The position numbers and the translations under genes were made by a program. This document shows, piece after piece, positions 1-64,000 of a stretch of DNA of 64,000 bases (within the stretch, counting starts at the first letter, position 1; each line of letters opens with the position of its first letter). The notes beneath the pieces were generated by a model that had not been told where the DNA came from, ran no database searches, and saw only the letters and a list, made by a program, of their open reading frames with translations. Location: positions 16,802,001 to 16,866,000 of the forward strand of contig OZ296656.1 of assembly GCA_965655095.1 (NCBI GenBank), written 5' to 3'. The stretch is from Haplodiscus bocki. Lineage: Eukaryota.

Positions 1-13540: not shown

Positions 13541-16500
13541 ACAAGCCGAATTCAAGTACTGGAAGGCCAGTCATTAGCCTTGAGATCGAAAACACCCACG
13601 CAAAGAAGAGAGATCGAGAAAGTGACGATTCAAGTGACTTTCAATTTGTTTCTGTGTATGGAGAAGATGAGCGCAACGTTTCATCTGACATGGAATAATA
13701 CATAAACTCCGATGCGCTGAACAGCGATGAAGACACAGCCAGACCAAATAAAAGAGCGCGATTTTTAGGCGAAGATGGCGAATAAAAGTTACACAAAAGG
13801 GCCCGTTGTTTCAATAGGTTTCAAAAGTTGTTTGGATTTGTTTTGTTTGGCTAAGGTTGCAAAGATTATTTATAAGAAAAATTTTGTCGATCGGCGTCAT
13901 TGTTTGAGAGATCACCAACGATGTAAAACAATGTAGAGTCCAGAAACTCACAACAATTTTGTGAACAATTCAACAATGTTCTAACAAATAGCGGTCAAAA
14001 TTGAGCAAGAACAAAGTCAAGGTTTGAATGGTTGAGCCAATACTAAGTTTTTTCCATCACTTTTCTTTTTTATGGATGCCTAACGGCAGCCAAAACACAC
14101 TATGACTCGTTAAATATAAGCCTAAACTAACATGAGCCTTTTTCATCATTTAACCTTTTATTATATGGATGCCTCTGGGCAATCAAAACAACCTAAGATT
14201 CAATATACATGAGGCTGTGTTAAGTGTTTTGAATCATTTTTTCAATATATGGATGTATCTTGGCAACCAAATGGTTGTAGGAGCCTTTAAACGTGTTTTT
14301 TTTCTGTAAAAGAATCTCCTCATTCTTTGTTCGAATGCGGTCTGAGACATTTAGTGTTTTCATTATATTTACAGCTTTTTAGTTTTTCAAACAATACACT
14401 ACGTAAGAAAAAACCATTGCAGGTGGTGTAATTTTTATGCTCACTCTGGTCGAACATGTCCTCGAAAAATATTTTCATTTGTTCATAAAGGTCGTCATTA
14501 AAAAAGTAGGAGTTTAGTTTAGTACAATCAGAAGGATCAAAAACGTTTTTTTTTCTGCCGAAGTAATATGTTTTTGATTGTGATTGGAAATTGAAGTTTT
14601 CAAGCATCTTTAGGGCTTGAATTTTAAAACTTTTTCGAAGAAAAATCATCACACTTTAGTTATTTGTGTCAATCTGACTACTTCCTAAGTCCTATGGATG
14701 TCCAAATTGTTGACAATTACTCGATGAAGACTCTGCTTATATTGCTTCGCTGCGTATAAAAGTTGATTGTAAAATGTTTTCTAAAATTGAGTCTTGAAAA
14801 CCTTGAACTAAAATGTTTTGAAAAGTCTTTTGTCAGAAAAGAAATTTCTGTTAAAGTTCTACAAAATCCATAGATATGAATAAACAAAAAAGAGAGAGCC
14901 AAAAGTATAACAACGAAGTGGCAAACAACAAATAGTATTTTGTCACCTGTAATTAAAGACTGCGATCACATGGAAAAAGTTATTCTCCATAAAGATAATT
15001 ATTGGTCTTGCAATTCGATTGATAAAACATCTTAAACAGAAATATCAAAAACTTTACACTTTTTTTTACTCTAGTGGACATCACTTTTGAATTGGCTTCA
15101 TTAAAAAGAAACAGAGATCAACATCAACGGAAGGATTCAAACAACTGATCTCTGAACGTAAAATAAAGCCATCCAAGGTGTCAGTTTATACAAGTAAAGG
15201 ATTATAAAACTCTTCTAGACTATCTGAAGGAAAGTAATCGATGTAATATCTACTAATTAGGTTAGTGTTTTGTATTGAATTCTCAAAGCTATTTACAGTT
15301 TTCATTTTCTTAATTCTTCTTAATTAGGATTGGTGGAAGATAGTGATGGATGATTTTTTCTTCCTTTTGAATATATAAAAAAGTATACATCTTGAGAAAT
15401 TTTGTCTAAAGTTTTTTTATTTTTCCGAAAAAAATGTTTTTTAATTCTGAAAAATACGAACATTATTTCACTATCAGGTGATTTTATCCTGTTTTTCATA
15501 TCAACTGCATTTCTAAACTAGTCAGCTTTGAGGGTTTTCAGAATATTTGCTCTGACTGAGTAATCTAAGTCAGATGAATAATTTTCAACAGCAGTGGTGA
15601 GAATTGGATTACTATATTTTTCCATCAAAGTTCATCTGTGGAATTCACATATTTTTCCCAAAGTATATCGTTAATTGCCGAAGAATGAAATAATTCTTTC
15701 TCGTAGACAAGTCGTATTAGAATTTGGTAAAGTTGTGCATAACTTTTTCAATTGGAACCACTACTTTAATTTTTTTTCTATTTCATTATGAGTAAAACCT
15801 GTTTGACCTGCTACAGGACTTTCTTTTTTAAATAGTGTGAATCCGTCATTTCTTAGAGCATATAAGTTAGAGTGATACAGTTTGCAAAAGCATGCACAGC
15901 AACTTTGTCATTGATTTTTTTTCAACTGCTCGACGTCCAAAATGTTTTTGCAAATGTTTAATAGTGGAAACAACCTGAAAACGACAATATTTTTTAGGTC
16001 CAAACTTTCAAGTTGATCAATTTTCGTACATATGGATGCGTTTATTTGTGGAATCGAAGAAAAAGCCACTTTTCAAGCTGCGTTACTTGATTATTTGAAA
16101 TTTCGAAGATTTCTGCGAAGTATTAAGTGATCAATTTCAAGAAAATATCGATTGGTTCTAGTTTTTTGGCGTTTTTATCACCCTTCCACCAGTGCACTGG
16201 CTAGGGAGTGCACACAGTACATACTGCTGCTAAAAGGACTATTTTGAGGCATTGCTCGGAAAATTTTAGACGCAAACTATCGAGAGCAACAATTTCTAAT
16301 GTAAGTTTTCAAAAAAAACATAAAAAAGGGCACTTTTCTGAATTGGTTGAGTTTTCTCATAAACGTCGTTTTGTACAAGCTCAGGTCATATTTTGGAAAG
16401 ACTTCATGCACGTTCTGAGGGGTATAATTGTCATTTTGCCAAACTTCTACGCAGTTTCGACTGAATTGTACATTTTCACGTTAAAAGAGTCGTCCTTTCC

Positions 16501-16929
16501 CCTTGTTTCTATTATTTTTTGTAATTCATTGCCGTACCATACCAGAAAGCCAAGAAACTGGCTGTGCTGTTTCCGGAAACTTAACTGCATCCTTTGGTGA
16601 CTTTCATGTAACGAACGCTTAATAGATATAAGTTTCCACTGAATTCCTATTTGGTCGAGTTGTGACAGTTTTTCCTATCAAATCAACTGAGCTTGCATCA
16701 GTTTTCTCGACAGAAGCGGTGATCAAGTCTGGCATCCGTTGCTGTTCGGGAGCGTACCGCATTACAATTTGCGCTCAAGTTCTTTCATTTTCCCGGTTAC
16801 TCGGGCAGTTTCCGGCAAATATTTTGCTCCTTGCTGCCATCGTAGAAGCTATAGCAAACACCGTTTTTTTCGTGATAAAGTTTGAAGAAATGAAAGTCTC
16901 AGTCATTTTGTCACCGAGAAAGCTATCAT

Positions 16930-19900
16930 CATCATCATCATCATGGCTAGAGGCATGTCTGCCCATTGCCAGCCACCGATACCGCGTCCCGGACAACTGC
17001 TCGCCATCTCGGCCTGTCCGTCGCAACTTCACTGCAGGTATCCTTCCACTTCCTCTTCCAAATATCGGATCTCATCCGTGGGGGTTTCAGAATGGGCTCC
17101 AGATCTTCTGCCACAGTAGTTCTCCAGGTCTTTCTCATTGCCCCTGGTGGGCGCTTCCAAGATGTAGCCTTGTCGAACATCAATGCCTCTCTGGTGACTC
17201 TGTCCTCTGTCATCCGGAACACATGCCCGCACCATTTCAGGCGCATCTGCCGGAGGAGTGGATCCAGTGAGCCACCCAGGTGTGCCATGCTTCTGATGGT
17301 CGAAGATCTGAGTTCAGTTTTACCTCCAAAGAATTTTCTAGCACATCTGTTCTCGAATGCGTCCAGTCGGGAGAGATCAGCTTTCCTTAGGGTCCAGGTC
17401 TCTGCGCCGTACAGGAGGGCGCTACGAACACAGGTTTTATACACTTTGCTCTTGGTTTTGATAGTGATATCTCTATTTCTCCAGAATTTGTTGAGCCGGC
17501 AGGCATTAGCAGTTGCACGGGCAATTCTATGCTGGATCTCACTGGAGATGTCACCATTGTGAGAGATGCGACTGCCTAGGTAATCGAATTCTGCCACGTT
17601 GTCAAGGGCACAGCCGTTACAGTAAATCGAAGACGGCTCTAGTCTGGAGAGCATACATTTCGTCTTCCCGGCGTTGATTTTGAGACCAACTTCGACCGCG
17701 GCAGAAAGGACCCTATCGAGGAGGGCCTGCGCATCAGCGCTGTTGTCTTCCAAGAGACAGATATCGTCAGCGTAGTCAAGGTCGGTAATGAGAGTTTCAA
17801 GCTGTATTCCGTGATTGGTGCCCTCAGTGGCTGGATGCATAACCCAGTCGATCAGAAGATTAAATAAGAAAAGCGACAGAACACCGCCTTGGCGCACACC
17901 CGAGCACACCGGAAAGGGGTCGGAGAGGTTGTTATTCATCTTCACGATGCTATTCGTATCGGTATACATATTTCTGATGATGTTGGCGATCTTTTGTGAC
18001 ATGCCTAGGCGTTCGAAGATTTGCCAAATCGCATTGCGGTTTACGCTATCAAATGCCGCCCTGAAATCGATGAACGTCATAACTGTAGATCTGTTCAATT
18101 CACTTCGTTGCTCCAAAATTTGTCGAAGCGCGAAAACTTGGTCTCGGCATCCTCTCTTTTTTCTGAACCCCGCCTGATTGTCTCGAGCAGCAGGTTCGTA
18201 GGCTTCTGTGAGTCTAGCCAGAAGGATAGTTTCGAGGAGTTTGAAGCCTATACAGAGCAGAGAGATGCCACGGTAATTACTACAAATCTGCGTGTCGCCT
18301 TTCTTGTGGAAAGGAAGAAGTACAGAAGTCCGCCATTCATCCGGAATTTGTTCACTGTCCCAAATGTCATCGAGAAGGGATTTCAGCATGTCAATGAGAA
18401 CCTCGCCGCCTTCTTTGTACAACTCGGGCGGGATGCCGTCGCATCCTCCAGCACGACGATTCTGAAGTTCTCTCAAAGCGTGGGTTATCTCATTTTTGGT
18501 TGGAGCTTCGGTATCTATTTCTGCTAAGACCACGGGTGGGGTGAATAATTTGAGTAATGGAGTGGAGCTAGTATCAGCGTTGAGCAGTTCGACAAAGTGC
18601 TCTGCCCATCTTTACATGATTTTCCTGGTATCGGAAATTCGCTGACCGCTAGAGTCTTTAATTGTTTCCGAAGCATGCTTTTTACAGCCTCCAAGTGTTC
18701 GGATCAGTCGGTACATTTCCCTGGTGTGCCCTTTCTCATTAGCCAGTTCGATGTCGGCAGTTTTGTCGTCAATGTATTTGTTTTTGTCTCTCCTGAGAAG
18801 CTTTTTGATGTGCTTCCTCTGTTCTTTAATCTTGTTGCGCGGCGCACCCTTGTTTTTGAGGCTCTCTCTATGTTTAATTGCATTGAGAGTCTCCTGAGAA
18901 ATCCAGGGTTTACTTTTGGTTTGAGTCTTGCCGATGGTCTTTTTAGCAGTTTTGATCATAGCGTCTCTTATATACTCCCATTTTTTGTTCATGGTACTGT
19001 CGTGCGGAAGCGCTTGAGCTGTTTTACGTAGCTCCTGACAGTACTGTCTGGCCGTGGCAGGGTGTCGAAGGCCCTCAATGTTGAACCGTTGGGCTTTGTA
19101 AGACTTTGTGTATGTCTTCAGCTTGGATTTGATCTTGCACTTAAGCATCTGGTGGTCGCTATCAATGAGCAGGTTGTCCTTGTGAGTGCGGATGTCGTTT
19201 ATGGCTGTGCGCCATCTTCTTTTTATAAGAAAGAAATCGATTTGGTTTTTCGTTTTTCTGTCCCTTGATGTCCACGTGCTGAGTTGGTGTTTTTTCTTCT
19301 GGTACATGGTGTTAGCAACGGAGAGGTCATTAGCGGATGCGAAAAGAGCTGACCGATCACCATTGTCATTGCGCTGTGATGGCTTAACAAACCGACCAAT
19401 GTGCTTGCTTTCGGATGTACTGGACCATCCTAGCTTCGCATTCATTTCACCGCCGATGACTAGGGCATCGCCCTTTGGAACGGCGTCTATGACTCTCTGC
19501 AGGCTCATATAGAAGTCGTCTTTTTCGGATGAATCAGTATCCTCGGTAGGGGCATAGCAGGACAAGAGGGAGATGGGCGTGGGCTTGGCATTGATGCGCA
19601 TAGCGCATATTCGGGCGCTGATGGCCTGCCACGATTGAATAGAGTTACTGATTCTGTTAGAAACAGCGATCCCGACACCGTGGAGGCCCTTTTTGTCTTC
19701 ATACCCGCTTGTCAGTATCTGGTAGTTTCTGGTCACTGACTTTGTATCGCCTCTGATTCTAGTTTCTTGAAGGCATGCGACGTCGATAGAATGGTTGGTA
19801 AGCGACACGTCTAAGAGTTCCAGGGATCCAATGGGTAGTAGGGTTAACACGTTCCATGTGCACATATGAAGAAAGTTTTTGGAATGATTCAGTTTCTTGT

Positions 19901-20098
19901 AGGATTCTGCCGAATTTGCAGTTTCCGCCACGACGGCACTCATGGCGGCCCCAGTTATCGCTGGGGGCGTAGCTGAGATCGGTATGTCAGTAAGAGGACT
20001 TAGCATAGTGGGTTCATGGCTTAGTTTTACGGGGAACGCCAGGCCCCAACCCTCCTCCTCCATATGAATGGCGCCGGGCTTGGGACCGGTATCTAGCG
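16930..20098 (-). mobile_element. RTE-clade non-LTR retrotransposon, near full length, recent insertion
   Basis: Perfect 14-bp TSD gagaaagctatcat (16916-16929 and 20099-20112). (TGA)n 3' tail at 16926-16944. APE endonuclease and RT in one frame. Visibly higher GC than the flanks. Confidence 0.96.
16947..20063 (-). pseudogene. RTE ORF: APE endonuclease plus reverse transcriptase, split by one in-frame TAA (18612-18614)
   Basis: Endonuclease motifs TWNV, LQETR, YAPT, NQIDFFL, SDH. RT motifs NYRGISLL, QAGFR, DFRAAFDSV, GVRQG, YADD, YLGS. The two ORFs are 78 nt apart in the same frame and read IM*RWAEHFVELLN. Confidence 0.95.
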
Positions 20099-20583
20099 GA
20101 GAAAGCTATCATGTTTTTATTACTGAAATGAGGTGAAAATTGAAAGTTTCTGGCATCCAAGTGGTACTTCTTCATTTCTTCTGTCCAAAATGCATACCTG
20201 ACAGACAGATATGAACTGTATGGATGAGGGGCCAAGTTTTCTTTCTTCGGCGTATAATGCATCAAAAGTTTCAAAGTAATTGCAACAGCCAAAAGGTTGC
20301 CCGAAATTGATGTTTTCAGTTGGAAAATTGAATCCAATATCGGAGATGGTTACTGTAGTTCGCGCATAGTGCAATTTGGCTGCTCAGTTGTTTGTCAGTT
20401 ATTAATTAAAAATTGTATCTGTTTTTTTGGGAAAAAATTAATTATTGAACCAATCGTATGCTCCCAGAAGGGATAAATAACCATGAAGCTGGTTCAATGG
20501 TCTCTTCAATTTAGAAACAGGTAATGCGAAATGTTTTCCGACAGTGGGAATGCGGAGACAATATGTGTTCTACCACAAATTAT

Positions 20584-22441
20584 TGTCGTTTTAGCCATAA
20601 CACTAAACAGTGCTAGTTCTAAATTTAGAATATGACATAATAGAAGTATTAAAAGTTACTTACCGTTTGAACGAATAGTTGTTGGAGAGCGGTAATAAAG
20701 TTGGAATTGCACATTTTGAAACTTCAAAATTTCGTTGACTTGCCCCAAAAAGAATAGCAACGACATTTTTCTATTTGCTGCCCGCCGTTCTCGGAAATTG
20801 ATTTTAATGCTTCACGAACGGCTCACCTTACTTCCTAAGAGTTGAATTTTTGAGTCTTTTCAGAGGATCACCATATTTGGTGCTCCTTGGCGTAAGGCTT
20901 ACCGTACTTTGTCATAACTTTAAAAGTACGAGAGCTCGGAAAAACTGAGCGGCCGGCCGCCAACAGTAGAATTCATAACTCACTTAATCGTCTGCCGTCA
21001 ACTACTATTGAAGAACACCTCAAATTTTGAACATCTCAACTCTCTCCTTGTGAAATCTCTAGAACCTTTGAAATTTGCAAACTTTTGCGAAAATCTCAAT
21101 TCTCCTAAATTTTGGAATATCCTCCCTATTCGGTTGCAAAATCGACTATCCAAAAACTATCAGAGAATCCCTTCTTTTGCAAAAGGGTATCGAAAAGACT
21201 TATAAACAGCACATCGATACGTATTGAAACTACCAAACAAACTGTTAGTATTTAAATAACTAACCCTGGTAGAGTACAACTCACCAGATCAATCTTAGTT
21301 AATTAAGATCGGGTCCCTTTGCAGAAACTGATTAAGAGTGCAACGTAAATTGCTCCGAACACAATCACTCTGAACAAGGGTCAATTGAAATTTCCCGAAA
21401 CTTAAGAGAAATTGCTCAGTGGTCCTGCCATTTAGTATTGTACCTTTTTAGGCTGCTTTCATCGAAGTGCAATGATGCTGAGTCTTAGATAAAATTATTT
21501 ACTAACCCGGTTTCGATCAGAATCAGCTTCTTTGATTATCCGATGGTAATGGCTGGAACATAAGAGAAATCACTCGGTTGATACGCTATAAAGCGAGTCA
21601 CCCAGTCTTAGTTACTAACCCAAACTTCTGATCGAACTGAGCGAGCGGTCAACAATATCCCTAAATTTTATTTTACGGGTTGACAACTATGAACTGGCCT
21701 CAGAGAAATCGCCAGGTTGTTTCGTTACGTGAATTACCTAATCATAGCTAAAATTGACTCAGGAGTTCACTTATAAAACAAACTACTGGAAAAAATGGAT
21801 GATTATATTCTCCGTTCTAGCGCAAACTTAAAACAGACCAAACCGATGGTGCTCAAAGGCATTTCAACTCATACAAGGTGAGAAAACATATGACTTAATT
21901 ACTGTTACCTGAGTTATTACTGTCATTTCATTATTTTTTTCGCGTCATTTAAAAGCGCGTGCAACAATATTATGTCTAAATTTTAGCTTAAAAATTTTAG
22001 ATTGATATTCTGGCCTAAACTTCTGAGTATTGTAAAACATTGATCAAATAACGTTGAATGGTAAACTGCTGACGTTCTTACTTTGGCTATTTTTGGAATA
22101 GAGTGAGTTCAAAACCAAACGTTTCTGCGCTTAAACAAGTACCGTCCCCCTGTAAACTTGCTATCAAGTTTAACATTACATTTATTATATTTGGAGCCAT
22201 AACTTGCATAGTTTGTATAACAGAACTGCTTGCGTTGAGAAAAATCATGACAAATCCTTTGACCACTCAATAACCATCCACTAAGTCCTTGCTCGCGAAT
22301 TCACGCACTACTTTGTTCGCGCGGGCCGGCAAGGCAACTTCAAGACTCAAGTTTGCTTAATCAGTAACGGCCGCACACCAAGAAAATGACAAATTTCTGT
22401 CAACATTAAATTTAGGCCAAAATCTAGTACCCCGCGCGACA
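20584..22441 (-). mobile_element. Long solo-LTR-like repeat, copy 1
   Basis: Reverse complement aligns along its length to 58912-60756. Ends TGTCG...CGACA. Flanks ttat/ctat may be a decayed 4-bp TSD. Confidence 0.7.
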
Positions 22442-24357
22442 CTATTCTTAAATTTAAGAAAGCCTAAACTTCAAGCATCATCTTTTGTTCACATTTAGAT
22501 CTGTTTTTTCTCTGATTCGAAATTGTATCAAGCTCCATATTGTGCCACTGCAATACATTCGTTGGATGTGTTTTTGATTGGCGCTTTACAGTCAAATGAA
22601 GATGTCCAAATACAACAGTTGAAATTTTCTTTGGTGACGTATTTTCTGCAAAACTGAAGAGTCGGCTTTGTGCTGTACCAAAAGAAAAATGATCTGTAAG
22701 AGCAGTCATATACTATTCCAGACAACTAGAAACAGTACAGAAAACGTTAAAAGAGCGTTTTTATTATTTAAGATTTTTTTCGTGCTATCACTCTTACGCA
22801 TGGCTACTTTTTCTGTGAAGGCAAATACCAATAATCTGAACTTAGGTGTTCCACAGACAGTAAGTAGATTTACGAATAGTCCATCTACTATTTTTTTAGC
22901 GTTGTGGGATCCAAACTTTTACGAGAAAAAATGTAATTATGACTTTTTCCAGGTAAAATTGAAATATTTTCCAAAAATTAACGGTTCCCCCATTGATTTT
23001 TTGTGCTTTCTGTCCGGTCCTGACTTGAGGCATGATCGGTTTTTTCACAAAGTATTGATTTCATGATCTTTCTGTTTCTCATCGAGATTTTTCATGCTAT
23101 AAAAAGACTTAATTTTCAGCAGCTAGAATTAGACAGCTAAAAAAGACACCTATGTTGCGCAGTTTTATATGAATCCTTCCAATTTCTTGGGTGTTTCTAC
23201 TCAAACCTCTAGCAAAACGCTCGTTACGCCCAGTTTTCTCTCTGTTGATGGAAGCTGCGTGACGTGAAATAAAAACCACATAATCGACGTTAAATCAGGT
23301 GAAGCTTTCCTGTAATTCTGCTCTGTGGATCAAATTGGTACGTGCTACCAGGATTGACTTTCTAACCAATGATGATATATTTGCAATCCACTACCCTCAG
23401 CTGTTATTTTCGGAATTTACCTAATTTTTTCTATATGATGGTGAATGAAGTGTCTCTTAAAATTCATTAACTTCACAAGGACCATTGAGCGTACTGTGAA
23501 CTCTCAACTTTGGAAAATCAATGTCGAAGGGGGGCGCTAAATGCTATAATTGCTATCTTTGGCAACTAACACTAATAACACCACATTTTCACATGATTTC
23601 CAGATATAAATTTTGAGGTTTGTTCAAAGAAACTATCTGACAAAATGAAAAATGAAACTAATCCCAACCTGTGTGACGATAACTGTGTTGGAAGAGATTT
23701 TTAGAACTGTTGAGACAGCTTATTAGAAGGACTTCTTGACATGGAATGGTTGTGACTGGTTTCTCATCTTGAATATTAGGTTCACTTAATTCCTCTTTTT
23801 GAGTGAAAATAAGCACTAAGCAATTTTAAGTTGACCATTCGTGGATAACCATCCATGATTCATCCATGGTTCATGGCACGCCATGCTCATGTTCATACCA
23901 TGAGTATCGACATGTTAACTGTGATGATATCGCTTGAATTAGGAAAAATGTGGATTTCTTCCTTAAAAGGTCCCAAATTTTATCTCACTGGAGGTATCAC
24001 ATAATTACAAATGGTGGGAAAAGAAGTTGAGAAAAAGAAAGCACTGAAATGCTTGTCTGGAATTCAAATGTCAGTTAAATCCTTAGGAAGTGTTTGCCAT
24101 GTTATGTTCAACAGTACTGATGTCACTGGCTCTTTTCAGAGTTGTTTCCGTTTGTTTCATTGTTGTTTGATTATTTTTATGGTAAAGGCTCTGAACTTTT
24201 GATCGTCCTCAAAAAAACAAGAAAAATTGTAACCCCCGGGCAAGTTGGACAGACATGAAGCTTCATGGTCCTGCAATCATTAATAAGCCCAAAACACAAA
24301 GTTTGGCCCGAGGGTTTATCATTCGTTTCATTCCTGAAACGGTGATTTATGAGAACC

Positions 24358-24452
24358 AAAGAAAGAAAGAAGGAAAGAAAGAAGGAAAGAAGGAAGGAAA
24401 GAAAGAAAGAAACAAAGGAAGAAATAACTAAAGAAAGAAAGAAGAAATGGAA
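24358..24452 (+). repeat. (GAAA/GGAA)n purine microsatellite
   Basis: aaagaaagaaagaaggaaagaaagaaggaaag... run. Confidence 0.9.
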
Positions 24453-26789
24453 GAAACCAGTCATAAAAGTCGTTTTTTATTATGACTATTTCATTGGTAT
24501 TAATTGGAATTATTCCAATGGGATTCGATTTTTTTGTGAAGGGTTTATAAATCTGTAGGTTAGAGAGTAAATGCTGCTTGAAGATCTTAGAGAAAGCCTT
24601 GTGGAAATGAGCAACCGAAATGGCTGGTGGCAGACGCTGAGCCCGGTTGTGGCAATTATCAAATCACAGAACATATCTTTTTTTAATCACAACTGGTGGA
24701 AACAGCTTACAAAGGACGAATGCCCCAAGTAGACGTCGCAAAATATTTTCAATGGCGGAGGAATCCTTTGGCATTTTATTTGAGCTTCTATGTTTAAAAA
24801 ATGTATACTGAGACGGGTACAGTATCACGTTCACGTTTTGTTAATGTCGAAACTTTTTTAATGATATGAAATTTGTTGGGGGGAGTCTCTCGTTCTTTTT
24901 AAGCTCTCGCGGAAACCAACTAGTCCAAAACTTTTGAGCAAAGGGTTTTCAAAATAAATTTGGTACATTTAAAGCGGGCATTTACGTTTTTCTGTTGAAC
25001 TTCAACTTTTAAAGATCCCAAAAGAGTTGTTCTGGGTGAGTCCCGTTGCGTGACCTAGTATCCCCAGCAACAAATTCAGAAGCAGTTGACATAAAACTAG
25101 AGCCTTTCTGCTTAGACCAACTGAAGAGAACAAAAACATGAACCACCCATGAACCACAATTGATGAATCCAATTTGGAAAAAACTGCTATTTCACAGGAT
25201 TCAAGAGAGTTTTAGTGTTTGCATCGGGGGAGGATGCATTTGCATCAATTCGGAAAATTGAACAATCAACATCAACAGCAATTGCTTGAAGTGTTTTTAC
25301 CAGTGAATTGACTACAATTTGACCTTCGTATATCGTATTAATCTACAACTTGCAACATTCATTTCGTGTAAGTCTTATTTTTGAAGCGGGCATATACTCG
25401 TATAACGTATAACAAAATTGGTCACAAAAATGGGACGATTTTTCCCCCGAAACAATACAACCGACTACCTTCGGGAAAATTTCCGTATGTATTTGAAAAA
25501 CGGAAGTTTATTTTAGTTACGTTAAACTGGTGTGTGTTGCAGAAATGGGTTTAATCAAAATTTTTACATTAATGCATCAATTCTAGATGAAGAGCACCGC
25601 AAGAGTTCCCCACTTCGACGTTAAATTTTACAACTTTCCAACAAAATTGTTATGTCAGTCGCGTAATTTTTCTTTTTTTCTCACGTCGTGTTTTTGCTCT
25701 CTATCTTTACTTTGTCGAGTATACGTTTCGTCTTTCGTTCAGTTCACTGGGTATTATTCAGCCTTTTTGAAGAAAAGAACTCCACTTTTACGAAGTGCGT
25801 ATCCGAGGACGACGCGACGAATTACGAATTGTTCACATTTTATCAAGACTATTTTTCATTTTAATCCTTTTTTCACTTTTTTACTCTGTTTTCGGGTACA
25901 AACACGAACAATCCCTTTACATTTTCATTACAAAAAAATACGATACTTCTGTCCAATGTTTTTTCAATGATATCCCCTTCCATATTCGGAGTTTTTTTCC
26001 AAAAACAGAAACTTATAATGTTTATGGTATAATATAACGCCAATATAATCCATTTTTTGTGGAAAAGCGAAAATGCTTGATCTTGCGAGGCTCTCCGGCA
26101 GTGTATCCCCAAACAGCCCCACTGCATTTTTTTGGCACCTTGAGACAGAACGTTACCGAGAAAAAAAATGATTTACCAAATTTTGTTTACGGATATCAAT
26201 CCCCAACTTCAGTCATTCTCGATTTGTTGTCCAGTAACAGTAAATTTCCCGTAATTCGTGAATGAACTTTTATTTTTCCCGGAAACCATTTTTTTAACTT
26301 TTGCTCCAATTTATATTTTGTTTCTGCTGAATTTTCCAAAGAAGATCTTAGATACGAGATGTCTTCTGGCCGACGCAAAACAGGCACCCTTAATCCAACC
26401 GCGTTGAGATCCCATGCATAAACTATGCATTTCCATGTCGATTTTAAATATAGGATTGCATGGACCATGCATGGGAATAAAACTTTAGAGCACGCTGAAA
26501 AACTGCAAAAAATACCCTTTAAATTCTGGGAAAACAAAACTAGGGAAGAAATCATTGATTTCATAGCAAATCAGCAAAATTGAAAAAAACTATCAAAACA
26601 ATAAAATCACATCAGATTTTTCAAATTGTGAATGCAATTTGAGTAAACAGGAATAATATTCACAAAAAACAACCATTTTTCGTATTGAGCATAATATCTT
26701 TCTTTGGCATAAATTTGCCATCAGATGGCAAAGATCCATTCCGAGGCTAACGGAGGCTCACAAGATTTTTTTCACTGTCACAAAACTTA

Positions 26790-27610
26790 GGTTCGACGCG
26801 ATTTCACCCCAAAATATCGAAACCCAAAATACACAAGCCCGAAATATTGAAACCCAGAAAACCCAATGTCCTAAAACACCCAAAGAAAAAATACCCCAGA
26901 TTGAAACAAAATAAATAGGACTTTTGACCACGGGGACAAAAATTTCAAAAATCAACTCAATTTCTCAAATTAACTTCAAAGATCAACTAAGCCTACCGAA
27001 AAAATGTCAAAAATCCTTGAAAAAACAACCCTTAAGTATTTTTACGCTTGAAAAACTTTAAGAAACCACCATCAATTTTTAAAACCCAGGCACTCTTATT
27101 ACTGCGTCCCTGGCCGTATTTTCAACCTTGAAACTCACTTAAAATAGGTTGAATTTTCTTTTATCTAGAAAAATCTGCAAACGTTTTACACAAAAAGTAT
27201 ATTTCATTGCACAAATAAGTACGTCCTGTTTAAGAGTAGAAGCCTATAAACGTTTACGGCTGAGCGTATATTTACTGTATAAAAAACTACATCCTGTTGA
27301 AAAATAGAAGCATATATATAAATACAACCTTTCTAATTTTGCCCATTTTAGCCTCGCGGAAATATCATCGACAAAAATTAAGGCCGCCCGCGGTCGAAGT
27401 GTGTTCGGGTTCACTTTTAACCAACATCCCCCAGTCTTTGACATATGCACCTGCCATAGGAGGTTAATCACCGAACTCAAAGTTCTTAAAACGGATGATC
27501 CCTGCTGTGAAGGTATAAGTGGAGCTCCCGATGGGCTTACACTTCCCGTAACTTGGTTGAAAAAGTGGGTTGGCAGGTTTCAAAAGTTTCATCTTCAATT
27601 GTAAACAAAA
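26790..27610 (+). repeat. Left TIR of element B, with terminal 15-bp tandem array (cccaaaatatcgaaa-like, ~26808-26900)
   Basis: Inverted match to 41255-42131, e.g. ttaaggccgcccgcgg / ccgcgggcggccttaa, ctcccgatgggctta / taagcccatcgggag, ttggttgaaaaagtggg / cccactttttcaaccaa. Confidence 0.85.
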
Positions 27611-27829
27611 GTTTTCGCGTTTTCCTGTTTGCAAACCAAACATCTGTTTCTGAAAAGTTTTTTGAAAAACCGGAAAAGTCAACTAGTTTTACAACCTTCA
27701 TTTATACCTAAAAGCTAAAAATTGACAAGTCAGAGCAACTGTAAAAATATTATATTAAGGTGTTATATAACTTGTACAACTTGTTGTTTACAATATAAAC
27801 GGTCTGTTGAATACAACCACAGATTAGCC

Positions 27830-30800
27830 AATGGGCATCTGGAAACAAGTAGAGAATACTATTAACAACAAAAAAATATTAATTTCAGTTAATATGAAAG
27901 ACTGTTTAGAATCTGAAGAGGATAAGAAAACATGAGAAAAATGCGGTTCCGTGAAGCAAGTGGAAAATATATGAACCTTAAAGCTAAGTCTTTTCATTAT
28001 ATACCTGCCGTCCATATAAAAAATTGACCTTGCTGCTAAGAAAAACCAATTTGATGAACCAGATGTTTACCGATTAGATAACACAATTTAAGGAGCTTTT
28101 GATTCAGATAAAAATTTGAAAACATGGTAATTTTTTTTCGAGGAGAAAGTCGAGAAGACGAAGCCTATTTTACAAAAACAAACAGATATACAAATTTATA
28201 CGACCCCAATGAAGAACAAAATGAATTAGAAGTCAAACTCCATGATTATGAACAAGAAGAAATTCGCTTTAGTTTTGATAACTTTACAACAAAAAAACTG
28301 TTCAGATACCATAATATTGGAGCACTTAGTTACTGCAAAAAACCCGAACCCTTTTGTAAGTCAAATTCTGTTGTATACATACAAAATACGGAACATAATT
28401 ACTGTTTCTTATGGTTTATTTGAGGCCATTTATATAAAGTAGATACACGCCGTAAATGAGTGCCTTTTTTTTGAAAAACGCTCTACCAAACTCAATTGAG
28501 GAAACATGCAAGTCCTTATGAAATTGAAAGATTTACCTTTTTGCGACCAAAAAAACGATATAAAGATATATGTTTCAGAATTAACATCAAGTTTTGAGTT
28601 TTCACCAAAGCACGAAAACAAAATTTGTCAAGAAGAACTTATATCTCTACTTGTCTCCGAAAACCAATACTCTTTACTAAGTGACTTACATATATTTTGT
28701 AAGAATAATAAAAAGTTTAGGCTTCTATGTAGATATTGCTTAGATATTTATGGAAGTCAATCTCAACTACAAAACCATTTGACAAGATGTTTCGAACAAA
28801 TAGTTTGTGACATATCATACTTGATTGCAGACAAAAGTAATAAATTTTAGGATATCCTATGAAAATAGACTCATCAACATGGATTGCTGCTTGTTTTGAA
28901 TGTATAAACATACCAGTAGACGATACAGAACAAACAACATTGTTTGTAAGCAAATTAACAGCCGTAAGCTCTAACATAAATAGAAATCCACATGATGAAA
29001 ACCCTTAAGTTGGAAAGACATGAATAAACCAAAAGGTTTCCTGAGGATTGTGTTTAATGTTTTCAAAATGAAATATTGGAAATAGTTACGTATGTGAGGC
29101 ATTTTTTTGAAAATGGAGTTGATTAAAACCTAATACAAAAAGCTGATGGTTATAAAAAACTTATTGACTATGCGAAAAAAGTTTCAAAGTTAAAAAAGAA
29201 GAAAAAACCGAGAATTTTGTCAGTTAACAGGTAAAATCAGAAAAATAGCACATAAGGAATGTATATTAAACACACGGAACAATCATGTTTTAATTGTAGC
29301 AAAGTTTTCCATAACTTTACGGGATATGATTGTCATCTAGAATTTGAAAAATTGTTGAATATGGCCGCTGAGGTAAAGTTTGGAAAAAAACGGAGAAAAT
29401 GTCCTAGAAAGTTCATCAGGAAACTACAAATCCCTACAAATGGAATAGATAAAATTCGTAGGTTGTTGTAGATTTTTGACTGGAAGAGTAGATAAATTAT
29501 CCTCTTCAATAGGATCGTTGCCATCTTTAATTGCTAATGGAATGCAGAATGAACTATATAAAAACAACTTGGCATACATAAATGAAAATTTCATTTCTAT
29601 CGAAGATATTTATGAGCCCTTAAAACGTAGAAAGACAAGGCTTCTATCCAAGGTTAAAACAATCTGCTCCAGATGAGGTAGAAATAAAAAAAACAGAAAC
29701 TCTGATTATAACAAAACCAACGTAAAAGAATTAAGAATGATGTATCTGATAACCAATGCATACTTTTTAACAGTTGTCTTTCAAAATCAAATATAAACAT
29801 GTAAACCTGTAAAAAGTATTCATCCACTTTATTCCTACAAAACACATAGTTCTACCAGGGAACCTGGTCGAAAAGATACTGGAGTGGAATAAAAATATGA
29901 AGTTGAAGAAAAACTCAGATAGTTACTCGAAGATAATACGAGAAGTGGATCTGCATGTGCAATTGGAAATCGTCATGTAAAACGAACTGATACAAGAAAA
30001 AGACAATTTTGGGACAAAAACAATTGATGTGGAACAAGTATGTAGCAATTTTTACCAACAAAACTTTTCGGTGAAATTGAGGTTGTTGGAAGAAATCAAC
30101 ACATAGTTTTCAAATCAATTCTGAAAAACAGAGTTGCTAATGAACCTGGATGCCTTTTAGAGTCTGAATTGGAGTTCCCAGAAAAATGATGTGAAAAGTC
30201 TGAAAAGTCTTTTTATTGTCCAGCGAAAAAAACCTTCAACGTACATTTTTTTTCAGAATATATGATGAAAGCTAAATCATTAGAACGAAATCTATTAAAA
30301 ATTTGATTATGCATCAAACCAATAAAAAAATTTTGACACTATAGAAGTTTTAAGTTTTTTATAAAACATGGAGTGAAACTTACAATAATAAATGCTGATT
30401 ACCAATTCGCACAATTACCATGGTAAGCAAAATATCACATAAATAATGCAGAGCAGAGATCCAAAGCCAAAAAAATGTTGATTTTTGATTAGCATTTTTC
30501 CAATCTAGTGGAAAAACTTTTCAGGGGAAAATCATGGAAAATACAATAAAAAGTACAAACCTTGTTTCGCTAGATAAAACCAATTTACCAAAATTATTAG
30601 GAAGACAATCAAAAACAACATTTACAGACAAAAAGGGAGAATTTGAAAATTTTTCTTAAACTGATCGAAGAACGAATTTTTTTTATAAACCAAACCTATT
30701 TTTGTAAGACTTTGTGTTTTAGACTTATCGAAAATATTAGTGTTTGAATTGTAAAAAAACATCTCTTGTTTTGGTGAAGATAATCTGGAATTACAATATA

Positions 30801-31272
30801 AAGATACAGATTTGTTTATGTTTTTTTTTAAAAAAATGATAAATCAAAGTTTCGCAACTTTTTAGTAAGGATTCAGGTCTCCATTTTTTGTATCCTTACC
30901 CTGAATTATACTGAGAAAATACCAACAAGTTATAGGTAGAGTGGAACTTGATTCAGCCCTTGAATTTGTGATAAATGAATAATTCTTCTGTTTTCGGTAA
31001 AGCATCAAAGACTATTTAAAAGAAAGATTAAAACCACATAAATAATACTTTTTAGAAATTTTCAGAAATTGATCAGTAAAAATTTGAAAACAAATGTGGG
31101 GTTAAATATTCTCTCAGAAGTGAAGAAATACGAAAGTTTTTTGGTAAAGCTACCTGAAACAGCTTTAACTACAATTGATGATAAAAGGTATTTTTTTACC
31201 GAATATAAGGATCTACCATGGGGCCATTGGGAAAAATATAGAGATGAATTTAAACTCTTTCATATATTTTAG
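27830..31272 (+). pseudogene. polB: Polinton B protein-primed DNA polymerase B
   Basis: IQNTEHNYCFLWFI, ExoI IAACFEC (~28883), EndoVII-like CQLTGKIRKIAHKEC (~29218), ExoII FHNFTGYDCHL (~29307), LEDNTRSG (~29926), motif B remnant GKIMEN (~30525), motif C ELQYKDTDLF (~30788), C-terminal ALTTIDDKRY. Confidence 0.88.
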
Positions 31273-31299
31273 GCGGTTAAAACAATCACTGGTAATTTT

Positions 31300-32032
31300 A
31301 TCATGAAATTTAAGCCACACTTCCAAAAAAGAATTTTACTACCAAAAGAAATGTTCTTCATTACATATTTGATACGTGGAGCACGGAATCATTAGATGTG
31401 AACGAATTTGTTCCAATAATTAATGAAGGTTTTAGATACATTTCAATCTTAATCGATATTTTCCCAAAATCCAGTGAACTATCCCATTGAAAAACGAAAC
31501 TTCTCAAACAAAAAAAAGACTCAATTGAAGATTTTCTCTTTTCCTAAACAAGAAAACCAAACTTTATTGAGACTGATGTTGGAAATGGTTTTGTAAGCAA
31601 AAGTTTCACAGACGCTTTAACTCCAGGAAATATTAGTAAAAGTAGTTGCTATGCATCAAAAGGAGCAAGATTCGTTGAAAGATTTAGTCGAACTATTAGG
31701 AGTCTTAAAAACCCCTATTTCATAAAAAAATGCGAACTGGATTGGTGAATTAAACGCAGTAACAAAGTAAAAAGAAAAAAGAAAACATTCTTACACTCAA
31801 TTAGGTCAAATTCAAGCGTCATTAAAAAAAGAAGGTAATGTTTACCAAAAATTGCTACACGAAAGAAAGGCAACAAAACAAAAGTTTGAAAAACTTGAGG
31901 TCCAAGTTATACACAATTACAGGAGTCATTAATGACAGAATACCAACCTGTAAAATTAACTTGCCTAAAAGATATAACGAAGCATCGTTAAAAAAATCAG
32001 AAAAAATTAAAACTAAGAATGGAAAAGTCTAA
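31300..32032 (+). pseudogene. Polinton B rve integrase
   Basis: DTWS.., GFRYISILIDIFPK, KPNFIETDVGNGFVSK (~31554), SKGARFVERFSRTIR (~31656), LYTITGVINDRIP..YNEASL. Confidence 0.82.
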
Positions 32033-32469
32033 AGAAGTTACGGAAAATTTAATTGTTTTCATGAAACTGTACATTTTTTTGGAAATTCTATCAACTTTAA
32101 ATCAAAAAACAAGGCCAGAACTTGAAAAAAACAGCAATTTTTGAACAATCTAATATTGAACACGGGATTACACCTGAAAAACAAACTTTCATCAATTTTT
32201 GGAACGTTCAACCTCAATCCAAAGAAAAGAACACATTGGGTTTTTTTCCATTGACAGATTTTGATTCGATCCCTTTGGATGCCCTCCTTCCAAAAGTTAC
32301 CTAATGGCTTGAAAAATAATATACCAAAAGTTTTTTCAGGATATCAATTTAAGAAAAAAGTCTTTGAGGTAGTCTTTGTCTACAAAATATTTACTGTATG
32401 TTTTTGTTCTCAATCGGTTTTGAAACAGCAGTGTTACGTTTGTTTTATAAAAAGTCACAAAGAGGAAAA

Positions 32470-32850
32470 TAAAAACCAAGGGAGTGAAAATTTTACCAAC
32501 CACAACAATATCACCAAAAAACCAGGAAACACGAAAAACCAAAACTGACGTCTTTCAAAAAATATCGTAAACTTGTTTCAAATAAAAGAGTCTCCGACAA
32601 TGGTATGAAATTTTTATGATTTTCTTCACCATAGAAATGGATCTTTCCCAATTTGGACCCACTAGTGAAATTTAAACACTTCCACCAAAGGTAACCAACG
32701 TACTGCATAAAATACAAGAAACATCCATACAAAAACACAGTATACCTTAGAAGTCACAATGACTGAGCCAGAAAATAACCTAAAGTTTGGTCAGCCTATA
32801 AGTGTGCCGAAAAATTGGATGGTACCTGTAACGAACTTATAAGTTTAAAA
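32470..32850 (+). pseudogene. Possible Polinton B cysteine protease remnant
   Basis: NIVNL (~32561), a W-containing segment and KIQETS at protease-like spacing. Catalytic residues are not recognisable. Confidence 0.3.
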
Positions 32851-33104
32851 TACTGTTTTCCAAATAACAGAAATTACATAAAAAGTGCATGCCTTTTAGG
32901 CCTGATTTTTTGGAACAAAAGCCTGGAGATTGCGAAAAGTTTAAAACACAATCAAGTAAAGATAGTCCAGAACACACGTTAAAAAATAAAACAGAATTAG
33001 TCAATAAATATGGAAATGGAATAAAAGTAGACGATGAACATGAAATTAGAGAAAATACTTCAAGTTTATCGGATCTTGATTATAAATTACTTATAAAAAA
33101 TTTA

Positions 33105-33740
33105 TAAATGTGTTAAAAACAATAGCCTACTGAAGCGATTGTAACGATTAGAAGCTTTTTATGTCCTAGAAGACGCAATTAACTAGTAACGACAAGGAAT
33201 ATGTTCTCGGTTATGTTTACGTTGACCCAAAGACCATAAATTACGAAACACTTCTAGGAATATATGAATTACTTGACCTTAACAATGCCTTTCAAAAAGT
33301 CTTCAAACATCAGATGATGAAAAAACAAAATGGACAAACTTAACGACACATCAAGAAAAAAATTTCATGTCGGATATCAATGAAGTTCTAGGACTTACAA
33401 AGAAAAAAATATCCCGCTGGAACACATTTAAGCAAGCAAATTACGAAGATAACAAGTTACGATAAGGTGCATGTAACTTATAATTATGTAGAGGGGTCAG
33501 TCATGAACGGTAGACGTGGAAGTATTCTGTTTCCGTTTAGTCTCCCTGCTCCACCATGTTTCAATAATCATAAAAAACCTTAATATCTCTTGTATAAGAA
33601 AGCCATTTCAAAAGGTTGACAAAAAAATTTTTTATCAGGAAGATGATGATGGCAATGTTATCTTTAATGGTGAAACTATAGCGTTTACAGTGATGTTATT
33701 AACATTTCAAAAGTTTTTCTTTTCATCCCAAATGACATAG
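33105..33740 (+). pseudogene. Polinton B minor capsid (penton-like) protein
   Basis: GIYELLDLNN, VLGL, ITSYDKVH, VEGSVMNG...ILF.FSL..PP, FYQEDDDGNVIFNGETIAFTVML. Confidence 0.72.
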
Positions 33741-35089
33741 TACGACCGATTCATAAAGTTATCTTTTTGCGTAAGAGATAGACATTATTCATCAACGCTC
33801 AATAATGAACCAGCTAAACTTTTTAACAGAAATATTGGAAAAGAGATAACATTTTCAAAGATGATTCTATCATATGTAAATAAACTAAAATTAAAAAAGC
33901 TTCTTATAAAGCAACCGGAACCGAGACACTAAGAATTGTCCTCAGAAATCCAGGAAAAGTCAAGGCGAAAGCAAGAAAGAACTTCGCTATTAGAGTAGCT
34001 TACAATCATACTAGGGTGTAAGGTTTGGTGCTGATTTATCAAGTGCTGCTGCAACTAGACATCTGGAAACAAAACCGGCCACTGCTCCTTCTGTCTTGAT
34101 TTCAGCCCCTTAAGGGAAGGATATGTTTTTAAGAATAATACAGTAAGAACTTCACGATGTACGAAAAAAAAATTAAGCTCCTGAAAACGTTATGTAAATT
34201 GGTTTTCATAAAATATCGAGAAGAATATGAAAGTACAAAAAAACTTGAAGATACTAAATGAGAGCTTCTGAAAAAAACTGAAAGAAAATCTAACCAAAGA
34301 AAACGTGTATCATGCTACGGTAAAAGTCTTTGAGCCAACAATTGATCAACAGAAAAAAAGCTGAGAAGACGAAAGCAATAACAACAAGAAATGACTCTTT
34401 AGGAAAGGTTTCTCCCAGTGGAATAGAACCTTTGCTGATATATTTCGAGGAAATAACAAAACGTCAGCTAATCTCGGTATTTCGAAGGCATTAGACAGTG
34501 GTTTCATCACAAATCTTTCTAATTTTATGAATTCTTCCAACAAAAGTCAATTTAGTTTGACCTTACTGAGTGGTAAAAAACGAGATAAATGAACCTAATC
34601 CTCACAAAAACCTAATAAAAAGAAAAACTTTGAAGTTTTTGAACATAAATGGTCACGACGGAAAAAAGTATGATTTAAACGACCCAGATTCCAAATCTCA
34701 GTCTTTTTTAATCTAATGCAAACTTTAAAAGTTTTCATTTCAAAAACAACAACTTAGCTTTGAGTATTTGTAAGGCTTCAGATGTTGATACATATTGCAG
34801 TGATAAAAATTAGCTAGACGTAAAATGATAAAAAACCTAAAAATAAAAAAACAAAGAAACTCTTTATTTCATGCTAGTGGACTTGAATTTGTTTTTCTTT
34901 CCTCTGCCAAAGTGATTTAGTGGACGAATTAGTTCTGATTGACCCGGAAAAAACGGAAGTGTTTCCCAATTTATACATTCTGACCTAGTACCAGTTTTTG
35001 ATAAACTTTTGTAATAAGTGTGCTGAACAAAAGAAAGTAATTCACTTCTACCCTTTTTTGAAACAGTTGAGTTATTCGAAATGGATCAG

Positions 35090-35810
35090 TTACCATTTTA
35101 AAAAATTATATTCTGTTTTGTTTTCATTACAAACGCGAAGTTTTTTCACGATCAATCAGTCTGTTTATTTCAAGACAATTCCATAACTTTTTCCATGCTT
35201 CTTTGTCAAACTCCTTGAATTCCCCATAAGTCATATCAAACCCAGCTATAACAATGAAGAAACTTTCTACTGTTTTAACAGTTTGTTGAAAAATGGTAAT
35301 CGTTCTTTTTTTTCTAATTATTAATGGTATTTCAAAAAACCGTTGTGACCAGTAATACACGGCATTGTTTAATGCGTACCATGGGTGAAGAGAGGGGAAA
35401 AGTTTTCCTGTTTAATTTCTAATATACCGTCAAGTACAACAAGAAGATATTTACATTTATCAATTGTGGAAACTTCATCTTCGTTCTCATGTTCAGGGTT
35501 TTGGTTGGGAGACCTAGTTAATTTTCTCATATCTCTCTGTGTTAATAGACTCACTTGTTAGAAATATGTTCAGCATAAGATAAATTATTCTGAGGAAACA
35601 AGGATTTACAATCAGATTCTGCCTATGTTTGTTATTGTTGTGGGTGGAAAAGGCATTGTCAACAGCGTCCCTCTGAGAGAAGACTTAGCTTTTTGAGCCA
35701 CCTTTGCGGACATTTTCACTGTCGCTTTCTTTATATCTTCATTTTTCGAGAACAATAATGTTATTCTTTGAATTGTTGCTTCCACAAACTTTACTTTACA
35801 CTTCTTCATT
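35090..35810 (-). pseudogene. Polinton B packaging ATPase
   Basis: Degenerate Walker A (NLIVNPCFLRIIYLML, ~35570-35620), Walker B LLVVLDGIL, FTHGTH (GRH), YYWSQRFFEIP, IAGFDMTYGEFKEFDKEAW (ORFs 35369..35554 and 35127..35360). Confidence 0.8.
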
Positions 35811-35869
35811 AGGACGTTTTTTTTATCTATTTATTGTACCTTTTTTTAGTCAGAATGAAAAAAGTCACT

Positions 35870-37280
35870 ATTAAGATTTAAATACCAATGTATACAAACC
35901 TTGTTCGTTTAGATCACTCAAACGAAGACTCTTCCTTTTTTTAGAAAATTGAATGGCAGAATACTTATTATTTTGGAATATTGACAGAAAAAGTGTTTTA
36001 CTTCGTGTTATTTTAAATCAAACTTTCTCCTACCTTCAGAATTTATGGTCCCCAATCTAGTGTTTAATACTAATGAAAATTCTCTACAATTAGTAGATTT
36101 TTATGATTAGTTTGTTATGACTTGATTTCCACAGAATTTGGTTGAGCTGTTTTTTGAATTCTTTGGTTACTAATATTGGATACATATAAATTTCAAACAG
36201 TCTAAAGTGATTTTTGTTTCTATAAAAAGTTTCATCCCCTTATCTTCTCTTTGCTTAAGAAAACATCTTTCTATCAATACTGACCTCTAAGAGTTTTTTT
36301 AATTGGATAATCTAAGTGTTTGTAATTATCAGGAGATCGATTCGACCGATATCTACAAACAACAGATGACATTGATAACCAATCACATGGGGAATTATCA
36401 ATTCTCTTTGTCCCAAAGTTTTTCTCATGCTCAAGTTCGACAACAGACCAAGAAGGTATGTTTTGTTTCCGCTCTTAAGTCTTGATTCAGAGACTTAGGT
36501 AGCACTTCATTTCTTACTTCCCTAAAAACACTACGCTCCTCATAATATAATTCTGTTGGTATTTCTGTTAACCTTTGATTTTCAACTAGTCGTAGATTTT
36601 GAAGACTTGGTGTGAAGTTTTTACCGAGCCACGAATTTTCTCCCACAGCACATTTTGAGTTTGCTGTTGCAATAGCTTCATGATTAACCTCATTGCTTCC
36701 ATTACGTTTCAAAGTGGGAATGTATCCTTATCCGGATGTGATATTAACCTGGTGAGCAAAACCAAAGATAACAAAAAAGTGTTCTATATTAACAAAAGAC
36801 TTTTGTACTCTTTGTTTCCTGTTTGTTAGCTCAGTTTTCTTTCCAGTATTATCTCCATCAAAACTGTAAATAAGTTCAATGGTCCCAGCATATGATGATA
36901 GAAATGTATACAATAAAGAAGCCTTGTGAAGACTTTGCACTTTTTTCGGAAAATGTTTGGAAGTTGTGGTAAGTTTCGTTTCACTGAAGAGAGCAACAAG
37001 ACCAAGAAATACTGAAAGATTATCATTACCAACAACATACTGCGTATAATTCTTTTCTGTTACTTCAAATCGAAGAGAAATTCAACTGCTTTGTAATGAA
37101 ATATATTGCTCTCTTTGTGGAACATGTTTTACTGTTTTAGTTATGAATTTGTTTACTCCTTCTAATCTTTTCGAAAAATATCTATAAACATTTCTGTGTA
37201 AACTTCTTTCGAAAAAGTTTCAAGGTTTTTACGAAAAAAAGTTGTGCTTGTGAACACGAAAATAAACAACGCTGAAAAAA
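35870..37280 (-). pseudogene. Polinton B major capsid protein
   Basis: IFGFAHQVNITSG*GYIPTLKRN...SWLGKNFTPS...EIPTELYYEERSVFREV (ORFs 36728..36940 and 36431..36712, same frame). Boundaries approximate. Confidence 0.7.
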
Positions 37281-40200
37281 ACAAGAAAAAATAGGCTGAG
37301 GTTTTTTCGCGTTTGGGTCTGATGGACTGGTTATATTTATCAAAAAGTTTTTGATACTCTGCTTGATGTTCTCAACCCTTTCTCTTTACTAATTCTTTTT
37401 ATCTTGAACTGTGTCTTTTGAAAGAAAGTCTTTTTCAACAAAAATTTCTCTTTTTGTTGCAAAAATTCACTTTCTAATTGGTAGTAATTGTAACACTACG
37501 TCCAAGGCCTGCTGCCATCGGCTCCACAGGTACACAAATCCAGCTTTACCTAGTGTTTTTGATGTGCTTGTTGACCCAATAGAAAGGACAGAATCAATAG
37601 TTTTGAAATTTCTAATAATATTTTGGAGTTTGTCAAAATCCTTTTTGAATTTTCCAAGCTATTCTTTATAAAAACAATAAATCAGATTGATGTTGATTAG
37701 GGATTGTTTGGAGATAATGACTTCTTCGAGTTTTTTTGTAACATATTTCCAGTTTTCAGAATCAGTATTTGGGTTGAGGTAGAGTTTTTCAGCCATTCAA
37801 TTTTGTAGAAAATTCGGTTTCTGGTAATTTACTTCTGTGTTTCATGTCAACCATATCTAATTTCTCGCCGGCTTCTCGTTTGGTTTGTTCCCTTGGATGA
37901 TGTTTCTCAGAGGTCTTTTAATCTCCAACTCTGCCATATAGTAAATTTTACCATCTATTTTTTTCCTTACTTTTCCGAAAAACAATCGTCGTTAAAAAAT
38001 TTTCATGGACCAAAAAATCGATCTCTATTGGGGATTTATCATTTAATTTTCATCTTTTGTCTTGTAGCAATTGTATCACACTTTTGAAAAAACTTGCTTG
38101 GCTGAAAATTGTGTTGTTTGCATGACTAATATTATCTTGTTCGTTTCTTCGTTCAGTTTTTTTCTTTTAAACTATGTTACTTTCGCATTCAAATTCTTTA
38201 ATTGTTCGGTTTGTGAACGGTTTACTTCATCAACATCATGTTTTTTTTCAGATATTCTCCTTTTTGGTGATAACTTCAACCTGAACAGTTTTGTCTGTCC
38301 TCTTTTTGTATATCTGCTATATTCTCATGAGATTCTCACTTTTCTCTCAACTTTTCGTTAAGTCTGGTATGGAAAATTTCTTCAGAATAACACACTTCAG
38401 TTTCAGCATAGTCTTCATTGCAACCTGTGGCTTTGATGGTTTTTGAAACCAGAGTTAGGTTTAAAAGTTCGACAATTGGATGAATTGATGATAATTCAAA
38501 CAGGAACAAAAAACGAAATCTTGTTTACATAAACTTTTATCTATCATTGCTGTTGTTGTTTCAGTAGTCAGATTTCCGAGCTTTCAAAGAGCTCTTTTGT
38601 TGTTTCTTTTACTCTATCTGTTTTAATGAAAATTTAAGCTACAATTACGTTTACCATTTTCTTTTTAATTTCATCATCTGATATTCCTTATTTGTGAGCT
38701 AAAAAGTTATTTCTGTTTCCTTTAAGTTAAGTTTCTCCATCCATATCGACAAGAAATTTTTGTTTTTTTTTCTATTGCCCCTTTATTGCATTTTTTTTTG
38801 GATTAACTCATTTTGCAATTGCGTTTGGAAACTGTGTTTTGCATTTGTCTTTTGAGTATTTATTAGAAAAAAACTATATCTTTTTGAGTTCTTGGGTTGT
38901 TCTTTACTGTTCCTATTAATTCAGTCATTTAGATGTTTCCAGAAGGTTTATCATTTAAATGCTTACTGGAAAAACCTTTCTTCTCGCTGTCACATTTCTC
39001 ACCCTTCGCGACGCTAATGTGGTGTTCCATTCCACCCTTCTGATTGGACGAGATCATAAAACAATTTTGGCTGTTACTATTGGTTTTCTTTCTTTTTCAC
39101 AGACGGCCCATAATTATGTCGTTTCTGTATTTTTCAATTGGAGAATCTGAAATTCGTATTTGTTTTGTTGGTTGTTGTAAAGGAAAAACTAGCTGATTAG
39201 TTTTCTCCAGAAATTTCAGGATCAATATTTGTTTATCTAGGCGTGGCATTGAATTTGGTCAAAGTTTTGTGAAATAAAAGCTGAAGCGATACCATAATTA
39301 GAGAGTAATCATCAAAAGAAAATTCAATTTGTCTTTTTATTAAACAACTGGCATCATTGATGGAAAAAGATAAAGATTACACTTCAGATGAAATTTTGAA
39401 AACTAACCAGAATTTTAAAAAAAGTCAAAAATTTCTCGATGTAATAACTTTGAAAATAGTTCATCGAACAAGACTGGAAAACTTTTTCATGAAAAGTTTT
39501 TTGTAGTCTAGATAACCAAGTGGTAAATAACAAACCTACTGCTTGTCATTTTTTATCTAAATGTCATTTTGCAAAATTTATCAAACGCGTTGATCAAACC
39601 GTTGCTTTTTGTAGGTTTTGTGATGTTCCTGTTAAGACAAAAACCTTGAAAGTACACCAGAATATTTTGAAAATGGTAAAAAACACATGAATTTTTGCCT
39701 AATAAAGGCTTTTAATATTTTTTTCTCGATAGTTTTTCAAAATTATTACCTACATAAAGAGCCGGTAAGCATATTTTAGCAATTGAAAAAAATATTCAGA
39801 AATAGACAGTTGATGTTTGCAATGTGAGTTAAAACGCTTTGCCGTCATTTTTTCACGTAAATGAGAGTGCGACTAGTTGAAAAGTTTTGAATACACCCAA
39901 TTTGTTTGGTAATAATTTGTACAGAGATGTAGTTATGTTCTGATGTTTTTTCAATTGATAAAAAATGTTTGAAAGAATTATAACCCAACGAAAGTCCATT
40001 GGCAAGACGAAGAACCTATTGTGTTCCAGTAAAATCAATTTGATACTTTATTGTGAAAAAGTAGCGAAAAACCTTGAAGAAATGATATACAACTCCAACT
40101 GTTTTGATCAAGATGGATTGGCTAACAGTTTGATAATTACATATTTCATGAAAATGATTTTTTTATATTTGCTTCCATGAAGAAGCAATTAATTGGTAAA

Positions 40201-41254
40201 AAAAAAATTCAACAATCACTTGGGAAGGACCCATGGAATTTTTATTATTCAATTGAGAAAGTTGAAAATTCTAATGAAGTAATGAAAGAAGGTATTGACT
40301 TGGAACCTAATACAATTTAATATGCATCTTTTCAATTGAAAACTAATGTTGAACTGGCTCTATTCATTTTGAGCGAGGAAGAAAGTTTTCTTTAGTAGGA
40401 GAAAATCTGCTGAATGAAACGAAATATGGGTTGATAGCAGTCAAAATTAATCTCAAAAACTATCAATTTCCTTGTAGGAATATGAGAATTGATGAAGAAA
40501 ATTCTGATTTAGCTGTTGAAATTCGTGACAAGATGATAAGTTACTCGAGTGAAAGACTTAGACAAATTTCTATCTAAAATTAAAACCAAAACCAAACGCA
40601 GGCGTGATAGTTTTCTGAGCTTTTTAATGGATCACATTAGATTAGGAATTATTTTAAACTGTTAAAAGAGAAAGATGATTTGATGAAACTTTGATTTTGT
40701 TGACTTTCTGCTGTTATTTTTTCCTTCTTTTGGTTTTGCAGATTTTTTTCCCTAAAATTTTTACTTTCTCCGATGACAAGATCCATTGTTTCATCATATT
40801 ATTTTTTTTGTCTTTCGATTTCCTGTTTCTCGTCATCTGTAATTTCGCCCTCATCAAATGTTATTTTTTTTTTGATACAAACTGCATCTGTAAATTTTCT
40901 TCGTCTTTATCAACTATAACTTCTTTAACTCTTTTTTCAAAAAGCAAAAATGTTAGTTTTTTCTTTTTATGTTTTTTTATAATGTCAAAAAAACCATTTT
41001 ACACTTTTCCAGCGGTAGATGAAAAATCTGTTGGCTAAGAATTTTTTTTCAAATTTGAGCATATTGTAACAAGTGCGACCAAACATATACACATCAAGAA
41101 AAGCTCTCAAAAAATATGTTTTTAGTGTTAATCGATGCATATTTGTTTGTGACAAGAGTGATTAATCTCAACTTTTTTAAATGTACATTTTTCTGCTACA
41201 CGCAAATGAACATCTGAAAGTAAGTTTCCGAGTAGCAGGAAAAAATTACACCAA

Positions 41255-42131
41255 ACTGTCGATAAAAGTTTTGTTACCTGCCAGCCCACTTTTTCAACCA
41301 ATTGACACAAAGTATAAGCCCATCGGGAGTCCGTCCAATTACACTTTTACAGCAGGGATTATCTTTTGTAAGAACTCTGAAATCGGTGATTAACATCCTA
41401 CAGCCGGCGCATAAGTAAAAATTGGGGGTGGTCGGTTTCAACTGAACCCCAACACGCTTCAGCCGCGGGCGGCCTTAACTTCTGCCGATGACGTTACCCT
41501 TAAGCTTTTGGAGGCAAAATTAGAACGGTTTTAAATGTATTAATGCTTTTACTCGTAAAGAGTATAAAGTTTTTCATGCATCGAAAGGACGCTCAGCAGT
41601 AAGCGTGTACATGCTTTAGCTCTGGACTAAGATGTAATTCGTTTGTGTTGTTAGAGTAGCCTTTCGAAAAAAACGTGTGTACATTGTTTTCAGGCAGATG
41701 AAAGTTTAACCTAAATTAGGTGATTTTGATGTTTGAAATTACGGCTAGGGTTGCCGTAATAACTATGGCTGGGTTTTATTTCTTATGGTGTTTTTTTCAA
41801 AAGTTTTATGGGGTAGTGATAGTTAAGGGTTCTGTTTTTATTGAATTTTCAGGCTTTCTCCATAAACCTAGTTGCTCTTTGGATTTATTTTGAGAAATTA
41901 AGTTGATTTTTGAAGGTTTTGGCGAATTTTAACTACTTAGTGGCGTCTTGAAACTTTTAGTTCAAGACGCTGTTTTTAATTCAATTTTTCATGTCTATTC
42001 ATTTCTTGTGTTTTTTTAGACTTTTTTTTGGCACTGGGTATTTTAGGCTTGGGAATTTTGGGACTTTGTTTCTTTCGGGTTTAATTTTTTTGAGCATAGT
42101 TATCTCGGATTGATTATTTTGTCTCGCCACC
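41255..42131 (-). repeat. Right TIR of element B, ending ttttgtctcgccacc
   Basis: Inverted match to 26790-27610. Degenerate 15-bp array at ~42030-42120. Confidence 0.85.
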
Positions 42132-42310
42132 GGTTGAAACTACAGTACCAATTGAGTGATTGACAGAATTCTAACAATAAAGGAAGCCAAAACATTTGAA
42201 TTGTAATTAAATACTAAATTATTATCATAATTTTGATGCAAAACTTTATTGCTTATTACAGAAACTTGCTTTTGCCATTATAATTACAGTCATCAAAACT
42301 ATTACCACAT

Positions 42311-43599
42311 TTTCAGACCGGCTTGTGCCGTTGAGGCACTAACAGCTGTCGGGGAAGCGGCCACTTCGTGACGTCTTTGCGCTTGTTCATTTCGAAGTTC
42401 TTTCATAAGCTCACAAAGATGAATCAGTTGTTGAGTGAGTTGGTCTGTTACAGCTTCTATTTGACGCGCAACGTCTTGAAATGTGACGGATTCACTCGGC
42501 GATGTCCGATTCTTGGGATCTGAGATCCCCCTAGGAGAATACTCTAGCAAACTTTCGGTCTTAGTGTTAAAATCGGTTTCGTCGAATTCAACCGCGACCG
42601 ATCGTTTCATATTTCAAGGAAAACAGGCTTCGATTAGATAAAAAAATTGATTTTTATAGAGTTAGAGTTAATGTCTTTAAAGAGAGATAGGATGTTGTTA
42701 GAGGTTTTTTCAGAGCAAGAATCAAAAAATTGTTGAGAAAGATGTGTTGCGAGACGTTCTATTTCTCTCTATCGCGGTATTTGTTGGTCTGCTTAAATCC
42801 GCTTTCTGCGTGCTCAATAACTTGCACTAATTGGTCACGTGGTTTCGAGTCTGTCACGTGATCGTGATTCGGGCCCGTGATTGGGTGCTGGTCTTCACAC
42901 TTAGTTTTTTCCAAAAGATTCTAACGATTTTTGCACTTCAATTTGAGCACAATATGTTCATGTCGTTCTTACTGCATCCTAATTAGTTAACTCTTATCAC
43001 GAAATCTCTACTTCCGTAATTGCATCGTTATCTGAATAAATACAATAAAACAGTTGATATCAATCGACTGAAATCAAAATGGCTAGAAACAGAAGAAAAT
43101 ACCATGTTGAGATATTTTTGTTCACGGGATTAATGAATGAGATTGGAAAAAGTTGCTAACACGAATTTCATAGTGCCTTAAGATGTCCTTTTCGAGTAAT
43201 AACTACAATTGGCGTAATTCCATTATCGCGAAAGTTACACCGTGACATAAACAAAGTAGTTTTCACTTGTTGCACTACTAGTAAGAGGTTGATGCAGGAC
43301 ACTGGACGAGAACCAATTGTCGTGATTTGGAACTTTTTTTCCCAAAAAACTACTGTAGGTGATTCACTAGCACTATCGTAGCACAGACTTCGTTATATAG
43401 GACATTAATCGCTTTCATACCAATGGGTAGGAAATAACAGGACATAGTAGCGTTTATACTGCTGTGTTGATATAGAGCTGCATACATTGCGTATGTTTTA
43501 ATTTCTAATGAATAACTTAAAGTCTCATACACATAACATAGGCTGGTTGCATATTCGTAATTATGTAGAGCTTTAATTTTCCTTCATGCTGGTATGACA
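42311..43599 (-). repeat. Gypsy 3' LTR (~1.29 kb)
   Basis: Aligns to 56411-57674. Starts TGTCAT on the minus strand. Confidence 0.92.
42790..42860 (-). promoter_or_regulatory. Putative LTR promoter: two CACGTG E-boxes, CCAAT box and TATA-like element
   Basis: CACGTG at 42836 and 42855 (56912 and 56931 in the 5' LTR), then ccaattag and tttaagca downstream on minus. Conserved in both LTRs and upstream of the LTR-encoded ATG. Confidence 0.45.
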
Positions 43600-43612
43600 T
43601 TCACCTTCTACA
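43600..43612 (-). other. Polypurine tract
   Basis: Minus-strand gtagaaggtgaa immediately precedes TGTCAT of the 3' LTR. Confidence 0.65.
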
Positions 43613-44651
43613 GGTTGAAACAAGAAGTGCAGGCCAATTGTGGAAGAAGGTACCACTTCTCTGGAAGCGGCATGGCCTACGTTAATTGGGGCAAAACTGG
43701 TCCTTCGTTGGTTTTTTTACAGGGTTTCGAAAAAGATTTGGCAGTCCTTCGCTGGGTGTGGTTAAATGACTGTTAATCACAATTTTCCCACATCTCCGCC
43801 ACTGCGGCTTCATCAGGCTCCGTCTTTGGTGAGTTCAAATATTTGATTGACAACCGGAGGTGCCATATTGTCTGTCCTGCAGTGCTATTCTATATTCGGT
43901 AATGTGGTCATCACTTTTCCGACAGGAAATCCTCCATTTTATCGGCAAATCAAATCCTTTCAATTTTTTTCTATCTCAGGGCGCATCATTATTTTTCAAC
44001 TTTTCTTGGCTGTGATGGGATAGTTCCCCGTATCCGAAGGCAGTTTGGCACCGGCTTAAGTAAACTTCATTGGACGCTTGCATATCGTGAACTTGGGAAA
44101 TTGATTTGGATGCAGCCACGTCATGTTTTTGTGCGCTTTATTTACTTGCTTAAAACAAAGTCGAGTCTTTTGATCTTCTCAACTCTCGGCAGTTGATTCG
44201 TGAGTTCACAGTTATTGCGTTGTAGTCCCTCAGTTTTGGTACTTTGCTCTCCACGCCAGCGCGGCACCTTCGATTTCTGTTTGGCGGCAGTGTGGTTTTT
44301 GTCGCGCCATCACAGCGATCTAATTGAATTACTATCGTCTGTCTTTGGGCAAAATTTATCGTTTTCCGCTTACTCTCAAGTAATGAAAATTCGAGAGCTA
44401 TGCGCCAGCTTTTTCCAATCTCATTATTTGTTTAGTTTCTTCAACTGTGTCAGAAGAAAACACTGTGACGGCATTTTTTCCTTTGAATCGGGTGTGCGGG
44501 TCGTGATTGATGACTTATGGCCTGATCAGTCCTTTTGGTCTACGCGTGTCCTGAAACCTTTTGGTTTTCGTTACTCGTACTTTTTGTATTCCAGGGAATT
44601 GTCGTTGACGTTTGTATCAATGTGTGTTTTCAGAATTTTGTTCTGCGAATC

Positions 44652-45611
44652 ATGTTCCGTGGAGATTCTGCTGTTACTCCCTCGGATCCACAAATCCACC
44701 AGTTGATGGAGGATTTTGAGCGAGAGGTGCTCAAGCAGTCACAGTCTTTAATCACGGAGGATTTGCGGAGGACGTTGCTGTATCATTTTGACCCCGAAAA
44801 GACTGATGCTGTTGGACCGAGTGCGCTGCGTGTTGAGCGTGTTCTAGAAGGCGTGTACGTTTGTGACAGTGAGGACGATTCCGTCATGGCTCCCGAAATG
44901 GTGGAAGCCTTGAAACAGCCGCCTTTGTGTTCGTTTTCTTTCCTTATTTTGTAGTGTCATTTCTGTCACGTGCTCTGTGTCCGGTATGTGTCGTGCATTT
45001 CCCTTGTGTCTGTGATTCATTTTCTTCTATTGTTGAAAAGTAATGTGGAGACTGAGGACATCATCAAACACTTTCGGGCTTTGGATCCATTTGAGCCTTG
45101 CTGAGTGGACCCGTTTGGGATATCCAGACAATTGGCGGTAGATCTAAAACGCAGCCTGAGGAGGCTTTTCGGTAAGTTTTAATCTTCTTTCATTCTGTGT
45201 TACCCGTGTGTTTGTGTGCGTGAGAGGGAGCTGTCAATTTTTTTCTCGTCTTGTGTTGTCATCTCTTCCCTCATCTTGTGTGTGTTTTCTTCCAACTCAG
45301 TTCGTCTTCCGTGGTTTCCGTCATCGTATGTTGTGCTTTTATTCCGTCCAGATGGGGTGTTCCAGTTGACGGAATGTCCGTATCAACTCTGGAGACACTG
45401 ATTCAGTCCTGTGTCTTTGACGGGTGGAGCGACGTTGTCACTCATCAGCAGGTGTCAGCTTCTGTTATGCTTTTCAAGTTTGGTGTCTTATCGATTCCAG
45501 TTCCCTGGTTGTCCGTGGAAGTTGCCCTACCAGGAGGGGGCAGAAATTGTCAGCTGCAGAGTCCTCGTGGTCCCTGTGCGGCTAAAGGAAGCAACGTTTG
45601 TAAGAAACTAG
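44652..45611 (+). pseudogene. Antisense three-exon gene of unknown function inside the Gypsy element
   Basis: Exons 44652-44926, 45041-45171 and 45352-45611 join in frame across GT-AG introns (second donor G|gtaagt, acceptor ccag|). Two internal TGA codons. AATAAA at 45680. Confidence 0.6.
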
Positions 45612-45739
45612 ACAAATCATGTTAAGAATGACGAGCGAGGTTAAATTGTGTTACGCTGAAATCTTGACCAACCTAAAAGAATAAAAATAGGGATCTTGAG
45701 CGTTGAAGCTCAGTGAAGGTGTGAGTCTTGTGGTAGCTA

Positions 45740-46275
45740 AAACAAAACATGCTTTGTAAGGAGGTGACATGATTGATTTATGTGACTTTTCTGGTGAAGA
45801 TCCTGCAGCCTCAGTACTTTATCAGGGGCTTGGTGAGCTTGTGGATTGGCTTGCCTTGGAACGAAGCTTGTCAAGGACGGCTTTCCACAGTCTCTCTTTT
45901 GCAAGACGTACCTGAAATTGGTAGCCCGGTGTTGATGAGCTTACATAAACACCGGAAGTCCACTGAGCTGCAGTTTTGTGAGATAAGTTACCGGTTGCAG
46001 TATGACAAGCCACTAGTGAATAAGAACTGCAAGGAGGCGTCAAAGAAACAACGCGAACGAAAGAAGGCTCCGGTGGTCGGCTTGGCTCTTTTGCATCCAG
46101 AATCCAAATTCGCGTTGGTTGTGGCGCAGGTGCTAGACGCCACGAATGAATTGGAGGAAGTAAGTGAAGTGCACTTAGAACGTCGCATGCAGGCGTTAGA
46201 GCTGACAATTCTCGCATGTCAAGTTAATAAATCTTTAGTGTGTATTAATGTGGTGGAAACGTTACATGAGTACAT
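45740..46275 (-). pseudogene. Gypsy accessory cassette 4 (Cys-containing, unknown)
   Basis: Pyrimidine tract and cag acceptor (46388), ATG 46275. ORFs 46219..46446 and 45988..46188 share a frame. Confidence 0.35.
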
Positions 46276-46329
46276 GGTGTGGTTACGTGTTTGCGTTGAT
46301 GTGTTAGTGTTGATTTGACAGTTGAAAAG

Positions 46330-46436
46330 TGATGAAGTGATGATTGTAAAACGTTTAACGTGAGGATAGAGAGGTGATGATGAGGTGCTGATTGTAAAAC
46401 GTTTAACGTGAGGATAGAGAGAGAGAGAGAGAGAGA
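46330..46436. repeat. 48-bp tandem duplication followed by (GA)n
   Basis: tgatga(a/g)gtg(a/c)tgattgtaaaacgtttaacgtgaggatagagag at 46330 and 46378. Confidence 0.9.
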
Positions 46437-46699
46437 CAAAAAACAACGAGAAATTTGGAAAACATAAAAAAAGAAAATGAGAGGTTCGTTTGACGAAGGT
46501 GGGGAGTGGATGTTGTGTCTTTTGGGGTATAGAATTGTTTCGCTGCGTTTTGTTTTAGGGTTTGCTGCTGTATGGCTTGCTTCGGTTGGTGGTGGAGCGT
46601 ATGAAAAACTACCTGTCAGGGACGTTTCCATTTGCTCTCCAAGTGGAATGATCAGGATGCCAGGCGCATGTGGTGCTGGCATGTATTGAGGAGGAAGAC

Positions 46700-47368
46700 A
46701 TCCCGGACTGTGGTCCTTGGCAGTGTCGTTGTTGAGTCAGGATGGTATTAGCATGTGGTGGGTCTGCTTGCTTGTTGGCATTCTTGTGTGCCAGTTGTTA
46801 AAAGTCCAAAAGAGCTGGTGGTAGATGAAGTGGGCTAGCTTTCTGCTCAGTTGACCAGTTCAATTGAGCAAGGCAATACCATGGTCGTGACTCGAGTAGG
46901 TTCAGATTGGCTGCACAATCTCATCTCGGGTGTCAGTCACAGAAAATTCAACGGGGTTGAGTCGTACAGTGTGGCCGACTTTCTATGGCTGAAGAAGGAA
47001 GAATCTCGCACAGCTTCAATGATGATGAAGTTACCAGGATTCAAGGCGGTCAATATGGTTCTGTAATAATATTGGTGATTCGGGTAGTTACCAAAAACGC
47101 AAGTCAAATACATAGAGAGACGAAACGGGGTGGGGAGTGGTCGGTGTACAGACAATTTGACAGGGGATTCCGTGCGTGTAAAAATTGTTATTTAATGTAT
47201 TGTTTGCTTTCCGGACTTTCTGGCTCGACGATTCCTTTTCCGTGGGTTGGAGGCATCTTCATGGAGGTGGTGGATTACTGGGAATCGTTGGTGGAGTTTC
47301 TGGTCGAGAGCAGAGTAACGGTGAATGCGGAGACGTTCACGGGTGTGAGTGTCAACTTTGAACTCCAT
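46700..47368 (-). pseudogene. Gypsy accessory cassette 3 (unknown)
   Basis: Long pyrimidine tract ending tcctcacttcag (acceptor 47418), ATG 47368 (MEFKVDTHTRERLRIHRY...). ORFs 47192..47680 and 46937..47155 share a frame. Confidence 0.45.
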
Positions 47369-47659
47369 GATGACCGACGTTGAGAGCTCGATTTGCGTTG
47401 ATGGCGTTGCAGGAGAACTGAAGTGAGGATAAAGGTGTAAAAGAACGAAGTTTTTATCAAACAAAAAGAGAAAAAAAGACGAGAAGAAACAGACAAAGGG
47501 AAACAATACAGAAAAAGGGTTAACGTGTAGTGTAGATTGGGTTTTCATGTGGTTTGTTGATAAAGAAATTCTGACTGTGCTGAGAATCTTAGGAGTTAAT
47601 GTTTTGAGCGGGAGAGGGTTAGTGTGCTGCGCGCAGTTTGGGTTGAACTTTTGAAGTTT

Positions 47660-48930
47660 GGTTCTTGTTTCAGTTGCCAAAAATTGTCAAAAGATGTTCA
47701 GTAAGACTGCGAACGATCAGTACTCATTGATGGAGTTTGAGCCGGCTGGATTGGTCCATACAATGATGGTCGTCGATCCTGCTTGTATTCCCCGTCGTTT
47801 CAACTTGGGCGGTCTTTTGCGGCCATGGAAGTTCCCACTGAAGGATGTGTTAGAATGTGGGCTGGCTCGTAATTTGAGTCAGTACTTCGGGTTCAGTGGC
47901 AGTGTGTTGATGCAGCATTTCTACAACATTGCCTGTTATTGTATCCGGTGTATTGTGATTGGAGTCGGGAATGTAAGGACGGAGCGAGCTAAAAAGTGGC
48001 CAAATCTGGAGCTTTTATGTCCTGCTCTTGTTCGGCACGCGAATCCTGATTGGTTGGTCGATATGGTTCTCCACTTTGGGATCGCGTTGGCTGCGGAGGC
48101 GTCTTGACTGACTTGGAATTTAGGAATTTGGTTTATCGGCACTTGAAATGCAGCGAGCAGCTGAAACACCATTGTTGGACTGACGTGTCGGTGCCAATCG
48201 TGAACAGTGTCCTGCGGTTCTGTTTCGGGTTACCCAGTTGGAACAATTTCCCGGTGCTGCAAAAAGCGGTACAGATTATGTTGGTTTCATCGACCAGTTG
48301 CTGTTATAGCCAGGACTTTCTTGACGAAAACTCCAGCGCTAGTTCATAAAACGGGGTGGTGGGCGCTGTCAAATCCCTACGGAGCTGTTTTGGTCATCAT
48401 GGCGTGTCATCAAGTTACCTGTTAGACTGTGGTAAAATAGCAGGTTGCAAAGAATCCCTGTCCAGGTATACACGCCTTGATGATCCGTTGATGACTTCAC
48501 GGTGGCGGGCGTCTCTCAGTGCGAAGTCGGGGGTCTTTGGTGGCCTGGTGTTGTATACTTGAGTGCGGATGAGCATATCTCGAAATGTTTGCGAGTGTAC
48601 AGCACCAAACAGTCGAAACGGAGTGGAGAACCGTGCAATCTGCGGGTATCACCTGCTAGCAAGAAGGTAAAGAAGACAAGGAAGGCAACTCTTCGCGAGA
48701 CTGATGCTGTGGCGAGTTCGTCAGTAGCATCACCTTGTCCTCAAAGCAGTGTTTTAATGGCTGTCGACAGGTTTAGTGAAGACTCTTTGGTTGTTTTGCG
48801 GTGGAAACAAAAATATTCTAACATGGCCTGTGACGTCAAAGACTTATGAACGTGTGAACTTCAGCAGAAACTAATTAACTTGAGACTTTTGATTGCATTG
48901 TTTTTCGCTCTGTTTGCCATTACCATTCAT
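47660..48930 (-). pseudogene. Gypsy accessory cassette 2 (unknown)
   Basis: Pyrimidine tract ending tctttttcag (acceptor 48975), ATG 48930. Stop-interrupted protein-like text, e.g. FSTPFRLFGAVHSQTFRDMLIRTQVYN. Confidence 0.38.
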
Positions 48931-49336
48931 TCTTTTGTAGTCAGTGAAGTGTTTGCTGCAGTTGCTAGTGACTGCTGAAAAAGAAAAAAAACCAGTGAAA
49001 AGGAAGAAAAACGGAAAAAGAATCATGGTAAACCCAAGTGAATGCTTCACTAGGGGCGCTTTGGGAGAAAAAGAACTTATGTGAAAACAGAGCAAGAGGG
49101 CAAAAAATGGGCGACTGAACTCTTTTTTTCTCATGACGATTTCTTCTTCTTTTGTGGGTGTTATTCGAGGTTGACAGAAACTGTTAGTTTCTAGGGTGGT
49201 AAGTTACATATTAACAGAAATATATACATGACTTCTTGAGGTGGGTCTTTGCTAGACAGGAGGTGAAACTTCGGTTTCTGGGGTTGACCAATTGGTACTT
49301 CAGTGCTCTGTAAAAGTAAAAACCTTATAATTGACG

Positions 49337-50133
49337 TTATGCAGCTTTTCCTTCGTTTCTTAAGAGACAAAGTATAGAGAGTCTTGCACGCTTCGATGTT
49401 GGGTGGATGGTAGTAATATGGTAGTGTGTAGGACAACTCGGGGGTGGTAGTCCAATGTTTTTGCAGTTTTTTTGGGATTTACGTGCGAGGTTGCTTTTTG
49501 ATGAGGTTTTTTGTGGACTGTTTACAGGTAGAGAGCTCAGCAACTGAGCTTTTCGAGTTTTCTTAGCCTGAGAGCTAAGATGTTTTGTAGGCTGACTTGA
49601 GACTGTTTTGTGCCTTGTGATTGCAATATTGTAGTTTGTTGGTAGGAGCGTGCTAATAAAACTGTCCAATGCAGTGTTATGTGCGTGTGGGAGTGGTAGA
49701 GTACACATTTGATGACTGGGAGCCTAGTGACTGCTGTTTAATTTGTCAGTTGGATGTGTAGCAGACCTAGATTAGACCTGAGTGAAAATTTGATATGCTT
49801 GATCTCGCGAGCGGTACCATCAGCATGTTTGTGTTGGTGGTGTATAGCAAACTTAGTTTGGTCTGCTCTGATGGGAAGGGAGCAGTTTATGATGAATATG
49901 GTTAAGTAGCGTGATTTCATGTAGTTGTGGTTGGTTTGTGAAGAATGTTTCTAAGTTCACTCCTATGTGAAAGTGTAATTGCCCAGTGCTGGAATGGTGG
50001 ATGTAATGTGGGCACAACGAAGTAAGTCAGTGTAAAGCGTCTTGCAAGACTAAATTATGTGTTTCAAGCGTTGTGTGATGGTGTCTTTTTGAACTGATTT
50101 TTGATCGATGCGAACGCACGCTTGGTAGTGCAT
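49337..50133 (-). pseudogene. Gypsy accessory cassette 1 (unknown; not recognisably env)
   Basis: cctcctgatttcag|ATG at 50133, in frame with ORF 49738..49920. Confidence 0.38.
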
Positions 50134-50230
50134 CTGAAATCAGGAGGAATGAAGACTTCGCGTAATGCGGGTCTCAAGCATCAACATCGTCACAGTTGAC
50201 TCTCTAGCGTTAACTTGTGTGTCATGATGC

Positions 50231-53200
50231 TTAGTGGTTCAAACTGAGTAAGAACTTTGCGATTGTTGGTTGATTGCTTAGTTCAAGCATGAGCTTGTCC
50301 TGGCAGATCCTAGCTTTGGGATTCTCCCGTAATTTGTACCGTGTTGAGTGTGTGAGAGCATGGCCTTGCTCTTGTGATTCGTGATCACCCTTGTCGTGTA
50401 AAGGTGTTGAAGCTGGCTGAGGAGGTACATTGACCGGTTTATGACTGACTGGGTGTTTTTCACATTCGAGTTTTGGTGAGTCGTACTTTGGGGATGATAG
50501 GTCATCGTGAGGTGTAGCTACAGGTGCGTCCTCTTGGAGTATGGGAGGAATTTCGAACCGAGTCATATGAGGTGTGGGTATCGTGGTTTCAGGTTTGGGT
50601 AATAATGTGGTACGCAGGCTTCCGGTTGTAGCTTTATCACGAGTTCTTGAGGGTTTTCCGTCTGGTGACGGATTTTCTTTTCTGATTTTTGATCCTGACA
50701 CCGTGTGGTTGTGAGATGAAAAAAGAGCACATTCATTAATCGTATCCAGGTGTTGGTAAAATTGGTGTTCATCTACTTGAATGTCAAGGACAATCTCGTG
50801 TAATATGAATCTGCGGAGTCGCATGCGATGCACGCGTTGCGTTTTGTGGGTACCAGGTTTGCAATTGACGTAAACGGGTTGTGTGATAATTTCGTGACTT
50901 TGTATGAACCGTTTCAGAGGAGTATTTTGAACTGTGTGTTGTCTGACTGTGTGTAGTACTTAGGGTTCGAGAAAAAAACGTAGTTGCTGACTTTCAACGG
51001 TTGTACAGACGCTTTTCTTTTGTGGTAGTTCTTGTACTTGTGGAAAGCTTTGAAGATGTTGGCGGTTTTGTCTTTGTACTTTTGGTTGATTTCATCAATC
51101 AGAGTGTGGAGTTGGACTTTGGTACAATTCCTTTGCCTTGGATTGCTTAATTTGAGATCCAAAGCGTTGTAAGGAATGAGTCCATGAGAATTGTCAGTGA
51201 AGTACGTTTCAGTGTTATGTGGTACGTTGTGTTGTGTGCCATGATAACTAGATTGAAGTACCAGCCAAGTGAGGTTTGTCTGCAGCTACACTAATCTTCA
51301 GAATTGTTTGAGCTTTTGATGGATCCATTCGATCATCCCAGTGGTTTGTGCTTGTTTGATTGTAGCATGATTGGTCTTACTGCCACATCGACTCATGAGT
51401 TCAGTCAGTACTTGAGGAGCAATTGCCGCTCGTTTGTCAAACGGTCTATGTCTCGGAACATATGCATGTTGAGTTGAAATCTGTGGGAGTGCATGAACAA
51501 CTCAACTGGCGCTCACTTGTCGGAGAGGACCTCCAAAGATGTATCGTTGAAAAACGTCGCAAGCGGTCAGGATCTGCGTAGAACCGTTTGAAGCTGGTAA
51601 TTCTCCGACAAGGTCAACCTCCATTACGTCTTCCGGTCCAACGCCCGGATTATAGATTCGCTCTAGTGGAGGTTGGAGTTGCGTGTTAGAGCAACGCGTG
51701 GCTCATATGCGCATCTGACACCTTTCAATGTAGTGCTGAACTTTACGAGTGAGGTCGAGAACGTAGTACCTAGATTTTAGGACTCTAAACGTTTCAGATG
51801 CACCAGGGTTTCCCTGTATGGTGTTCTCATGCAGTGTCCTGAATATGTCATTTTATTATGTCATCAGGGACTCCTGTTTGCTTGCTCGTGGGTTTACCGG
51901 TGTGGTCGACGTACTGTCGGTACAGGAAGTTGTTGATTACTTGTAATCGATTTTGGTTCCTCACACGTTTTTTAAAGAACTGACTTTCAAAGTTGGGCAG
52001 TGAAGGAGGTTGCTCTCCGTCACGAAGGACACGGATTACTCCTTGAACGTTAACGTCGTTAAATTGTGCCGTTAAAGTTTCATGGTCCGCTATGGGAGTT
52101 AACGGGTTCATTGCGGAGTGGTGTTGTGAACGCTTCGGGACAAACTGTGTGTAGTATGCAACGTCAGAGGAAGTGTGCTCATCGTGTTGGGTAATGTGAC
52201 CGCGCATGAGTTTCAGCCGGGGCTTGCAGTCATCCTCTGATTCACCATCACGTCACCTAACCATCATCAGTAACGCACGGACATCCGCCGCGGTTGTGGG
52301 GGGGCGGAGTGGCTGCACTATCGGTTAACAGTGATGGATCGGCATGGAAGTCTTTTTCGTCATCGGCTTGTTTGATTGAGTCAGTAAGTTTCAGTTGATT
52401 CCTGTCCACTGGTGCTACCTTTAAACGAGAAAGGTAGTCAGCGGCAGGATTCTTGATACCTGGTACTTGCGCGAGTTTTAAATTGAACTGAGGGGCTGAG
52501 TCAAAGAAAGTCCTTAATTTCGGAACAAAATGTTCCTGGAGAAAACTAGTTGAAGCCTTATTATCCCTCATGACTGTGGTAGGTTATTTTACGCCCCAGA
52601 AGACGTGTCCAAACTTGTCAAGTGCAAAGTGCATGGCTAAAAATTCCTTAGCATGAACCGTTAAAGTCATTTGTCCTCCAGTCAACTGATGGGACCTAAA
52701 AACGTTAAGAGCATAGGTTTTCGATTACGTTCTGTTCCTGTTTGCCAGTCTTCAATCAACAGCACATAGCCCGCAGCGTGTTCGCTCGCGTCGCTCAAAA
52801 TTACCAATTGGTGGTCGGGTATTGGGAGCCGTAACGAAAATTTGGCTGCCTTGGCGAGAATTTTGTTTATGTCGAAACTCGGTTTTTTGGTGGACTTGAG
52901 TTTGAGATTTTGTGTCTTTTTGTAGCAACTGGTACAGCGAGAAGACATTCTCGGCTATGTTTGGGATAAATTGCTTGTAAAAGTGAACGAACCTTCTGGA
53001 GTGACTTCACTGAAGTCAAGAGTTAAAGGTTTGTTTAGAAAAGGTCTATTTTTTCGAGAATGGGGTCTGTACCTTGTTTGCTAAAGGATTTGCCTAAAAA
53101 TTTGATCTGACCTTGGCCAAACGCACCTTTACCCGTAAGCAGTTTAAGAACTGCAAGTTCTATTCGCTGAAACACTAATTCAATGTTTTGGAGAAGTTCG

Positions 53201-54800
53201 TCTGCAAAATGCACTGCTTTGCCGATAGCAACAACGTATTGAACGCATCTATCAGTTTTTATCACAGGATCAAGGTATTCTGGGACAAAACTTTTGAGCG
53301 CTGAGAGTGACCTATTCAAGGCTTGAGCAAAACCTCGTCACGCGAAAGTACGTGCGCCGAAGTTAATTGACAGTAGTTGAGTCGATTGCTCATCTGCCTT
53401 TTGCAGGCACTGGCAGGCTTGGGAACAACCAAGCCTAGAAAAGTACCTTTTCACGCCATATTCTGAGCTGCATCAGCAGTCTTTGTGATTGGGGGGTTGT
53501 GCTCGTTGTGATCGTGCTTGATGAGGTGGTTGATTTGTCTCAGGTCCCCTAAAATTAGGTTCCCATTATGTTTACAGTGGGCAAAAGTGGGCAATGAGTA
53601 CTTGTTAAAAAGCAGTTTGGTAATTAAATCGTATTCTTGCTGTGACGCGAGTTAAACAAGCATCTCATCTTTGAGGTTCGTTGACGTTGTTGGGTTTTGC
53701 GCGTAGACGGGCTCATAATGTTTGGGAGTTAACTTATTTATATTTTCGTTGTCAATCCTTATTAGGTCTATGTCAAGTCTAGATTTAATCCCCATTATCA
53801 AGTCTCTGTCTAGCGAAAATCTTGTTATACTATATCAGTACCGTTCTACCATAGCTTGATCTTCGAAAGTCAGTTAACAGTTTTTGGAGCTGAATTGATC
53901 CAGAAAAGCCCTGCGCATTCGGTTTAGTCTTTCGAGATCACGGAGTCGCACGAGTTCATTAGAAATTCGCCTTTCAACGGGGAGGAGCTTCGTGGGATCC
54001 TCGCACGTCCCAGGAATAGGGTACCATTGTTTGTCGGACGGTGAATTGGGAGTCTGGATGAACTGATTGATAACGTTGTTGGCTTCCTCGAGGTGTGAGG
54101 AGACAAGGGTGAGTTGTTCCAACGACATTGTTTGCACGTGATTTGCTCGTCCGAGTGTGAGTGTTTTGAATTTAGCGAAAACGGTTCCGTGGTTTATGCT
54201 GAACGAGTGGGCATTCGGGTTCGTAATTTGAATGGTTGTCCGTCTGTCTTGGAGTTGTTTTATCGCTGGAGTCACTATGAGGTCAGATTTTCGGGTGAAA
54301 GCGGAAGTAGCTTCAGTGATGTCGAAAGAAATGTCAATTGCAATTGCTGCAATAGTTGGTGCCATATCTTGTTAGAACGGGCCTACAACATTTTTTTGGA
54401 GGGTTTTCAGTTCAAAAGTTCCGCATCGGAATTTCCGATGTTGTGACCAAAGCTGTAATGACAGGTCCGAGAAATGAACAACGTTGTTCTTGAGTTCGAG
54501 CATCACTGATAGAAAAAGACATGCCGATGTGAAAGTTGTCCTTGGTTGGCAGTACAATGAAGATCTCCCCAAATTTTCTCCTGCAAGAAAAAAATCGAAG
54601 TTGGATTGTTTTCGGATGGGCACAATGTTGCCGTTGGCTATCTGAATTTTGTATACAAGTGAGGGTGGTTCTTCTAGCAGCGCTGAGATTTCGGCAGTGA
54701 GTTTGCTGCGTAGCTCATTTTCGGACATAGCGCGTTGTATGGTGCCAGTGCCAGGAAGGGCATGACTTTGGTAATCACGAACTTGCAAGGTATGTACAGC
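50231..54800 (-). pseudogene. pol: Gypsy pol: aspartic protease, RT, RNase H, integrase (decayed)
   Basis: PR ALPGTGTIQRAMSE (decayed DTG, ~54750). RT FAQALNRSLSA and RCVQYVVAIG (decayed YVDD, ~53235). RH LVILSDASEHAAGYVLL and VPGIKNPAADYLSRL. IN NPGASETF, EVDLVGELPASNG..ILTACDVF and VHRMRLR. Confidence 0.9.
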
Positions 54801-55199
54801 ATGCGGTCTTTTTTGTTCAGTCTGTGAGTTGCAGACAAGGGGCGGACTCCTACTTGTGGTCTCTTGGTGCGGCAATTTTGTCTTGTCAGGTCGTCTATCA
54901 CTTCGGGTGACACTTTTTATATCTAGTGGTGTGGTACCGTCAGATTGTGTGCTTTTTCAGGATTCATCGGTAGAGGGGCTTTGCCTGTTAGTGGCCGCAC
55001 TGTCGGCCAGGCGTGTGCTCGGGATCAGGTGATAGTTGTTGTCGGTGGTCTGAGTCAAGACGTATTTTTTAAGGGAGGAGTTGCACACCCTAGGAGGCTG
55101 CCGGCATCCGTTGGGTTCGCTGTCTTTGGTAGTTTTAGTCGTTTTTTTTTAGTTTTTCTAACACATTCATGTGATTTAGAGAAGATAAAAGGCGCACTT

Positions 55200-56700
55200 T
55201 TGTCATTTTGCTGTGGGTGACATGGCATGATCAGTTTCGAGACTGTTCGTCTTCGCTCCCCGATAAGTTGGAGAAATCAGGTTGCTTGGTGACTTCGTTC
55301 AGTGGGGCCCGTTTAGGAGATGATTTGAATTTCCTACAGAATTTCTTGTTTTTGTGCGTATTCTGCTTGTCATACGGGACATTTCGAAATGCAGTTGTGT
55401 CTCTCGCTCTGTGTCTACTGTCTGGTGCTGAGTGTATCCACTTGAATTGCGCACCATTTTTGAATTGTACTTCGGTCACTCTTGCTGTGGTTACTCTTGT
55501 GGTTGTCAATTGGCCTCGTCACCTTTCTTGCTACGGCTTTTCATTTTTTATGTCCCCTTTTCCCACAGTAATGGCACTCTCCGCTGAAATGAGGACTATC
55601 ATTTGTGAAAGTGGTGTTGTGAAAGTCTTGTGGTGGTCTGTTGTAGCGGTACGTGATATCGTTTAATGGCATTGCCTGGTTTGGTTGAGGGATCACTTGT
55701 TGGTATTGGAATCGTCGTAGTGCAAGAACTTTGATCTACCCGACTGATGCATCAACTTTCCCTGCAGTGGAGAGTTCGTGCTGAATTTTTATCGGCAATT
55801 TGCCGAACAGAAGTATTTCAACAAATTTGGAGATCTTGTCGCCAAATGCTTGATTGGCTGTCTTTTTTAGCGTCTTCAGAAATTCTGTAAAAGTTTCCTT
55901 GATGGTTGCATAGATGAGTTGGTTGCCTATGTAATTGATTACTTCTATGAAATTTTTGGGAGCATTTTTTTGCTGAATTTGTAGGAGGAAGTCTCTAAGG
56001 GTGGCTTCTGAGTTGACTCTCAGTGTTTGCCAAAACTCAATGGCTTCATCTCTCAGGAGGTTTGGGAAGTCGTGTAGTTTGTTTCCTTCTTTGATCCTGT
56101 GTTAACGGGGTTGCATGTGGTTGAGGAGTAAATGTTCAAACTCATTGAATTTGTCTTTGGACCCTCGGAATTTGGGTACTTGAGTGTGGAACACTTTGTT
56201 CGGTGACATCACGTTGGAGGATTGCGGGGATTCTGTTGGTTGCCCTTGCTATCTGATTCATCTGGGATGAGGTCTATTCTACGGGTCGTTCGTCTTCATC
56301 GTCAAAGCTGAATCCTCGGTGATGTGGTGGCAATTCTGGAGAAGTGAGTCGGTCGGGTAGTGCGAGTGTGCTGAGTGGCGTGAGGGCGGGGTTTGCTGTT
56401 CCTGACACCTTTTCAGACCGTCTTGTGCTGCCCTTCAACGTGAGGAGACGGTTTTTTCGTGACATCTGTGCGCTTGTTCACCTCGAAGCTTTTCCATTAG
56501 CTCACAGAGATGAGCCAACTGTCAAGTGATTGGGTCTGTTACAAGTTAATTTGACGCCCAACGTCTTTACACGTGACGGATTCACTCGGTGATGTCTCAT
56601 TTTCGGGATCTGAGATTCTCGGAGTATATTCTAGCAAAAGTTCGGTGTGAGTGTTACAATCCGTTTCCTCAATTTCTACCGCGACCAATCGTTTCTTATT
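55200..56700 (-). pseudogene. gag: Gypsy gag (begins inside the 5' LTR; CCHC knuckle)
   Basis: VPKFRGSKDKFNEFEHLLLNH (~56120-56180), LLRDEAIEFWQTL, zinc knuckle ECHYCGKRGHK (~55548-55582). Confidence 0.8.
56392..56410 (-). other. Primer-binding site, tRNA-Leu-like (degenerate)
   Basis: Minus-strand aGGTGTCAGGAac directly after the 5' LTR resembles TGGTGTCAG(G/A)A, complementary to the tRNA-Leu 3' end. Confidence 0.6.
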
Positions 56701-57674
56701 TCCAGGAAAACAGGCTTTGATTATATAATAAAATCGAATTTAGTAGAGTTAGAGCTAATGTCTGTAATGAGAGAGAAGATATTTTCAGAGATAATTTCAG
56801 CACGAAAATCAGAAAAATGTCTTGTGAGATGTTCTATTTCTCTCTATCTGCGGTTTTTGTTGGTTTGCTTAAACTCACCTTTTGCGTGCCCAATAAATTG
56901 CACTAATTGGTCACGTGGTTTTGAGTCTGTCACGTGATCGTGATTCGGGCCCGTGACTGGCTGCTGGTCTTCACACTTAGTTCTTTTCAAAAGATTCTGA
57001 CAATAAGTGGACCTCAATTTCAGCCTAATATGTTCATGTCGTTCCTACTGCATCATAATTGCTCAACTCCTATCACGAAAACTATACTTCCGTAATTGCA
57101 TTGTTATCTGAGTAAATACAACAAAATGGTTGACATCAATTGACTCAAATCAAAATGGCTAGAAACAGAAAAGTATACCGTGTTGAGATATTTTTGTTCA
57201 CGGGATTAATGAATGAGTTTAGAAAAAGTTGCTAACACAAAATTCACACTGCCCTATGATGATATCTCCGAATACTATTTATCACAAGCGTGATGCTGAT
57301 TTCATGAATTTTACACCTTGATATAAACAAATTAGTTTTCACTCATTGCACTGTTAGTAAGAGATTGATGCAGGAAACACTGGACGAGTTCAAATTATCG
57401 TGATTTGGAAGATTTTCACCAAAACCACTGCACGCGATTCTCTAGCACTATCGTAGCACAGATTTCGTTATATAAGACATGAATCGCTTTCACACCAATG
57501 GGTAGGAAGTAATAAGTCATAGTAGCGTTCATATCGGTGTGTTGTTATGGAGCTGCATAAATTGCTTATGTATTAGTTTGTAATGAATAAATTGAAAATT
57601 CTTATAGATAACATAGGCTAGTTTCATATTCGTTTTTATGTTGAGTTTATATCTTCCTTCTTGCTGGCATGACA
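56411..57674 (-). repeat. Gypsy 5' LTR (~1.26 kb)
   Basis: Aligns to 42311-43599 with many substitutions. Confidence 0.92.
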
Positions 57675-57949
57675 CAGATCTAGGATCAATTTTTCAGACA
57701 CACACCTATTTGAAATTGAATGTTTTATAGAGCACCAAAAACATTGAAGCTTTTGTTGGGAGAGTCACATTTTTGACTCACAGCGCCAAAAATTTTGTGA
57801 AGTGAATAACAGTTTTGTCTCACAATGCCGAAAGTTTTGTGAGGTTCTTTTCGGTGGGATCCAATTTTTTTGAGCTTTGCTACTGCTTTTCTGTTCAAGG
57901 TGTTTTTGTGCATATTTTGACTTGTTGTATATGTTTTTGACACGACTAA

Positions 57950-58218
57950 CATTTGAAAACATCAACAGATTTTAGTAATTAGAGGCGTCATCAAACTTTC
58001 AGTTCAAGTCGCTGGTAATTATTGTTAATTAGTTAGTTTGCATGGCTATTTGAATCTTAGGATATTTTGGGATTTCGGGTATTTTGGCTTGGGGTTTCTG
58101 GGGCTTTAATATTGTGGGACTTTGGGTATTTTGGCCTCTGGTTTTTTGGTCTTTGGTATTTTGGCCTTGGGTAATTTGGGCTTAGTTATTTTAGGTTTGG
58201 GTATTTTGTCCTGCAACC
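57950..58218 (-). repeat. Orphan TIR end related to the element B TIR, with ~10 copies of a 15-bp unit (gggtattttggnctt-like)
   Basis: ggcgtcatcaaactttcagttcaagtcgctg matches ~41942-41972. Ends gggtattttgtcctgcaacc, like ttattttgtctcgccacc at 42131. Confidence 0.75.
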
Positions 58219-58911
58219 AATTTGACAACATGTACGCCTGATGACATCCTGAGGATGGCGGTCTATGGCTTTTTGGTATTTTCTACAATTCTGTTTGACC
58301 GATTGTGTAAATGAGGTGGCTTTGTGATTGTCATGAGGCTCAGCTCTTCCATACTCGCTCCAAAATTCTCCACATCTTTGGCCAGATTACGTAATACGTC
58401 TTCTCAACTTCTGAGCTGTTGTTTTGTCTTCGACTTGACGGCTACTAGCATGTCATACTGCCTTGAAAGAAATATTTGGAGAAAAAATCAAAAAGATTTT
58501 TTTCAGCAAGCGAATCTCAGTACGGGTACAATTAGTGAAAACTTATGTGGCCTAATTATCAACGAGTTCTTCCTACTATTTGATTACCAAGATTCTTGAT
58601 TGCTCCTAAATTTAATCCCCTGAGATCATTTTTGGAACCACAAAAAATTCACTGATTTTTCACCAACGTGATCTAACTTTTTCTTTAAAAAGTTTGCTTA
58701 TTCATCTTGAATTTTTTTCATTCTTTAATTTTAGTAAACCAATTTTAGTATTTGTTTACGACGATGATGATTTTTGACTTACATCGGAAAAATTAAATCC
58801 CAAATGAACTCAAAATTACTTAACTTATCTATCTTAGATCATCTTTCCGCTTTCAAAATCATCAGCATTGATTACATTTGCTAAAATCAGAACTTTTTAC
58901 TTCTGAAACTT

Positions 58912-60756
58912 TGTCGCGAGGGTGGTAGAATATTTTGGTTCAAATTTCTTTTGAAAATACTTGTCACTTTCTTGGCGTGCGGCCGTTACTGAATAGACAA
59001 CCTTAAGTCTCAAAGTTGCCTTGCCGGCCCGCGTGAACAAAGTAGAGCGTGAATTCGCTGGCATGGACTTAGTGAATAGCTATGGAGTGGCCTAAAACTT
59101 TGTTAAGATTTTATTCAAAGCAAGCATTTCTATCATATAAACCGAGAAAGTTATGGCTTCAAACCTAATACTTGTAATGTCAGACGTGGTTGAGAGTTAA
59201 GAGAGGGAACGGTACTAATTTAGGCACATAAGATTTGGTTCAAATTTCGCTCTATTCCAATAATACTCAAAGTTAGCAACTTTACCACTTTGGAGCTGTT
59301 TGAACTAGGTTATAAACACCCAATAATTTTAATCCAGAATGACAATTCAAAATCTTTCAACTATATTATAGGGAAAATTTTGTTGCACGCGCTTCTATTT
59401 GTCGCGAAAGTAAAATACTAAATTAACGGTAGCTCCAGTAACCAGAATTATTACCTTTTCTAATCTTGAAAGAGATAAGTTGCCACTGAGCACCATCGAT
59501 TTGCTTTAGGTCTGTTCTAGAACGAAGAGTAAATTCACCCGTCTTTTCTAGTAGTTTATTTTAAAAGTGTTCCTCTAAGTCAGTTTTAGCCAAGACTAAG
59601 TCATTCGCGTAACAAATCAACCTAGCGATTTCTCTTGGGCCAGTACGTAGTTGTCAACCCGTAGAAAAATATCTCGGGATTTTGTTGACCGCTGGCTCAG
59701 TTCCGATCAGAAGTTTGGATTATAAACTCAGACGACATAACTCGCTTTATGGCGTAGCGACCGTGCGATTTCTCCTAGGTTCAGGCAATTACCATTGGAT
59801 ATCAAATGAACCTGATTCTGATTGAAACTGGGTTAGTAAGTAATTTTATTTAAGACAGCATCATTTCACTTCAATGGAGGAAGCCAATAAAGGCACAACC
59901 CCAAAAGGGAAGGACCACTGAGCGATTTCTCTTAGGTATCGGGAGGTTTTATTGAGCTCCTGTTCAGAGCAATTTCCGCGGCAACTCCTATTCAGAGTAT
60001 CTGCTGAGGGACCCGATCCTAATTAACTAAGTTTTCTGGCGAGATGTACTCTACCAAGGTTAGTCATTTTAAATACCAACAATTTATTTGGTTTATTTTA
60101 AATGGAGTTGCTGTTGATGGCTCTTGTTGGTTTCTCTTCACAAAAGCATTATTTTCTTGATATTCTTCGAAAGTTGAGAATAGTTGGGTCAGTCTCGGAA
60201 TAAGAATGGTCAAAATTTGAAGATATTTGAAGTTTTTGTTAAGTTTTCAATTTAGAGAGTTTTTAGAATTTCAGGGAAAGAGAGTTGAAATTTTTGTAGT
60301 TTTCGATTTCACAGTTGGTAGTTGTCAGTAGGCGATCAGAAAAGTTATGATCTTTCATTTTGGCGCCCGGCGCTCAATGTTTCCGTGCTCTCGTACTTTT
60401 TATGACCAACGACGGGAAGCCACCCGCCAAGGAGTACCGAAAATGGTGATCCTCCAAAAGGAGTCAAAAATTGAACTCTTAGGAAGCAAGGTGTGCCGTT
60501 CGTTAAGCAATAAAATCAACCTCCGAGAACGGGGGGGGGGGGGGGTAACGAGTAGAAAAGCTTCGTTGATATCCGTCTGAAAAAACCAACGAAATTTTGA
60601 AATTTCAAAAAATGCAATTCCAACTTTGTTACCGCTCTCCAACAACTATCCCTTCAAACCGTAAGGTGCTATTTTTAATTCTATTATGTCATTTCTAAAC
60701 TTAGAATTAGCACTCTTTAGCGTTATGGCTCGTTTAGCGTTATGTCTAACGCGACA
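58912..60756 (+). mobile_element. Long solo-LTR-like repeat, copy 2
   Basis: Begins TGTCGCG and ends CGCGACA. Inverted homolog of 20584-22441. Confidence 0.7.
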
Positions 60757-62989
60757 GTTTTTTATATCGGGGTGTACTTTTTAAGTGAAAATGAAACAAT
60801 CAAAAACCTTTTATGTCAACTCAAATTTTAAGACAAACAGTTGGGCTCATCACAAACAGGTGGACTACACTCTAGCTATAAATATACGTCTGCTAAAGTG
60901 CAATTCAGAAACCTCCAGACCAAATTAATTTTCAGCAGGTAAGTTTTACCAAGGCTTCCAGTAGCTCCGGGGACATCACATTGCTGCATACAGCATGGCA
61001 ATATCTGAAGGTTTTCAGGCAGTTTAAATTACATAGATGAGCAACATAAAAAATAGAGTAATTCAATATTTAAAGTAAAAGTTTCCAACTCTTGTGATAG
61101 TTGTATCAAAGTTTTCAAGTGGAAACCATTGTGATCCACAAGAACTTCTCGAAGTTGTTGATTTCCCAATTTTTTTTCAAAACGTACCAGTTTTGGATAT
61201 TGTTCTTTTGTCTGAAACTATTTTTTTAACGCGGAGTCCGAGTATTTTAATGAGCTAGCAAACGACCCTCTCATAAAGATCAACACATGCTTTTTTCATC
61301 GTATCGTTAAAAAATTGCAAAAGATGCTGCGGCGATGTCAAGTACTTTTCAGACTAGTAACTAACGACAACAGTCGTGTGCGCTGTGTTACAACGAGCGT
61401 CCGGTTTCGAGTTCAACTTCTAGCAACACTTTGAGAAAAATCGATTCCCTTTTTACTCACTTCCCTTTTTTCAAAGTACGTTTCTTCCTCTGTTGGAAGG
61501 AATCTATTACCTTAGTTCAGAAGAATTTTAGAACTTCACTCCAAAAACAAAAATTTCGAAACTTTGTTGTAATAATCTCGCCCAGATTTCAGATTCGGAG
61601 AAAAAGTTTTAGTATTGTGTCTTTTTCGAAATTGAGCAAACAAATCGTACTCTACGCCAAGATGTTTTGCCATTTTCCTCAATCAGGGTCACAAACCTCG
61701 GGGTAGATTTAGAGAGTTTCAGAGCCATACAAACACTTTTGACGTTTTGCACTTTTCAAGAGAAGGAAACCGAAGAAATTGTTAACATAATATACAAAAG
61801 CAGCTACTTTTTGCAATATTTTTTAACAGTGTCAGCTATTTTAGCTTGCTTTTAACTTTTTCATATACGCATGCAATTCAAATTACAAAAAAACGTTGAA
61901 TTCCGAGAATCTGTTTCACATTCCGAAAATTTCCATCAGAAAAGTTGTTTTAGTGTTCTGAAGTAAACGGAAAATCAGCTAATACCCCGATTTTCTTAGA
62001 GGGTTTGCAATTCCAATTTCAGTGAGAACTTTTTTTGGGTTTCTCAAACTGACACAACAGAAGTAAAAATTTCGTGAAAGATGTTTTTTTAGTGTTTGAT
62101 TGGCCTAATTGAAAAATCTGATGTCTTAAATTGTACCAAAAAAACTAGATTCGAGTTTCCGACAAAAATAAACGCATTTGTCTGCTTCATTAACTATTTT
62201 GTAACAAAGTCAAATTAATTTGAGACAGATGCTAAAAAACTGCTCAAAAGAACAAAAAACTCTCAGTTGTCTTCTCAGGGAGATTTTTGGCAGTTTAACA
62301 TGAACAGGGAATGAACATTTTTCAAAAAATCTGCGGAGTTTTTGCTTGTCTGCTGTCTCATTTTGTTTTCCTGCTACAGCTGCTTTCAAAACCAACACCA
62401 AAGATTTTTCATCAAACGTTAAAACATTTGCTGAGGAGAGAGCTTGCTTTTAAGGTTTTCAAATCAGGAACAAACATTTTCGCAAAAATTCTCAGGTTTT
62501 ACTCGGTTGCCCTCCAAATCATCTTTGTGGCCGGCCGAATGAAAAAAAAGTATTCAATTTTGAAATTTTCCCAGAATTCTGATTTGATCAGGCAACTTTT
62601 TGGTCCTCACAACTCGGCCTGTGAAAGCGACATTTTTTTACTTTTCTAAACAGCTTTTGTTCTATTGCTCCTTAAAGTAGTTTTTTGACTATTGCGGCAT
62701 CAAGTAGCTTCCAAACGCAAATACTGCAGCCAAAAGTGATCCGATTTTAGTTATTATAGTTATTAAAAGGTAAGGTAGTCACTGGGCCACAAGCGTGCCT
62801 CTTTGTGCGCTAAGATTCGTTATGGTTCTTGAAAGAAACTCATATGTATTTAACATCTCTTTTTTTGACGTTGTCAGACTGTTCGCAGTTCAAAAGATTT
62901 CGCTCTCGGTAACAGCGATCCCGAAATTCATTTTTCAATCAGTATCTAAACTTCAAGTTTTTCGACGAGGTTGAATTTTTCACTGACAA

Positions 62990-64000
62990 TTTCTGGTGTT
63001 TTAATATTTGGCTAGTTTTTCTTGCCAGCTAAAGCGCGGAACGGAGAATTGATTTCTGTTGCATTTGTTGCTGATCTAGCGCGCGCATCTTTATCTGAGT
63101 GCAGCATTACAACAAATACAAGTGCAAAAGAACATCCAGAAGTTTCAAAATCGGTAATTTAAACTAGTGAACCAATATTAAAAAGACAAGAAGAATCGGA
63201 AAGCCAACTTTTGCGCTGCTGCTGTGTGGAGAAAAATCATTTAGCCACAAATGCCAGTTCCATTGAACATGTCACTATGCTTGCCTGAAGACGCGGTACT
63301 GTGAGAAGTGGAAAAGAACTGTCGAACCAACTGGGAGGAAAACGATAGAACAATTGAGAAAAAACTAGTTAGGTGTTAAGGTTTCAGAGTCCTGCGGCTT
63401 TAACTAGCAAATATTTAGGCTGGGTTTAAAAAAATGTTACAGTAGAAATATGCTGCTTGAAAGAGTCTCCTCAGTGAAAAAGTGACTGAAAAACACCGCG
63501 GACTGTGCTTTTTTGGGCGAATGGACGGGCCTCCGCGAGCATTCCGAAAATAGGCAGATGGGGGAGGGTTGAAACTCCAACCGAAAGATCTTTGGACCTT
63601 AATGTTTTCACCTATTCCAAGGACTTTGCAAACTCTCCAAGTTCTGGTGCAGCATCGACAAATTTGGTTAGGTTACCGGACTTGAAATAAGAGAAGCCGC
63701 TGCGACGAGCAATGAACATTTGAACTGCTAACAGACAAGAATCCGTACTAAAGCAATGACAAAGTTCAATTTGAACTGTCTGCTTAGTGATGCTTGTAAA
63801 CAAACAACAAGATCTTCCTTAAAGGTTACGACAAATTGCAATATCAGGTGATTCGGAGTATTCGACACTCGTGAAAGAGAACGACATTATGTCAAAAAAA
63901 CGTTCCCGAAAATTTGACCATCTGGGGTGTCGGACGCTTAGGTGATTAATTGGCCTTAGTGGTTTTGTGAGTCACCAACGGCTTTGTAAACTCCTCAACT
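62990..64000 (-). pseudogene. BEL/Pao LTR retrotransposon integrase remnant (continues beyond the window)
   Basis: CLFTSITKQTVQIEL...STDSCLLAVQMFIARRSG...SGNLTKFVDAAPEL matches the BEL/Pao consensus CLFTC..TRAVHIE...FIARRG..SDNGTNF. Then WSFNPP and ETLTPN. A possible short 3' LTR lies at ~62658-62914. Confidence 0.85.

Follow-up and report, generated by a model that had tools for sequence, protein, structure and literature searches.

The Gypsy element in the window

The window analysed here is a stretch of 64,000 nucleotides of Haplodiscus bocki (contig OZ296656.1, positions 16,802,001 to 16,866,000). On its minus strand lies a Gypsy element, and antisense to the gag-pol of this element we found the exons described below. 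The 3' LTR (42311..43599) and the 5' LTR (56410..57674) are direct repeats with 82.1% identity (K2P 0.206), their 5-bp flanks (42306-42310 and 57675-57679) match at 4 of 5 positions as a short target-site duplication, and the 5' LTR is followed on the minus strand by the primer-binding-site-like sequence GGTGTCAGG. The gag-pol (50230..56400, minus strand) is decayed and was read from frame-broken translations in the Ty3/Gypsy order RT, RNase H, integrase. The Pfam scan of its fragments in the window gave no match; in an intact relative, whose integrase groups with that of the window element, Pfam scored RVT_1, RT_RNaseH and rve in this order. The window element's integrase also groups with those of the elements that bear the antisense gene.

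A non-coding spacer of about 1.3 kb (48850..50230) separates the antisense gene from pol, and codon periodicity is not clear over most of its length. No sense env ORF was present between pol and the 3' LTR: all six frames carry shared stops over 48850-50400, and therefore the element is env-less. The stretch 48900-50250 was considered as an env-like frame and rejected on the same shared stops.

The stretch flagged in an earlier note as an antisense gene (44380..45690) has at least 41 DNA matches genome-wide, the others being 65-79% identical, exon 1 has at least 48 protein matches in the genome, and no fewer than 40 decayed copies belong to the window's element family. A tree built from 35 of the copies has the shape of a star, with terminal branches summing to 6.3 and internal ones to 0.43; the family is therefore long dead and its copies decayed independently. 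Judged by its sequence, the window element is an old, dead, env-less Gypsy LTR retrotransposon. At one place (G000:C5:21200963-21210691; L004, L005, L007) the element's 3' part with exons 1-3 stands in three tandem copies about 2.8 kb apart.

Other elements were seen in the window. A LINE-type ORF2 lies at 16947-20105 (minus strand); its endonuclease (PF03372) and the reverse transcriptase that follows (E=9e-38) share one frame, interrupted once by a stop near 18610. Two inverted repeat pairs of 72-74% identity (20593-22441 / 58912-60730 and 26937-27593 / 41261-41921) are likely old copies of other dispersed elements.

Structure of the antisense gene

For the flagged stretch, 39 copies were aligned and 4 near-duplicates removed, leaving 35 copies for motif counts. 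Motif shares of 60-80% are what neutral decay leaves in these dead copies, in which the mean column share is about 0.8; such sites were therefore present in the source element and are not evidence of selection after insertion. The probable non-coding leader exon of the antisense transcript (43600..43828, plus strand) shows no codon periodicity and ends at donor 43829 (GT in 26/30 copies, GTRAG in 19/30), which we infer to pair with acceptor 44632-33.

Coding exon 1 (44634..44928, plus strand) starts at ATG 44652 and has 277 coding nt up to a phase-1 donor at 44929, exon 2 (45040..45171, plus) has 132 nt, and exon 3 (45343..45599, plus) has 258 nt in family columns with an alternative acceptor 9 nt downstream. 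The ATG and the upstream acceptor ttttcag ending at 44633, both named in the earlier note, are present in the window and in 23/33 copies each, and the donor G|GTAAGT at 45172 is present as well (GT in 22/30). The proposed intron-2 acceptor, CCAG ending at 45351, also exists, and the family has two in-frame acceptors here (45341 in 21/31, 45350 in 19/31). The ends given for intron 1 did not hold: the full donor motif at 44927 occurs in 0/34 copies, versus 22/34 at 44929, and the acceptor at 45039-40 in 2/32, versus 20/32 at 45038-39 (same frame, 3 nt off). The family intron 1 is 44929-45039, and the window copy, which has lost its acceptor, begins exon 2 without the family site. This copy also carries a stop at 45102 in exon 2 (2/32 copies only) and has lost one base near 45357 in exon 3. 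The in-frame splice proposed earlier does yield the quoted peptides, but its product stops at codons 113 and 153, and therefore the window copy cannot make the ~220-aa protein ascribed to it. Across the family, shared stops close the frame in which the exon-3 peptide DGVFQLTECPYQLW lies; the peptide was read because of the base lost near 45357. Over exons 1-3, 3/27 well-covered copies are free of both stops and frameshifts.

The end of the gene had to be moved. AATAAA at 45680 is present in the window but occurs in 1/27 copies only; the gene does not stop at 45690, since donor 45600 and acceptor 45793 join four more exons in phase; and the supposed convergence with a sense-strand cassette gave way to a downstream region whose coding strand is again plus, likely part of the same gene. 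An element-encoded, intron-bearing gene antisense to gag-pol was thus upheld as common to the family, with no capture limited to the window copy. Comparison of the copies shows several features of the earlier reading to be artefacts of damage in the window copy: the ends of intron 1, the frame of exon 3, the ~220-aa length and the poly(A) signal. What was flagged is the decayed 5' fifth of a larger antisense reading frame.

For the downstream part we compared 19 longer copies, the window's own and 18 out of 20 that were retrieved; these showed four more open plus-strand frames of 235, 209, 154 and 414 codons in the family frame. Donor 45600 has GT in 22/28 copies and acceptor 45793 is kept in 19/26; further splice sites lie at 46301 (16/20), 46557 (12/16), 47049 (12/17), 47212 (14/16), 47423 (11/16) and 47672 (10/14), two of these downstream sites having been picked with reading frames in view. 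Exon 4 (45795..46300, plus; 626 nt in family columns, about 120 nt being deleted at 46176 in the window copy) encodes a BED-like C-x2-C...H-x5-H finger and a helical part, and exon 5 (46559..47048, plus; 489 nt) a predicted RNase-H-like alpha/beta core. Exon 6 (47214..47422, plus) has 211 nt between an acceptor kept in 14/16 and a donor kept in 11/16 copies. Exon 7 (47674..48849, plus) has 1,223 nt in family columns and runs to the stop codon, which is present in 10/14 copies; it encodes a helical domain and a basic NLS-like tail. Exons 4-7 start at acceptors, and a conserved start codon was not seen at their 5' ends. The coding span, 44652-48849, comprises seven coding exons and six coding introns; the family exon lengths of 277, 132, 258, 626, 489, 211 and 1,223 nt give 1,072 codons, and all six junction phases fit. 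We regard this as almost certainly a real coding gene, and one long spliced product of about 1,070 residues is very probable from the fitting junctions. In addition, a short form of about 230 aa might possibly arise through retention of intron 3, where a stop at 45623 is present in 23/28 copies. In four runs, all contigs of one study, none of the 15 joints listed out of 92 fell on a predicted intron, a result that has no bearing on whether splicing occurs.

Purine-rich tracts occur on the plus strand of introns 4 and 6 and of the spacer (46400-46480, 47430-47530, 48980-49020), and introns 1 and 2 are T-rich. In the genomic RNA the purine-rich tracts read as U-rich, and they may serve a role on the sense strand.

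Purifying selection on the reading frame

Variants present in at least a quarter of the copies were counted as shared, and such variants arose during the life of the lineage. In exons 1-3 (228 codons), 67 shared variants fall on third positions versus 25 and 25 on the other two, a pattern that none of 20,000 permutations reached. The excess is seen separately in exon 1 (29 vs 12 and 11) and exon 2 (17 vs 4 and 3), and each of exons 4-7 shows one too. The pattern is absent from the introns (9/5/9, 12/7/9, 35/35/38), and at every intron the periodicity changes phase in the way expected from the splice model. Therefore, the excess of shared third-position variants indicates a frame under purifying selection. 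Across the seven exons there are 347 shared third-position variants, of which 332 are silent when read on the plus frame and 293 when read on the minus frame that overlaps it; 26/27 are silent in exon 6 and 130/134 in exon 7. All three minus frames of exons 1-3 are closed by shared stops; over exon 4, a minus frame with the same third positions stays open across 190 codons.

Sister families and young elements

Exon 4 has at least 150 matches in the genome. From 150 of these we chose 20 distant loci, for distance and few stops, one of them being the window family. Exon 5 was found in 11 of the 20, exon 7 in 13 and pol on the opposite strand in 14, 6 having no nearby pol match. The gene is retained across families that are only 30-45% alike in protein. 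The exons of the flagged stretch also turn up in sister families: among 56 loci searched, the end of exon 1 was found in 3 sister loci and exon 2 in 2, and exon 3 was found in none. Phase-1 GTGAGT donors are visible in L118 and L121, the latter with an exon-2 homologue followed by a donor.

A distant database relative led us to long open frames, which are the first exons of an antisense gene in young Gypsy elements. These 625-740-aa frames had been considered as a donor DNA transposon, and this was rejected on their identification. The LTRs of the young elements are 98.9, 99.5 and 99.7% identical (3/3 tested), gag has 617-630 codons and pol up to 1,553, and their antisense gene is intact in a layout like that of the window family, with no space between it and pol. 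In the young lineage the N-terminal part and the finger lie within one continuous exon. Three introns were placed in 9/10 young copies, a count that is not independent, since GT and AG were demanded of the anchors. In 7/9 copies the middle exon has 486 nt (489 nt in the window family), and in 8/9 it is stop-free. Between two young subfamilies the exons are 87-90% identical and the introns 72-78%, and dN/dS is 0.07-0.19 for the folded exons and 0.37 for the N-terminal part. In hhalign the young finger exon is related to exon 4 at a probability of 90 and E=1.4e-6, against E=0.41 for the reversed control; this exon alone was significant, exons 5, 7 and 1 of the window family having no significant relation to the young exons.

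In a tree with no further outgroup, a 100/100 branch separates the integrases of all 29 gene-bearing elements from 7 env-type integrases. In another set of inspected loci, 4/10 had no nearby pol match. Among 16 loci taken from the best RNase H matches, the antisense gene was found in 0/16 and an intact sense frame of 778-856 codons in 12. Such a frame follows pol in other young Gypsy families (L254-L269; e.g. L256:3213-6955, L261:3558-7372, L262:2946-6958); in 1/3 tested it scored Baculo_F at E=2.8e-5, just short of the cut-off, and the next frame, of 321-428 codons, has a coiled coil and a DnaJ domain over the cut-off in 3/3 tested. An env-like gene together with a J-domain gene in one LTR element looks unusual.

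Outside the genome, relatives occur in five contigs from a single metagenome set, one of which shows the same exon series; the contigs may derive from the same host or a close one. Two proteins from databases have only 28-49% identity to their best places in the Haplodiscus bocki genome, a low identity that hints at relatives in other hosts. The young last exon had no relative in viral contigs. With the exon-4 profile as query, a full HMMER search yielded 95 matches of 58-423 aa, and the 10 examined were ENA predictions without a name. A word-index protein search with exon 1, exon 3 and the exon-4 alignment, which is a weak test, gave no match among longer proteins.

Protein features and origin

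The finger has the pattern C-x2-C...H-x4-5-H. Its best matches are all sub-threshold, namely zf-BED (E=0.09) and the Spin-doc finger (E=0.015) in Pfam and the ZBED2 BED finger (E=0.47) in PDB. The Pfam search with the exon alignments gave nothing above the cut-off, PDB sequence profiles gave nothing below E=0.3, and TRP28 (PF04195) was not matched in any Pfam scan. Exon 5 has a predicted fold of helix-b1-b2-b3-helix-b4, and its Foldseek matches are mostly RNase-H-like folds with Hermes at rank 23; the RNase-H-like beta-sheet motif is commonly met. Exon 7 carries a W-x2-FP-x-L-x-K motif resembling the hAT C-terminal dimerisation motif. Neither Pfam nor profiles matched the PF05699 dimerisation domain in this exon, and the structure model (pLDDT 42) was unusable. 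The D-D-E triad is not conserved, as read by eye in an assumed register: strand 1 has no terminal Asp and the strand-4 acid varies between families. The E-R-x-F-S motif is absent from exon 7; like the DDE motifs, it is present in the genome's own hATs. No terminal inverted repeats were found around 10 young loci or at the gene's place in the window.

The order of finger, core, helical part and W-x2-FP-x-L-x-K is that of hAT proteins. Moreover, for relatives of exons 4 and 7 the nearest named Atlas clusters, which are language-model neighbours, are hAT (FAM200-ZBED5, DUF4371, ZBED1 RNase-like, DUF659), at scores of 0.77-0.85 that stay below 0.9 and serve as leads only. Alignment of hATs from the same genome with the antisense protein was not significant. 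An origin from a DNA transposase is fairly probable, and the language-model neighbours and motif order suggest a hAT transposase, the alignments being non-significant. As for the genome's present hATs, L148 and about 20 near-identical places form an intact family with a 624-codon transposase, apparently recently active, and other intact hAT frames have 591-652 codons.

Proposed mechanism and alternatives

We consider it somewhat more probable than not that the conserved antisense frame encodes a protein of about 1,070 residues, derived from a captured and disarmed hAT-type transposase, that acts as a nuclear regulator of the element's own LTRs. Antisense introns survive reverse transcription, by established logic. 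The frame lies opposite gag-pol between pol and the 3' LTR, is selected, and has GT-AG gaps with fitting phases, all as read from the sequence. The RNA that is packaged and reverse-transcribed is the opposite strand, so the antisense introns stay unspliced in it and outlast each copying round. A promoter in or beside the 3' LTR would drive the transcript through the non-coding leader exon; the BED-like finger would bind DNA, the RNase-H-like core would be a scaffold without cutting, and the basic tail would import the protein. The least certain step is the last: the protein would act on the element's LTR, either activating it or freeing it from silencing, in the manner of the plant proteins TnpA and VANC. 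A role as LTR regulator or anti-silencing factor, argued by analogy, is held tentatively; the earlier note's suggestion of a regulator or silencing suppressor is plausible and would fit the zinc finger. With the same reserve, an ancestral Gypsy element may have taken in a complete hAT transposase, introns included, in reverse orientation; the protein, disarmed, would then have been kept as a self-encoded transcription or anti-silencing factor across a broad env-less lineage, still intact in recently mobile families, as an alternative to the env-plus-DnaJ cargo of other Gypsy families in the genome.

The gene could also be real and its source a host or viral zinc-finger gene captured with its introns. 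This agrees with the non-significance of every alignment test against hATs, the Atlas scores below 0.9 and the commonness of the RNase-H-like motif, but two separate exons point to hAT Atlas clusters, and no host gene outside elements was met among the inspected loci, of which 6/20 and 4/10 had no nearby pol match; we consider such a source unlikely.

The main rival to LTR regulation keeps the same spliced gene and lets its protein tether the integrase complex to chosen chromatin or carry the complex into the nucleus. The DNA-binding-type finger and basic tail are equally compatible with this, and accessory roles of such a kind were proposed for plant antisense ORFs in the available text of PMC7264820. 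However, an antisense gene with its own promoter would be expressed separately from gag-pol, which would better suit a trans-acting regulator, so we consider an integration or transport role rather improbable.

It is quite improbable that exons 1-3 form a stand-alone gene for a protein of about 230 aa, with the downstream frames as separate genes. Retention of intron 3 would end the frame at the stop at 45623 shared by 23/28 copies, and no sister-family match to exon 3 was found; but a phase-matched donor (22/28) stands 23 nt before this stop and a phase-matched acceptor (19/26) opens exon 4, no conserved start codon was seen at the acceptor-bounded 5' ends of exons 4-7, only the window copy has the poly(A) signal (1/27), and the young lineage joins the N-terminal part and the finger in one exon. 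Finally, a nested DNA transposon carried passively, or a shadow frame of sense-strand genes, would account for the hAT-like features or for the minus frame open over 190 codons of exon 4, but it is already contradicted by the third-position excess, the dN/dS of 0.07-0.37 between young subfamilies and the splice-phase data, as well as by retention across families 30-45% alike, the non-conserved catalytic residues and the shared stops of the minus frames elsewhere, and is extremely improbable.

Relation to known systems and significance

The hAT family (Hermes, ZBED1, ZBED5/FAM200, DUF4371) shares with the antisense protein the order of BED-like finger, predicted alpha/beta core, helical region and W-x2-FP-x-L-x-K, and supplies its nearest named Atlas clusters. 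Unlike hATs, the protein gives no significant alignment, does not conserve DDE and lies inside a retrotransposon rather than between terminal inverted repeats. Among retroviral genes, HBZ of HTLV-1 has a spliced transcript and encodes a small bZIP protein. HBZ and related genes are likewise antisense and driven from the 3' LTR, according to the available text of PMC7264820 and PMC11963269, and here a 3' LTR promoter would act in the same way; unlike HBZ, there is no likeness in protein, and the window element has no env. Spm TnpA and VANC, in the available text of bioRxiv 10.64898/2026.08.24.746577, are also transposase-derived DNA-binding proteins without cutting, kept for self-control. These belong to plant DNA transposons, whereas here a class I element would borrow a class II protein, and we liken them by role alone.

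Antisense ORFs between pol and the 3' LTR are described for plant Retand, Grande and RIRE2 and fungal Boty in the available text of PMC7264820 and PMC11963269; the former calls their origin and function unknown and spliced antisense transcripts worth checking. The closest known systems are the plant Retand/Grande antisense ORFs. As the accessible parts of both papers describe them, those of Tat-clade Retand, maize Grande (gene23) and rice RIRE2 are, like the present gene, antisense between pol and the 3' LTR, kept by most copies and found in long env-less elements, and their products are also proposed to be nuclear or DNA-binding regulators. The Retand/Tat genes are presented as ORFs, and in the accessible text of PMC11963269 the word "intron" has 0 occurrences; the present gene differs in having six coding introns and about 1,070 residues. 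They encode TRP28/PF04195; here there is a BED-like finger and a predicted RNase-H-like core, with no TRP28 match, in a host that is likely an animal. No description of a multi-intron BED-finger antisense gene in an LTR element was found in the openly accessible literature that was searched.

The gene offers a likely animal example, with readable anatomy, for the question of antisense ORF function and origin that the accessible text of PMC7264820 leaves open in plants. ORF-only annotation misses such genes because their exons are short and on the far strand. The several introns mark the capture as a DNA-level event or an antisense one, purifying selection spans deep family splits, and intact young copies exist. 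If the hAT origin is true, one transposon class would have been domesticated by another.

Follow-up and report, generated by a model that had tools for sequence, protein, structure and literature searches.

Structure of the element

We identified the remnant of an LTR retrotransposon at 42311-57674 of the window, that is, of the whole 64,000-nucleotide stretch of Haplodiscus bocki contig OZ296656.1 that was analyzed. Its gag and pol lie on the minus strand, referred to below as the sense strand. The 5' LTR (56411-57674, minus strand) begins with TGTCAT and contains, at 56878, a consensus splice donor whose sequence is changed in the 3' LTR (42311-43599, minus strand). The two LTRs are 82.4% identical over 1261 columns (K2P 0.20, nine gap openings), and four of the five positions of the target-site duplication match (57675-57679 versus 42306-42310). 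A degenerate PBS-like stretch (56395-56410, minus strand), which we take to be tRNA-Leu-like, directly follows the 5' LTR; ARAGORN predicted no tRNA genes in the window. A degenerate, PPT-like short purine tract precedes the 3' LTR.

The gag remnant (55541-56212, minus strand; sense z +3.2 to +4.7) contains a CCHC-like knuckle, and its frame may start inside the LTR. The pol remnant (50231-54800, minus strand) consists of PR, a spacer, RT, RNase H, integrase and a P/T/H-rich tail, and is interrupted by stops and frame switches; the complete gag-pol path contains 15 stops in 1727 codons. The spacer between PR and RT is presumably dUTPase-like, judged by resemblance; it had no Pfam match, nor had the RT core in this broken copy. 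A six-frame Pfam scan identified RT_RNaseH (1.8e-5) and Integrase_H2C2 (3.9e-6) in pol, and the integrase resembles foamy virus integrase in PDB (1.5e-5). RT_RNaseH (about 52.5-52.7 kb) is located upstream of Integrase_H2C2 (about 51.7-51.9 kb) on the minus strand, giving the gene order of Ty3/Gypsy elements. Paired direct LTRs, a target-site duplication, a PBS and a PPT, the last two degenerate, are likewise as in this group. The Gypsy-type element of the original prediction is borne out by the LTR pair, the target-site duplication, gag followed by pol, and RNase H before integrase, as is the extent of about 6.6 kb after pol, which ends at 50231, with the 3' LTR starting at 43599. The element is about 15 kb long; the copy is old, and dead.

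Pyrimidine tracts and predicted acceptors on the sense strand

The region that separates pol from the 3' LTR (43613-50230) had been proposed to contain four sense cassettes, each opened by a pyrimidine tract ending in CAG and followed by an ATG. On the minus strand the CAGs do end at 50134, 48975, 47418 and 46388, with ATGs at 50133, 48930, 47368 and 46275 (cassettes 1 to 4). T-rich tracts, defined as at least 17 T in 30 nt, were found before three of the four acceptors, two of them preceding 48975, and not before 50134. The sense strand of 43613-50230 has five such tracts; 500 shuffles averaged 0.22 and gave at most 3, and 6181 nt of gag-pol have none. T-rich tracts on the plus strand are equally common in gag-pol and in the gap, so for plus-strand acceptors no excess over chance was seen. 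When 117 CAGs were ranked by pyrimidine content of the upstream 30 nt, the four predicted ones ranked 1, 4, 10 and 11, with 48975 first and 50134 tenth. The distance to the ATG is ordinary in three cases (an ATG follows within 45 nt at 53% of all CAGs and within 113 nt at 81%); the CAG adjoining its ATG at 50134/50133 is unusual (1 of 116 CAGs). The branch-point-like motif CACGTTAA occurs on the minus strand at 47527 and 46410, ahead of two acceptors.

Every pyrimidine/A-rich tract sits 30-120 nt past a stop codon of an antisense frame. The tracts at 48968-49097, pyrimidine-rich on the minus and A/G-rich on the plus strand, hold acceptor 48975 and lie downstream of an antisense ORF ending at 48849. 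The tract at 47436-47524 belongs to acceptor 47418 and is accompanied by the motif at 47527. The spacer at 46330-46489 (acceptor 46388) consists of a tandem duplication of 48 bp that has stops in every plus-strand frame, followed by a tract. An additional tract at 45656-45689, absent from the original list, carries AATAAA on the plus strand at 45680, past a stop at 45623. On the best reading, the tracts are spacer sequence of an antisense cluster and may double as sense acceptors, but those outside cassette 1 lead into no conserved sense proteins. On the sense strand they nevertheless have the look of genuine acceptors, for which an antisense cluster does not fully account.

Coding potential of the four sense cassettes

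The ATGs had been described as opening largely frame-consistent ORFs, a description that was not confirmed: the first stop occurs after 27, 19, 58 and 18 codons in cassettes 1 to 4, and the first 150 codons contain 5, 6, 2 and 3 stops, respectively. Sense stop depletion was insignificant for all four (P 0.11-0.90), compared to P of at most 0.03 for three pol regions, and in contrast to gag-pol no coding signal was found when cassettes 2 and 4 were read in their sense frames. Six-frame and per-segment scans, whose sensitivity is lowered by decay, detected no env-like or other Pfam family in the gap, and there were no PDB matches, in agreement with the earlier statement that the cassettes show no env signal. 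Mean hydropathy over 19 residues did not exceed 1.52 in the tested sense frames. The sole strong hydrophobic segment in the gap (48886-48942, plus strand, 2.58) is located after a stop. TGA codons at 48723, 48651, 47895, 47802 and 46939 in the predicted frames face a read-through residue in the homologues described below and are probably shared stops. For cassettes 2 and 3, the substitution patterns of these homologues rejected the sense path (0 of 60 sense simulations as low, for each). The sense frame of cassette 3 contains an Arg-rich patch; a homologue search with this frame gave 0 of 15 candidates.

Cassette 1 (49200-50134, minus strand), in which CAG is directly followed by ATG 97 nt past the pol stop, is either a weak sense ORF3 candidate or non-coding. 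Its sense z is 0.3-1.5 and its antisense z negative, and the stop test gave P 0.11-0.19 for sense versus 0.87-0.93 for antisense. It may represent one conventional spliced ORF3. Of the several sense accessory genes proposed, cassettes 2, 3 and 4 could not be upheld, leaving cassette 1 as the weak candidate.

Antisense coding signal

A frameshift-tolerant protein-likeness test was performed with gag-pol, the LTRs and the right flank as controls. All four gag-pol regions scored on the minus strand (z 2.3-6.0) and not on the plus strand, and the LTRs and right flank scored on neither. The segments 47680-48930, 45700-46320 and 44630-45625 scored on the plus and not on the minus strand. Their scores were reached by 0 of 200 shuffles each. 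In a second run that took the LINE of the window as background and used nulls preserving strand composition up to trinucleotides (Markov order 1 or 2), they were reached by 0 of 100 each. An unsupervised two-strand path recovered gag-pol on the minus strand and placed all coding runs in the gap on the plus strand. The antisense segments show three-base periodicity, with G-rich first and A-poor third codon positions, a pattern absent from the originally predicted frames. They contain 3 stops in 941 codons, where the sense strand read in the same register has 33, a count that is partly circular as the segments were picked as stop-bounded.

One result was contrary. A codon model trained on gag-pol gave cassette 2 a sense z of +2.2 (2 of 150) and a plus-strand z of +0.2. 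We nevertheless read this score as a shadow of the antisense ORF, because the sense path mostly follows the antiparallel register of that ORF and needs 11 stops. Single-sequence structure models gave pLDDT values of 37.5 and 43.9, and Atlas recognition was low (1536 and 1611). On the best reading, the coding strand of cassettes 2 and 4 and of 44.6-45.6 kb is the plus strand, antisense to gag-pol.

The ORF at 47655-48849 (plus strand, about 400 codons) has frame switches near 48050 and 48483 and one internal stop at 48347. It is Cys-rich with a basic patch, has a candidate acceptor near 47673 and an ATG at 47694 (or 47547), and scores z +3.1 to +4.4 antisense versus -0.1 to +0.2 sense, with stop depletion reached in 1 of 150 shuffles. 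A probable antisense ORF at 46605-47383 (plus strand) has a frame switch between about 46960 and 47060. Since its 3' half is exactly antiparallel to the predicted sense ORF, composition cannot separate the strands in cassette 3 (z 0.6-1.7; 0.0 in leave-one-out). The ORF at 45773-46318 (plus strand), which overlaps cassette 4, comprises 181 codons without a stop and would encode a helical protein with a basic patch (z +3.3 to +5.2 antisense versus +0.3 to +0.7 sense). A probably multi-exon gene at 44634-45625 (plus strand; z +2.7 to +4.0 antisense, -0.3 to -1.2 sense) starts with an acidic open segment of 106 codons (44634-44951, ATG at 44652), followed by a segment to 45171 and a last one to 45625. 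Between these lies a putative 129-nt GT-AG intron (45172-45300, GTAAGT...CAG, plus strand) with stops in all three frames. A stop-poor frame at 43594-44630 (plus strand) runs from the terminal ATG of the LTR with 3 stops before 44704. Its stop depletion was reached in 0-1 of 150 shuffles, yet protein-likeness is low (z 0.8-1.8) and codon-position asymmetry is lacking, and it is probably a leader or weakly coding. The best reading is that the 6.6-kb region carries three to five antisense ORFs that belong to no known family, and that an intron probably splits one of them.

Homologues on other contigs

At least 46.6-49.2 kb, including the tracts, was found again on four other contigs. These homologues are single ORF calls, known from the ORFs alone, and no link to pol or LTRs was seen. 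Homologues of ORF 47655-48849 are P0003, P0004 and P0005. The 48968-49097 tract is kept in P0003 as a Phe-rich stretch and the 47436-47524 tract in P0004, P0005 and P0006; the residue over the 48975 CAG differs in P0003 and that over the 47418 CAG in P0004. P0007, on another contig, is an open copy of ORF 45773-46318 with 94% identity, and this copy and the ORF itself were the only relatives recovered. The 43.6-44.6 kb frame found only itself among 1693 candidates. In these two searched frames there was no intact relative of an antisense ORF.

The likelihood of the homologue residues given the window was calculated from 15 of 33 aligned blocks. For cassette 3 the ratio was +3.7 for antisense (reached by 1 of 60 neutral simulations) versus -3.8 for sense, and cassette 3 leans antisense on this comparison. 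The antisense ratio of cassette 2 (-1.3) lies between the neutral (-8.7) and the antisense expectation (+7.4). The best-antisense minus best-sense difference of a path-free test was attained by 2 of 120 neutral simulations, and antisense was favored over neutral at 5 of 120. The original view of the region after pol as long, family-shared and largely protein-coding, with proteins matching no known family, stands.

Discussion

We conclude, with a probability of roughly 0.6, that 42311-57674 is a decayed, formerly autonomous Ty3/Gypsy retrotransposon with gag-pol on the minus strand and a cluster of antisense accessory ORFs. Compatible with this reading, though tentative, is a design in which cassette 1 adds a single conventional spliced sense ORF3 to the antisense cluster. 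The adjoining CAG and ATG, at the usual env position, and the consistent excess of sense over antisense in the stop test and z argue for it; no cassette 1 test was significant, its tract is weak (10 of 117), and neither a homologue in the single frame searched nor a Pfam match nor a strong hydrophobic segment was found. It is rather unlikely that the antisense block arose elsewhere, as a repeat of its own or as DNA captured from a host or virus, and went into this Gypsy copy, or into a small subfamily; the four homologous contigs would then be copies of that repeat. No homologue ties the block to pol or LTRs, it is opposite in orientation, its putative GT-AG intron is host-gene-like, and it has fewer stops than gag-pol (0.3% versus 0.9%), but the lower stop rate stems partly from choosing stop-bounded segments, and the block matches no transposase, RT or viral family. 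Antisense third positions read on the sense strand (A31 C32) resemble those of gag-pol (A31 C28), and GC content is 46% in the antisense genes, 45% in gag-pol and 31-37% in the flanks; this shared bias and the lack of flanking terminal repeats fit a block that has long been part of this RNA genome and not a nested insert.

Three further readings are improbable. In an ambisense element, an antisense transcript from the 3' LTR would be cis-spliced or SL trans-spliced, operon-like, into four or five accessory mRNAs, and sense RNA would be spliced from the 5' LTR donor to acceptors past each antisense gene, with cassette 1 as sense ORF3. Nested complementary RNAs, or short basic peptides, would then regulate each accessory gene; we found no such arrangement in the literature searched. 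Slightly less probable still is a mostly non-coding 3' region with both ORF sets as by-products of strand-biased composition. The lack of a family, structure or intact homologue and the low pLDDT and Atlas recognition agree with it, and the 43.6-44.6 kb region demonstrates that a frame here can be poor in stops yet lack codon asymmetry; against it, three segments beat all shuffles although the nulls keep composition to trinucleotides, periodicity is present, and the homologue test favors antisense. Least probable is the original model of four sense proteins expressed by cis-splicing from the LTR donor or SL trans-splicing to four acceptors. The tracts above chance, absent from gag-pol and kept in homologues, the donor at 56878, the branch-point-like motif at two acceptors, the low stop number and Arg-rich patch of cassette 3 and the sense z of +2.2 for cassette 2 speak for it. 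However, the ATGs open only 18-58 codons, cassettes 2 and 4 lack sense stop depletion and protein-likeness, the homologues reject the sense paths and probably share the TGA stops, the cassette 3 search was empty, and the CAG residues differ in P0003 and P0004.

On the best reading, the element has more in common with plant elements whose accessory genes are antisense than with a spliced complex retrovirus, of which neither env nor multiple sense accessory ORFs were found here (cassettes 2 and 4 lack sense signal; 2 and 3 were rejected). Retand carries antisense ORFs in a pol-to-3' LTR region of 2,933-6,566 bp (PMC11963269), and the antisense ORFs found here likewise lie in a region of this size. 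Grande, RIRE2 and Boty also have antisense ORFs in their pol-to-LTR regions, and Grande gene23 has its own antisense promoter (PMC7264820). Retand, Grande1 and RIRE2 share with our element the Gypsy backbone, the long region after pol (about 6.6 kb here), antisense extra ORFs, lack of env and products proposed to be nuclear regulators. They differ in that our element has three to five short tandem units, a probable intron, a sense polypyrimidine tract per spacer and no long tandem-repeat array, and has no TRP28 (PF04195) or other Pfam domain (six-frame and per-segment scans, with sensitivity lowered by decay). HTLV-1 HBZ and HTLV-2 APH-2 resemble our putative genes in being antisense and, as proposed for ours, expressed from the 3' LTR side, with basic, possibly nuclear products (PMC11963269, PMC7264820); our element is Gypsy-type, without env or sequence similarity, and has several antisense ORFs in their own space, unlike the single HTLV gene overlapping sense genes.

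Gypsy-like elements of animals that have accessory products past pol include C. elegans Cer1 (CERV; PMC10309623), Oikopleura Tor (env; PMC4402516) and the Drosophila MDG1 group (sORFs; 10.1101/2025.03.14.642691). Their spliced or internally promoted accessory RNAs would be a precedent for cassette 1, if real. As described there, CERV and Tor env are few and on the sense strand, whereas the main coding signal here is antisense; the MDG1 sORF2/FAST-like fusogen is a short transmembrane ORF, compared to a sense hydropathy of at most 1.52 and an antisense tail of 2.58 past a stop here. For Mytilus Steamer-like MchSLE-1, also an LTR retrotransposon of an animal, an antisense RNA that is driven by the 3' LTR and contains a translatable ORF has been reported (PMC10974842), as we propose here; the available text describes one such ORF and mentions no multi-gene pol-to-LTR cluster. 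LTR elements of bdelloid rotifers, whose ORF3 is diverse (PMC5408684), and planarian Burro, a Gypsy-like element with extra coding capacity (PMC6431247), are, in the excerpts available, also enlarged invertebrate Gypsy-like elements, but their extra ORFs have recognizable domains (GDSL, DEDDy, env, BIR, MATH) and antisense clusters are not described there. They share a dUTPase-like region between PR and RT, a likeness that for our element is putative.

By analogy with Grande gene23 and HTLV HBZ, the antisense genes would be transcribed from a promoter in or adjoining the 3' LTR, with 43.6-44.6 kb as the putative leader, and expression of the genes further downstream would depend on splicing to plus-strand acceptors or on promoters within the spacers. 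In antisense orientation an intron can persist, as splicing does not remove it from the genomic RNA. The products, about 100-400 aa long with basic patches and without env features, would most likely be nuclear factors regulating the element's RNA or counter-silencing factors, and the antisense RNA itself could pair with genomic RNA.

So far, antisense accessory ORFs of LTR retrotransposons are known chiefly from plants and fungi, and what they do is still open (PMC7264820). An antisense cluster with an intron and no known domain in an unrelated lineage would mean that the design arose again and that the cluster carries several new protein families. It would provide a second system in which to ask if these genes act in RNA export, in counter-silencing or in the regulation of transposition. 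There is also reason for caution, as extra ORFs annotated on the gag-pol strand alone can be shadows of real antisense genes.

An Old Ty3/Gypsy Copy on the Minus Strand

The stretch that separates pol from the 3' LTR (43613-50230) lies within an LTR retrotransposon on the minus strand, with a 5' LTR at 56411-57674 (-) and a 3' LTR at 42311-43599 (-); minus is therefore the sense strand and plus the antisense strand. The LTR pair is 82.4% identical over 1261 alignment columns (K2P 0.20, nine gap openings), indicating that the copy is old and that about 10% neutral change is to be expected in each part. At the element ends the target-site duplication matches at four of five positions, and a PBS-like stretch is present. 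The gag-pol is recognizable yet broken: its 1727 codons contain 15 stops and switch frame 6 times. Pfam searches identified RT_RNaseH and Integrase_H2C2 in Gypsy order on the minus strand, and the integrase is similar to foamy virus integrase. A non-standard genetic code was ruled out for the element, the gag-pol stops being six TAA, six TGA and three TAG.

The terminal 300 nt of the LTR contain an open frame of 103 codons [copies at 42302-42613 (-) and 56456-56740 (-)]. It gave a coiled-coil-like Pfam match below the cut-off (COMP, E 2.6e-4) and was rated coding by the two-strand path described below. The gag start is probably located inside the LTR, with the PBS within coding sequence. The 5' LTR also has a consensus donor at 56878 (-), which is altered in the 3' LTR, and about 117 nt past it a pyrimidine-rich stretch ends in CAG, making 56761-56878 (-) a possible leader intron within the LTR.

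Several other repeats were observed in the window. A nearly intact LINE-like element with endonuclease and RT, which we take to be RTE-like, is located at 16947-20105 (-) and has one in-frame stop (18612-18614). A 1.85-kb repeat is present in two copies of opposite orientation (20593-22441 and 58912-60730, 74% identical). An inverted 660-nt pair (26937-27593 and 41261-41921, 72% identical) encloses 13.7 kb of AT-rich DNA and may mark the two ends of a large DNA transposon, now decayed. Short ORF remnants at 3500-13200 and 28100-28850 resemble parts of the integrase, ATPase, capsid and polymerase of Polinton/Maverick elements. A tandem array with a 15-bp period (58063-58208) adjoins the 5' LTR on its outer side, and a related stretch is found across the insertion at 42022-42081.

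Sense-Strand Tracts and CAG/ATG Sites

The original prediction described four sense-strand cassettes after pol, numbered here 1 to 4, each with a pyrimidine tract ending in CAG and followed by an ATG (50134/50133, 48975/48930, 47418/47368 and 46388/46275). All eight coordinates are correct. The tract itself precedes three of the four acceptors, 50134 having no T-rich tract. The sense strand of the gap contains five T-rich tracts where 0.22 are expected (maximum of 3 in 500 shuffles), including an additional one at 45656, and gag-pol contains none. Ranked by upstream pyrimidines, the four CAGs take positions 1, 4, 10 and 11 among 117. An ATG lying no more than 45-113 nt from the CAG is ordinary, being found for 53-81% of all CAGs, and the largely frame-consistent sense ORFs did not hold up, as their first stops occur after 27, 19, 58 and 18 codons. 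A CACGTTAA motif precedes two of the sense acceptors, and a 48-bp tandem duplication at 46330-46421 (95% identical) doubles CACGTTAA beside the 46388 acceptor. Alignment of the spacers revealed a common composition and no long common motif. Judged by their sequence, and with the consensus donor at 56878 in the 5' LTR, the sense tracts look like good acceptors, and an antisense reading explains them only partly.

Coding Signal on the Antisense Strand

To determine which strand codes, fewest-stop paths in each region were compared with 150 Markov shuffles. Three pol regions were stop-depleted on the minus strand (P 0.03 or less; gag P 0.08-0.19). Depletion was found on the plus strand for cassette 2 (P 0.007; sense P 0.74-0.90), cassette 4 (P 0.007-0.013; sense P 0.55-0.59) and 43600-44700 (P 0.007 or less). 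Values for cassette 3 were P 0.09-0.11 on plus and 0.25-0.36 on minus, and for cassette 1 P 0.11-0.19 on minus and about 0.9 on plus.

A frameshift-tolerant protein-likeness score was calculated for 15 regions on both strands, with 200 shuffles each. The gag-pol scored on the minus strand (z +3.9 to +6.0; plus about 0). On the plus strand, scores were high for cassette 2 (z +4.4; minus -0.1), cassette 4 (+4.3; minus +0.4) and 44630-45625 (+4.0; minus -1.2). Cassette 3 gave +1.7 on plus and +1.4 on minus, and cassette 1 gave -1.5 and +0.7, respectively. The LTRs and the right flank were null and the left flank reached z +1.9 on plus; for the intact LINE the shadow strand also scored (z +6.0 vs. 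+12.2). Taking the amino-acid background from the LINE in the window and using order-2 shuffles left the outcome unchanged. A two-strand path that also allowed a non-coding state recovered gag-pol on minus and put all coding in the gap on plus. The antisense segments have 29-39% G at first positions and A-poor third positions, a pattern absent from the predicted sense frames and from 43594-44520.

Contrary to these results, a codon model trained on gag-pol scored cassette 2 on the minus strand (z +2.2, 2/150), along a path in antiparallel register with 11 stops; the same model put cassette 4 and 44630-45625 on plus. Of four segments, leave-one-out antisense models supported all but 46961-47380. 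We consider it likely that 44.6-49.0 kb codes antisense.

Homologues on Other Contigs

Searching 1.84 billion representatives by phmmer, with one sense frame of 50133-46534 as the query, yielded four matches (E 2.6e-15 to 3.6e-9), all single unnamed ENA ORFs, each on a different contig. They are collinear with 49198-48544 and 47922-46612, spacers included, and most blocks differ from the window by about 0.2-0.65 substitutions per site. Thus, a stretch spanning at least 46.6-49.2 kb recurs on other contigs, where it may belong to further copies of the element. Among their 25 aligned Trp residues, 11 are opposite a window TGA and only 4 opposite TGG, indicating that they are TGA-read-through calls and not intact proteins; the window's own P0002 is likewise such a call. 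Cassette 1 had no homologue in this search, and cassette 4 lay beyond the query. A separate search with 45773-46315 gave 54 candidates, one of which is a 94% identical copy, possibly an allele.

A likelihood test drawing only on homologue information given the window used 15 of the 33 aligned blocks. The other 18 were dropped because they were short, less than 30% identical or in spacers; among them is a 73-codon block that had earlier scored strongly against the sense frame of cassette 3. Sense ratios were -9.4 for cassette 2 and -3.8 for cassette 3, both below all 60 sense-coding simulations. The antisense ratio of cassette 2 (-1.3) was reached by 6 of 60 neutral simulations and equalled or exceeded in 56 of 60 antisense simulations; that of cassette 3 (+3.7) was reached by 1 of 60 neutral simulations. 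For the best frame per block, antisense minus sense, 2 of 120 neutral simulations reached the observed value.

Organization of the Proposed Antisense Cluster

On the plus strand, the sequence between the LTR edge and 44.6 kb is poor in stops and is probably a leader. A 370-codon gene considered here (43594-44706) was downgraded since it is stop-poor but lacks codon asymmetry and homologues. After the leader stretch comes an antisense gene at 44634-45625 (+), in which 45172-45300 (+) is a putative 129-nt intron (GTAAGT...CAG; stops in all three frames). Beyond this gene are an open ORF of 181 codons (45773-46318, +), a probable ORF (46605-47383, +) and a further ORF of roughly 400 codons (47655-48849, +). 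Past the stop of the last ORF, its frame meets a strongly hydrophobic 19-residue segment within 48850-48975 (+; mean 2.58), a possible membrane anchor or composition effect. A similar pyrimidine motif occurs in the putative antisense intron (45239-45260, +) and, the opposite way, in two sense tracts [46435-46453 (-) and 47468-47489 (-)], a hint that both are splice-type tracts.

An A-rich tract, the minus-strand polypyrimidine tract, lies 30-120 nt after each antisense gene or ORF. The two-strand path raised the idea that these tracts are Lys/Glu linkers of one antisense polyprotein. This was ruled out at 46.3-46.5 kb by stops in three frames; the 47.4-47.65 kb tract may be such a linker. Read on the sense strand, antisense third positions have the same A/C bias as gag-pol, and the GC content of the block fits the element, not the flanks. 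No terminal repeats bounding the block were found, and self-tblastx detected no paralogy among the cassettes.

Pfam searches with the gap in six frames plus three gag-pol frames (15 queries) and with 14 segments gave no significant match in the gap. The three antisense frames each had zero matches in a PDB sequence search, eight segments had no useful match in PHROGs (best 0.0032, unknown function), Rfam had none in 42-58 kb, and ARAGORN found no tRNAs. ESM Atlas leads for 45773-46315 (HEAT/ARM-like, best 0.79) and 44634-44921 (DUF5035, best 0.94) were rejected as noise because of low recognition, with 1 of 10 top matches agreeing. Single-sequence AlphaFold2 models (pLDDT 37.5 and 43.9) were too low for fold search.

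Proposed Expression and Relation to Known Elements

We assign a probability of roughly 0.6 to the full explanation, a decayed Ty3/Gypsy copy with an antisense accessory cluster located after pol and before the 3' LTR. The predicted likeness to complex retroviruses is not retained, there being no env and no set of sense accessory ORFs. Of the proposed accessory genes, a shared cluster of unknown genes stands, on the opposite strand for most of it. Plant Retand, Grande and RIRE2 elements are similar in carrying ORFs antisense to gag-pol within a long stretch from pol to the LTR; unlike in Retand, no TRP28 domain was found here. No non-plant Gypsy with an antisense gene cluster was found in the open literature; Repbase Reports, supplements or subscription journals may hold one.

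Gag-pol replication of LTR elements is established, and the element would replicate by ordinary gag-pol. By analogy, antisense transcription could start from the 3' LTR side, as reported for mussel MchSLE-1 (PMC10974842), with further antisense precedents in Grande gene23 and HTLV HBZ (PMC7264820, PMC11963269). Downstream antisense genes would be reached by splicing or internal promoters, both known for a sense env in Tor elements (PMC4402516). Candidate acceptors on plus are present ahead of the ATGs near 44634, 46559 and 47673; they are leads only, because T-rich runs on plus are common across the whole element. An antisense intron would survive reverse transcription, since the genomic RNA would keep it. 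The sense acceptors, if used, would yield RNAs complementary to the antisense genes, not four proteins, and basic patches suggest that the antisense products may act as nuclear regulators.
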